A DNA stretch of 45,210 bases from an uncultured Oscillospiraceae bacterium (GTDB lineage Bacteria; Bacillota; Clostridia; Oscillospirales; Acutalibacteraceae). The notes beneath the pieces were generated by a model. That model was not told where the DNA came from and did no database searches. It worked only from the letters and a program-made list of their open reading frames with translations. Positions within the stretch are counted from its first letter, which is position 1. Each line of letters starts with the position of its first letter. The stretch is taken from assembly GCA_902478605.1 (NCBI GenBank), contig CABSLQ010000021.1, positions 1 to 45,210 on the forward strand. The letters run 5' to 3'. Below are positions 1 through 45,210 of this stretch, piece after piece. Both the position numbers and the translations under genes were made by a program.

Positions 1-826
1 CCGCCATATTGTCGGGATGCAGGGTGCGGCCTGTGCCGCCGCCCGAAGCCACCGAGAAATACTTGCGGTCGTTCTCAATCGCCCACTTTTTGTAGGTGCC
101 GGCCACGAGGTGCTGGAAGCGGGTGGGGTTGGTGGAGTTACCAGTGATGGAAACATCCACATGCTCATGCTGCATGATGGCCACGCCTTCGAGCACGTCG
201 TTCGCACCGTAGCACTTTACCAGCGCGCGCTCGCCGTCAGAGAAAGCCTTCTCCTTCACGATCTTCAGCTCGCCGGTATAGAAATCATAATCGGTTTCGA
301 CATAGGTAAAGCCGTTGATGCGGCTGATGATATAGGCGGCGTCCTTGCCCAGACCGTTGAGGATGACGCGCAGCGGGTTTTTACGCACCTTGTTAGCAGT
401 GCGGGCAATACCGATGGCGCCTTCCGCGGCGGCAAAGGATTCGTGGCCCGCGAGAAACGCGAAGCACTGGGTATCCTCACTGAGCAGCATCTTGCCCAGG
501 TTGCCGTGGCCGAGACCAACCTTGCGCTGTTCCGCGACCGAACCCGGTACGCAGAAGGCCTGCAGGCCCTCGCCGATGACGGCAGAAGCCTCGGCGGCGT
601 CTTTCACGCCGCGCTTAATCGCCAAGGCAACACCCAGCGTATACGCCCAGACGGCGTTTTCAAACGCGATCGGCTGCACGCCCTTCACAATGGCGTCCAC
701 ATCAATGTTCTTGGAGAGGCAGAGGTCACGGGCAGCCTCCAGGGTGCCCAGATCATTGTCCGCGAGGAACTTTTCGATCTTCGCCATGCGGCGTTCTTTG
801 CCTTCAAATTTCACGTCGTTTGCCAT
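1..826 (-). CDS. GGGtGRT family protein (DUF), C-terminus beyond window start
   Basis: Not in the ORF track because there is no stop inside the window. Manual reverse-complement translation from ATG (826..824, RBS AGGAGG at 833-838) gives MANDVKFEGKERRMAKIEKFLADNDLG...FSVASGGGTGRTLHPDNMA. The literal GGGTGRT motif is at nt 41-20, the family signature. The NifU-like gene's stop is 16 nt upstream, suggesting an operon. Confidence 0.8.
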   Translation of the reverse strand, partial: MANDVKFEGKERRMAKIEKFLADNDLGTLEAARDLCLSKNIDVDAIVKGVQPIAFENAVWAYTLGVALAIKRGVKDAAEASAVIGEGLQAFCVPGSVAEQRKVGLGHGNLGKMLLSEDTQCFAFLAGHESFAAAEGAIGIARTANKVRKNPLRVILNGLGKDAAYIISRINGFTYVETDYDFYTGELKIVKEKAFSDGERALVKCYGANDVLEGVAIMQHEHVDVSITGNSTNPTRFQHLVAGTYKKWAIENDRKYFSVASGGGTGRTLHPDNMA

Positions 827-841
827 TTGTCCGTCCTCCTC

Positions 842-1534
842 TTATTCCTCACGGGGATCGATGTACTTGGCGGCTCCGTCGAAGCGGCCGTACTGCCCGA
901 TGTTTTTCTTATAGGCTTCGCCCGGCTCCATGCCATGGCGGATATCCTCCAGCATTTTGCCCAGCTTCACAAACTGATAGCCGATGACCTCGTTGTCCTC
1001 GTCGAGCGCCAGCTTGATGACATATCCCTCGGCCATTTCGAGGAAACGGACGCCCTTGACCTTGGTGGAATACATGGTGCCGACCTGCGAACGCAGGCCC
1101 TTGCCCAGATCTTCCAGGCCCGCGCCGATCGGCAGGCCGTCCTCGGAAAACGCGGACTGGGAGCGGCCGTAAGCAAGCTGCTTGAAGATTTCCCGCATGG
1201 CGACGTTGATGGCGTCACACACCAGGTCGGTGTTCAGGCATTCGAGCAGCGTCTTGCCCGGCAGGATTTCGGCGGCCATGGCGGCGGAATGGGTCATGCC
1301 GGAGCAGCCGATCGTCTCCACCAGCGCCTCCTCCACAATGCCGTTTTTCACATTCAGGGTCAGCTTGCAGGTGCCCTGCTGCGGGGCGCACCAGCCCACG
1401 CCGTGGGACAGGCCGGAAATATCGGAAATCTGGGTGGACTTCACCCATTTGCCCTCCTCCGGGATGGGGGCGGGGCCATGGTGGGGGCCCTTTTTTACGA
1501 TGCACATTTTTTCCACTTCATGGGAATAATTCAT
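842..1534 (-). CDS. NifU/IscU-like Fe-S cluster scaffold domain protein with ~100-aa C-terminal extension
   Basis: 230-aa ORF with Cys-containing motifs WCAPQQGTC and TIGCSGMTHSAAMAAE resembling the IscU/NifU N-domain (GCGSAIASS-like). Upstream of the GGGtGRT gene in the same orientation. Confidence 0.6.
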   Translation of the reverse strand: MNYSHEVEKMCIVKKGPHHGPAPIPEEGKWVKSTQISDISGLSHGVGWCAPQQGTCKLTLNVKNGIVEEALVETIGCSGMTHSAAMAAEILPGKTLLECLNTDLVCDAINVAMREIFKQLAYGRSQSAFSEDGLPIGAGLEDLGKGLRSQVGTMYSTKVKGVRFLEMAEGYVIKLALDEDNEVIGYQFVKLGKMLEDIRHGMEPGEAYKKNIGQYGRFDGAAKYIDPREE

Positions 1535-1598
1535 GTTTCGTACTCCTTTCGCATACTGCCTTGTGCCATAAGCACGCCGCTTTTTTCACGCTTCTTCT

Positions 1599-1627
1599 AT
1601 TATAGCGAATGCCGGACGGCCGCGCAA
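1599..1627 (-). promoter_or_regulatory. sigma-A-like promoter of the NifU-like/GGGtGRT operon
   Basis: On minus strand: -35 TTGCGC (1627..1622), 17-nt spacer, -10 TATAAT (1604..1599), about 60 nt upstream of the start at 1534. Confidence 0.4.
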
Positions 1628-1966
1628 GTCCCCGCTGTCAGAATTGTCGAAAAATTCACAAAAGAAAAGTGCGCGGGCCGTTTCGTGCTTTTCGTATATT
1701 ATGCATAATTGGTGGTCCTTACTCTCCCCTATCGGTACAAAAATAAAAAGATTCATTTTCTCGCATTGGCGATGAGGGGCTATGTATATTTTGAAAGGTC
1801 ACCAAAGCTGGTTTTCCCCTAATTTCAAAACAATATCCGCTGCCGTTTTTCCATTCAGCGAAATCCCCCCTCGTCTCTTTCCTGCGGGTACGGAATCCGC
1901 AGCCTATACCTCTCGGGTCCCCGCCTTGCCGCCCCGCAGCCGAGCAGACTGCTTTTCGGAAAGCCG

Positions 1967-2003
1967 CAAAAAAACGGCCGGAGGAAAATCCTCCGGCCGT
2001 TTT
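1967..2003 (-). terminator. rho-independent terminator downstream of groEL
   Basis: Stem ACGGCCGGAGG / CCTCCGGCCGT (1974-1984 and 1990-2000) with loop AAAAT. On the minus strand it is followed by a 7-nt U-tract (plus-strand AAAAAAA at 1967-1973). A TTTT follows on the plus strand too. Confidence 0.7.
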
Positions 2004-2022
2004 GATGCACGATGCCTGCTTA

Positions 2023-3654
<1,632 letters not shown>

Positions 3655-3692
3655 CTATTCCTCCTATAATATCCGTTTCAAGGAAAATTGTC

Positions 3693-4010
<318 letters not shown>

Positions 4011-4037
4011 TTAGCACTCCATGCACCTGAGTGCTAA
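4011..4037 (-). promoter_or_regulatory. CIRCE operator (HrcA binding site)
   Basis: Perfect TTAGCACTC-N9-GAGTGCTAA inverted repeat (4011-4019 / 4029-4037), 34 nt upstream of the groES start. Confidence 0.92.
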
Positions 4038-4042
4038 ATTCT

Positions 4043-4070
4043 ATTTTAACGAGTTTTTTAGAAAAATCAA
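4043..4070 (-). promoter_or_regulatory. sigma-A promoter of groESL
   Basis: Minus strand: -35 TTGATT (4070..4065), 16-nt spacer, -10 TAAAAT (4048..4043). CIRCE lies directly downstream, which is the classical groE arrangement. Confidence 0.5.
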
Positions 4071-4097
4071 GAGGGTAAAAGCCAAAAATTGCATTCT

Positions 4098-5030
4098 TCA
4101 TAATTTATTTACAAAGGCCGCATCGGACGCACCGGCCGGCAGGACAAACCGCATGGCGGCCGGCCGGATTTCAAAGGAGATGGCAGGCGCAGAAAAGCAT
4201 TCGCCGTCCATCGTGCAGGTCACCGGCCGGGCGGACGACACCTCGATGCGGGTGCCACGGAAGCTCTCGCAGCAGGCCAGGTCAAGATGCTTTCCCGCCT
4301 TATACCGGGTGAGGAAGCCGGGAACCTGCAGCCGGGGCATCGCCTTTATCAGTACGAAATCCAGCAGACCGTCATCCGCCATGGCCTGGGGCGCCCCGCA
4401 GTAGCCGCCGCCGTAATACCGCCCCACGGCGGCGAGGGCGAAAAAGTACCGGCCATCCCGCTCCACGGTGCCGTCCGGCGTTTCCATGCGGATATGGGCG
4501 TCCATCCCGATTTTGTGAAAGAACACGTCCAGGATGGCGAGGTTATAGGCCATGGTCCCCGATACAAGGGGCCAGTTTTTGTACTTCACCATCTTCTGGG
4601 CGACCGCCGCGTCCATCCCCATCGACGCGATATCGAGCGACAGCTTTCCGCCGCTGACCACCGCGTCCACCGGCACCGCCGTGCCGCACACCAGGGCCGC
4701 TATATCGCGGAACGCTCTTTCGCCGCCGAAGGTGCGTACGTAATCGTTCGCCGATCCGCAGGGCACCGCCGCGATCTCCGCCTGCGGAAAGCCCGCCGCC
4801 CCGTTCGCCGTTTCGTGCAGTGTGCCGTCACCGCCGCAGGCGTACAGCCGCACCGCCTCGCCTTTTTGGCACTCCTCACGGGCTATGCTCTGCGCCTCTC
4901 CCGCTCTCTGCGTCAAGCGGACGGTATACTCCACCCCGTTTTGCTCACACGCCGCCCGGATGGCCGGCAGCAGCGCCAGCGCCGCCTGCTTCTTTCCCGC
5001 CGCCGGGTTAACGATAAACACGTGCCGCAT
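4098..5030 (-). CDS. dagK: diacylglycerol/lipid kinase family protein (YegS/DagK-like)
   Basis: 310 aa; MRHVFIVNPAAGKK and CGGDGT catalytic motifs of the DAGK_cat family. Confidence 0.85.
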   Translation of the reverse strand: MRHVFIVNPAAGKKQAALALLPAIRAACEQNGVEYTVRLTQRAGEAQSIAREECQKGEAVRLYACGGDGTLHETANGAAGFPQAEIAAVPCGSANDYVRTFGGERAFRDIAALVCGTAVPVDAVVSGGKLSLDIASMGMDAAVAQKMVKYKNWPLVSGTMAYNLAILDVFFHKIGMDAHIRMETPDGTVERDGRYFFALAAVGRYYGGGYCGAPQAMADDGLLDFVLIKAMPRLQVPGFLTRYKAGKHLDLACCESFRGTRIEVSSARPVTCTMDGECFSAPAISFEIRPAAMRFVLPAGASDAAFVNKL

Positions 5031-5051
5031 GCCGTTCCCCCCGCCCTCAAT

Positions 5052-6167
5052 CTAGAAATACATATACAGCTGGCATTTGAGCATGCCGTTGTACAGTTTG
5101 CGCCGCTTGGCTGCCGGGCGGCCGAACAGCTCTTCAAAGCGCTCGTGCGGGCTGATGATGCCGTAGCTCCAGCCCGGCTTTGGCACAAACACCCGGCCCA
5201 TCACACGGTACAGCTCCTCCGCCTGCTGTACGTCAAGCAGCCGCTCCCCGTAAGGCGGGTTGCACAGCACGACGCCCCTCTCCCCCTCGGGCCGGAAATC
5301 GCGCAGATCCGCCTGGGCAGCAGAGATACAGGCCGCCACGCCGGCCTTTTCCGCGTTTTCCCGGGTCAGGCGCAGGCAGGCGGGATCGATATCCCCGCCG
5401 CGTCCCCGGAAGGGCACCTCCGGCCGCTCGAGGGACCGCGCCCGCTGCCGTTCTTCTTCCCATATAGAGGAAGGCACACTTCCCCAGCGCATGGCGGCGA
5501 ACCGGCGGCGTATCCCCGGCGCGATGCCGTGGGCCGCGAGGGCCGCCTCGATGAGCAGCGTCCCCGATCCGCAGCAGGGGTCGCAGACGAGCGGTGCGCG
5601 CCGCACCCGCATCACGTCCCCGATGGCCGCCGCGAGCGTTTCCTTGATGGGCGCGCCGGCCGCGTTGGCGCGGTAGCCGCGCTTGTGCAGCCCGGGGCCG
5701 CTCGTGTCGAGCAGCAGGGCCGCCTCATCCTTCAGAATGGTGAACTGAATCTGTACCATCGGGCCGGTTTCCTCAAACCAGGATACGCCGTATACCCGCG
5801 ACAGGCGGCTCACCACCGCCTTCTTGACGATGGACTGGCAGTCGGGCACGCTGTGCAGCGTGGAATTCAGCGACCAGCCCTTGACGGGAAAGGCGTCGTG
5901 CTTGCCGATCCACCCTTCCCAGGGGAGCGCCTTCACCCCCTCGAACAGCTCGTCGAAGGTGCGCGCGCGAAAGCTGCCGAGCAGCAGCTGAATCCGTTCG
6001 GCATAGCGGGAACCGATATTCGCCCGGGCCAGCAGTTCGATCCCCCCGGAAAAGAGCACCCGTCCGTTTTCGGGGCGCACCTCCTGCGCCCCCATGCGGC
6101 GCAGCTCGTCGCCCAGAATCCCTTCCACGCCAAACAGGCAGGGCGCGCAGTATTGCAGCGTATCCAT
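5052..6167 (-). CDS. THUMP-domain class I SAM-dependent RNA methyltransferase (RlmL/YpsC-like)
   Basis: N-terminal ferredoxin-like/THUMP region, SAM motif CDPCCGSGTLLIEAA, NPPYG motif. Start placed at ATG 6167 with a perfect AGGAGG RBS (the 20-aa upstream extension in the track is rejected). Confidence 0.85.
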   Translation of the reverse strand: MDTLQYCAPCLFGVEGILGDELRRMGAQEVRPENGRVLFSGGIELLARANIGSRYAERIQLLLGSFRARTFDELFEGVKALPWEGWIGKHDAFPVKGWSLNSTLHSVPDCQSIVKKAVVSRLSRVYGVSWFEETGPMVQIQFTILKDEAALLLDTSGPGLHKRGYRANAAGAPIKETLAAAIGDVMRVRRAPLVCDPCCGSGTLLIEAALAAHGIAPGIRRRFAAMRWGSVPSSIWEEERQRARSLERPEVPFRGRGGDIDPACLRLTRENAEKAGVAACISAAQADLRDFRPEGERGVVLCNPPYGERLLDVQQAEELYRVMGRVFVPKPGWSYGIISPHERFEELFGRPAAKRRKLYNGMLKCQLYMYF

Positions 6168-6236
6168 ATCGTTTCCTCCTGACAAATCAATGGGGGCGGA
6201 CAAGCTGTCCGTCCCCATTGGCATCATACCTGGCGG

Positions 6237-6770
6237 TTATTCACCGCTGTCCGGCTCAAGCAGGCCGTAATCCCCGTCGCGGCGGCGATAGACGACGTTA
6301 ATTTCGTTCGTCTCCATGTTGCGGAACATATAGAACTGGTGCCCGATCATGTTCATCTGCAGAATGGCTTCCTCCACATCGAGCGGCTTGACCGGAAAGG
6401 TCTTGGATTTGACCACATGGAACTCGGATTCTTCCTCTACTATGTCGCCGAACAGCTCGTCCGGTACGAAAGCACCTGCGCGCAGCCGTTTTTCCAGCCG
6501 TGTTTTATTTTTACGGATCTGCCGCACCAACACGTCGACGAGCCGATCCACCGCCTCATTGGGATCCTCGGCGGTTTCCTCCGCGCGGAAGAGCAGCCCA
6601 TTGCATCGAATCGTGATTTCTACCCGCATGGTATTGCGTTCCGCCGTAACGGTAACAGCAGCGGCAGCGGCATCCTCGAAAAACTTGTCCAGCTTGGACA
6701 GCTTTGCCTCGGTCCGCTCCACAAACTGCGGGCGCAGGGTGCACTTTCTGCCGGTGGTCGTGATCTTCAT
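6237..6770 (-). CDS. hpf: ribosome hibernation promoting factor, long form (HPF/YvyD)
   Basis: 177 aa; an N-terminal S30AE domain (MKITTTGRKCTLRPQF...) and a C-terminal dimerisation domain are both present. Confidence 0.92.
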   Translation of the reverse strand: MKITTTGRKCTLRPQFVERTEAKLSKLDKFFEDAAAAAVTVTAERNTMRVEITIRCNGLLFRAEETAEDPNEAVDRLVDVLVRQIRKNKTRLEKRLRAGAFVPDELFGDIVEEESEFHVVKSKTFPVKPLDVEEAILQMNMIGHQFYMFRNMETNEINVVYRRRDGDYGLLEPDSGE

Positions 6771-6814
6771 ACAATCAGCTCCTATCTTGGCATCTTAGGG
6801 ATAACCCCGGTATC

Positions 6815-6823
6815 ATTATACCA
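6815..6823 (-). promoter_or_regulatory. extended -10 (TGgTATAAT) promoter element upstream of hpf
   Basis: Minus strand TGGTATAAT, about 45 nt upstream of the hpf start. The -35 is weak. Confidence 0.35.
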
Positions 6824-6870
6824 TAACACGACGCCGAAGTATAGCCAATTTATGAATATTCACGAAACAA

Positions 6871-7713
6871 TTATAAGGTCGCCGTGGCATGGCGGGTGAC
6901 ATGGCACCCGACGTTGACCGCCACCGGCAGCCCCGCAATATGGGTCGGATAGGTTTCAATGGCGACGCCGAGCGCCGTGGTCAGACCGCCGAAGCCCTGC
7001 GGCCCGATGCCCAGGGCATTGACCGCCTCGAGCGCCTCCCGTTCCATGTCGGCATAATACGGATCGCCGTTGGGCACATCCAGCGGCCGGCACAGCGCCC
7101 GCTTGGCCAGCTCGGCGCACAGCTCGAAATCGCCGCCGATGCCCACGCCGAGCACCATCGGGGGACAGGGATTGCTTCCCGCCTGCCGCGCCGCGTCCAC
7201 GATACAGTCCAGCACCTTCTGCCGGTCGGCGGCCGGGGTGAGCATATAAATGCGGCTCATGTTTTCGCTGCCGAAGCCCTTGGGGGCGACGGTCAGCTCG
7301 AGGGTATCCCCTTCCACCAGGGTCAGATGCAGCACGGCCGGCGTGTTGTCGCCCGTGTTCACCCGGCGCAGCGGGTCGCCCACCACCGAACAGCGCAGCC
7401 GTCCTTCGGTGTAGCCGCGGGCCACCCCGCGGTTGACCGCTTCGGAAAGCAGGCCGCCGGTGATATGCACCTCCTGGCCGAGCTTCGCAAACACGACCGC
7501 CATGCCCGTATCCTGGCAGACAGGCAGGCACAGCTCCTGCGCCGCGTCCAGGTTGGCCGCCAAATCGCCCATGATGCTTTTGGCCAGCGGCTGCTCCTCC
7601 CGTTCGCCCGCCGTCAGCACCGCGTCGCACACGTCCTGCGGCAGCCGGCGGTTCGCCTCAATGCAAAGCCGGCATATCGTCTCCTCAATATCCCGGCAGT
7701 GAATGTCTCTCAT
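6871..7713 (-). CDS. Fe-S hydro-lyase, tartrate/fumarate subfamily, alpha subunit (class I fumarate hydratase / L(+)-tartrate dehydratase alpha)
   Basis: 280 aa; matches FumA/TtdA alpha region (…LPVCQDTGMAVVFAKLGQEVHITGG…). No beta subunit gene is adjacent. Confidence 0.85.
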   Translation of the reverse strand: MRDIHCRDIEETICRLCIEANRRLPQDVCDAVLTAGEREEQPLAKSIMGDLAANLDAAQELCLPVCQDTGMAVVFAKLGQEVHITGGLLSEAVNRGVARGYTEGRLRCSVVGDPLRRVNTGDNTPAVLHLTLVEGDTLELTVAPKGFGSENMSRIYMLTPAADRQKVLDCIVDAARQAGSNPCPPMVLGVGIGGDFELCAELAKRALCRPLDVPNGDPYYADMEREALEAVNALGIGPQGFGGLTTALGVAIETYPTHIAGLPVAVNVGCHVTRHATATL

Positions 7714-7728
7714 ACGCTTCTCCCTACC

Positions 7729-8883
7729 TTACAGCCGCTTTCCGCCCGCGATAACGCATACGGGCCGGGCGGCAATGGTGAGCGGATCGTCGCGGAACAG
7801 CACAAGATCCGCGTCTTTTCCCGGACGGATGGAACCCACCCGGTCGTCCAGTCCGCAGATGCGCGCCGGACTGATGGTGATGGCGCGCAGCGCCTCCTCA
7901 TACGGCAGGCCCTCGCGCACCGCCAGGCCCGCGCACACGCCCAGATACTGCAGCGGTATCACCGGATGATCGGTGATGATGGCGATATCCGCACCGGCGG
8001 CGCGCAATACGCCGGGATTCGCCGGCGTCAGGCCGCGCAGCTCCGGCTTGGAACGATCGCACAGAAGCGGCCCGCACAGCACCGGCGCCCCTTCCGCGGC
8101 AATCAGATCGGCGCACAGATGCGCCTCGGTGCCGTGCACAATTACATAGCACAACCCGAACTCCTTTGCGATGCGCTGGGCGGTGAAGATATCGTCCGCC
8201 CGGTGGGCGTGGAAATGCACCGGCAGCCGCCCCTCCACCACCGGGAGCAGCGCCTCGCATTTGCTGTCGAATTCGGGCTCGTCCGCATCCTCATCCGTCT
8301 GCGCCCGCCGCTTGTCCGCGCCGTAGCGCACCGCCAGCGCCAGTTGTTCCCGGATGATGGCGGCCGTGGCCATACGGGTAACCGGGGTCTGGTTCTTGCC
8401 GTGGTAGGCGCTCTTGGGATTCTCGCCCAGCGCCATCTTCATGGCCACGGGCGCCCGGACAACCATGTCATCCACCCGCCGGCCATAGGTTTTCATGGCG
8501 CAGAGCTGGCCGCCGATGGGATTCGCGCTGCCCGGTCCGGTCACCACGGTGAGCACGCCGGCCTGCCGTGCCTCTTCGAAGCAGCGATCCAGCGGATTGA
8601 CGGCATCCACCGCGCGCAGCTGCGGCGTGGAAGGGTCGGTGTCCTCGTTGCCGTCGTCCCCCTCAAAGCCAAGGCCGTCCTCCCACATGCCCAGGTGGGT
8701 GTGCGCGTCCACAAAGCCGGGCAGCAGCCAGGCCCCCTGTGCGTCGATCACCTCGCCCGGCGCCGTGTCTGGCGGCGGCATGGCGCCCACCGCCGTAATT
8801 TTGTCGTCCTGTACATCGACGTAGCCGTCGGGGATCACGCCCTGGGCTTCCATCGTGTAAATTCTTGCGTGCTGTATGCGCAT
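7729..8883 (-). CDS. metal-dependent amidohydrolase family protein
   Basis: 384 aa; FVDAHTHLGM HxH metal-binding motif near the N-terminus and the general amidohydrolase (TIM-barrel) architecture. Its stop is 16 nt upstream of the hydro-lyase alpha gene. Confidence 0.75.
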   Translation of the reverse strand: MRIQHARIYTMEAQGVIPDGYVDVQDDKITAVGAMPPPDTAPGEVIDAQGAWLLPGFVDAHTHLGMWEDGLGFEGDDGNEDTDPSTPQLRAVDAVNPLDRCFEEARQAGVLTVVTGPGSANPIGGQLCAMKTYGRRVDDMVVRAPVAMKMALGENPKSAYHGKNQTPVTRMATAAIIREQLALAVRYGADKRRAQTDEDADEPEFDSKCEALLPVVEGRLPVHFHAHRADDIFTAQRIAKEFGLCYVIVHGTEAHLCADLIAAEGAPVLCGPLLCDRSKPELRGLTPANPGVLRAAGADIAIITDHPVIPLQYLGVCAGLAVREGLPYEEALRAITISPARICGLDDRVGSIRPGKDADLVLFRDDPLTIAARPVCVIAGGKRL

Positions 8884-8947
8884 ATGCTCATGCCTTTCGT
8901 AAGGCGGGGCGCCCCGCCCGTATACATTCCCGGCCGCAACATAGAAA

Positions 8948-9001
8948 CAGGGAACCGCATCCCACCCCGCGCGGACGGGGCTGCCGGGACACCGTTCCCT
9001 G
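8948..9001 (-). terminator. compound terminator after yabR
   Basis: Outer stem CAGGGAAC/GTTCCCTG (8948-8955 / 8994-9001) enclosing an inner CCCCG…CGGGG hairpin. On the minus strand it is followed by UUUCUAUGUU. Confidence 0.45.
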
Positions 9002-9015
9002 CCATATGTGATGGT

Positions 9016-9447
9016 TCAGCGGCCGCGGCGGGAAAAGCCGCCGTGCTTACCGTCCAGCGAACGCTTGAGATCCGAGATCTTCTCGTCGCTGGCCTGCTTG
9101 AATTTGGACATCATGTCCTCAAAGCTGGCAGACTCGCTGCGGGCCGAAGACGGCTGCCACTCGAAGCCGCCGGGGCGGCCGGGCGACACGGCGCGCGCCG
9201 GACGGGCCGCCGGTTCCACCGCCTTTTTCATCGAAAGGCTCACCTTTCCGTCCTCGCCGATGTTCAGGATCTTCACCTTCACCGTCTGGTTTTCGGTGAC
9301 GTAATCGCGAATCTCCTTGACATAGGTGGGGGCCACCTCCGAGATATGTACCATACCCGTTTTGCCGCCGGGCAGCTCGACAAAGGCGCCGAACTTGGTA
9401 ATGCCCGTCACTTTACCCTCCAAAACCGCTCCAACTTCCAGCTGCAT
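9016..9447 (-). CDS. yabR: S1 RNA-binding domain protein (YabR-like)
   Basis: Matches B. subtilis YabR (…GKVTGITKFGAFVELPGGKTGMVHISEV…). Start set at ATG 9447 with an AGGAGG RBS. The TTG at 9480 would overlap divIC and is rejected. Confidence 0.88.
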   Translation of the reverse strand: MQLEVGAVLEGKVTGITKFGAFVELPGGKTGMVHISEVAPTYVKEIRDYVTENQTVKVKILNIGEDGKVSLSMKKAVEPAARPARAVSPGRPGGFEWQPSSARSESASFEDMMSKFKQASDEKISDLKRSLDGKHGGFSRRGR

Positions 9448-9476
9448 AAACGCTTGCTTTCCTCCTACATTCACAG

Positions 9477-9758
9477 TCAATCGTCTGGGATTTCCTGATA
9501 TATCTGCTCGCCGGGACGGGCCAGCCCGTTCTGGCGTGCTTGCTGTTCTTTATATTCGTCCGGATTGGACGCCTGATTTTTATAGTTTTCGTTAATCCGC
9601 TCGAGCTCGGCGATCTCGGCCTGCACGTCCCGAATCTGGTCGCGGCGATCGCGGATCTCCAGCTGCAGCTGCACGAGCGTCACGATGACATAGACCGAAA
9701 AGGCAAGGAGGGCAAGACGAAGAAAAATGCTTTTTTTCTTACGTTTGGCGGTCTTCAT
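9477..9758 (-). CDS. divIC: septum formation initiator family protein (DivIC/FtsB)
   Basis: MKTAKRKKKSIFLRLALLAFSVYVIVTLVQLQ (N-in TM helix) followed by a coiled coil. Sits between yabQ and yabR as in B. subtilis. Start taken at the internal ATG 9758. Confidence 0.8.
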   Translation of the reverse strand: MKTAKRKKKSIFLRLALLAFSVYVIVTLVQLQLEIRDRRDQIRDVQAEIAELERINENYKNQASNPDEYKEQQARQNGLARPGEQIYQEIPDD

Positions 9759-10359
9759 GATTGGAAACGTCCCCTCTATATCCCACGCCGACATCACAGG
9801 GCGGGATCGCCCGAACCGCCGGCACACTCCTTTTCTCATTCAAGTCGGCCTCTTGGGCCTTTTTCTTTTGATTATACAATACTTCGCGGCCGTGTTTCAA
9901 GCCCTTTTTCAAAAAAAGGCCAATTTTTTTCAAAGCATTTTCCAGCTTTTTCTGTAAAAAAACAGCAGGTCGGCGCAAAAGTCTCCCCAGAAGGCGAAAA
10001 GGCGCGAAAACCAGGTGCCAGAACCAGTGCCATGCGGTCAGTATCGCCCTGGCCACCGCCTCGGCGCATGCCATGACGACCCGTCCTATCGTAAAGTAAT
10101 ACGCGGCAAACCCGATGACCAGGCCCAGGAACAGATACAGGCGCAGCTCGCCCCCCGTTACGGTCAGCGCAAAGAAAAAGGTGAACACCGCCGCCGATAC
10201 GAAAAAAACGAGATCCTCGAAAAAGATCACCCGTTTGGAGGAATGCATGATGAGGCGCGCCACCCGGAACACATCGTAGTATAATCCCAGCAGGAACCCA
10301 AAGCCGCAGGAAAGGAACAAACCGCCGAGCTGGCCGCCGTTTGTGATGCCCATGTCCAT
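9739..10359 (-). CDS. yabQ: spore cortex biosynthesis protein YabQ-like membrane protein
   Basis: Multi-TM 206-aa protein placed between yabP and divIC; conserved operon position. Confidence 0.65.
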   Translation of the reverse strand: MDMGITNGGQLGGLFLSCGFGFLLGLYYDVFRVARLIMHSSKRVIFFEDLVFFVSAAVFTFFFALTVTGGELRLYLFLGLVIGFAAYYFTIGRVVMACAEAVARAILTAWHWFWHLVFAPFRLLGRLLRRPAVFLQKKLENALKKIGLFLKKGLKHGREVLYNQKKKAQEADLNEKRSVPAVRAIPPCDVGVGYRGDVSNHEDRQT

Positions 10360-10379
10360 CCCTCAGTTCCCGTCCGTCA

Positions 10380-10682
10380 TCATTTGAACAGCCGGCCGAA
10401 AAAGCCGCCGGATCGGTTCTGTACCTCGGTATAGACCAGCGACTGCACATTTCCCTCGAGCATCAGCTCGCCGCTTTCGAGATTAAGGCGGTTGATATGC
10501 AGGTTCTCCCCTTTTACTGTCAGCTCGCCGAGGTCGGTATACACCACCACCGTCAGCTCGTCAAAGCTGTCCACATCGGAGACGCCCGAAACGGTCAGCG
10601 CCCGCCTGTCCTCCAGAATCAGCTGGTGCGGCATCTGGACGATGTTTTTATCCTCCGTCATATGCGGTTCCTTCCTTTCCAC
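10380..10682 (-). CDS. yabP: sporulation protein YabP
   Basis: 100 aa; YabP-like (…LTVSGVSDVDSFDE…LHINRLNLESGELMLEGNV…). Confidence 0.8.
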   Translation of the reverse strand: MERKEPHMTEDKNIVQMPHQLILEDRRALTVSGVSDVDSFDELTVVVYTDLGELTVKGENLHINRLNLESGELMLEGNVQSLVYTEVQNRSGGFFGRLFK

Positions 10683-10789
10683 CGTTTGCGCCTTTTTCGC
10701 GGCGCAAAAGTCCCTTGTATCCCAATGTATGCGGTATGGAAAGGAAATATGCCAAAAAGCGGCGGGCCCGTCCAGGTCCCGCCGCCTGC

Positions 10790-11032
10790 CTATTCGATCA
10801 CGCGGTACAGCAGTGCGGCGTCACTCTTCGCCGCCGTTTCCTGCACCGACACGACCTGCACCTTCACCTGCCGGGTACCGAGCACCAGCTCAATCACGTC
10901 GCCCTCCTTCACGTCATAGGAAGCGCGGGCAGGCTTGCCGCCCACAAGCACCCGCCCCGCATCGCACGCTTCGTTGGCCACGGTGCGGCGCTTGATAAGC
11001 CGCGACACCTTCAGGTATTTGTCCAGCCGCAT
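10790..11032 (-). CDS. yabO: S4-domain RNA-binding protein (YabO/Hsp15-like)
   Basis: MRLDKYLKVSRLIKRRTVANEACDAGRVLVGGKPARASYDV… aligns with B. subtilis YabO. Start at ATG 11032 with an AAAGGAGGG RBS. Confidence 0.85.
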   Translation of the reverse strand: MRLDKYLKVSRLIKRRTVANEACDAGRVLVGGKPARASYDVKEGDVIELVLGTRQVKVQVVSVQETAAKSDAALLYRVIE

Positions 11033-11052
11033 ATTGTCCCTCCTTTCACACA

Positions 11053-11078
11053 AAAAGCCGCCCGGAACCGGACGGCTT
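11053..11078 (-). repeat. 26-nt palindromic element copy 1 (hairpin/terminator immediately upstream of the yabO RBS)
   Basis: AAAGCCGCCCGG-AA-CCGGACGGCTTT, 11/12 bp stem. On the minus strand it is followed by UUUUUGUGUG, then the RBS. Confidence 0.6.
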
Positions 11079-11189
11079 TCCGCGTGTCGACAAAGTCGAC
11101 GCGCTGCTGGACGGGGACGCCGGATCGCAGCGGCTCGCTTTGCTCACCTTGCTTCCATCTGTCTCCGCCAGTGCCGCCCCTGCTCTTGA

Positions 11190-11224
11190 AAAAAGGAGGG
11201 AACACGCCGTGTTTCCTCCTTTTT
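11190..11224 (-). terminator. strong bidirectional-type hairpin terminator (probable hup terminator)
   Basis: 16-bp stem AAAAAGGAGGGAACAC / GTGTTTCCTCCTTTTT with a 3-nt loop. It is flanked by an A-run and a T-run, so there is a U-tract on either strand. Confidence 0.6.
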
Positions 11225-11237
11225 CGCTTATAAGGAA

Positions 11238-11266
11238 TGTTTCCGAGGCGCATGTCCTCGGAAACA
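11238..11266 (-). repeat. perfect 11-bp hairpin TGTTTCCGAGG/CCTCGGAAACA
   Basis: Directly adjacent to the 11190-11224 hairpin. The flanking GGAAACACG (11260-11268) is also complementary to CGTGTTTCC (11208-11216) of the neighbouring hairpin. Confidence 0.5.
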
Positions 11267-11316
11267 CGGGAATATAGAATCGTCACACCCTTGTGCCGAT
11301 TTTCTCCCGACAGATT

Positions 11317-11342
11317 GAAGCCGCCCGGAACCGGGCGGCTTC
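11317..11342 (-). repeat. 26-nt palindromic element copy 2 (just downstream of the hup stop)
   Basis: GAAGCCGCCCGG-AA-CCGGGCGGCTTC, perfect 12-bp stem. Near-identical to the copy at 11053-11078. Confidence 0.6.
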
Positions 11343-11357
11343 TGCAATGGACCCTGC

Positions 11358-11633
11358 TTATTTCGAAACGGCGTCCTTGAAAGCCTTGCCGGCTTTAAAA
11401 ACAGGCTGCTTGGAAGCCGGGATGGTGATGGCTTCCTTCGTGCGGGGATTGCGGCCAGTTCTCGCTTCGCGGGCACGCACTTCGAAGGTACCGAAACCGA
11501 CGAGCTGCACTTTATCGCCACCGGCGAGTGCCTCTTCAACGGATTCCAGGACCGCGGCAACGGCCTTTTCGGCGTCTTTCTTGGTCAGTTCGGCCTTCTC
11601 GGCAACGGAAGCGATGAGTTCTACCTTGTTCAT
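11358..11633 (-). CDS. hup: DNA-binding protein HU
   Basis: [91 protein letters not shown], 91 aa. Start set at the internal ATG 11633. Confidence 0.95.
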
Positions 11634-11716
11634 GATACTGTACCTCCTAGATTTTATACACCAGCGGGTTACACCGCGCATGGACAATAAATAAAAAGGC
11701 GTCCGCCACGGAAAAA

Positions 11717-12514
11717 TCAGCCGCGCTTGGCTTCGGCCCACAGGGCGTCAAGCTCCTCCAGCGATGCGTCCTGCATATCGATCCCCCGGTCTCCCGCCAG
11801 CCGTTCCACCGCCGCAAAACGGCGGATAAACTTATCGGTCGCATCGGTAAGCGCCTGCTCCGCGTCCGCATGGACAAACCGGGACACGTTTACGGCGGAG
11901 AAGAGCAGGTCGCCCAATTCCTCCTCCACATGGGCGGCATCCCCCTGCGCTATGGCTTCCTTAAGTTCGCGCGTTTCGCTGTCAAGCGCCTCGAGCGCGC
12001 CGGATACGTCCGGCCAGTCGAAGCCCACCCGGCGGGCACGGCTCTGCACCTTGGCGGCCCGCATGAGGGCGGGCAGGGTGCGCGGTACGCTGCCGAGCAG
12101 CTCCGCCTGTGTCTTGCCGCCTTTGGTCTCGCGCTTGATGGCATCCCAGTTGCGCAGCACCTGCCCGGCGCTGTCCGCCGTCTCCTGTCCGAACACATGG
12201 GGGTGGCGGATAATCAGCTTCTTGCAGATGCCGTCCACCACATCGGCAAAGGAGAAAACGCCCTTTTCCTCTTCGATGCGGGCATGAAACACCACCTGCA
12301 GCAGCACGTCGCCGAGCTCCTCTTCCAAGGCGGCGGCATCGGCATTGCCGATGGCTTCGAGCGCCTCGTGTGTCTCCTCGAGGAAATCGGAGCGAATGCT
12401 CTCGTGCGTCTGCTCCCGGTCCCAGGGGCAGCCCTCGGGCGAGCGCAGCAGGCGCATGATTTCCAGCAAATCGTCCATCCCGTATGTGTCTTTGAACGTG
12501 AAGGAAACCGCCAT
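11717..12514 (-). CDS. mazG: nucleoside triphosphate pyrophosphohydrolase MazG (YabN)
   Basis: Tandem MazG domains (…EEAYEVLEAI-like [10 protein letters not shown]…[15 protein letters not shown]…). Confidence 0.9.
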
Positions 12515-12618
12515 ACTACCTCTTCCCAACCGGTGAATTTCGCGCATGCTGGTATTATATTACCCTATCCATCCGCATTTTTCAAGTAGTTGCGCAATTT
12601 TTTCACCTTTCGGCAGGC

Positions 12619-14298
12619 TTAAAAATCCTCCTTTGCGAGCGAACGGGTCAAGAAAAGCGCTAAAACATACACGAGTGCCGCCAGAAGCACCGCGCAGGCG
12701 GTGGCGATTTTTGGCTCCATTACACGGCTGAGCAGCCCGTTGGCGGACCAGGCCGCCGCACCGCAGCACAGCGCCGCCGCCAGCGGCCGCAGGAAAACTT
12801 TTCCGGCGGCCAGGCGCACCTGCGTTTGCCTGTGCAGGGCCCACAGGCTCATCACCACCATAAACATATAGCAAACCAGCGTGCTGTACGCCGCCCCCAT
12901 GATATTCAGCTGCGGCTGGCGGATCAGCGTCAGATTAAGCACCAGCTTGATAACGCCGCCGGCCAGGATGATTTTCAGCGGGATATCCGCCCGCCCGATC
13001 GCCTGCAGCATCGCGTTGATGGGGCCCGTCAGGCAGATGAAGACCACCGCCGCCCCCAGCACGGTGAGCAGCGGCCCGACCACCTGTGCCACATGCTGCT
13101 GCCCGTAAATCATAAAGAGAATCGGCTTGGCGAGTACGGCCAGCCCTACGCTCGCCGGCAGGGCCACCAGCAGCGTCAGCCGGATAACCGATTCCACCGT
13201 GCGCTTCAAATAGCCCCGGTTTTTCTGCGCCCAGGCGGAGGTGATGACGGGCAGCGCACTGATGCCGAAGGTCAGGGTGATGTTGGGCACCAGGTTGACA
13301 TAGGTCATGGCGGTCCCCCGCCCGCCGATAAGCCAGCCGAGCACATCGGTTGTGCCGCTCTGCTCTATCCAGGGGGCATACATCGTCCGCACCGCATCGC
13401 CGTGCTGTTCCATAACCGTTTTCAGGCACCGCTGGAGGGAGGCCACGTCGATGAGGTTGGTCAGCTGGGTCGCGAGCGCGCCCATTGCCACCGGCACCGC
13501 GATGCGCATGAGCGCGCGCAGCGTCGCGCGGCCCGTATCGGGCGGGGGCGACGCGGCCAGCTGCTCGGCGGTGATACCGGTGCCGGTGCGCCGGTGCCGT
13601 ATCACCATGTACACCAGGGCGAAAAAGGATCCGGCCGTCACCCCGAACATCGCCCCCGCCGCCACAAAGGGGAGGCTCAGTTCCCTGGCCTCGGCGGCGG
13701 TGGCCGCCATCGTGCCGTACACGGGCTGCCCGCTGCGGAACTGCCACTGTCCGAATTCCAGGGCACCGACCGCGGCCCCCAGCCCGAGCACCAGTTTGCC
13801 AAGCGCCTCCATGACCTGCGACACGGCGGTGGGCGTCATATTGCGCAGTCCCTCGTACAATCCGCGGTGGGCTGACACAAGGCAGCAGAAAAATACCGCC
13901 GGCGCCATGACCACCATCGGCCAGAAGCTACCGGGAATCCCCACAAAAGCGGGATAGAAAAACGCCGCCCCCAGCATCACGAGCATACCGAGCGTACCCG
14001 TCAGCAGGAAGGCTTTGCGGGCCACGCGGTAAATCACCTGCACGTCGCGGTAGCGGCCGAGCGAGACACTCGCCGCCACCATGCGGGACACCGCAATGGG
14101 AAAGCCCGCCAGCGCGATGGTATACACCGGCAGATACACGTCATACGCCGTGGCAAAATATCCGAAGCCGGTGATGCCGGCAATTTCTTCCCGCTGAATG
14201 GGGATCTTGAACAGGGCGCCGATGATCTTGGTCAGCACGGCGGCCAGCGAGAGAATGACGGCCCCCTGCTGGAAGCTGTGCCGTTTATTTTTCGTCAA
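12619..14298 (-). CDS. MOP-superfamily polysaccharide biosynthesis/flippase protein (SpoVB/YabM-like)
   Basis: 559 aa, about 14 TM segments, with the SpoVB/YabM family signature. Position upstream of mazG matches B. subtilis yabM. Confidence 0.8.
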   Translation of the reverse strand: MTKNKRHSFQQGAVILSLAAVLTKIIGALFKIPIQREEIAGITGFGYFATAYDVYLPVYTIALAGFPIAVSRMVAASVSLGRYRDVQVIYRVARKAFLLTGTLGMLVMLGAAFFYPAFVGIPGSFWPMVVMAPAVFFCCLVSAHRGLYEGLRNMTPTAVSQVMEALGKLVLGLGAAVGALEFGQWQFRSGQPVYGTMAATAAEARELSLPFVAAGAMFGVTAGSFFALVYMVIRHRRTGTGITAEQLAASPPPDTGRATLRALMRIAVPVAMGALATQLTNLIDVASLQRCLKTVMEQHGDAVRTMYAPWIEQSGTTDVLGWLIGGRGTAMTYVNLVPNITLTFGISALPVITSAWAQKNRGYLKRTVESVIRLTLLVALPASVGLAVLAKPILFMIYGQQHVAQVVGPLLTVLGAAVVFICLTGPINAMLQAIGRADIPLKIILAGGVIKLVLNLTLIRQPQLNIMGAAYSTLVCYMFMVVMSLWALHRQTQVRLAAGKVFLRPLAAALCCGAAAWSANGLLSRVMEPKIATACAVLLAALVYVLALFLTRSLAKEDF

Positions 14299-14325
14299 AT
14301 GCGTCCCCCTCTTCCGCTTCCGCCG

Positions 14326-15150
14326 TCAAACCTGTGCCGCCAGCGCGCGCATCAGCGCACAGAACCGGTCGGCCGCCTTCCCGGCGTTTTGGCCGACCTC
14401 CTCGTCGCTGAGCACGCCGTCGGGCGTCATGCCGGCCGCGGCATTGGTGATGCAGGAAATGCCGAGCGTTTCCATGCCGCACTGGGCGGCGGCGATGGCT
14501 TCCGGCACGGTAGACATGCCCACCGCATCCCCGCCGAGCAGCCGGATGGCGCGGATTTCCGCCGGCGTTTCGAACTGCGGACCGGCCATATAAAAATATA
14601 CGCCGCGGCGCAGGGATATGCCAAGTTTTTCCGCCGTCTCCTCCGCCAGCTGACGCAGGCGCGGCGAATAGGGCCGGCTCATATCAAAAAAGCGCGCGCC
14701 GAACGCCGGCAACTGCGGTCCGCGGGCGGGGCTCTCGGTGAAGAACTTGATGTGATCCTCGATCAGCATGAAGTCGCCCACCTGAAAATCCGGGTTGACA
14801 CCGCCCGCCGCGTTGGTGAGCAGCAGGCGGCGCACGCCGAGCAGATGCATCACCCGCACATAAAAGGCGGCCTGTTCCATCGAATAGCCCTCGTAATAGT
14901 GAAAACGCCCCGACAGCACGGCGGCCGGGCGGCCGTTCAACCGGCCGAGCAGCAGACGCCCCGCATGAGACGCGACGGTGGAACGCGGAAAATGGGGAAT
15001 ATCCGCATAGGGCAGCACGACTGCCCCCTCCACCTCGTCCGACAGCCGGCCAAGGCCCGAACCGAGCACCAGGCATATGGCGGGCGGGACCGGCATGTGC
15101 GCGCGGATATACGCCGCCGCTTCCTCGTAATGCTCCATCGGTATCGCCAT
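14326..15150 (-). CDS. punA: purine nucleoside phosphorylase I (inosine/guanosine-specific)
   Basis: 274 aa; close to B. subtilis PunA (…GSGLG…FHYYEGYSMEQAAFYVRVM…VGMSTVPEAIAA…). Confidence 0.92.
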   Translation of the reverse strand: MAIPMEHYEEAAAYIRAHMPVPPAICLVLGSGLGRLSDEVEGAVVLPYADIPHFPRSTVASHAGRLLLGRLNGRPAAVLSGRFHYYEGYSMEQAAFYVRVMHLLGVRRLLLTNAAGGVNPDFQVGDFMLIEDHIKFFTESPARGPQLPAFGARFFDMSRPYSPRLRQLAEETAEKLGISLRRGVYFYMAGPQFETPAEIRAIRLLGGDAVGMSTVPEAIAAAQCGMETLGISCITNAAAGMTPDGVLSDEEVGQNAGKAADRFCALMRALAAQV

Positions 15151-15263
15151 ATGGGATCGACCGCCTTTCTTTTAATTGGATCGCATCGGGAGCAGATAAG
15201 CCCCCTCGCGGGGCGGATTATCCGCTTCCGATTAACGATACCAGTTTTCGGCGCATAAAGCAA

Positions 15264-15292
15264 GAGGCAAACCGGTGCTGCCGGTTTGCCTC
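15264..15292 (-). terminator. hairpin terminator after zinc-ribbon gene
   Basis: GAGGCAAACCGG-TGCTG-CCGGTTTGCCTC, perfect 12-bp stem. Followed on the plus strand by CCATGCTTTTTATT. Confidence 0.5.
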
Positions 15293-15313
15293 CCATGCTT
15301 TTTATTGGTCTTT

Positions 15314-15712
15314 TTATTCCTGCTCGTCGGTTTTCGTCTCCTCGGCGGCTGCCTTCTCAATTTTGGTGCCGCACTTTTTGCAGAACTTGGAATCGTCCGT
15401 GTTGACGGCATCGCACTGCGGGCAGCGCACAACATTGTTGTATTCGTCGATCTTCGCGCGCAGGCGGCGGGCCTTCTCATTCATCTCGTCGATCTTCGCG
15501 ATGCATTCTTCGGTCAGGGCGGACACGTCCTGGCCCGATTTGCGCCCGTCATAGACGAGACGGCCAAGGCCCTCCAGCGTGGCGGCAATGTCCTTCTCGG
15601 CCTCTGCCGCTTCCATCTTCAGCTTGGTGACCTCTACTATATCGCTGGCCTTTTTGCCCACGCACTCCGCTGCGTTTTTGCCTTTGCACAGGATTTCCTC
15701 AAACGTTGTCAT
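15314..15712 (-). CDS. hypothetical coiled-coil protein with C-terminal zinc ribbon
   Basis: 132 aa; CPQC…CKKC zinc-ribbon near the C-terminus. Consensus sigma-A promoter TTGCAT-17-TATAAT at 15780..15752 (minus strand). Confidence 0.6.
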   Translation of the reverse strand: MTTFEEILCKGKNAAECVGKKASDIVEVTKLKMEAAEAEKDIAATLEGLGRLVYDGRKSGQDVSALTEECIAKIDEMNEKARRLRAKIDEYNNVVRCPQCDAVNTDDSKFCKKCGTKIEKAAAEETKTDEQE

Positions 15713-16020
15713 GGTAAAAACCTGCCTTTCTCACAATCGGGTGGTTGTTTGTGTTGTTCTTATTATACCGCAGCCGTGCGGGAAATGCAACCGACAGACG
15801 CTTTAAGACGATGAAGACAATCTTAAGAATACGCGAACAAAGTGTGAACTCCGCATTGACGGACAAGGGCAAACGCACCTGCCTGTTTTTTACCCCCACG
15901 GCAAACCTTTCCGTGCTTTTCAGCCGTGAAAAAGAGGAGGCCGCGGACCCGCACCCGGCAGCGGGGACAACGCCGCGCCACCCGTTCTTCCGAAACCATA
16001 TTATCCCCTTGCAGCCAATG

Positions 16021-16974
16021 TTAATATTCGTAAATCCCGCCGCCGATGAATTCGCGCAGCAGCGTGTCCGGCGGCAAATCGTCCGCGCTCAGCGGGGCGA
16101 ACCGCTCCAGCTCGGCTTCCAGGCGGCGAATCGTCTCATACCCGGGGTGATCCGGCGCCACCTGCCGCAGCAGAGGCATCAGCTCGCCTGCAAACACGCA
16201 GGGCTCATACGCGTGGGTGGTGTCCACCACGATGTCCACCGTATCCACATAGGGGAACATATACAGGTTTTCCCCGCGCACCACCTGCTGCCACATGTGC
16301 AGCGTATTCTCCAGCGAGCTGTTGCGGAACCGGTAATCGCGCAGCAGCCGCCGCACCAGCCGGATATCCCGCCGGGCCATCACCTTCCCCTCCTTATCGT
16401 AGATGGGGGAAATGGTGTTAACAAACAGTTTTATCACATTCTGCTGGGGCAGGAACCGCTCAAACAGGGGATTGAGCGCGTGGATCCCCTCAAAGATCAC
16501 CACCGAATCGTGGGACAGGACCAGCTCGGTCGTCTCGGCGGCCGGGCGCCGGGTTTCAAAATCAAAGCGGGGCAGCGCGGCGCGGCCTTCCTTTATCAGC
16601 CGGCGCATACAGTCCTGCAGCCGGTCCAGATCGAGCGCTTCCGGCGCTTCATAGTCGAAGCTGCCGTCGGGCAGGCGGGGCGCCTGCTCCTGGCCGCGGT
16701 AAAAGTTGTCGAGCGACACGGTATGCGCATCCATACCCAATCCGCGCAGCCGGTCGCGCAGCAGCAGCGCGGTCGTGGTTTTACCCGACGAGGAGGGACC
16801 CGACTGCAGCACGATGAGCCGATCCTGCGCGCCGGTGGCAATCTGCCGCACCGCCGCATCGAGGTCGTCGGAATACCGCGCGTTTTCCTCTTCGATGAAG
16901 GCCGCGGGCTCCGTGGCGACCCGCTTATTGATCTCCTCGAGTGTCAGAACCCGTTTTGGTAAAATACGTTTCAT
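16021..16974 (-). CDS. uridine kinase-family nucleoside kinase (P-loop)
   Basis: 317 aa; Walker A GPSSSGKTT and the PRK/uridine-kinase fold. Its 5' end overlaps the upstream radical-SAM gene's 3' end by 50 nt. Confidence 0.7.
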   Translation of the reverse strand: MKRILPKRVLTLEEINKRVATEPAAFIEEENARYSDDLDAAVRQIATGAQDRLIVLQSGPSSSGKTTTALLLRDRLRGLGMDAHTVSLDNFYRGQEQAPRLPDGSFDYEAPEALDLDRLQDCMRRLIKEGRAALPRFDFETRRPAAETTELVLSHDSVVIFEGIHALNPLFERFLPQQNVIKLFVNTISPIYDKEGKVMARRDIRLVRRLLRDYRFRNSSLENTLHMWQQVVRGENLYMFPYVDTVDIVVDTTHAYEPCVFAGELMPLLRQVAPDHPGYETIRRLEAELERFAPLSADDLPPDTLLREFIGGGIYEY

Positions 16975-18427
16975 AAAATTTCGTCACTTGTTCCTTCCGG
17001 GCGATCATCTCGGCAAAGCCGGCATTGTATTCATACGGGAATTTATAGTTGAATATGCGTTCGAGATAGTGGGTGCCGTACTGCTTGAGCTTGGTCACCG
17101 CGCCGGCGCCGCAGGCCAGAATGGTATGGGTCTCGTCCATAATATACACGTTATACAGGCCCTCGCGCCCCGGGCGGGCCCAGCCGACGTTTTCCTGGTT
17201 GCCCACGGTGCGGCTCTGCCGGTACAGATAATACGGTCGGTACCCCGCCGCCGGAAGCCGGTCGGCGGTCAGTCCCACCATGCGCGCGGCGTCGTCCTGT
17301 ACGCGGTAATCGGCGCGGTGCTGCACCACGAGATTGGATGCCCGCTTCATGGATAGGGTATGTACCGTTATGCTTTCCGGGGCGAGCGCCAATATACCCG
17401 ACAGCGTGCCGGCGAACCCGTCAAAATCGTCGCCCGGCAGGCCGGCGATGAGATCCGTGTTGATGTTGTCGAAGCCGCAGCGGCGCGCCGTATCGTACGC
17501 CGCATAAAACTGCTCCACCGTGTGCCGCCGCCCAATGGCCTGCAGCACGTCGTCGCGCAGCGTCTGGGGATTGATGCTCACCCGCGTCACGCCGGCGGCC
17601 CGCAGGGTGCGCAGCTTGTCCTCGGTGACGGTGTCGGGCCGGCCGGCCTCCACCGTGTATTCCCGCAGATGGGACAAATCGAAATGCGCTTCCACCGTGC
17701 GCAGCAGGAAAGCCAGCTGCTCGGCCGTCAGGGTGGTGGGCGTGCCCCCGCCGAAATACACCGTTTCGAGCCGCAGGCCCAGCGCCTTTGCCAGCGCGCC
17801 GGTATGGGCGATTTCTTTGGCGAGCAGCTCCACATATTGGGGAATCAGCCTGGCCGCCCGCTCCACCGTCTGGGACACAAAGGAGCAGTAATCGCACCGC
17901 GTGGGGCAGAAGGGGATGGAGATATACAGGCTGAAGGATTCCGGCCGGGACAGGGCGAGGATTTCGTCCTCCACGGCCAGGGTGCGGCAACACAGGGCGA
18001 GCTTTTCCGGGCTGACGAGCAGCCGGTCGCGAAAGGCGGCCGCCGCCTTTTCTTCCCCCATCTCCCGCGTGAAGCTGCGCAGCAGCTTGACCGGCCGCAC
18101 GCCGGTGATGACGCCCCACGGCGGCGCAAAGCCGAACAGCCGCACAAACAGCCGGTACAGCAGCGTCGCCAGCTGCAGCTCGCAGGCGTCCCGGTAATCG
18201 GGGCGGTCGTTCGCCACCGTGTCGGACAGCTCCTCACAAAAGTCGTCCAAACGCAGCCGGCAGGTCAGCCGGGTTTCCTCCTCCCCTTTGTCCAGGCAGG
18301 TCGACGCGATCACGCCGCCGGCCGCCTCGCCGCCGTCGGTCACCCGTATTTTTTCCTGCGGCAGAAACAGGCGGCAGATATTTTCCATTTCAAAGCGGAA
18401 CCCATGTCCGCGCATTTCCAGAATCAT
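16925..18427 (-). CDS. radical SAM protein, HemN/HemZ family (oxygen-independent coproporphyrinogen-III oxidase-like)
   Basis: CPTRCDYC (CxxxCxxC) radical-SAM motif plus the HemN C-terminal domain. Start set at ATG 18427 (MILEMRGHGF, GGAGAAG RBS); the 66-aa track extension overlapping the MBL gene is rejected. Confidence 0.85.
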   Translation of the reverse strand: MILEMRGHGFRFEMENICRLFLPQEKIRVTDGGEAAGGVIASTCLDKGEEETRLTCRLRLDDFCEELSDTVANDRPDYRDACELQLATLLYRLFVRLFGFAPPWGVITGVRPVKLLRSFTREMGEEKAAAAFRDRLLVSPEKLALCCRTLAVEDEILALSRPESFSLYISIPFCPTRCDYCSFVSQTVERAARLIPQYVELLAKEIAHTGALAKALGLRLETVYFGGGTPTTLTAEQLAFLLRTVEAHFDLSHLREYTVEAGRPDTVTEDKLRTLRAAGVTRVSINPQTLRDDVLQAIGRRHTVEQFYAAYDTARRCGFDNINTDLIAGLPGDDFDGFAGTLSGILALAPESITVHTLSMKRASNLVVQHRADYRVQDDAARMVGLTADRLPAAGYRPYYLYRQSRTVGNQENVGWARPGREGLYNVYIMDETHTILACGAGAVTKLKQYGTHYLERIFNYKFPYEYNAGFAEMIARKEQVTKFYETYFTKTGSDTRGDQ

Positions 18428-18440
18428 GGTTCTTCTCCGT

Positions 18441-19064
18441 TTATATCCCCGCCATCCAGGGGTTATACCGCCGCTCCCGCGACAGGGTGGTGGCCGGACC
18501 GTGGCCGGGATACACGGCGTAATCGTCCGGCAGCTCCGCCAGCCGCCGCAGCGAGGCGCGCATGGCCGCTGCGTCCCCGCCGGGAAAATCGGTGCGGCCC
18601 TCGCCGTCCATGAAAAGGGTGTCACCCGAAAAGATCACACCGTCCGCCAGAAAGCAGACGCTCCCCGGCGTGTGTCCCGGCGTGTGCAGCACGGTGAGCT
18701 TCAGCTGCCCCGCCTCCACCGTGTCGCCCTCCGTCAGCAGCCGGCCGGCCGACAGCGCATACCGCCGCCCGGGCATGAACAGCGCCAGCAGGCTGCGCGC
18801 CGGATTGGTCAGGGCGGCGGCATCCGCCTCGTGCACCGACAGCCCGGCCCCGGTGGCCTCCATCACCTCGCGCGCCGCGAGCATGTGATCAAAGTGCACA
18901 TGGGTCAGCAGCACCTGCCGCACCTGCACGCCCGCCTTTTCCGCTTCGCCGAGAATGCGGCCGGCCTCGGCCCCCGGGTCGATGACCACCGCCTGCTTGT
19001 CCTCTTCCCAGGCCAGATAGCAATTGGTTTCCAGCTCCCCGACCGGTATGGTACGGATCTCCAT
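18441..19064 (-). CDS. MBL-fold metallo-hydrolase (hydroxyacylglutathione hydrolase-like)
   Basis: HVHFDH and other metallo-beta-lactamase motifs; 207 aa. Confidence 0.88.
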   Translation of the reverse strand: MEIRTIPVGELETNCYLAWEEDKQAVVIDPGAEAGRILGEAEKAGVQVRQVLLTHVHFDHMLAAREVMEATGAGLSVHEADAAALTNPARSLLALFMPGRRYALSAGRLLTEGDTVEAGQLKLTVLHTPGHTPGSVCFLADGVIFSGDTLFMDGEGRTDFPGGDAAAMRASLRRLAELPDDYAVYPGHGPATTLSRERRYNPWMAGI

Positions 19065-19068
19065 GGCA

Positions 19069-19527
19069 CTAACTCCTTTTTATCCAATCCTTCGTATCCA
19101 GCAGAATGGTCACCGGCCCGTCGTTGACAAGCGCCACCTGCATATCGGCGCCGAACTGCCCCGTCTGCACGTCGGCCACCCCTTGGGCGCGCAACCCTTC
19201 GACCACCGCGTCAAACAGGGGAAGCGCCTGTTCCGGCCGGGCCGCGCCGAGGAAATCGGGCCGCCGCCCGTGCCGCGTATCGGCGCACAGGGTGAACTGC
19301 GACACGGCGAGCACCGCGCCGCCCACGTCCAGCACCGAAAGGCCGAACTTCCCGTCCCGGTCGAAAACGCGCAGCTGCGCCGCTTTGCGGGCGAGCAGGG
19401 CCGCCTCCTCCGGCGTGTCCTCCGTCGTCACCCCGACAAGCAGCAGCACGCCCGGCCCGATGGAGGCGATCGTCTCCCCCTCCACCGTCACCGAGGCGGA
19501 ACGCACGCGCTGGTATACGGCTTTCAT
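19069..19527 (-). CDS. dtd: D-aminoacyl-tRNA deacylase
   Basis: 152 aa; MKAVYQRV…SQFTL Dtd signature. Directly downstream of relA as in B. subtilis. Confidence 0.93.
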
Positions 19528-19560
19528 AGGCCTGTACCCCTTTCTGCGGATATTGTGCGG

Positions 19561-21765
19561 TTATACGCCGCTGCGCTCCACCGATTCCACGCCGGGAATC
19601 TTCAGCAGGCGGTTGACCACGCTCTGCAGATGGTCGAGGCTGTTGACACCGACCGTCAGGCTCATAGAGGCATAGTCGTCCTGCGGTTCGCGGGCGTTGA
19701 TGGCGTGGATCATCACGTGCATGGACGCCAGCTGGTTCGTTACGTCGGCGAGCAGGGCGTGCCGGTTGTGCGCGGTGAGATGGATGGTGGCCTTGAACTC
19801 CTGCCTGATGTCGTTTTCCCAGTGCACATGCACCCATCGGTCGGGCTCCGCCGCTTCTTCGATGACGCGGGGAACGTTGACGCAGTCCCGCTTGTGTATG
19901 GACACGCCGTAGCCCCGCGTGATAAAACCGATGATCGGATCCCCCGGCACCGGGTTGCAGCAGCGGGCAAATTTGACCAGGCAGTTGTCCATGCCGTCGA
20001 TGATAACGCCGCCGTTGTTGTGATGCTTGGCCGGCGCCGTGACCAGCTTTTCGGGCGGTACCGTTTCCTCCGCCTTGGCGATTTTTAGATAATCCTCCTT
20101 CATCCGGGGGATGATGCGGGAAAGCAGCACGCCGCCGTAGCCGATCGCGGCGTAAAAGTCGTCCAGCGTCGCGCAGTGCTGCTTTTTGCTCTGCGCCAGG
20201 AGGAATTCCTGCATTTTATCCTCGGGCAGCCGGATATAATTCCGGTTCAGCTCGCGCTCGAGGTCGGCGCGGCCCTGCTGAATATTCTCGTCCCGGCGCT
20301 CGTTCTTGAACCAGGCGCGGATCTTGTTGCGCGCCTCGCCCGTGCGCACGATATTCAGCCAGTCGCGGCTCGGCCCGTGACCGGGCGCGGAGGTGGTGAG
20401 CACCTCCACGATTTCGCCCGTCTTGACCTGATAATCGAGCGGGACGATGCGGCCGTCCACCTTGGCGCCCACCATGCGGTTGCCCACGGCCGAATGAATG
20501 GCATAGGCGAAATCGATCACCGTCGCGCCCACCGGCAGGGTGATGACGTCCCCCTTGGGGGTGAAGACAAAGACGTCGTCGCTGGAGAGATCCGTCTTGA
20601 TGCTGCGCACGATATCCTCGGCGTCGTCCACGTCCTTCTGGTTCTCGATGAACTGCCGCACCCAGGCAAGGCGCTCCTCCAGCTTGTCCTTGCGCTGGAT
20701 GCCCAGCTTGTATTTCCAGTGGGCGGCGATGCCGTATTCCGCCGTGTAATGCATCTCCCAGGTGCGGATCTGCACCTCAAAGGGGATTTTCTCCTTGCTG
20801 ATGACGGTGGTGTGCAGCGACTGGTACATGTTGGATTTCGGCGTGGAAATATAGTCCTTGAAGCGGTTGGGGATGGGGCGGAACATGTCGTGGATGATGC
20901 CCAGCACGTTGTAGCAGTCGTTGACCGTATCCACGATGACCCGCACCGCGTAAATATCGTAAATCTCTTCAAAGGCCTTTCCCTGCATGAACATCTTGCG
21001 GTAAATGCCGGTGATGCTCTTGATGCGGCCCGCCACATACGGGTGCAGATCGAATTCCGCCAGCCGTTTCCGGATACGCTCCTGTATGCTCTCGAGGAAG
21101 GCGTTGCGCTCCCCTTCCCGCAGGGCGAGCGCCTCCTCGATCTCGTGATACGCGACATTGTCCAGAATGCGCAGCGAGAGATCCTCCAGCTCCTCCTTGA
21201 CGGCGCGAATACCGAGCCGGTGGGCGAGAGGGGCGAAAATGTCCATGGTTTCCTTCGCCTTGTCCCGCTGCTTCTGCGGATCCCAGGCGGCGGCGGTACG
21301 CATGTTGTGCAGCCGGTCGGCCAGTTTGATGATGATGACGCGGATGTCCTGAGACATGGCCAGCAGCATCTTGCGCACGTTTTCCGCCTGCTGCTCCTCC
21401 CGGGTGGAAAAGGGGATTTTATTGAGCTTGGTCACCCCGTCCACCAAGTTGGCCACCTCGGTGCCGAACTGCTTTTTCACATCGGCCAGCTCGACGGCGG
21501 TATCCTCCACCACGTCGTGGAGGATGGCCCCCACGATGGTTTCGCTGTCCATCCCCAGGTCCACTAGGATGCAGGCCACCTGCAGCGGGTGGCAGACGTA
21601 TTCCTCCCCCGAATGCCGGCGCTGTCCCTCATGCGCCCGGCAGGCGAGCTGAATGGCCCGATCCACCGCGTCCAAATCGTACTGTTTTTCGCTTTTCATA
21701 ATGCGGCGCTTGAGTTCGACAATCACGTCTTCCGCCCGCAGCTCCGCGCCCATTTGTCGATCCAT
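19561..21765 (-). CDS. relA: bifunctional (p)ppGpp synthetase/hydrolase (RelA/SpoT family)
   Basis: 734 aa; HD, RelA-SpoT synthetase, TGS and ACT domains are all recognisable. Confidence 0.97.
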   Translation of the reverse strand: MDRQMGAELRAEDVIVELKRRIMKSEKQYDLDAVDRAIQLACRAHEGQRRHSGEEYVCHPLQVACILVDLGMDSETIVGAILHDVVEDTAVELADVKKQFGTEVANLVDGVTKLNKIPFSTREEQQAENVRKMLLAMSQDIRVIIIKLADRLHNMRTAAAWDPQKQRDKAKETMDIFAPLAHRLGIRAVKEELEDLSLRILDNVAYHEIEEALALREGERNAFLESIQERIRKRLAEFDLHPYVAGRIKSITGIYRKMFMQGKAFEEIYDIYAVRVIVDTVNDCYNVLGIIHDMFRPIPNRFKDYISTPKSNMYQSLHTTVISKEKIPFEVQIRTWEMHYTAEYGIAAHWKYKLGIQRKDKLEERLAWVRQFIENQKDVDDAEDIVRSIKTDLSSDDVFVFTPKGDVITLPVGATVIDFAYAIHSAVGNRMVGAKVDGRIVPLDYQVKTGEIVEVLTTSAPGHGPSRDWLNIVRTGEARNKIRAWFKNERRDENIQQGRADLERELNRNYIRLPEDKMQEFLLAQSKKQHCATLDDFYAAIGYGGVLLSRIIPRMKEDYLKIAKAEETVPPEKLVTAPAKHHNNGGVIIDGMDNCLVKFARCCNPVPGDPIIGFITRGYGVSIHKRDCVNVPRVIEEAAEPDRWVHVHWENDIRQEFKATIHLTAHNRHALLADVTNQLASMHVMIHAINAREPQDDYASMSLTVGVNSLDHLQSVVNRLLKIPGVESVERSGV

Positions 21766-21790
21766 GCAACATTCCGGCCTTTCTATCCCG

Positions 21791-23830
21791 TTACCCTATG
21801 TTCCGCAGCCGCCGCATCAGCGGCGTGGCCTCCAGCTCGGCCTTTCCCTGCACCGGCAGCACCTTCAGGGACAGACGCCCGCCCTGATCTTCCAGCGCGA
21901 TGAGTCCCGCCTGCCGGAACACCTCCAGTGCCAGGCACAGCGGCAAAAACTCCATCGGCTCGCCGTCGGCCGCCGCATGGGCCAGCTGCTCAAGCGTCCC
22001 GGTCCAATCGCCGGCGCGGCGCAGAGCCCGATACAGCCGCCCGCACAGCTCTCTGTCCGGGATCTGCTCCTCCGGCGGCAGCCACTCGCCCCGGCAGAGC
22101 CGTGCGTATCCGTCCAGCGCCGCGATCAGCTTCTCCTGATCGGTGTCGGCATACCGCATATCCTGGATAATGGCCGTCACCTGGGTCTGCCCGTGAAATT
22201 CACTTTTGTCCAGCGTCACCGCCAGATGATATACCGCCCCAATCTGCACGGGGCATTCCTCTTTGGTTGTATGAAATTTCAGCGCCCGTATCTGGGTACC
22301 GTCCCGCTCAAAGGTCAGGCGCAGATGCTTATCCTGCCCGATTGGCACGATCGACTGCAGCCGCATCTGATACAGGCCGAAAACCGGCGCGGCATTGCCC
22401 GTCCCGCAGGGTTCCAGCGCCGCGAGCAGATCGAGCTTTTCCCCGTCGATCTGCGACGGGCGCATGCGGAAATCAATATGCAGCTCGGCCACCGGCATCA
22501 CCGGGCAAACCTGCGCAGCGTAGGCGTTGATTTTCTCCCGGAAGCCTTCCACCCTGCCCGCCTCCAGCGTCAATCCCGCCGCCAGCGCGTGTCCGCCGTA
22601 GGCGGTCAGCTCTTCCCGGCAGGCGCGCAGCGCCTCAAACAGCGGGAAGCCCGGCAGGCTGCGTCCGGAGCCCCGGGCCGCGCCGTCCTGCACCGTCAGC
22701 ACGATGCAGGGCCGGCCGAACCGTTCGAGCAGGCGGGAGGCGAGAATGCCGAGCACCCCCGGATGCCAGCCTTCCCCCTGCACGACGAGCACCCGATCGT
22801 CCAGCAAGGCCGGCTGCTGCCGCAGAGCCGCAAGAATCTGTTCAAGAATGGCGGCCTCGGTTGTCTGCCGCTGCATATTGAGCCGCTGGATCTCTTCGGC
22901 AAGGGACAGAGCCTGCGCATCGTCCTGCGCCAGCAGCAGTTGTGCCGCCTTCTCCGGGCTGCCCATGCGTCCCGCCGCGTTCAGGCGGGGCGACAGGGTA
23001 AAAACCGCCGAGGTGGCGGTGATTTTCTTATCCTTTATACCGGCGACCTCCGCCAGCCGGGCGAGGCCAGGTCGCCGCCGCGCATTCAGCACGCGCAGAC
23101 CCGCGCGCACCAGCCGGCGGTTCTCGCCCCGCAGCGGCATTACATCGGCCAGGGTGCCCAGGGCCACCAGATCGCCGTAATCCTCCAGCAAGGCATCCAC
23201 GTCGCCGTCCAGCGCACACAGCAGCTTAAACGCCACGCCGACCCCCGCATATTCTTTGAACTGGCTGCCGCAGTCGTCCCGGTGCGGATCCACCACAGCC
23301 ACCGCGGCGGGCAGCGTTTCCTGCGGCTGATGGTGGTCGGTGATGATCACCTCCATGCCGCGGGACGCGGCATAGGCCGCCTCTTCGCATGCGGCAATGC
23401 CGTTATCCACCGTGACGAGGAGGCGCACCCCCTGTTCGGCCAGCCGATCGATGGCCTCGCGGTGCAGGCCATAGCCCTCTCCTTCCCGTTCGGGAATGTA
23501 ATACACCACGTCGGCACCCCGTCCGGCCAGATACTGGTACAGCAAGGCGGTGGCAGTTACGCCGTCCGCGTCATAATCGCCGTAAACCGCAATGCGTTCA
23601 TACTCGTCGATGGCACGCTGCAGGCGTTCCACCGCCAGATCCATGTCCGCAAAGGCAAAGGGATCGTCCTCCAGCTCCCCGTCGATCAGAAAGTCGGCCG
23701 CTTCCTCCGGCGTGGTTATGCCCCGCGTGGTGAGCAGCAGCGCCAGAAAGGGATGCATTTCGCATGCCTGTGCCAGTTCGGCCGCCAGCGCGCCGTCCGG
23801 TTCGGATACAATCCATCGTTTGACCTGCAT
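21791..23830 (-). CDS. recJ: single-stranded-DNA-specific exonuclease RecJ
   Basis: 679 aa; DHH (VYGDYDADGVTA, ITDHH) and DHHA1 domains plus a C-terminal OB region. Confidence 0.93.
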   Translation of the reverse strand: MQVKRWIVSEPDGALAAELAQACEMHPFLALLLTTRGITTPEEAADFLIDGELEDDPFAFADMDLAVERLQRAIDEYERIAVYGDYDADGVTATALLYQYLAGRGADVVYYIPEREGEGYGLHREAIDRLAEQGVRLLVTVDNGIAACEEAAYAASRGMEVIITDHHQPQETLPAAVAVVDPHRDDCGSQFKEYAGVGVAFKLLCALDGDVDALLEDYGDLVALGTLADVMPLRGENRRLVRAGLRVLNARRRPGLARLAEVAGIKDKKITATSAVFTLSPRLNAAGRMGSPEKAAQLLLAQDDAQALSLAEEIQRLNMQRQTTEAAILEQILAALRQQPALLDDRVLVVQGEGWHPGVLGILASRLLERFGRPCIVLTVQDGAARGSGRSLPGFPLFEALRACREELTAYGGHALAAGLTLEAGRVEGFREKINAYAAQVCPVMPVAELHIDFRMRPSQIDGEKLDLLAALEPCGTGNAAPVFGLYQMRLQSIVPIGQDKHLRLTFERDGTQIRALKFHTTKEECPVQIGAVYHLAVTLDKSEFHGQTQVTAIIQDMRYADTDQEKLIAALDGYARLCRGEWLPPEEQIPDRELCGRLYRALRRAGDWTGTLEQLAHAAADGEPMEFLPLCLALEVFRQAGLIALEDQGGRLSLKVLPVQGKAELEATPLMRRLRNIG

Positions 23831-24023
23831 AACCGCCGCCTCCTTTCCCGGTTTTCCGAATGCCTATCTCATCTTCTATATATACGCAGTATTTTATTTT
23901 ATCATTTTTCCGTCCAATATTCAACACGTTTCCCATAAATGCCCCATGGCATCGGGCCATCCCCCGCTCCGCTGGGGTTTTATTTATCTAAAGCAGTGCA
24001 CACCATAACATTAAACAAAAAAG

Positions 24024-24052
24024 TTGACAAAATAAAGAACTTATGATATTAT
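24024..24052 (+). promoter_or_regulatory. consensus sigma-A promoter of the secreted-protein gene
   Basis: TTGACA (24024-24029), 17-nt spacer, TATTAT (24047-24052). Confidence 0.55.
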
Positions 24053-24144
24053 TTTTTGTGTAAGTATGGAAAACAGGGAGTTCCCCCTGTGCAATTAATT
24101 TTCAAGTTATGGCACGATTGTGTTGAAAGAAGGGTGGATACAGA

Positions 24145-24714
24145 ATGAAACTGAAAAAGATCGTTTCCCTCCTTTCCGTTCTGGGAACAGCCTTGGTTTG
24201 CACGTCCCCGGCCGCGGTGGTTTCCGGCGAGGCATCCATCGATACCCGATACCATCATGCCTTTGCGGAACCGTTTCTCGCAGAATACGCGCCCGCCGCA
24301 CACGGCGGCCTCTACTTTGATGAAAACGGAACATTGGTGGTCAATGTTTTGCCAGATGCCGCATGTAACAACAAAATTGTGGAAACGGTTACAAAGCAAA
24401 TGCCCATTAAAGCAGGGACGCATGTATATCGTTCAACCGACTCCAGAAAGAGGGTGGAGATTAAAACCGTGACGCATTCCTATCAGGAGCTTCTCGATGC
24501 TTTTCATATCCTGTCGGACAATATGATACGGCTTGGTATTCAAAGCGTCGCGATACGGGAAGCGGAAAACGTTGTCCTTGTTATCCCAGAGCCCGGCGGC
24601 CATGCCTCCTTACAGAAAGAAATCGACACGCTTGTCGATTCGAATGTGGTAAAAATTGACTATTCAATTGAAAACAGTCCTTCCGAGCAAAGGATGAAGC
24701 ATGTTTTTACATAA
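24145..24714 (+). CDS. hypothetical secreted protein (type I signal peptide)
   Basis: 189 aa; N-terminal signal peptide MKLKKIVSLLSVLGTALVCTSPAAVVSG. GC is visibly lower than its neighbours. It has its own promoter and terminator. Confidence 0.6.
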   Translation: MKLKKIVSLLSVLGTALVCTSPAAVVSGEASIDTRYHHAFAEPFLAEYAPAAHGGLYFDENGTLVVNVLPDAACNNKIVETVTKQMPIKAGTHVYRSTDSRKRVEIKTVTHSYQELLDAFHILSDNMIRLGIQSVAIREAENVVLVIPEPGGHASLQKEIDTLVDSNVVKIDYSIENSPSEQRMKHVFT

Positions 24715-24747
24715 AAATAACCCCGGAACGGAAGTTGTCCCAGTATA

Positions 24748-24789
24748 AGACAGGAGCCTGCCCGAAGAGACAGGCTCCTGTCTTTTTTA
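24748..24789 (+). terminator. rho-independent terminator
   Basis: AGACAGGAGCCTG / CAGGCTCCTGTCT stem followed by TTTTTT. Confidence 0.75.
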
Positions 24790-24808
24790 ACGGTTTTCAG
24801 GCCGCGTT

Positions 24809-25672
24809 TCATTCCTCTTCTTCCAGCTGCTTGCGGCAGCCGATCAGCGCCTTTTTCTGTTCCTCGCTGACCGCGGGGTACTGCGGATTGAGCTTTTCCA
24901 GCACATCGACCACAATCTCCGAAATCAGCAGGCGGGCAAACCATTTTTTATCCGCCGGGATCACGTACCACGGCGCTTCCTTGGAGGCGGTGGCGTTGAT
25001 GCAATCCTCATACGCCGCCATGTACTCGTCCCAGTGGGCCCGCTCCGCAATATCCGCCGACGAGAATTTCCAATTTTTCGCCTCATCGTCGATGCGGGCG
25101 AGAAACCGCTTTTTCTGCTCTCCTTTGGACAGATGCAGATAGAACTTGACCACCGCCGTGCCGTTTTCGGTCAGATACCGCTCGTAATCGCGCAGCTGGC
25201 GATACCGCTTCTTCCAGATGTCTTCCCCCAGGCAGGCGGCGGGCAGCTTCTGCTTCCACGGCAGGCCGTGCACCTTGCCCACCAGCACCTCCTCGTAATA
25301 CGATCGGTTGAAGATGCCGATGTTGCCCCGCTCGGGCAGGCGCTGGTGCACCCGCCAGAGATAATCGTGATCCAGCTCCTCGGCCGAGGGCTGCTTGAAG
25401 CTGTACACCTGCACGCCCTGGGGGTTCAGCCCGCTCATCACGTGCTTGATGGCCCCGTCCTTGCCGGCCGAATCCATCGCCTGGAACACGAGCAGCAGCG
25501 CCTGCCTGTCCTGCGCGTAAAACCGATCCTGCAGCGCGGCCATCCGCTCCACATTGCGGCGCAGCCGCTTGGCCGCCTCCTCCTTGCCGGCGAAGCCGTC
25601 GGTATCCGCCGGATCGATCGCCGTGATGGAAAAGCTTTTCTGCTTGGTAAACCGGTATTGTTTAATATCCAT
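24809..25672 (-). CDS. polyphosphate kinase 2 family protein (polyphosphate:nucleotide phosphotransferase)
   Basis: 287 aa; Walker A-like SAGKDG and the NRSYYE motif of PPK2. The start ATG directly abuts the hflX stop (TAGATG). Confidence 0.9.
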   Translation of the reverse strand: MDIKQYRFTKQKSFSITAIDPADTDGFAGKEEAAKRLRRNVERMAALQDRFYAQDRQALLLVFQAMDSAGKDGAIKHVMSGLNPQGVQVYSFKQPSAEELDHDYLWRVHQRLPERGNIGIFNRSYYEEVLVGKVHGLPWKQKLPAACLGEDIWKKRYRQLRDYERYLTENGTAVVKFYLHLSKGEQKKRFLARIDDEAKNWKFSSADIAERAHWDEYMAAYEDCINATASKEAPWYVIPADKKWFARLLISEIVVDVLEKLNPQYPAVSEEQKKALIGCRKQLEEEE

Positions 25673-26986
25673 CTATTGTCTCCCCTCCAACTGTTTTTCT
25701 GCTTGATTTTTTGCTGGATCCGCCTGCACTTCCTGCTCGACGATATACTCCCGCACGCTTTCGAGCAGCCGCGTCCCGAGCGTCACCGTCATATCCAGCC
25801 CTTCGGGCACATATGCCTCCGCCTCCACCGCCCCCTCGAGGCGGCACCGCTGCGCCAGTCCGCCCTGCGAAAAGGGCAGCAGCAGACGCACCCGCCGCCG
25901 ATCGGGAGGCAGCGCGGCGGCCACCGCTTCCAGCAGCGCTTCCAGACCCTCGCCCGTGCGCGCGCTGATGCGCAGCGCCCCCGCCGGCAGGGCCCCGAGC
26001 GTTTCGGCCGGGGCGGCGTCGCATTTGTTGAACACCGCGAGCACCGGCCGGTCGGTACAGCCCAGCGCGGTCAGCAGATCCTGCGTCACGGCAAGATGCT
26101 CCCCCGCTTCGGGGCTGGACGCGTCGCAGAGGTTCAGGATCACGTCCGCCTCCACCGCCTCCTCCAGCGTGGACCGAAAGGCCTCCACCAGATGATGGGG
26201 CAGCCGGCGTACAAACCCGACCGTATCGACGAGCAGCACCTCCCGGCCGTCGGGCAGCTTAAGCGCCCGCGCCGTAGGATCCAGCGTGGCGAACAGCTTA
26301 TCCTCCGCGAGCACCCCCGCGTCGGTCAGCCGGTTGAGCAGGGTGGATTTGCCCGCATTGGTGTACCCGACGATGGCCACCGTGCGCACCCCGTCCTTCT
26401 GCCGGCGGGCCCGGCGGCGTTCCCGCTGTCCTTCCACCTCGCGCAGCTGCGCCTTGAGCGCGCCAATGCGCCGGCGGATATGCCGGCGGTCGTTTTCCAG
26501 CTTGGTTTCGCCCGGTCCGCGCGTGCCGATGCCGCCGCCCAGCCGGGACAGCGCCGTCCCCTGCCCCGCCAGCCGCGGCAGCCGGTACTGCAGCTGCGCC
26601 AGCTCCACCTGCAGGCGCCCTTCCGCCGACCGCGCGCGGCCCGCAAAAATATCCAGTATCAAGGTCGTGCGATCCACCACCCGGCAGGGCAGCGCATCCT
26701 CGATGTTGCGGTGCTGGGTGGCGGACAGCTCGCAGTCGAAGATGACCAGATCCGCCCCCGTATTTTCGCACAGCAGCGCCAGCTCCTCCAGCCGCCCGCT
26801 GCCGATGCAGGTTGCCTTGTCGGGCGCTTCCCGCTTCTGCACAAGCCGCCCCGTCACCTGCGCCCCCGCCGTGCGGGCCAGCTCCTCCAGCTCGTCGAGC
26901 GAGCTCTCCACATCAAATTCCCCGGTGTCCACCGACACCAGCAGCGCGGTCTCCCGCGTTTCCCTGTCCTGCAGATTCGTTTCCAA
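25673..26986 (-). CDS. hflX: GTPase HflX
   Basis: 437 aa; HflX N-domain, G-domain (GYTNAGKSTL, DTVGF, NKCD) and a C-terminal domain. Confidence 0.93.
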   Translation of the reverse strand: METNLQDRETRETALLVSVDTGEFDVESSLDELEELARTAGAQVTGRLVQKREAPDKATCIGSGRLEELALLCENTGADLVIFDCELSATQHRNIEDALPCRVVDRTTLILDIFAGRARSAEGRLQVELAQLQYRLPRLAGQGTALSRLGGGIGTRGPGETKLENDRRHIRRRIGALKAQLREVEGQRERRRARRQKDGVRTVAIVGYTNAGKSTLLNRLTDAGVLAEDKLFATLDPTARALKLPDGREVLLVDTVGFVRRLPHHLVEAFRSTLEEAVEADVILNLCDASSPEAGEHLAVTQDLLTALGCTDRPVLAVFNKCDAAPAETLGALPAGALRISARTGEGLEALLEAVAAALPPDRRRVRLLLPFSQGGLAQRCRLEGAVEAEAYVPEGLDMTVTLGTRLLESVREYIVEQEVQADPAKNQAEKQLEGRQ

Positions 26987-27187
26987 ATGGCTCTCCTCTT
27001 CCCTGTAAAATCGACTGCGAAGCCGACGACAATAGTATACCCGTTTCCTTGTGCATTGTCCATAGTATGGCCCCCGCTTTTTCGGGAAAATTCAGCGTGG
27101 AAAATGCACCGTACTCTGGCAAATTCCAATGGAAATGTGATACAATAGAAGCGGAAGCGACATTATTTGACAAGATAGAGGGGAAGA

Positions 27188-28342
27188 GTGAAATTGTCAC
27201 AAAAACTGACCAGTGAAACGATCTTCGACCAGCAGGACAAGGTGGCGCCGCTGAGCCTCATCGCTCTGGAAAGCGCCCGGGAACTGGGAGAAAAAATCAA
27301 CGCGCATCTGACCGAATGGGCCCATAAGAGCGGCCGCACCGACAACACCTTCATGGTGGAAGCGGAATGCCCGCGGTTTTCCTCCGGCGACGGCAAGGGC
27401 CTCATCAAATCCAGCATTCGCGGCGACGATTTGTTTATTCTGGTGGACGTCGGCAACTACAACTGCACCTATAAGATGTTCGGCCGGGAGAACGCCATGT
27501 CCCCTGACGACCATTACGCCGACCTCAAGCGCATCATCCAGGCCACGAGCGGCAAGGCCCACCGCATCAATGTCATCATGCCGATCCTCTACGGCGGACG
27601 GCAGCACCGCCGCAATTACCGGGAGTCACTCGACTGCGCCGTCGCGCTGCAGGAGCTGCAGAGCATGGGCGTGTCCAACATCGTCACCTTTGACGCCCAC
27701 GATCCCCGCGTCAACAACGCCATCCCCCTGATGGGCTTTGACAACGTCATGCCCTCCTATCAGGTGCTCAAGGCGCTCTTCCGCGCCGTGCCCGACCTGC
27801 TTCCCGACCGCGATCACCTGATGATCGTCAGCCCCGACGAAGGCGCCATGAACCGCAACATGTATTATGCCTCCTGCCTCGGCGTGGATCTCGGCATGTT
27901 CTACAAGCGCCGCGATTATTCCACCGTGGTCAACGGACGCAACCCCATCGTTGCCCACGAATACCTGGGCAATTCGGTGGAAGGCAAGGATATTTTCATT
28001 GCGGACGACATCATCGCCTCGGGCGAATCCATGCTCGACATCGCCTACGAGCTCAAGAAACGCAAAGCGGGCCGCATCTTTACATATGCGACCTATGCCA
28101 CCTTCACCACCGGCCTGGACAACTTCGACAAGGCGGTGGCGGACGGCGTGGTCACCGGCGTGTTCGGCACCAACCTGACCTACCGGTCGCCCGCCCTGCT
28201 GGAGCGTCCCTGGTTTCACGAGGTGGACGTGTCCAAATACATCGCGTACTTTATCGCCGCGCTCAACCACGACGTATCGGTGAGCGTCATCATCGATCCC
28301 CATGAGAAGATTAAACAGCTGCTGGCTTCCCGCGTAAAATAA
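27188..28342 (+). CDS. ribose-phosphate pyrophosphokinase family protein (atypical long Prs paralog), GTG start
   Basis: 384 aa. N-domain …CPRFSSGDGKGLIKSSIRGDDLFILVDVG… (cf. Prs RFSDGE…VRG.DVFIIQS). Catalytic region TFDAHDPRVNNAIP and PRPP-binding loop FIADDIIASGESM. Longer than canonical class I Prs (about 315 aa). Confidence 0.7.
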   Translation: MKLSQKLTSETIFDQQDKVAPLSLIALESARELGEKINAHLTEWAHKSGRTDNTFMVEAECPRFSSGDGKGLIKSSIRGDDLFILVDVGNYNCTYKMFGRENAMSPDDHYADLKRIIQATSGKAHRINVIMPILYGGRQHRRNYRESLDCAVALQELQSMGVSNIVTFDAHDPRVNNAIPLMGFDNVMPSYQVLKALFRAVPDLLPDRDHLMIVSPDEGAMNRNMYYASCLGVDLGMFYKRRDYSTVVNGRNPIVAHEYLGNSVEGKDIFIADDIIASGESMLDIAYELKKRKAGRIFTYATYATFTTGLDNFDKAVADGVVTGVFGTNLTYRSPALLERPWFHEVDVSKYIAYFIAALNHDVSVSVIIDPHEKIKQLLASRVK

Positions 28343-28368
28343 GGGAAGCCGGCGGGAAGGGAGCCGCC

Positions 28369-29274
28369 ATGAACCCCACCGATTTTATCGCCCAGTATAA
28401 GCGGGAGCACCGGGCGGTCGTCGCGGCGCATACCTACCAGGCACCCGCCGTGCAGGCATGCGCCGATATCCTCGGCGACAGCTTCGCCCTCGCGCAGAAG
28501 GCCGCCGAAACCGACGCCGACACCGTGTTTCTCTGCGGTGTGCGCTTCATGGCGGAGGGCATCAAAATCCTCTGTCCGGACAAGCGGGTCGTGCTCGTCG
28601 AGCCGACCGCCGACTGCCCCATGGCGCGGCAGATCGATCCGCAGCGGGTGGTCGATTTCCGCCGGGAACACCCGGATTACGCCGTCGTCGCGTATGTCAA
28701 CACCACGGCACAGCTCAAAGCGGTGTCCGACGTGTGCGTGACCTCCTCCTCGGCCGTCAAAATTGTGCGCGCCCTGCCGCAGACGCACATTCTGTTTCTG
28801 CCCGACAAAAATCTCGGCGCTTTCGTCGCCTCCCAGGTGCCCGAAAAGCACATCGTCACATGGGAGGGGTACTGCCCCGTACATAATGCGCTGACGGTGC
28901 AGGACGTGCTGGACGCCAAGGCGGCCCACCCCGGCGCCGCCGTCGCCATGCACCCCGAATGCCCGCCCGACGTGCTCGCCCTTGCGGACATGAAGGGCTC
29001 CACCGCCGACATCATCCGGTATATCCGCGGAACGACGGGCGAGGTGCTCGTCGCGACCGAACGCGGCGTGGTCGACCGGCTGTCTGCCGACTACCCCGGC
29101 CGCTTGTTCCAGGTCGGGGGCGAAACGCTCACCTGCCCCGACATGAAAATCACGACGGTGGATTCGCTCGCCGCCGCCATGGCGGGCAAGGGCGGCGAGG
29201 ATATGCAGCTGGACGGCGCCCTCATGGACGCCGCGCGCAGCAGCCTGGTGCGGATGATCGAGCTGGGTGCCTAA
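28369..29274 (+). CDS. nadA: quinolinate synthase NadA
   Basis: 301 aa; NadA family with three conserved Cys (…TADCPMA…, …EGYCPVH…, …TLTCPDM…). Confidence 0.93.
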   Translation: MNPTDFIAQYKREHRAVVAAHTYQAPAVQACADILGDSFALAQKAAETDADTVFLCGVRFMAEGIKILCPDKRVVLVEPTADCPMARQIDPQRVVDFRREHPDYAVVAYVNTTAQLKAVSDVCVTSSSAVKIVRALPQTHILFLPDKNLGAFVASQVPEKHIVTWEGYCPVHNALTVQDVLDAKAAHPGAAVAMHPECPPDVLALADMKGSTADIIRYIRGTTGEVLVATERGVVDRLSADYPGRLFQVGGETLTCPDMKITTVDSLAAAMAGKGGEDMQLDGALMDAARSSLVRMIELGA

Positions 29275-29315
29275 CCACGGAAACAACCAAGGAAAAAGAA
29301 AGTAGATGCATCGGC

Positions 29316-30791
29316 ATGAATGATTATGATGTGCTCATCGCAGGCAGCGGCGTGGCCGGCCTGTATGCGGCGCTGAACTTTGCCTCCGACGTGCGCGTCC
29401 TTGTGCTCTCCAAGCGGGAGTTCACCCTGTGCAACAGTTTTCTCGCACAGGGCGGCGTGGCCGCCGTCGTGGATAAAGAAAACGACGATTACCGGCTGCA
29501 TATCGCCGACACCCTCATCGCCGGCGGGTACAAGAACGATCTGCGCAGCCTTGAAATTCTGGTCAACGAGGGACCGGAGGACGTGCTCCGTCTTATCAAG
29601 GAGATGCACGTGGATTTTGACCGCGATTCGGAGCACCACATTTCCATGACGCTGGAGGGCGGCCATTCCCGCCGCCGTATCCTGCACCACAAGGATTCCA
29701 CCGGCCGCGAAATCACCCAGAAGCTGTTTGAAGCGGCGCAGACCCACCCCAACATCACCTTCCTCGAATACGCGCAGCTCGCCACCCTTACGCCGGCGGA
29801 AGGCGGTTTCTGGGCCGGGCTGCTCGTGAACGGGGAGTACCGTGCCCTGACCTGCTCCTACTGCATTCTGTGCACGGGCGGCATCGGCCGCGTCTATCCG
29901 TATACCACCAATTCTGCCATCGCCACGGGCGACGGCATCACCCTCGCCTACGAGCTGGGCGCCCGCATTAAAAACCTGCGCTATGTCCAGTTCCATCCCA
30001 CCGCCTTTGCGGCCGCCCAGGGGCGGGAACGCTTCCTGATTTCGGAGGCGGTGCGCGGCGAAGGCGCGCTGCTGCTCAATTGCCGCAAGGAGCGGTTCAT
30101 GAGCACCTACGACGAGCGGGGCGAGCTGGCCCCCCGTGACGTGGTGTCGCGCAGCATCATGAAGGAGGCCGCCCGCACCGGCAGCGAAGAATTTTACCTG
30201 GATATCCGCTTCCGGGGCGAAACCTTCATCAAAAACCGGTTCCCCATGATTTACGAGCGCTGCCTGGAGGAAGGGGTGGACATCACCAGCGACTGCATCC
30301 CCGTCTTCCCCTGCCAGCATTATCTGATGGGCGGCATCGACGTGAACGTGTACGGCGACACCACGGTGGACCGCCTGTACGCCGCGGGCGAATGCTCCCA
30401 CACCGGTGTGCACGGACTCAACCGCCTGGCGAGCAACTCGCTGCTCGAGGCGCTGGTTTTCGCCCGGCGCACCACCTACGATATCAGCCGCCGCATGCGC
30501 CACGAGACAAGCGGCGTCAGCACCCTCGCCCCCGCCGTCCCCTCCGGCGGCCGCGCCCTGTCGCCCGGCCACCGCACCCGTATCCGGGAGATCATGCAGA
30601 AGGCGTGGTTCGTCATCCCCGACTATGAGGCGGTGGAGCCCGGCCTGCACGAAGCGGAAGAGATTCTGCGCGATCTGCGGGAAGGGGATTATGCCCTGAC
30701 AAGCGATTATATCGAGGCCAAGAGCCTCGCCACCGTTTGTTCCATCATCCTGCGTGAAGTGGACGAACAGGTGATCCACCAACAAGTCTAA
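29316..30791 (+). CDS. nadB: L-aspartate oxidase NadB
   Basis: FAD-binding MNDYDVLIAGSGVAGL; succinate dehydrogenase/fumarate reductase flavoprotein family. The track ORF begins at 28959 but I start it at ATG 29316. Confidence 0.93.
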   Translation: MNDYDVLIAGSGVAGLYAALNFASDVRVLVLSKREFTLCNSFLAQGGVAAVVDKENDDYRLHIADTLIAGGYKNDLRSLEILVNEGPEDVLRLIKEMHVDFDRDSEHHISMTLEGGHSRRRILHHKDSTGREITQKLFEAAQTHPNITFLEYAQLATLTPAEGGFWAGLLVNGEYRALTCSYCILCTGGIGRVYPYTTNSAIATGDGITLAYELGARIKNLRYVQFHPTAFAAAQGRERFLISEAVRGEGALLLNCRKERFMSTYDERGELAPRDVVSRSIMKEAARTGSEEFYLDIRFRGETFIKNRFPMIYERCLEEGVDITSDCIPVFPCQHYLMGGIDVNVYGDTTVDRLYAAGECSHTGVHGLNRLASNSLLEALVFARRTTYDISRRMRHETSGVSTLAPAVPSGGRALSPGHRTRIREIMQKAWFVIPDYEAVEPGLHEAEEILRDLREGDYALTSDYIEAKSLATVCSIILREVDEQVIHQQV

Positions 30792-30804
30792 GGAGGTTTC
30801 CGGC

Positions 30805-31641
30805 ATGCAGCTTCCCTATCTGTATGTGGACGATATTATCCGCACCGCCCTGCGGGAGGATATCCACTATCTGGACACCACCACCGATCTGATGATCGAG
30901 GAGAATGCCCGCACCACCGCCCGCTTCATGGCTAAGGCGGAGGGCGTGGTCTGCGGCCTGGACGTGGCGCTGCGCGTGTTCGAGCTGCTCGATCCCACCT
31001 TTACCGCCAAAGTGCTGCTGCCCGAGGGCAGCACGGTCGCGTACGGCGACATTATCGCCGAGCTGGAGGGCAACACCCGCGCGCTGCTCAAGGGGGAACG
31101 CACCGCCCTCAACCTGCTGCAGCACATGTCGGGCGTGGCAAGTGCCACCCGCCGGGCCGTCAAGCTGGTGGAAGGCACTAAAGCGTCCATCACCGACACC
31201 CGCAAAACGCTGCCCGGCCTGCGTGCGCTGCAGAAATACGCCGTGACGGTGGGCGGCGGCAAAAACCACCGCTTCAACCTGTCGGACGGCGCCATGCTTA
31301 AGGACAACCACATCGACGCCGCGGGCGGCATTCCGCAGGCGGTCGCCGCCATCCGGGAAAAGCTCGGCCATATGGTCAAGCTGGAGGTGGAGACACGTAA
31401 CCTTGACGAAGTGCGGCAGGCGCTCGAAGCGGGCGCCGATGTTATCATGCTGGACAACATGGACTGCGCCGTCATGAAAGCGGCGGCGGACTATGTCGCG
31501 GGCCGCGCCCTGCTCGAAGCGAGCGGCGGCATTACAGACGAGACGCTGCGCGCCGTGGCCGAAACGGGCGTGGACATCATTTCCATCGGCGCCTTGACCC
31601 ATTCGGTCAAGGCGATGGATATCTCCATGAAGATACGGTAA
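30805..31641 (+). CDS. nadC: nicotinate-nucleotide pyrophosphorylase (carboxylating) NadC
   Basis: 278 aa; QPRTase family. Confidence 0.93.
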   Translation: MQLPYLYVDDIIRTALREDIHYLDTTTDLMIEENARTTARFMAKAEGVVCGLDVALRVFELLDPTFTAKVLLPEGSTVAYGDIIAELEGNTRALLKGERTALNLLQHMSGVASATRRAVKLVEGTKASITDTRKTLPGLRALQKYAVTVGGGKNHRFNLSDGAMLKDNHIDAAGGIPQAVAAIREKLGHMVKLEVETRNLDEVRQALEAGADVIMLDNMDCAVMKAAADYVAGRALLEASGGITDETLRAVAETGVDIISIGALTHSVKAMDISMKIR

Positions 31642-31650
31642 AGCAAAAAA

Positions 31651-31691
31651 GTCCCCGCAGAGCATCGGCTCTGCGGGGACCTTTGTTGTTT
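31651..31691 (+). terminator. rho-independent terminator of the nad operon
   Basis: GTCCCCGCAGAGC-ATCG-GCTCTGCGGGGAC followed by CTTTGTTGTTT. Confidence 0.75.
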
Positions 31692-31779
31692 ACCGCCGAA
31701 AAAAAGAACGGACTCCCTAAAGGGGGGCAGACGGACATTCTCTCCCGCCAGGCTGGCAGCCGGCCGCCTCTCCCACTCT

Positions 31780-32556
31780 TTACTCCTGATGGAACCGCGC
31801 GAGAAAGGCGCGGGTGCGTTCGCTCTGCGGGTTGTCGATGACCTGCTGCGGGTCGCCCTGCTCCACGATGACGCCGCCGTCCATGAAAATGATTCGGTCA
31901 GACACGTCGCGCGCAAAGGCCATCTCATGGGTGACCACCACCATGGTCATATGCTCTTCGGCGAGGGAACGGATCACCTTGAGAATCTCCCCCGTCAGCT
32001 CAGGATCGAGCGCCGAGGTGGGCTCGTCAAAAAAGAGGATATCCGGATGCATGGCCAGCGCCCGCGCAATGGCCACCCGCTGCTGCTGCCCGCCGGACAG
32101 TTCACAGGGATAAGCATTCTCTTTTTCCTCCAGGCCGACCTTGCGCAGCAGTTCGCGTGCCTCGGCCTCCGCCTCCTCCCGACGGCGGCCCGCCACCCGG
32201 ATGGGCGCTTCGGTCAGATTGTGCAGCACCGACATATGCGGGAACAGATTGAAATTCTGGAATACCAGCCCGAACCGGCGGCGGATCTGCTGCAGGACCG
32301 CCTTGCTGCTGTATTGCCCCGGCTTGCCGGTACGGGGATCGGCGGCCACCATGGTCAGATCGCCGTACACAATCGTTCCCGCGTCCACCTTTTCGAGCAG
32401 CGTCAGGCACCGCAGCAGCGTGGACTTTCCCGAACCGGAGGGGCCGATGATGGACAGTACCTCGCCCTGATTGACGTCAAAGGAGATGCCCTTGAGCACC
32501 TGATTTTTGCCAAAAGCCTTGGAAATCTCCTGTGCAGAAAGCAGATTCACCGTCAT
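31780..32556 (-). CDS. polar amino acid ABC transporter ATP-binding protein
   Basis: 258 aa; Walker [25 protein letters not shown] signature, Walker [13 protein letters not shown]. GlnQ/HisP-type. Confidence 0.92.
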
Positions 32557-32565
32557 TCCCTCCCG

Positions 32566-33243
32566 TCAATGATAGTAATCGAGGCGCTTTTCCGCCAGCT
32601 TGAAGGCCACGTTGACCACAGCGTTCATCACCAGATAAAACGCGCCCGCCACAAAAATCGGCTCCACCGAAAAATACTTGCTCGTCGCGGTATTGGCCAG
32701 CTGAAAAATCTCCGCCACGCCGATGACCTGCGCCAGTGAGGTGTCCTTGACCAGCGTCATGAACTCGTTGCTCATGGGCGGCAGAATCTTTTTGACCACC
32801 TGCGGCAGCACGATGCGGAAAAAGGTATGGCTTTTGGAAAAGCCCAGTACATTGGCGGCCTCCCGCTGCCCGACGGGAACGCCTTCGATGCCGCCGCGGT
32901 AAATCTCCGCAAAATACGCGGCATAGTTGAGGGAAAAGGCCAATATGGCCGCCTGGAATCGATCCAGGCTGATTGTCACGCCCAATGCCCGGCCAATCTG
33001 ATCGGGCACAAAATAGAAAAAGATAAGCTGCAATATCAGCGGCGTACCACGCATGACCAGCAAATAGATCTGTATCAGCCAGCTCAGCGGTTTGAAGCGC
33101 GACATACGCCCGAGCGCCACCACCAGTCCCAGCGGCAGCGCAAACAGCAGGGTGAGCCCGAAAACCAGCAGCGTGGTGAGGCTGGCCTCCAGCATATTTT
33201 GTATCAGCAGCCACAATTGGGATGAATTCATGGTGCGGGCCAT
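32566..33243 (-). CDS. polar amino acid ABC transporter permease (His/Glu/Gln/Arg/opine family)
   Basis: 225 aa, 5-6 TM segments, EAA-like loop (…AANVLGFSKSHTFFRIVLPQ…). Confidence 0.9.
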   Translation of the reverse strand: MARTMNSSQLWLLIQNMLEASLTTLLVFGLTLLFALPLGLVVALGRMSRFKPLSWLIQIYLLVMRGTPLILQLIFFYFVPDQIGRALGVTISLDRFQAAILAFSLNYAAYFAEIYRGGIEGVPVGQREAANVLGFSKSHTFFRIVLPQVVKKILPPMSNEFMTLVKDTSLAQVIGVAEIFQLANTATSKYFSVEPIFVAGAFYLVMNAVVNVAFKLAEKRLDYYH

Positions 33244-33391
33244 TCCTTTCTTGTACTAGTCTTCCGTCCGCGGGATGGGGAACCGTATTGAAAAAGGCCG
33301 GAGCACGCTGCAATACGCCGTAATTCATACGAGGCAACATGCATAAGTATCCGTATAGAGGCAGAAATACACATTTTTTCTTCTAAAGACA

Positions 33392-33426
33392 CGAAATGTG
33401 GGCCGTCAAACAAGGCCCACATTTCG
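33392..33426 (-). terminator. intra-operon hairpin between the binding-protein and permease genes (attenuator/partial terminator)
   Basis: 13-bp perfect stem CGAAATGTGGGCC / GGCCCACATTTCG with a 9-nt loop. The flanks are only moderately U-rich. Confidence 0.45.
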
Positions 33427-33456
33427 GCTTTGTGGATCGCGTTCACCGATCTCCTT

Positions 33457-34317
33457 TTACTCGGTCACCTTAGCGAGCTGATCCTCGTGGTTGACGTAAT
33501 ACCGCGCCACCACTTCATCGAGAATCACCGCATCGCTGCCGCCCTTGCTCAGATCGTTGAGCGCCAGCACGTTGTTGTCCACCATAATCGGCGCGCCGCC
33601 CTTGAGGCTGGCCTTCACGTCGGGCTTGCCGTCGAGTGCTTCCACCGCGGAGGAACCGCTCTGCAGCACCACCGACTTGTCTTTCAGATCTGCCAGTGTC
33701 TGGATATCGGAATCCTCCATCACCACCACGACCTGCCGGTTCACCATATACGGCTCGGACAGGGTGAGCGCCGCCTCGCGATCGGCGGTTTTGGTGAAGC
33801 CGTTCCACAGGCAGTCCACCTTGCCCTCGTTAAGCATGTTGACATTGGCTTTCCAATCAATCGGCGAGGGGGACAGTTCAACGCCCAGCTTCTCGCACAC
33901 CGCGCGGGCCACATCGACGTCAAACCCGACAATCTCCCAATTGTCATCGCGGAAACCCATGGGCGGGAACGCCTCGTCCATACCCATGACCAGCTCGCCG
34001 GCCTCCTTGACCTTCTGGAGTGAATCATCGGTGGCTTCCGTCTCGGTATAGGTGTCCGGCACGATGATCTTGTCCTCGCCGAACCATTTCGTGCTGATTT
34101 CGGCCAGGGTACCGTCATTTTTCAATTCGACAAGCGCCTTCATCACGGCATTGCGCAGGCTTTCGTTTCCTTTTTTAAAGCCGATGACGTACTCCTCATC
34201 CGCCAGCGTCTCGTCCAGAATCCGATACCCTTTCTGCGCATTGCCGCCGCAGCCCGCCAGAAGCAGGACCGCCATCAACGACGCCAGAACAACCGCCATG
34301 ATTTTCTTCATACGCAA
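33457..34317 (-). CDS. amino acid ABC transporter substrate-binding lipoprotein
   Basis: 286 aa; signal peptide with lipobox LLAGC; periplasmic binding protein family 3 fold. Confidence 0.9.
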   Translation of the reverse strand: MRMKKIMAVVLASLMAVLLLAGCGGNAQKGYRILDETLADEEYVIGFKKGNESLRNAVMKALVELKNDGTLAEISTKWFGEDKIIVPDTYTETEATDDSLQKVKEAGELVMGMDEAFPPMGFRDDNWEIVGFDVDVARAVCEKLGVELSPSPIDWKANVNMLNEGKVDCLWNGFTKTADREAALTLSEPYMVNRQVVVVMEDSDIQTLADLKDKSVVLQSGSSAVEALDGKPDVKASLKGGAPIMVDNNVLALNDLSKGGSDAVILDEVVARYYVNHEDQLAKVTE

Positions 34318-34638
34318 CTCCCTCTATTCGTATGTGTATTGCTTTCGGTGTCTTTCGACACATGTACCTGCATATTATAACACCACCATGCTACCAAAGT
34401 AAAGTGGCAAAATTCTATAAAGATACGTTCCCTCTTTCTTTCGCCTCCTGTTATATATGCGATTTTCAAAGAAAATACGAGATATTCTTTAAAAACAAGA
34501 GTAATCAGGAGATAAATGCGATTTATTTACCTTTTATCCTATCCGCTATTCCCCCGTCGCCTTTGAAGTTCACATGACCATGTGATATAATCTATCCGAA
34601 CTCAAAAAGATGTCGAACGAGCTTAAGAAGTAGGTGAC

Positions 34639-35223
34639 ATGAACATGACACATCCATACCTGCCTGGCACGGTGCTGCCTCTTCCGGAAGGGGAAACGGA
34701 CAATGCCTTTGCCCTGCTCGAACCGGTGTTTGCGGTATCGGGCGGCGGCCTGCTGCTGTCCCAGCTGACCGAAATGACGGGGCTGAGTCCCACCACCATC
34801 CAGAACTGGGTCAAACGGGGCTGGGTTTCCAAGCCAGTGAATAAGAAGTACAGCGAAGTGCAGGTGGCGCGCATTCTGCTCATCAACCTGCTGCGCCCGG
34901 CCATGCAGCTCGAGCGTATCGCCGCCCTGCTCGCCTGCGTCAACGGCAGCGTGGAGGATCGGGCGGACGACATCATTCCCGAGCCGGCCCTGTACAACCT
35001 GGTCTGTGCCGGTCTTTTCGCACTCCGGCGTCAAAAACGCGTGGATCACGAGTCGGTCATAACCCTCATCGATGCGCAGCTTGAGGGTTATGAGGGACCC
35101 GTGCCCGGTGCAAAGGAACGTCTCGCCAATGCCCTGGCGGTGATGCTGCTCAACATTGCAGCCGCCGCCCTGATGCAGCAGGCGGACGCCCTTTTCGACC
35201 ATATGCAGCACGGTCCTGCATGA
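34639..35223 (+). CDS. hypothetical HTH-containing protein (possibly DUF1836 family)
   Basis: 194 aa; MerR-like segment LSQLTEMTGLSPTTIQNWVKRGWV. TG-extended -10 TGtgaTATAAT with -35 TTGAAG about 60 nt upstream. The overlapping minus-strand ORF 34570..35211 is judged antisense. Confidence 0.5.
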   Translation: MNMTHPYLPGTVLPLPEGETDNAFALLEPVFAVSGGGLLLSQLTEMTGLSPTTIQNWVKRGWVSKPVNKKYSEVQVARILLINLLRPAMQLERIAALLACVNGSVEDRADDIIPEPALYNLVCAGLFALRRQKRVDHESVITLIDAQLEGYEGPVPGAKERLANALAVMLLNIAAAALMQQADALFDHMQHGPA

Positions 35224-35274
35224 TTTCAGGCCTGAACCTCATGCGGCAAATTCATCTTGGAAAGGAAGGTACCT

Positions 35275-35934
35275 ATGCTTGACTGGTGGAATTCCCTGCC
35301 GCTGCTGCAGCAGCTTCTGTATGTCGTGGCGATACCCGCGACCCTCATTCTTCTGATTCAGACCATCCTGACCCTCATCGGCATCGGCCATGACGGCGGC
35401 GCCGAGGTGGATCATGACGGCAGCATCGATCACGACGGCAGTCTGGACCACGGCCACTGCATCGATCACGATGCGGGCCAGCACGAAACCTCCCATGACA
35501 GCGGACTGCAGCTGCTGACGCTGCGGGGAATCGTCGCCTTCTTCACCATGTTCGGCTGGGTGGGCATCGCCCTGCTGGATATGGGCGTGCCGGCCCTCAT
35601 CGCCATTCCCCTCGCGGTGGTCTGCGGTGCCATTGCCCTGTTTCTGGTGGCCATTTTGCTGCACCTGCTTATGGGCATGCAGCAGAGCGGCAACCTCGAT
35701 ATGCGCAACGCCATCGGCCTGGAGGGTGAGGTTTATGTCCCCATCTCCCCGCAGATGAAGGGCAAGGTCAACGTCATCCTGCAGGAACGGCTGACCGAGC
35801 TGGACGCCATCTGCCTTGACCATTCTCTGAAGACCGGGCAGCGTGTGCGCATCACCGGCATGACCGGCGACGACGTGGCAGTGGTCGTTCCCCTGGACGA
35901 AACCGCACCGCCGGCACCGTGGACAACACCGTAA
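35275..35934 (+). CDS. NfeD-family membrane protein (YuaF-like)
   Basis: N-terminal TM helices plus a C-terminal OB-fold (…VYVPISPQMKGKVNVILQERL…VRITGMTGDDVAVVVP). Placed immediately upstream of the flotillin gene. Start at ATG 35275 with a GGAAGG RBS. Confidence 0.75.
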   Translation: MLDWWNSLPLLQQLLYVVAIPATLILLIQTILTLIGIGHDGGAEVDHDGSIDHDGSLDHGHCIDHDAGQHETSHDSGLQLLTLRGIVAFFTMFGWVGIALLDMGVPALIAIPLAVVCGAIALFLVAILLHLLMGMQQSGNLDMRNAIGLEGEVYVPISPQMKGKVNVILQERLTELDAICLDHSLKTGQRVRITGMTGDDVAVVVPLDETAPPAPWTTP

Positions 35935-36017
35935 GGCAGGTCCTGTCCACCGGTCGCATTCCCCGCAAATTGTATGCAAGGGGCTTGTCCCCTGAAAATG
36001 AAAAAGGAGTGTAGAGT

Positions 36018-37475
36018 ATGTTTCATCCCCTGCTTGCGGCTTCCATCCCCGGTTCGGTTGTGGTGGCCATCGTGGTCGCGGTGCTGCTGGCGTTCAGCCT
36101 GCTGCTGTTCTTCATCTCCCGCTACCGCCGCTGCCCCTCCGACAAGGTTATGGTCATCTACGGCCGTGTCGGCCAGAACAAGGACGGTACCGCCCGCTCG
36201 GCCAAATGTATCCACGGCGGCGCCGCCTTCATCAAGCCGATTGTCCAGGCGTATGAATACCTTGACCTGACCCCCATGTCTATCAGCGTGGATCTGAAAA
36301 ACGCGCTGTCCCGGCAGAATATCCGCATCGACGTGCCCGCCCGCTTCACCGTCGGCATTTCGACCGAACCGGGCACCATGCAGAACGCCGCCGAGCGCCT
36401 GCTGGGCCTCAAGCTGGCGGAAATTCAGGAACTGGCCAAGGACATCATCTTCGGACAGATGCGCCTGATCATCGCCACCATGCAGATCGAGGAGATCAAC
36501 ACCGACCGCGATAAATTCCTGGAAGCGGTTTCCGCCTGCGTGGAAAGCGAGCTGCGTAAAATCGGCCTGCGCCTTATCAACGTGAACGTGACCGACATCA
36601 GCGACGAGTCGGGATACATCGAAGCACTGGGTAAGGAAGCGGCCGCCAAGGCCATCAACGAGGCCCGTATTCAGGTGGCCGAACGCAACCGCGAAGGTTC
36701 CATCGGTGAAGCAAACGCCGTACGCGACCAGCGTGTATCGGTCGCCGCGGCCAACGCCACCGCCGTGGACGGCGAAAACAAGGCGAAGGCTGACGTGGCC
36801 AATTCGGACGCCACCCGCCGCGAGCTGGAAGCCGACGCACTGCGCCGCGCCGTGACGGCCGAAAAGCTGGCCGAGGCCAAGGCGAAGGAAGAAGCCTACA
36901 CCGCGCAGCAGGTGGCCGAGAAGGCGCGTGCCGCCCTGGAACTGGCCACCCAGCAGGCCGACATCATCGTCAACGCCCAAATCGAAAAAGAGAAAAAGGT
37001 GCTCGAGGCGGAAGCCGAAGCGGAGCAAACCCGCCGTCTCGCCAAAGGTGAAGCGGACGCTATCCTGGCCAAGATGGAAGCGCAGGGTAATGGTATCAAA
37101 GAGATCCTCTCCAAGCAGGCCGAAGGCTTTGCGGAGCTGGTCAAGGCCGCGGGCAACGCCGACGCCGCCGTGCAGATGATGCTCGTCGACAAGATCGAGG
37201 AGCTGACCAAGATCCAGGTGGAAGCTATCAAGAACCTGAGCATCGACAAGATCACCGTGTGGGACAGCATGAACGGCAAGGACGGCAGTCCCACGACCGC
37301 CAACTTTCTCGCCGGCATGATGAAGTCCATCCCGCCCCTGAACGAAACCTTCAAGATGGCCGGTCTGCAGATCCCCTCCTTCCTTGGCAAAGAGGCGGAA
37401 AACGCGCCCGCACAGCCGGCCCCCGAAGAAGAGAACAAAACGCCGGAAGAAACCAAAGAACCGGCGGCCGAATAA
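36018..37475 (+). CDS. floT: flotillin-family protein (SPFH/band 7; FloT/YuaG-like)
   Basis: 485 aa; N-terminal TM segment, SPFH domain, long Ala/Glu-rich coiled coil (EA repeats). Confidence 0.9.
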   Translation: MFHPLLAASIPGSVVVAIVVAVLLAFSLLLFFISRYRRCPSDKVMVIYGRVGQNKDGTARSAKCIHGGAAFIKPIVQAYEYLDLTPMSISVDLKNALSRQNIRIDVPARFTVGISTEPGTMQNAAERLLGLKLAEIQELAKDIIFGQMRLIIATMQIEEINTDRDKFLEAVSACVESELRKIGLRLINVNVTDISDESGYIEALGKEAAAKAINEARIQVAERNREGSIGEANAVRDQRVSVAAANATAVDGENKAKADVANSDATRRELEADALRRAVTAEKLAEAKAKEEAYTAQQVAEKARAALELATQQADIIVNAQIEKEKKVLEAEAEAEQTRRLAKGEADAILAKMEAQGNGIKEILSKQAEGFAELVKAAGNADAAVQMMLVDKIEELTKIQVEAIKNLSIDKITVWDSMNGKDGSPTTANFLAGMMKSIPPLNETFKMAGLQIPSFLGKEAENAPAQPAPEEENKTPEETKEPAAE

Positions 37476-37486
37476 CCCCGCATACC

Positions 37487-37525
37487 GATGCCCCCAGCCG
37501 CAGCGGCCGGGGGCATCACAATTTT
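37487..37525 (+). terminator. terminator after flotillin gene
   Basis: GATGCCCCCAGCCG…CGGCCGGGGGCATC hairpin followed by ACAATTTTGTGG. Confidence 0.55.
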
Positions 37526-37600
37526 GTGGGGCGGAAAGCCCGGATGGTTGCCCGGCGCGTGCTTGCCTCCTCTTTTTCCCGCCGCCTTTTTGACAGATGA

Positions 37601-37643
37601 ACGCCGCCCCGGCCGAAACAGCCGGGGCGGCGTCTTGTGTTAT
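37601..37643 (+). terminator. second hairpin terminator in the convergent floT/serpin gap
   Basis: ACGCCGCCCCGGC-CGAAACA-GCCGGGGCGGCGT followed by CTTGTGTTAT. Confidence 0.55.
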
Positions 37644-37702
37644 GGAAAGTCTTTGACGGCATTGCCCGCGACCGGTTTCCGCTGCGGGCGCCGTTCGCTT
37701 TT

Positions 37703-39154
37703 TTATACCGCCTGCGGCTGGTTCACCATGCCGCCAAAAAGCACGGCGCCCGTCACGTCGTCCACCAGCGCGCAGAAGAAGGGCCGATCCAGGCAGATGG
37801 TTTTCACCTCATCCGGGTTGGGCCGGGCGCTGGCCGCCGTCATCAAAACGGCCGCAGCGGAGGCGGCAAGCACCCCTTTTTCGTCCATCTCCAGCTCGGT
37901 GCGGTGGATCACCCTCTCCATATACGGTTCCAGCCCGCTCTTACCGTCCGCCATGCGGGAAAAATCTGCCTGGCCCTGCCGGAAGGCCGCCTGTATACCC
38001 ATCGCCTGCAGCACGTCGTTCAGCTCTCCGTCGTAGGACAGCCGGCATTTCGGCACCGTCAAATTGAGCCGCGCCGCCTTGTCCCCGCATTGCGCCACGG
38101 TGCGCAGCTCTTTTGCCGTCAGGCTCCGGAACCACCTGTCCAGCACCGCCGTCCCCTCCTCCTTGGGCAGCACAAAGAGCATCGACGCATCCGCTTCGGC
38201 AAACGCCAGGCGGGTGGCCTGCACCTCGTCGTCCTCGTAATAGGGCGCCCCGATTCTGGAGGTGTGCATCAGCGGCAGGGTCACCGCCTCCTGCGCCCCG
38301 TGGAAAGTGCCTGCCTGCGGTTCCGGGAAGGGCTCTTCCCACTGCCCCTCAAAGAGCAGCGTGTTGACCAATACCATCAGGCCGTCGGGATTCAGCGGTT
38401 CCTTCAGCAAATCGCGGATCCGCCCCGCCGTATTGCCCCACACCCACAAATTGATCTCCTTTTGCAGCGCATCGTCAAAGGACCCGGCGGCCAGCCGGGC
38501 ACCAAAATACTCCCGGTTGACGGCGGTGAAAGCAGGCAGGATATCCGATGCCATCTTTTGATTGACCCAGATGCCGTTAGCCAGCCGGAACTGCTTCTCG
38601 TTCAGCCGGGACTGCAGATCGCGGCAGCCGCGGTTCAGCGCACTGCCGTCCGACACGCCCAGCGCCGCGTATAGCTCCTCCGCCGTTTTACCGGCCGCCC
38701 CGTTTGTCACCATGCCCAGCGCGAGATACACGCTGGCCGGCGACACGAACCCGTTTTGGCCCTCCAGCTGGGCGCGCTGCATGAACTCCAGCGCAAACGC
38801 ATCGTAGCCCGCCGCAAAATCGTTGGAAAGAGCCGCGGCCGGCTCCAGCCCCCTAAGCCGGCCCGGCGGCTGCCCCGTCATATCGTCGTGTACCGTGACA
38901 GCGGTCCGGGTGGCTTTTGACATGGTGGTGGCGGGCTCCGTCGAGTTTTGGATCGTGCGGACCGTCTCAGTGGTGCGCACCGCATCGGTTGTCTGCGCTG
39001 CGTCCGCCGCTTCCCCGGCCGTCGGTTCCGTTGCCGCGGCGGAGAGGGTCGTCTGCGGCGGCCCGCTTTTTCCCGGCGCCGGTGTGCCGCAGGCCGCGCA
39101 CCCCAGCAGCAGCGCCGCCGCGCCGAGCAGGCCCCCCCATCGCGTCTTGTTCAT
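37703..39154 (-). CDS. serpin-family serine protease inhibitor, lipoprotein (paralog 1)
   Basis: 483 aa; lipobox LLGC; NTLLFEGQW breach-like motif, hinge EKGVLAASAAA, C-terminal serpin signature …ICLDRPFFCALVDDVTGAVLFGGMV. Inferred P4-P1 is MTAA. Confidence 0.9.
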   Translation of the reverse strand: MNKTRWGGLLGAAALLLGCAACGTPAPGKSGPPQTTLSAAATEPTAGEAADAAQTTDAVRTTETVRTIQNSTEPATTMSKATRTAVTVHDDMTGQPPGRLRGLEPAAALSNDFAAGYDAFALEFMQRAQLEGQNGFVSPASVYLALGMVTNGAAGKTAEELYAALGVSDGSALNRGCRDLQSRLNEKQFRLANGIWVNQKMASDILPAFTAVNREYFGARLAAGSFDDALQKEINLWVWGNTAGRIRDLLKEPLNPDGLMVLVNTLLFEGQWEEPFPEPQAGTFHGAQEAVTLPLMHTSRIGAPYYEDDEVQATRLAFAEADASMLFVLPKEEGTAVLDRWFRSLTAKELRTVAQCGDKAARLNLTVPKCRLSYDGELNDVLQAMGIQAAFRQGQADFSRMADGKSGLEPYMERVIHRTELEMDEKGVLAASAAAVLMTAASARPNPDEVKTICLDRPFFCALVDDVTGAVLFGGMVNQPQAV

Positions 39155-39171
39155 CTCTCGCCTCTCCTCTC

Positions 39172-40587
39172 TTATTGGTGCGGCTGGCTGACCGCGCCGC
39201 CGAACAGCACCGCACCCGTGGCGTTGTCCACGATTGCGCAGAAGAAGGGTCGATCGAGCCGCATCACCTTGCCCTCGTCCTCGGGCGGCCGGAGCGCGAC
39301 GCCTCGCAGCGTCACGCCGGTGGCCGCCGCCGCGAGCACACCCTTTTCATCCATCTCCAGCTCGGTACGGTGCGGCACGTCGCCGATATACACCCCGCCG
39401 TCGGCCGTCAGGCGGCTGAAATCCGCCCGGCCCGCGTCGAATGCCGCCTGTATGACCATTTCCTGCAGCGGACCGGCCAGGCTTTCGTCATAGGACAGCT
39501 TGCAGCGCGGCACGGTCAGTTCCAGCTTGGGCGTGGTGTCCGTACTGCTGACAAGGGCACGCAGCTGCTCCGCCGTCAGGTTCTTTATCCAGCTGTCCAG
39601 CGCCGCGGCTCCTTCCGTTTTGGGCAGCACAAAGAGCATGGACACATCCGCCTGGCTGAAGGGCACCCGCGTCGCCTGCACCTGCGCATCCTCATAATAG
39701 GGCTTGCCCACCAGCATCCGGTACATAAAGGGCAGTGTCACGTCCTCCTGTGCACCGTGGAAAATACTTTCTTCCACCTTGGTAAAGGGCACCTGCCAGG
39801 CGTCCTCGAAAAGCAGCGTGTTGACCAGCACCATCCGGCCCTCGGGATCCAGCGGTTCCTTCAGCAAATCGCGGATGCGTCCCGCCGTGTTGTCCGCTAC
39901 CCAGCTGTTTATCTCCTTCGTCAGCGCGGCGTCAAAGGGGGCGGCGGTCAACTGCGCGCCAAAATACTCCCGGTTGGCGGCGATGAAAGCGGGCAGGATA
40001 TCCCTCGCCTTCTCCTGGTTTATCCAGATGCCGTTGGCCAGCCGGAAGGTGTTGTCGGTCAGCCGGGACTGCAGATCGCGGCAGCCGCGGTTCAGCGCGT
40101 CGCCGTCGGTCACCCCCAGCGCCGCATACAGCTCCTCCGCTGTTTTACCGGCCGCTCCGTTTGCCGTCATGCCCAGCGCCAGATACACGCTGGCCGGTGA
40201 CACAAACCCGTTTTTCCCCTCCTGCTGGGTGCGCTGTATGAGTTCCAACGCAAACCCGTCGTATCCGTCCGCAAAGGTCTTGGAAAAAGCCGCAACCGGC
40301 TCCAGCCCCTGCAGGCGTCCTTCTTTCGGGCTCTCCGTATCGGTGCCCTGCGCCGCGGAACCCGCCTGGGTGGTGTTGGCGGCGGTGGTCTCGGCCTGGG
40401 TGGTGTGCGCCGGGACAGTGCCGGTCGTTTCGGCCGCAGACGTGTCTGTCTGCGCCGCCGCGCTTTCCGGCGCGCCGGTCGTTCCCGGCGCCGGCGCTCC
40501 GCACGCCGCACACCCCACAAGCAGCGCCATGGCACACAGCGCCGCGGCCATCGTGGTACCTGGTTGTCTTTGGATTCTCCGTTTCAT
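39172..40587 (-). CDS. serpin-family serine protease inhibitor, lipoprotein (paralog 2)
   Basis: 471 aa; lipobox LVGC. Collinear with paralog 1; hinge EKGVLAAAAT, C-terminal …RLDRPFFCAIVDNATGAVLFGGAV. Inferred P4-P1 is LRGV. 17-nt gap to paralog 1, with a GAGGAGAGG RBS. Confidence 0.9.
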   Translation of the reverse strand: MKRRIQRQPGTTMAAALCAMALLVGCAACGAPAPGTTGAPESAAAQTDTSAAETTGTVPAHTTQAETTAANTTQAGSAAQGTDTESPKEGRLQGLEPVAAFSKTFADGYDGFALELIQRTQQEGKNGFVSPASVYLALGMTANGAAGKTAEELYAALGVTDGDALNRGCRDLQSRLTDNTFRLANGIWINQEKARDILPAFIAANREYFGAQLTAAPFDAALTKEINSWVADNTAGRIRDLLKEPLDPEGRMVLVNTLLFEDAWQVPFTKVEESIFHGAQEDVTLPFMYRMLVGKPYYEDAQVQATRVPFSQADVSMLFVLPKTEGAAALDSWIKNLTAEQLRALVSSTDTTPKLELTVPRCKLSYDESLAGPLQEMVIQAAFDAGRADFSRLTADGGVYIGDVPHRTELEMDEKGVLAAAATGVTLRGVALRPPEDEGKVMRLDRPFFCAIVDNATGAVLFGGAVSQPHQ

Positions 40588-40723
40588 AAGCGCCCTCCTA
40601 TCCGCTCTTTACTATAAAAGTGTCCGTGAGGGGGCGAAATGTTTCAGACGATCGCGACAATTGCAATCCGCCGGATTCCGTGATACCATAAAAAGCAGTC
40701 CGCGAAAAACGGAGGGAACCGAT

Positions 40724-41584
40724 TTGAGGCAATCCGGTCAAATAAAAAGAGCCCTGCGGGCGGCCTTTCCGCACACCATCCCCATCTTTGCGGGGTTCTG
40801 GTTTCTGGGCCTGACCTACGGGATTTATATGCATGCGGCGGGGTTCAGCTTCTGGTATCCCATGCTGATGAGCCTGACCATCTTCGCCGGGTCGGTGGAG
40901 TTTGTGGCGGTGAACCTGCTGCTCGGCGCTTTCAATCCGCTGCAGGCGCTGGCCATGGCGGTGCTGATCAACGCCCGGCATCTGTTTTATGGGATTTCGA
41001 TGCTGGACCGGTACCGCGGCACCGGCTGGAAAAAGCTGTATCTCATCTTCGGCCTGTGCGATGAGAGTTTTTCCATCAACTACACCGCGACCATCCCCGC
41101 CGGAGTGGATAAGGGCTGGTTTTACTTTTTCGTCACCCTGCTCAATCACCTGTACTGGTTCACGGGGGCCACGCTGGGCGGTATCTTCGGCTCGCTCCTC
41201 CGTTTCAATACCGAAGGCCTTGATTTTGTGATGACCGCCATGTTCGTCGTCATCTTCCTCGACCAGTGGTTAAAGGATACGGCCGGAAGCAAGCAACGCG
41301 CTTCGGTTCCGGCTCCGGAGACGCAGCAGGACGCGCTGCCGCAGCCGGACGCCGGGCAGGCAGAGGATGTGCCGCCGCGCCGTCCCCGCAGGAACCGGCC
41401 GCTGGCCGCGCGCCTGGCCGCTTATCTGCAGCCGCACGCCAGCGCCCTTCTCGGCCTCGGTCTGTCGCTGCTGTGCCTGCTGGCCTTCGGCGCGGACAAT
41501 TTCCTTATCCCGGCCATGCTGGCCATCCTCCTCGCCGTCACCCTGCTGCGCCGGCCGCTGGACAAAGGAGGGGACAAGCCATGA
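40724..41584 (+). CDS. azlC: AzlC-family branched-chain amino acid permease subunit (TTG start)
   Basis: 286 aa, multi-TM AzlC family (…[22 protein letters not shown]…). GGAGGG RBS 7 nt before the TTG. The track ORF 39704..41584 is a chimera with the serpin antisense. Confidence 0.82.
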
Positions 41585-41907
41585 CCCTGCCTCAACAGAT
41601 CCTCACCATCGGCATGGTGGTGCTGGGTACCGCTCTGACGCGGTTTATTCCGTTCCTCCTGTTCCCGGCCGGCAAGCCCACTCCGCGGTACATACAGTAT
41701 CTGGGCCGGGTGCTGCCCGCCGCCGTGTTCGGCCTGCTGGTCGTTTACTGCCTGCGCAGCGTCAGTCTGCTTACCGGGACGCACGGCCTTCCCGAGCTGA
41801 TCGCCATCGCGGTGGTGATCGCGCTGCATTTATGGAAGCGACAGATGCTGCTCTCCATTGCGGGCGGCACCGTCGTGTACATGCTGCTGGTGCAGCTGGT
41901 ATTTTAA
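41581..41907 (+). CDS. azlD: AzlD-family branched-chain amino acid transport protein
   Basis: 108 aa, small hydrophobic protein. Its ATG overlaps the azlC stop (ATGA). Confidence 0.8.
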
Positions 41908-42183
41908 AAGCACCGCCGCGCCGCCGGTTTCATGGCAGACGCGCGCCTCTTCGCGGTGAGCTTGTGGAGAGTCGCTCTGTCCCCCGCCCGGCTCGGCACA
42001 AAAGCTATAACGCTCTTTTGGCGGCGTTCTCATGCGCCGGCGCCATACAAAGAAATCCCCCGCGGCAAAGCGTGATATCCATAACGGAGAAATACCCAAT
42101 TAACTGAATAGGATATCGAAGCCAGATTTCAGTTAAAATGACTGAAATCTGACTTATTGTCGCTTAAGCATGATAGACCCCTT

Positions 42184-42570
42184 TCACTGTATTCCCTCGT
42201 TTTCCTTGATGCCGTGGCTCTTTACCTTGCGTCGCAGGACTTTGAGCTCCCCGTTTGCCGAGTATTTTTCGTATATCCAGCGGTAGATAGTTCGCCAGCT
42301 TGGCATCTTTCGCCCGCACGGCGGACAGGCAATCTGTTCTGGTGGCCAAGTTGCTTTCAGTTTCTCATTGATGCAGTCGACCTCTTCCTGAGAATGAAAC
42401 ATTTCTCGATGACAGCAGGAACGCCGCAGAAAATGTTTCTTCTGTGCTGTGTGCGAACAGCAGGATGGAATATCACACATGTGTGTACAGTTTCTCCGTA
42501 TCTCCTTGGACACCGTGCTCACATTCCTTCCCGCCAGCCGTGCAATCTCTCGGCAACTCAGGCCATTCAC
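42184..42570 (-). mobile_element. IS30-family transposase N-terminal fragment (remnant/pseudogene)
   Basis: 128 aa; HTH region LSCREIARLAGRNVSTVSKEIRRN and WPPEQIA…RTIYRWIY, typical of the IS30 transposase N-terminus. There is no room for a DDE catalytic domain before azlD. Confidence 0.7.
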
Positions 42571-42711
42571 ATCATCTCTATGCTAAGATAATGATAGTTC
42601 ATACGGTCCCCGCCCGACGCTTTGGTTGTGTGGTTACTCCATTCTGCCGCAGGGTCCTGTATGAATTCCTTTTATTTTTCTAAACTGTTGCGCCTGATAT
42701 ATATCACCGGG

Positions 42712-42746
42712 TGAAAAAGAAGCCAGCGCCTAAACGGCGCTGGCTT
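42712..42746 (-). terminator. rho-independent terminator of the surface-protein gene
   Basis: AAGCCAGCGCC-TAAAC-GGCGCTGGCTT. On the minus strand it is followed by CUUUUUCACC. Confidence 0.7.
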
Positions 42747-42821
42747 ACAATCATTTTTTGGAACGGCGGCATGATGTTGCCGCTTATCCGTAATTTCGTT
42801 TTATGCGTGTGCTGTCTAAGG

Positions 42822-45210
42822 TTATCTCAGCTTTTTCCTCACCCGCTTGACCTTCAGCGTTCCCAACACACCGCCGGATACGAACAGCAGGGCGACCCAA
42901 AGCGCAAGGCTACTGTTGTCGCCGGTCTGCGGACCTTCGGGCTCGCTGCCGCCGGGGTTGGTCGGCTGTGACGGTTCGGCCGGCTCATAATCCGGATCCG
43001 CTGCACCGCAGACGATGCACTTCCCGTCTTCAAAGTCATGTCCCAGCGCGGGGATGATTCGCCAGGTGTCCACATCGGCTATCGCTTTGGTGCATGCCTC
43101 GTCCTCAAAGGACATTCCGCAGGTGCAGGTGTAATACGCCTTGCTGCCGGCCTCGGTGCAGGTGGCGTCCCGGCCCACGACCGGAATAGGCGTATGGGTA
43201 TGGGCCTTTGTCACCTTTATGCACGCCGCATCCGTTGTGACCGTGGCGGTCGGGTAGTATGCCTTACCGTTTGTATTGGTGATCACGCAATAGTAATAAT
43301 AGGTACCCTCGGCGGATGTATCGGGCGTGAAGCTGGGGCTGTTTGTGCCCACCTTGGTCCCGCCGTCCGTGCTGCCGTCGCTGCTTTGGTACCACTGGTA
43401 GGATAGGGTTCCGCCGTCCGTCACGCCTGCCTCCACCGTCAGGGGGCTTGCCGGATCGCCCACGGAATATTGGGCGTTTTGCGGCTGAGCCGTAATGACG
43501 GGAGGTTGGGCGTTTTCCGGCTGGCCGTTGTCGATCCAGTGGGCATACAAGGTTTCGTCCGCGGAATAGATCCGGCTGCTGACGGTGACATGCGTGCCGC
43601 CCTCTTTTTCCGTGTACCAACCGTCGAAGTCATAGCCGATGCGCTGGGGCACAGGCATATAGGCGAGCTGCTGGAGCACTGTAGTCATGGAAATTTCAGA
43701 AACGCTGCCGCCGTTGGGGTCAAAGGTAATGACGTACTCTCCGCTGGAAGAACCTATGACTGTGATGTCTGCAACCCGTGAATAGAGGGTCAGCGTCTTG
43801 CCGTCGGGGTAGGCGGCGGTGATTTCACAGTAGTAGTAGTATGTGGACATGTAGTATGCATTCGGTTCCATCTGTGTAGCGGGCACAAAGCTGTTCTGAT
43901 CGGCCCCATCTATGGCAGCGCCACCCTCGGTATCTGGGTACTTGTTCTCGTACCACTGATAGGTGAGGCTGCAGCCCTCCGGGGCTTCCACCTCTACGGT
44001 CAGCGGCACAGCCGTATCGCCTTCCCTGTACGCCGCGCTGGCCGGCTGGGTGGTGATAACCGGCGCTTGGGCATCCACAACGGTAATCTTCGCTCTGTCC
44101 GAGGTGATTTGCGCCATTTTGCTGTTGGACGCGTACTCGTTTGTATTGGTCGCCACGCAGTAGTAGTAGAAGATCCCGGCCTCATCTGTGGGCGGCGTGA
44201 AGGTGCTCTGGGTGGCGCCGTCTATGGGTGTGCCGGCGCTTGTCTCGTCGGGGCTGACATACCACTGATAGGTCAGCCTGCCGCCGTCGCCTACAGATGC
44301 GGAATAAACCAGATCGTCCACCTGGGCGCCCTTGCCGTATGTGGCGTCGTTCATGACCTCCCAGTTAAGCTGCGGCTCCATGGCGTCTACGACGCCTGTA
44401 GGCTCCACAACGGTCACCTGGGCGATATCGCTCCGCGTAGAAGCCGTTTGTCTGCCGCTGACGTTTTTGTTGGTATTGGTCACCACGCAGTAGTAATAGA
44501 AGGTGCCCAGTTCGTCTGCCATGTCCGTGCAGAAGCTGTCGGTCGCTCCTTCCACGGGCTGCGCTCCGGAGCCGTCTTCGTTGCAGCGGTACCACTGGTA
44601 GGAAAGGACGCCGCCGTCGGTCAGGTCAAGGACGGTCATCGGGAGAAAGATTTCGGTGTTGATGATCTGTTCCTCCACATCATCCGGCTGGTCGGCGATG
44701 ACGGGCGTGAGGGCGTCCGGGCTCCACTGGGCATAGAGGGTGATGGCATTCTCGAAATCATCGTACTGCGTCATCTGCCTGCCGCCCTCCGGCTGCGTGT
44801 ACCAGCCCATGAAGGCATAGCCTTCCTTTTCGGGGATCGGCAAGTTTCCGTCAGGCCTGATCCTGCCGCTGCTCTGGTCGTAGAACTTCAGCGGGACCTT
44901 GTCGACGCTCACGCTGCCGCCCTGGGCATCCAGCGTGACATAGACCGTGCCGGTATAGACCGGGATGGCTTCTGTTTTGACCGTGGCGGTCTGGTTGCCG
45001 GTAATCTCCGGATTTGTATTGCGGTTTGTAATCACGCAGTAGTAGTAGACGATGCCATCCTGCGAGGTGTCCGGCGCACATCTGAAATACTCGGCCTTCT
45101 CGATAGGCGTGCCGTTTTCGTTGCTGGCCGTATCGCTCCGGTACCATTTATACAAAAGCGTACCGCCGTCCGGCGACACAGCATCGACATAAAGGCCGTT
45201 GCTGATATGG
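42822..45210 (-). CDS. large cell-surface protein with Ig-like and Listeria-Bacteroides (Flg_new-type) repeats and a C-terminal sortase-type sorting signal; N-terminus beyond window end
   Basis: The reading frame is open to the window end; the track's GTG 'start' at 45179 is internal. At least 6 repeats of about 95 aa share L(T/S)YQWY…G…YYYYCV(I/V)TN. Two GYxFxGWYT…LYAxW modules are present. The C-terminus carries a Cys-rich region, then EGPQTGD, a hydrophobic segment and KVKRVRKKLR. Confidence 0.8.
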   Translation of the reverse strand, partial: HISNGLYVDAVSPDGGTLLYKWYRSDTASNENGTPIEKAEYFRCAPDTSQDGIVYYYCVITNRNTNPEITGNQTATVKTEAIPVYTGTVYVTLDAQGGSVSVDKVPLKFYDQSSGRIRPDGNLPIPEKEGYAFMGWYTQPEGGRQMTQYDDFENAITLYAQWSPDALTPVIADQPDDVEEQIINTEIFLPMTVLDLTDGGVLSYQWYRCNEDGSGAQPVEGATDSFCTDMADELGTFYYYCVVTNTNKNVSGRQTASTRSDIAQVTVVEPTGVVDAMEPQLNWEVMNDATYGKGAQVDDLVYSASVGDGGRLTYQWYVSPDETSAGTPIDGATQSTFTPPTDEAGIFYYYCVATNTNEYASNSKMAQITSDRAKITVVDAQAPVITTQPASAAYREGDTAVPLTVEVEAPEGCSLTYQWYENKYPDTEGGAAIDGADQNSFVPATQMEPNAYYMSTYYYYCEITAAYPDGKTLTLYSRVADITVIGSSSGEYVITFDPNGGSVSEISMTTVLQQLAYMPVPQRIGYDFDGWYTEKEGGTHVTVSSRIYSADETLYAHWIDNGQPENAQPPVITAQPQNAQYSVGDPASPLTVEAGVTDGGTLSYQWYQSSDGSTDGGTKVGTNSPSFTPDTSAEGTYYYYCVITNTNGKAYYPTATVTTDAACIKVTKAHTHTPIPVVGRDATCTEAGSKAYYTCTCGMSFEDEACTKAIADVDTWRIIPALGHDFEDGKCIVCGAADPDYEPAEPSQPTNPGGSEPEGPQTGDNSSLALWVALLFVSGGVLGTLKVKRVRKKLR

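Follow-up and report, generated by a model that had tools for sequence, protein, structure and literature searches.

Serial terminator hairpins in a hup-yabO spacer, probably produced by a recent insertion that doubled the hup terminator

The spacer between hup and yabO in an uncultured Oscillospiraceae bacterium (positions 11033-11357, 325 bp, of the stretch of 45,210 nucleotides analysed here, hereafter the window) is densely structured. In the account that we consider probable, the terminator of hup has been doubled by an insertion of 263 nt that is recent and specific to the lineage; it consists of 239 nt of orphan, non-coding sequence and a 24-nt hairpin duplication. The hairpins are of an ordinary kind, intrinsic terminators, in an unusual and young arrangement. 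The locus is a cautionary case, in which dense structure and tempting alternative pairings give way to ordinary terminators and a young species-specific insertion, and in which most of the question is decided by a sister lineage with a 59-nt "empty site".

The genes of the locus lie on the minus strand in the order MurJ/SpoVB-like flippase, mazG (11717-12547), hup, yabO, yabP, yabQ, divIC and the S1-domain gene yabR; coordinates of the spacer features are collected in Table 1. The spacer is identical in eight independent assemblies of the same species, with the contig present in ENA, Logan and NCBI assemblies, and it is therefore not an assembly artefact. Two short contigs of this species from Logan/ENA (L058:1 and L060:1) break inside the spacer, one within the 3' arm of P1 and the other where H2 ends on its 3' side, and the contig of one relative (L063) likewise ends at the yabO start. 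Such ends are more likely due to lost coverage or a broken assembly graph at strong GC hairpins than to repeats. A literature search on yabO, yabP and hup returned nothing relevant.

Table 1. Features of the hup-yabO locus, listed from hup towards yabO (window positions).
Feature	Position	Strand	Description
hup (HU DNA-binding protein)	CDS 11358-11636	minus	Pfam Bac_DNA_binding, E = 5e-36; TAA stop 11358-11360
P2, hup-proximal copy of the terminator hairpin	11317-11342	minus	GAAGCCGCCCGG-TT-CCGGGCGGCTTC; -24.3 kcal/mol
Orphan core	11079-11316 (239 nt counting 11317, shared with P2)	minus	absent from the closest relative, L061
Sigma-70-like match TCGGCA-17-TATATT	11271-11299, toward yabO	minus	consensus scan, 9/12, weak; predicted start ~11264, at the 5' foot of H1
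H1	11238-11248 / 11256-11266	minus	perfect 11-bp hairpin, 7-nt loop; -19.0 kcal/mol
H2	11190-11224	both	16/17-bp palindrome, 17-nt arms 94% complementary; A-run on one side, T-run on the other
GC-rich part of the core (~66%)	11105-11189	minus	without promoter match or coding signal
Mini-hairpin GCGTGTCGAC-AAA-GTCGACGCGC	11082-11104	both	10-bp stem; GTCGAC-AAA-GTCGAC core at 11086-11100
P1, yabO-proximal copy of the terminator	11047-11086; core 11055-11078	minus	extended stem of 18 bp, then UUUUUGUGUG
yabO Shine-Dalgarno AAAGGAGGGA	11037-11046	minus	from the sequence
yabO (S4-domain, YabO/RqcP-like)	10790-11032	minus	Pfam S4, E = 7e-13; ATG 11030-11032

On the minus strand the spacer folds at -161 kcal/mol, against -123 +/- 5.5 kcal/mol for shuffled sequences (z = -7.0). 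The initial annotation had described two near-identical palindromes (11053-11078 and 11317-11342), a large stem (H2), an adjacent perfect 11-bp stem (11238-11266, H1), a mini-hairpin and a pairing between the two stems, and every one of these was recovered at its coordinates, far beyond chance expectation. The 24-nt cores of the palindromes (11055-11078 and 11318-11341) are identical at 23 of 24 positions and lie in direct orientation. Extended to 26 nt, both are still self-complementary, with an outer A-T pair in one and G-C in the other; no such pair of palindromes is expected by chance (100 shuffles). The single imperfect pair of H2 is G.U on the plus strand and A.C on the minus strand, so that the hairpin is slightly more stable on the plus strand (-21.9 kcal/mol, against -19.0 on the minus strand). 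Its A-run/stem/T-run layout makes it terminator-like on both strands, and on the gene-sense strand it is followed by U6 (UUUUUUC).

Comparison with related loci identifies the two palindromes, which we term P1 and P2. In the closest relative, L061 (YabO 91% and HU 97% identical), the hup-yabO spacer measures 59 nt and contains one hairpin, AAAAGCCGCCCGTGTGGGCGGTTTTTTGTTTGAAAGGAGGG (AAAAGCCGCCCGTGTGGGCGGTTTTTT, then GTTTGAAAGGAGGGAAGATATG). The window has the same left flank, followed by P2, 239 nt, P1 and the same right flank (TTTTTGTGTGAAAGGAGGGACAATATG); deleting one 263-nt unit in silico renders it colinear with L061, with 104 of 119 positions identical. The right flank of P1 is orthologous to the terminator tail and ribosome-binding site of L061, and P2 begins 16 nt past the hup stop codon, at the position of the terminator in relatives. 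More distant relatives (YabO 82-88% identical) carry a hup terminator of the type AAGCCGnCC...GGnCGGCTT, 12-22 nt past the stop codon, followed by unrelated sequence of varied length. A terminator-like hairpin is present in 51 of 65 distinct related hup-yabO spacers (median 86 nt, maximum 305), in most cases 10-35 nt past the hup stop, and many of these hairpins end just 15-35 nt ahead of the yabO ATG.

Ten orthologous hairpins, including P1 and P2, were aligned and examined for covariation. The alignment has 92% of its cells paired and compensatory changes at four pairs, a covariation score reached by none of 500 shuffles, and sliding the partners reduces pairing to 36-55%. Several of the hairpins use U.G pairs that are possible solely on the gene-sense strand. 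P1 is one of them: its sole mismatch is a G.U pair on that strand only, and it folds at -20.6 kcal/mol in the sense orientation against -14.3 in the antisense. The single terminator at the same place in relatives, the colinear excision, the covariation and the sense-only U.G pairs together indicate that P1 and P2 are two copies of the hup intrinsic terminator, judged from sequence comparison, and not members of a dispersed repeat.

P1, P2 and H2 all have stable stems on the gene-sense strand (-20.6, -24.3 and -19.0 kcal/mol), and the helix of P1 and P2 stands past a stop codon, at orthologous loci, maintained by compensatory changes. P1 and H2 share the remaining marks of known intrinsic terminators, a GC-rich stem, a loop of 3-4 nt and a 3' U-run; by sequence form both are canonical, and both are predicted to terminate transcription. 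The locus differs from the usual arrangement in having three such hairpins in series within 325 nt, two of them near-identical, and in that the copy adjoining the stop codon has no U-tract: the tail of P2 is CAAUCUGU, with UUCAAUCUGU 3' of the stem. Having lost its U-tract, P2 is probably leaky or serves only as a stabiliser.

The exact junctions of the inserted unit, which comprises the core plus one copy of the repeat, are ambiguous within the 24 nt of the repeat. The left part of the core has 48% GC and holds the promoter-like site, H1 and H2; the right part has 66% GC and is featureless apart from the mini-hairpin. Searches for its origin returned nothing: the core has no second copy in the 45-kb window (blastn-short), no similarity in 92 related loci (blastn and nhmmer), no match in plasmid and phage collections (blastn, "distant" setting), and no six-frame match at E <= 10 among 5.8 billion proteins, and the five open reading frames of the spacer have no Pfam match. 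Scans of viral and JGI metagenome contigs for H2, H1 and a 25-mer of the core were likewise negative, these being exact-pattern scans that are blind to diverged copies. An origin of the core as a decayed tandem duplicate of hup was rejected, P1 and P2 being 96% identical while the core has no similarity to hup or its upstream region. Polarity, that is, an insertion here and not a deletion in the relatives, would follow from parsimony over about five nearer outgroups. Within the species the spacer shows no differences, as does yabO; with a local divergence of just ~0.2%, this invariance is uninformative on constraint, though compatible with it.

The suggestion that the palindromes belong to a REP-like family found no support. 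They resemble REP, BIME and REPIN elements in being GC-rich palindromes outside genes, almost identical to each other and about 24-26 nt long. Unlike such elements, they occur as two copies only, in direct orientation, both flanking one insertion and occupying the position of the hup terminator, with no third copy in the 45-kb window and no dispersed family there or in the searched collections; their sequence descends from the single-copy terminator of relatives. Every other long hairpin in the window has a sequence of its own. A search of species-representative genomes with the palindrome 22-mer (AGCCGYCCGGWWCCGGRCGGCT) returned 50 stretches from many phyla, each a single site, none beside hup or yabO and at most three per genome, the source species not being among the genomes hit; there were also two unrelated viral hits. 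The only genome with more than two hits was a Bacteroidota MAG (MAG197, JBLMZS01), where the 22-mer occurs on three contigs (L001, L004 and L008); this MAG may possess a small family of palindromic repeats that has nothing to do with the hup-yabO locus.

In a related proposal, the 263-nt unit would be a mobile element of the non-autonomous kind, or would have been left by an uncharacterised insertion process that targets intrinsic-terminator hairpins and duplicates ~18-24 nt; in an alternative form, the palindromes would belong to a REP-like family. Insertions that target terminators or palindromes are familiar: class C group II introns insert after intrinsic terminators, and IS1397/ISKpn1 and IS110-type elements insert in REPs. 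The window resembles these cases, and MITEs, in that foreign DNA sits at a terminator hairpin between direct copies of the target (a 24-nt repeat, 23/24 identical), and the site is empty in L061. Extra DNA flanked by repeats is also found in the hup-yabO spacers of two other lineages, making three of about 30 long spacers in all. In L116 (1376-1491) it lies between perfect 23-nt direct repeats, TGTAATGGCGACGAGGAAAATGG, at a spacing of 93; in L147 (1355-1456), GGGCCGCTTTT[T/A]GATTTC occurs twice (an 18-nt repeat, spacing 84), so that the 3' half of the hup terminator is present in two copies together with its tail.

Several observations nevertheless make a mobile unit quite unlikely. Neither the core nor the palindrome has a further copy in 45 kb of the same genome, the core was absent from all of the collections named above, and the palindrome 22-mer recurs only as unrelated single sites in other phyla. 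The three inserts (window, L116 and L147) are unrelated to one another in sequence, and each was found only once. The insert has no intron or IS features in its 239 nt, and its ends (CAATCTGTC... and ...GACACGCGGA) are not complementary, so it lacks terminal inverted repeats; inverted repetition at the ends is confined to the duplicated palindrome. Finally, the 24-nt duplication is unusually long, far above the usual target-site duplication of 2-14 bp. This length also counts against the account that we favour, an insertion with target duplication, since it exceeds most known transposition footprints and neither a mechanism nor a donor sequence was found. A broader version, in which the unit of the window and the inserts of L116 and L147 are all footprints of an undescribed process that recognises terminator hairpins and duplicates ~18-24 nt, with the insert alternatively or additionally being an orphan small-RNA gene formed by the promoter-like site, H1 and H2, we regard as unlikely. 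If it were true and recurrent, terminator-targeted insertion with long target duplication would be a modest addition to the known modes of intergenic evolution.

Turning to regulation, the initial annotation had read the alternative pairings as possible attenuation control of a yabOPQ-divIC-yabR operon. Its description of the stems as terminator-like stands, as does the existence of an alternative 10-bp pairing; attenuation, like the repeat family, is not supported. In this scheme an antiterminator formed by 11260-11269 and 11207-11216 would compete with H1 and the H2 terminator. The 10-nt complementarity is perfect, with roughly 0.05 such pairs expected by chance in 325 nt (a rough estimate), and as in attenuators and riboswitch expression platforms one segment could pair with either of two partners, one of them a terminator arm. 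The apparent mutual exclusivity is explained by a 9-nt motif common to H1 and H2, GGAAACA(CG)/(CG)TGTTTCC, since related arms of any two hairpins can cross-pair. In contrast to known switches, the alternatives are unequal in energy: folding of both conformations gave -23.2 kcal/mol for the antiterminator against -38.0 for H1 plus H2, a deficit of 14.8 kcal/mol, and a pair probability of ~0 in the ensemble. The 3' arm of H1 would moreover be transcribed before the competing H2 arm and would capture the shared 5' segment, and the P1 terminator would still follow.

Nor does the spacer contain a recognisable sensing element. No Rfam family reached its gathering score in the window or in the loci of 15 relatives; at E <= 10, matches in 10900-11500 were at chance level, the best scoring 21 bits against a 40-bit cutoff (Rhizobiales-2), together with terminator-only matches to CsrC and P17. 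There is no convincing leader peptide: open reading frames with a Shine-Dalgarno sequence start only inside the H2 loop, and none belongs to a Pfam family. The element is absent from all relatives, whose spacers are short and unrelated, and no similar leader precedes yabO in about 90 related hup-yabO loci. Taken together, these findings make a yabO attenuator highly improbable, and the serial-terminator spacer would be no ligand- or translation-sensing switch.

The downstream genes also argue against a leader of the proposed operon. Directly after yabO, the minus strand carries a separate terminator (stem 10759-10786, UUUUU at 10754-10758, -26 kcal/mol), and upstream of yabP it carries GCATATT (10746-10752), 14 nt and CATACATT (10724-10731), a match to the Bacillus sigma-E promoter consensus. 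With its own terminator after yabO and a sigma-E-type promoter before yabP, the locus does not present the spacer as the leader of yabOPQ-divIC-yabR; the arrangement suggests a monocistronic yabO and, separate from it, a yabP-yabQ-divIC-yabR unit under sporulation control.

A further pairing involves the ribosome-binding site of yabO. Its Shine-Dalgarno 10-mer recurs inverted in H2 (11192-11201), which makes the 3' arm of H2 (UCCCUCCUUU) a perfect anti-Shine-Dalgarno for yabO, 145 nt upstream. The match is probably a by-product of the A-run and GGAGG arm of H2, and the segment is normally sequestered within that hairpin.

It is possible, though doubtful, that the insert carries an orphan small-RNA gene of ~78 nt, starting near 11264 downstream of the sigma-70-like match, running through H1 and stopping at H2 and its U6. 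The promoter-like match lies exactly upstream of H1, the scan having found two matches in 2.4 kb where 0.6 were expected; downstream of it come two stable hairpins and a U-run of canonical type, and the spacer is invariant in the eight assemblies. These signals are consensus matches only, the promoter matching at 9 of 12 positions with no TG extension. Invariance carries little information at the local divergence noted above, H2 folds slightly better on the opposite strand, and there is no Rfam match. No homologue occurs in any relative or searched collection. The small-RNA reading is compatible with the insertion scenario, to which it adds a function.

The terminator-duplication account starts from the layout of relatives, where one GC-rich hairpin with a U-tract lies 10-35 nt past the hup stop and often immediately precedes the ribosome-binding site of yabO. 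Too little sequence separates terminator and ribosome-binding site in such relatives to accommodate a promoter, so yabO presumably depends on partial read-through from hup, itself a very strongly expressed gene. In the window, a recent insertion within or next to the hup terminator would then have duplicated 24 nt of its target. P2 would be left as a leaky terminator, or merely a 3' hairpin stabilising the hup mRNA; the insert would supply a weak promoter-like site, H1, and in H2 a strong A-run/stem/U-run terminator; and P1, coming last, would still have the U-tract of the ancestor and adjoin the yabO Shine-Dalgarno. As a net effect, yabO would be better insulated from transcription of hup, with less read-through expected after the insertion. 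This account is challenged by its own outcome, because three serial terminators ahead of yabO leave its transcription unexplained; a consensus scan found no promoter match between H2 and P1. More generally, the ribosome-binding site of yabO directly follows the hup terminator in many Clostridia, an arrangement which implies that the amount of the YabO/RqcP-like protein would be set by read-through from hup.

Further A-run/stem/T-run palindromes, long, perfect and each unique in sequence, occur in the window at 1971-2003, 31647-31684, 37600-37634 and 42720-42746, and give a picture of the typical, often two-way terminators of this genome.

Beyond the repeat-flanked inserts, two further lineages carry extra DNA between hup and yabO. 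In L119 the spacer measures 1128 nt and contains, past the hup terminator, an extra gene for a predicted membrane protein of ~310 amino acids with a Cys-rich N-terminal part, which marks the site as an insertion hotspot, with extra DNA ranging from 66 nt up to a whole gene. In L072 (100-310), the hup terminator is followed by TTTTGTTTTTGAAAGCGGGACAA, a decayed copy of the ancestral tail and yabO ribosome-binding site. Unrelated sequence of ~125 nt then leads to a new ribosome-binding site; L072 represents a further, independent insertion at nearly the same position.

What the first reader, a model, noticed from the sequence alone, without database searches (positions are those of the whole stretch)
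42822..45210. Giant sortase-substrate surface protein: Ig-like repeats, Listeria-Bacteroides repeats and a Cys-rich C-terminal module with a non-canonical xPQTG sorting signal
At least six ~95-aa Ig-like repeats share L(T/S)YQWY…YYYYCV(I/V)TN. They are interleaved with two GWYT…LYAxW modules. A distinctive Cys-rich segment follows (CTEAGSKAYYTCTCGMSFEDEACTKA…CIVCGA). The C-terminus reads EGPQTGD, then a hydrophobic helix, then KVKRVRKKLR. The sorting motif is not LPXTG but resembles the clostridial (S/P)PXTG class. The gene continues beyond the window. It is a probable host-interaction adhesin, and the Cys-rich module is of unknown function.
Basis: partly seen in the sequence, partly recalled or inferred. 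Interest (0 to 1): 0.55.

Follow-up and report, generated by a model that had tools for sequence, protein, structure and literature searches.

The report
Wall-anchored giant surface protein, C-terminal stalk
This is the last 795 residues of a roughly 3,000-residue surface protein of an uncultured chicken-gut Clostridium; it is built from known repeat types and ends in a clostridial-type sortase anchoring signal, so it is an ordinary new member of a known class.

Summary
An open minus-strand frame (stop codon 42822-42824) runs off the window end, which is also the end of the source metagenome contig. It encodes 5 Ig-like repeats (not the stated six or more; the sixth lies upstream in orthologues) and 2 Flg_new modules. 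These are followed by a 76-residue Cys/His module, a linker, GPQTG, a hydrophobic helix and a KVKRVRKKLR tail.

The tail passes NCBIfam's LPXTG-anchor cutoff. In 11 orthologous loci it is conserved as [G/S/I]P[Q/R/K]TG[D/G], which matches the (S/P)PXTG class cleaved by C. difficile SrtB. No sortase gene lies in the 45 kb window, and the rest of the genome could not be searched.

The Cys-rich module is not unique. It is homologous to the putative zinc-binding rod domains (ZBD1/CTD2) of the Thomasclavelia ramosa IgA protease, which also ends in SPQTG. The family has at least 24,720 protein clusters and no solved structure.

Full-length orthologues are 3,079 residues and add a signal peptide, an N-terminal type I dockerin and a central cohesin. 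That points to a sortase-anchored scaffold or stalk rather than a demonstrated host adhesin.

Verdict: new member of a known kind, low-to-moderate interest.

The parts
44952..45209 (-). Ig-like repeat 1, cut at its N-terminal side by the window/contig end (fragment residues 1-86; LLYKWY...VYYYCVITN)
   Evidence: Translation; motif positions; coordinates.
44715..44951 (-). Flg_new (Listeria-Bacteroides repeat) module 1, residues 87-165 (GWYTQPEGG...LYAQW)
   Evidence: Pfam PF09479, E 9.4e-26 with 2 stretches; TIGR02543; coordinates.
44400..44714 (-). Ig-like repeat 2, residues 166-270
   Evidence: profile of the repeats finds 629 such domains in 113 homologues.
44073..44399 (-). Ig-like repeat 3, residues 271-379
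   Evidence: weak SCAB-Ig match at residues 308-345.
43752..44072 (-). Ig-like repeat 4, residues 380-486 (divergent: YYYYCEITA)
43515..43751 (-). Flg_new module 2, residues 487-565 (GWYTEKEGG...LYAHW)
   Evidence: Best Pfam Flg_new stretch at residues 492-557; coordinates.
43209..43514 (-). Ig-like repeat 5, residues 566-667
   Evidence: Ig_3 best stretch at residues 569-645. AlphaFold2 model has pLDDT 97.4 and is all-beta. Foldseek PDB hits are Ig/PKD domains: Robo1, AAVR, titin, SraP.
42981..43208 (-). Cys/His module (residues 668-743; 6 Cys, 3 His). It consists of one long unit (HTH...ATCTEAG...YYTCTCG...IPALGH) plus a terminal CxxC cap (GHDFEDGKCIVCGAADPDYEP). It is a putative structural-zinc rod domain.
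   Evidence: phmmer match to PDB chain 9qa6_A (T. ramosa IgA protease), E 1.6e-4 for the window version and 4.5e-7 for the orthologue version. In alignment A1, C684, G688, C695 and C697 are invariant, and H672 and H724 are nearly invariant. AF2 pLDDT 88.9. No PDB fold match. Family size.
42936..42980 (-). Pro/Gly/Ser-rich linker AEPSQPTNPGGSEPE, residues 744-758
   Evidence: variable in length and sequence among orthologues.
42921..42935 (-). Sorting pentapeptide GPQTG, residues 759-763, 37 residues from the C-terminus
   Evidence: TIGR01167 17.2 bits, cutoff 15.9. Orthologues read [G/S/I]P[Q/R/K]TG.
42825..42920 (-). Hydrophobic segment (DNSSLALWVALLFVSGGVLGTL) and basic tail KVKRVRKKLR. The stop codon is at 42822-42824.
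42720..42746 (-). Intrinsic-terminator-like hairpin (11 pairs, 8 G-C) followed by a T-run, 75 nt after the stop codon
   Evidence: This is a consensus match only.

Best explanation
The region encodes the C-terminal, wall-proximal part of a giant secreted surface protein of an uncultured, spore-forming chicken-gut Clostridium. Orthologues of this protein are about 3,079 residues.

Shown here:
- Five Ig-like beta-sandwich domains are interleaved with two Flg_new domains.
- These are followed by one Cys/His module, a Pro/Gly linker and a tripartite cell-wall sorting signal (GPQTG, hydrophobic helix, Lys/Arg tail).

Inferred mechanism:
- After Sec export, the tail holds the protein in the membrane.
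- A housekeeping sortase of the C. difficile SrtB type cuts between T and G of GPQTG and links the threonine to peptidoglycan.
- The Cys/His module binds structural zinc. The proposed sites are H672/C684/C695/C697, and H724/C731/C734 plus a fourth ligand.
- That module forms a rigid rod next to the wall. The Ig/Flg_new array extends the stalk.
- The stalk projects the N-terminal part, which in orthologues holds a type I dockerin, about 1,300 residues of unknown fold, and a cohesin.
- The protein therefore probably acts as a wall-anchored stalk or scaffold for cohesin-dockerin assembly. Adhesion to host or particles is possible but has not been shown.
For: - The frame is open and its codons are under purifying selection: dN/dS is 0.22-0.37 against 10 orthologues.
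- Flg_new and Ig_3 score above the Pfam cutoffs. The Ig fold is confirmed by an AF2 model with pLDDT 97.4 and Foldseek hits to Ig/PKD domains.
- TIGR01167 LPXTG_anchor scores above its cutoff.
- P, T and G of the motif, the helix and the basic tail are conserved in 11 orthologous loci, while the linker varies.
[quoted passage not shown] Its substrates end in ...SPKTGD..., a hydrophobic stretch containing SGG, and then KRRK, much like this tail (PMC4155245).
- The Cys/His module is homologous to ZBD1 of the T. ramosa IgA protease. [quoted passage not shown] Its ZBD/CTD2 domains are predicted to hold His/Cys zinc sites, and CTD2 behaves as an extended rod in SAXS (PMC12237041; PMC12415215).
- Full-length orthologues have a signal peptide, Dockerin_1, 5 Flg_new stretches, a Cohesin, 6 Ig-like repeats and the same tail.
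- Other family members carrying the Cys/His repeats end in SPxTG/NPxTG/xxQTG tails and never in LPXTG.
Against: - No sortase gene was found in the 45 kb window. The precomputed Pfam calls show no PF04203 and there is no TLxTC ORF. There is also no TLxTC ORF in the flanks held (up to 10 kb) of loci L001-L013, which include the orthologous loci. The rest of the genome was not searchable.
- GPQTG has glycine at position 1. This variant has not been tested with any sortase, and the srtB_target model TIGR03063 scores below its cutoff (16.3 against 18.15).
- The N-terminal two-thirds of this organism's own protein is not available, so the signal peptide, dockerin and cohesin are inferred from orthologues at 77-88% identity.
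- Zinc binding is unproven even for the T. ramosa domains, where it rests on predicted models only.
- Some predicted C. difficile sortase substrates end up in other cell compartments (title and abstract of PMC5569036).
Confidence: 0.75

Rival explanations
1. The C-terminus acts as a simple membrane anchor (or a release signal) and is not processed by a sortase. The PQTG is a conserved linker motif, and the protein stays in the membrane or is shed.
For: No sortase gene was found in the window or next to any orthologue. Position 1 of the motif is G, not S or P. TIGR03063 scores below its cutoff. T. ramosa IgAse activity is found mainly in the culture supernatant despite its SPQTG motif. Putative C. 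difficile substrates show disparate locations (PMC5569036).
Against: P-x-T-G is invariant across 11 orthologues, while the flanking linker and motif positions 1 and 3 vary. TIGR01167 passes its cutoff. Housekeeping sortases are normally not encoded next to their substrates (PMC4155245). The same motif class recurs at the end of unrelated proteins carrying the Cys/His repeats.
Confidence: 0.12
2. The protein is primarily a host- or mucus-binding adhesin. The Ig-like and Flg_new arrays would be the binding surface rather than a passive stalk.
For: Flg_new repeats occur in Listeria internalins; the orthologue gives partial internalin_H and internalin_A matches. Ig-like arrays are common in adhesins such as SraP, which appears among the fold hits. 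dN/dS of 0.22-0.37 is fairly high, as is often seen for surface-exposed proteins.
Against: No known ligand-binding domain (LRR, lectin, collagen-binding) was detected in the fragment or in the orthologue. The only interaction modules identified are a cohesin and a dockerin, which bind each other's class, not host molecules. Nothing in the data tests binding.
Confidence: 0.1
3. The gene is a decaying or truncated pseudogene, or a chimeric assembly artefact, because it sits at a contig end next to an IS30-like remnant.
For: The contig ends inside the gene; the contigs found through the neighbouring azlD (19 were read, 6 places shown) were 45 kb or shorter, and wherever the gene was reached it ran off a contig end. 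An IS30-type HTH remnant lies about 250 nt downstream of the stop codon. The Cys/His module is 153 residues shorter than in orthologues.
Against: 795 codons are open, with dN/dS well below 1. Identical C-terminal sequence was recovered from five further contigs from different samples. The 153-residue difference is in frame and lies exactly between two repeat copies. The contig break is what short-read assembly of internally repetitive DNA would produce.
Confidence: 0.03

Closest known systems
Thomasclavelia ramosa IgA protease (IgAse/IgAP; UniProt Q9AES2; PDB 9QA6), C-terminal domains ZBD1/ZBD2 (= CTD2/CTD4) plus the SPQTG anchor
   Same: The Cys/His unit (HxH...ATCTxAG...YYxCxxC...IPAxGH) aligns to the start of ZBD1, with E 1.6e-4 for the window version and 4.5e-7 for the orthologue version. 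[quoted passage not shown] Neither has a solved-structure homologue.
   Different: No M64 metalloprotease domain was found here or in the orthologue. The window has CxC (YYTCTCG) where IgAse has CxxC. Upstream domains are Ig-like and Flg_new rather than the wrapping, open beta-sandwich and barrel domains.
Clostridioides difficile SrtB substrates with (S/P)PXTG signals (for example CD630_33920 and the other predicted substrates in Table 1 of PMC4155245)
   Same: Both have the motif class xPxTG followed by D, a hydrophobic stretch containing SGG, and a K/R tail. Cleavage between T and G has been demonstrated for SPQTG and PPKTG. Orthologues here carry SPQTG and SPRTG.
   Different: The window has G at position 1, which is untested. 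The cognate sortase was not identified. The organism is an uncultured chicken-gut Clostridium only distantly related to C. difficile. The passenger domains are different.
Sortase-anchored cohesin scaffoldins of Ruminococcus (such as R. flavefaciens ScaE; from my own knowledge, not tested here)
   Same: Orthologues combine a cohesin with a C-terminal sortase signal.
   Different: The cohesin and dockerin lie outside the window. The same polypeptide also has an N-terminal dockerin. No glycoside hydrolase or CBM was detected, and no cohesin-dockerin partners were examined.
Periscope proteins (SasG, Aap, Rib-type stalk proteins)
   Same: A wall-anchored protein with a repetitive rod region whose length varies by whole repeat units. 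Here there is a 153-residue in-frame difference in the Cys/His module between orthologues. The concept was applied to the IgAP CTDs in PMC12415215.
   Different: The repeats are not near-identical at the DNA level (60-86% over short stretches). The domain families are different (not G5/E or Rib).
Listeria internalin B-repeat / Flg_new (PF09479, TIGR02543) proteins
   Same: There are two bona fide Flg_new domains in the window and five stretches in the orthologue.
   Different: No LRR internalin domain is present. The internalin_H and internalin_A scores are far below their cutoffs (60.6 against 1050).

Membership tests
Sortase substrate (cell-wall sorting signal) | Pentapeptide motif 17-45 residues from the C-terminus | tested here: met
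   GPQTG begins 37 residues from the C-terminus. The criterion is taken from PMC4155245.
Sortase substrate (cell-wall sorting signal) | A hydrophobic segment after the motif, then at least 2 consecutive basic residues at the C-terminus | tested here: met
   SSLALWVALLFVSGGVLGTL is followed by KVKRVRKKLR. This is conserved in 11 orthologues.
Sortase substrate (cell-wall sorting signal) | Scores above the curated cutoff of the LPXTG_anchor model TIGR01167 | tested here: met
   17.2 bits against a cutoff of 15.9. Pfam Gram_pos_anchor is below its cutoff (12.8 against 20).
Sortase substrate (cell-wall sorting signal) | N-terminal Sec signal peptide | not testable with these tools
   The N-terminus lies beyond the contig end. 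Orthologue L010 starts MKKRIISLVLTCSVLFSVLPLSVLPAFA, which looks signal-peptide-like by eye; no predictor was run.
Sortase substrate (cell-wall sorting signal) | A sortase gene in the same genome | not testable with these tools
   None is in the 45 kb window: there is no PF04203 among the precomputed Pfam calls and no TLxTC ORF.
Class B sortase target (TIGR03063 srtB_target) | Score above the curated cutoff | tested here: not met
   16.3 bits against a cutoff of 18.15. The protein is therefore not filed as a TIGR03063 member. The resemblance is to the C. difficile (S/P)PXTG class only.
C. difficile-type (S/P)PXTG motif | S or P at position 1, P at 2, T at 4 and G at 5 | tested here: inconclusive
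   The window has G at position 1. Orthologues have S (L008, L009, L010), G or I. P2, T4 and G5 are invariant.
Flg_new / List_Bact_rpt (PF09479, TIGR02543) | Score above the curated cutoffs | tested here: met
   90.2 bits against 27, and 43.3 bits against 20.95, with two stretches.
Immunoglobulin-like domain (Ig_3, PF13927) | Sequence score above the cutoff and a beta-sandwich Ig fold | tested here: met
   36.3 bits against a cutoff of 30. The AF2 model of repeat 5 has pLDDT 97.4 and 8 strands. Foldseek hits are Robo1 Ig1-2, AAVR PKD, titin and FGFR, with TM 0.5-0.65.
IgAse ZBD/CTD2-type Cys/His zinc-binding rod module | Sequence homology to ZBD1 with conserved His/Cys ligand positions | tested here: met
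   E 1.6e-4 (window version) and 4.5e-7 (orthologue version) against chain 9qa6_A. C684, C695 and C697 are invariant, and H672 and H724 are at least 90% conserved across 20 units.
IgAse ZBD/CTD2-type Cys/His zinc-binding rod module | Actual zinc binding and an extended rod shape | not testable with these tools
For IgAse itself the zinc sites are predicted only, and the rod shape comes from SAXS of CTD2.
Cohesin-dockerin (cellulosome-like) scaffoldin | Cohesin and/or dockerin module in the protein | not testable with these tools
   Neither is in the window fragment. In orthologue L010, Dockerin_1 scores 43 bits against 22.9 and Cohesin 30.1 bits against 24.1. The dockerin is confirmed against PDB type I dockerins.

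The most novel reading that the evidence does not exclude
The Cys/His unit belongs to a very large family of tandemly repeated extracellular zinc-knuckle rod modules: at least 24,720 clusters at 50% identity, with up to 55 units per protein. The family has no solved structure and no dedicated model in the Pfam copy searched. In this orthologue group the module length changes by in-frame recombination between repeat copies (76 residues here, 229 in orthologues). It could therefore be a zinc-dependent, length-variable periscope stalk. In addition, a dockerin and a cohesin on one wall-anchored polypeptide could allow head-to-tail self-assembly into a surface polymer in a gut Clostridium for which no cellulase or CBM module was detected in this protein.
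Probability: 0.2. Interest if true: 0.55.

Novelty: new member of a known kind. Interest (0 to 1): 0.25.

Why it matters
The gene itself is one more large wall-anchored repeat protein in a gut Firmicute. Its main value is as a pointer. It shows that the putative zinc-binding rod domain, described in 2025 only for the T. ramosa IgA protease, is a very common building block of clostridial surface proteins and usually sits next to xPxTG sortase signals. An experimental structure and metal analysis of any one member would annotate tens of thousands of proteins. The dockerin-cohesin-sortase architecture of the orthologues may also be relevant to how uncultured chicken-gut Clostridia organise their cell surface.

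Tried and rejected
- Searching for the complete ORF of this organism failed. The window end is the end of ENA contig ERZ28618341 scaffold_924. None of the contigs found through the neighbouring azlD gene was longer than about 45 kb, and wherever this gene was reached it ran off a contig end.
- Looking for a sortase by TLxTC motif in the window and in loci L001-L013 gave nothing. The precomputed Pfam calls for all window genes show only housekeeping genes.
- The Pfam copy has no model for the Cys/His repeat. Family members only accumulate sub-threshold hits to assorted zinc-finger families. Accessions PF26918 and PF27618, precomputed on some homologues, could not be resolved with the available library.
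- An Rfam scan of the window and two full-length orthologue loci found no riboswitch or other RNA. In particular there is no c-di-GMP riboswitch of the kind that regulates some C. difficile sortase substrates.
- No tRNA was found between azlD and the gene.
- A literature search for periscope, zinc and sortase gave nothing closer than the IgA protease papers.
- The pseudogene reading was rejected on the open frame and on dN/dS of 0.22-0.37.
Full report
**Observation**

The finding lies on the minus strand. Frame window:42822-45209(-) is open for 795 codons plus a stop at 42822-42824 and runs off the window end.

Pfam finds two Flg_new domains (E 9.4e-26) and Ig_3 above its cutoff (36.3 bits against 30). 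NCBIfam finds TIGR02543, and the LPXTG_anchor model scores just above its cutoff (17.2 against 15.9). srtB_target is just below its cutoff (16.3 against 18.15).

The window contains five, not six or more, Y(Q/K)WY...Y(Y/F)C repeats. The first is cut by the window edge, and the units are 102-109 residues long. The order is Ig-Flg-Ig-Ig-Ig-Flg-Ig, then the Cys/His module, linker and sorting signal. A terminator-like hairpin follows the stop codon on the same strand. At the DNA level the repeats are only 60-86% alike over short stretches.

**Source and context**

The window is a metagenome contig (ENA ERZ28618341 scaffold_924, 45,664 nt), and the contig end is the window end. None of the contigs found through the adjacent azlD gene exceeded about 45 kb, and wherever this gene was reached it ran off a contig end. 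The full ORF of this organism is therefore not available.

The rest of the window is chromosomal housekeeping: groES/groEL, relA, recJ, hflX, nadABC, yabP/yabQ sporulation genes, azlCD and two serpins. No sortase family hit appears among the precomputed Pfam calls, and there is no TLxTC ORF.

**Orthologues**

A genome scan found orthologues at 66-88% best-segment identity in uncultured Clostridia MAGs, several of them named from chicken gut (Ca. Fimenecus excrementigallinarum, Ca. Woodwardibium gallinarum, Ca. Avimonas, Ca. Howiella). In L008 the frame is open for about 3,109 codons back from the stop, and in L010 the ORF from its likely start codon is 3,079 residues.

The L010 protein has this architecture:
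- a signal-peptide-like start
- Dockerin_1 at residues 34-90, confirmed against PDB type I dockerins
- five Flg_new stretches
- about 1,300 residues with no family match
- a Cohesin at residues 1805-1908
- six Ig-like repeats
- a longer Cys/His module
- the same tail

dN/dS of the window fragment against 10 orthologues is 0.22-0.37, so the gene is under purifying selection and is not decaying.

**Sorting signal**

In 11 orthologous loci the tail reads [G/S/I]P[Q/R/K]TG[D/G], followed by a hydrophobic segment containing SGG and a K/R tail. P, T and G are invariant, while positions 1 and 3 and the linker vary.

[quoted passage not shown] Among 150 top representatives of the Cys/His family, 25 end in such tails. 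Their motifs are of the SPxTG/NPxTG/xxQTG type and none is LPXTG.

The enzyme was not found, and G at position 1 has not been tested with any sortase.

**Cys-rich module**

The 76-residue module (6 Cys, 3 His) matches the sequence of PDB chain 9qa6_A, the T. ramosa IgA protease. The E-value is 1.6e-4 for the window version and 4.5e-7 for the longer orthologue version.

The matched region is the start of ZBD1 (also called CTD2). Two 2025 papers describe this region as a putative His/Cys zinc-binding domain of an uncharacterised fold. It was modelled rather than resolved in the structures. In SAXS it behaves as an extended rod, and the authors propose it as a periscope stalk domain. [quoted passage not shown]

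A profile of the unit finds 24,720 cluster representatives at E up to 0.001 and 12,966 at E up to 1e-10, with up to 55 tandem units per protein. The Pfam copy has no dedicated model for it.

The window version is 153 residues shorter than in orthologues. The difference lies exactly between two near-identical copies of GRDATCTEAGSK.YYTCTCGMSFEDEACT, which indicates an in-frame recombination.

**Ig-like repeats**

Repeat 5 was modelled with 35 homologous repeats. The model has pLDDT 97.4 and is an eight-strand beta-sandwich. Its best PDB matches are Ig and PKD domains: Robo1, AAVR, titin, FGFR and SraP.

**Interpretation**

The most likely reading (about 0.75) is the wall-proximal stalk of a sortase-anchored giant surface protein. 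In this reading, the zinc-stabilised Cys/His rod and the Ig/Flg_new array project an N-terminal region that carries a dockerin and a cohesin.

The domains, the signal and its conservation are shown. Sortase processing, zinc binding, stalk function and the presence of the N-terminal modules in this particular organism are inferred.

The 'host adhesin' label is untested. The only interaction modules seen (cohesin and dockerin) point instead to protein-protein assembly.

Three rivals were considered:
- a membrane anchor without sortase processing (about 0.12)
- a true adhesin (about 0.10)
- a pseudogene or assembly artefact (about 0.03)

**Novelty**

Each part belongs to a known family, and the combination of a Cys/His rod with an xPQTG anchor has a published precedent in the T. 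ramosa IgA protease. This is a new member of a known kind, of low-to-moderate interest (0.25).

The more interesting by-product is the size of the still-unsolved Cys/His module family and its length variation between orthologues.

Noticed in passing
window 37703-39154 (-) and 39172-40587 (-): Two tandem serpin genes (PF00079, E 7e-75 and 9e-78). The second starts with a lipoprotein-like signal (…LVGCAACG). Bacterial serpins in a gut Clostridium may target host or dietary proteases.
   Followed up: partly
window 42184-42570 (-): A 128-residue ORF between azlD and the big gene matches only the HTH_38 N-terminal part typical of IS30-type transposases (E 5.9e-8). It looks like a truncated insertion-sequence remnant, and public gene callers did not call it as a gene.
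   Followed up: partly
window 42981-43208 compared with L003 and L010 (alignment): The Cys/His module is 153 residues shorter here than in orthologues. The gap lies exactly between two near-identical repeat copies, so it is an in-frame recombination that changes stalk length.
   Followed up: yes
window end 45210; L043-L048, L049: Public assemblies found through the neighbouring genes (19 contigs read via azlD, 16 via nadA, none over about 45 kb) run off a contig end inside this gene wherever it is reached, so its internal repeats seem to break short-read assembly. The only long-read locus (L001) is riddled with frameshifts that split genes such as feoB.
   Followed up: partly
L010 about 4570-8400 (orthologue residues about 100-1380): A region of about 1,300 residues between the N-terminal dockerin and the central Flg_new/cohesin part has no Pfam, NCBIfam or PDB sequence match. 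It is probably the functional head of the protein.
   Followed up: no
homologues P0121, P0144, P0151-P0154, P0166-P0168: The precomputed annotations list newer Pfam accessions (PF26918, PF27618, PF26182) that are absent from the searchable Pfam copy. One of them might already cover the Cys/His repeat.
   Followed up: partly
P0263, P0134 and P0141: The same Cys/His repeats occur in proteins anchored by choline-binding repeats, and in proteins with a dockerin or a cohesin. The module is therefore a general extracellular spacer used with several anchoring systems.
   Followed up: no
window 1-18000 (L050 gene calls): The context includes sporulation genes yabP/yabQ and divIC together with groES/groEL, which indicates a spore-forming Clostridia chromosome rather than a mobile element.
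   Followed up: no
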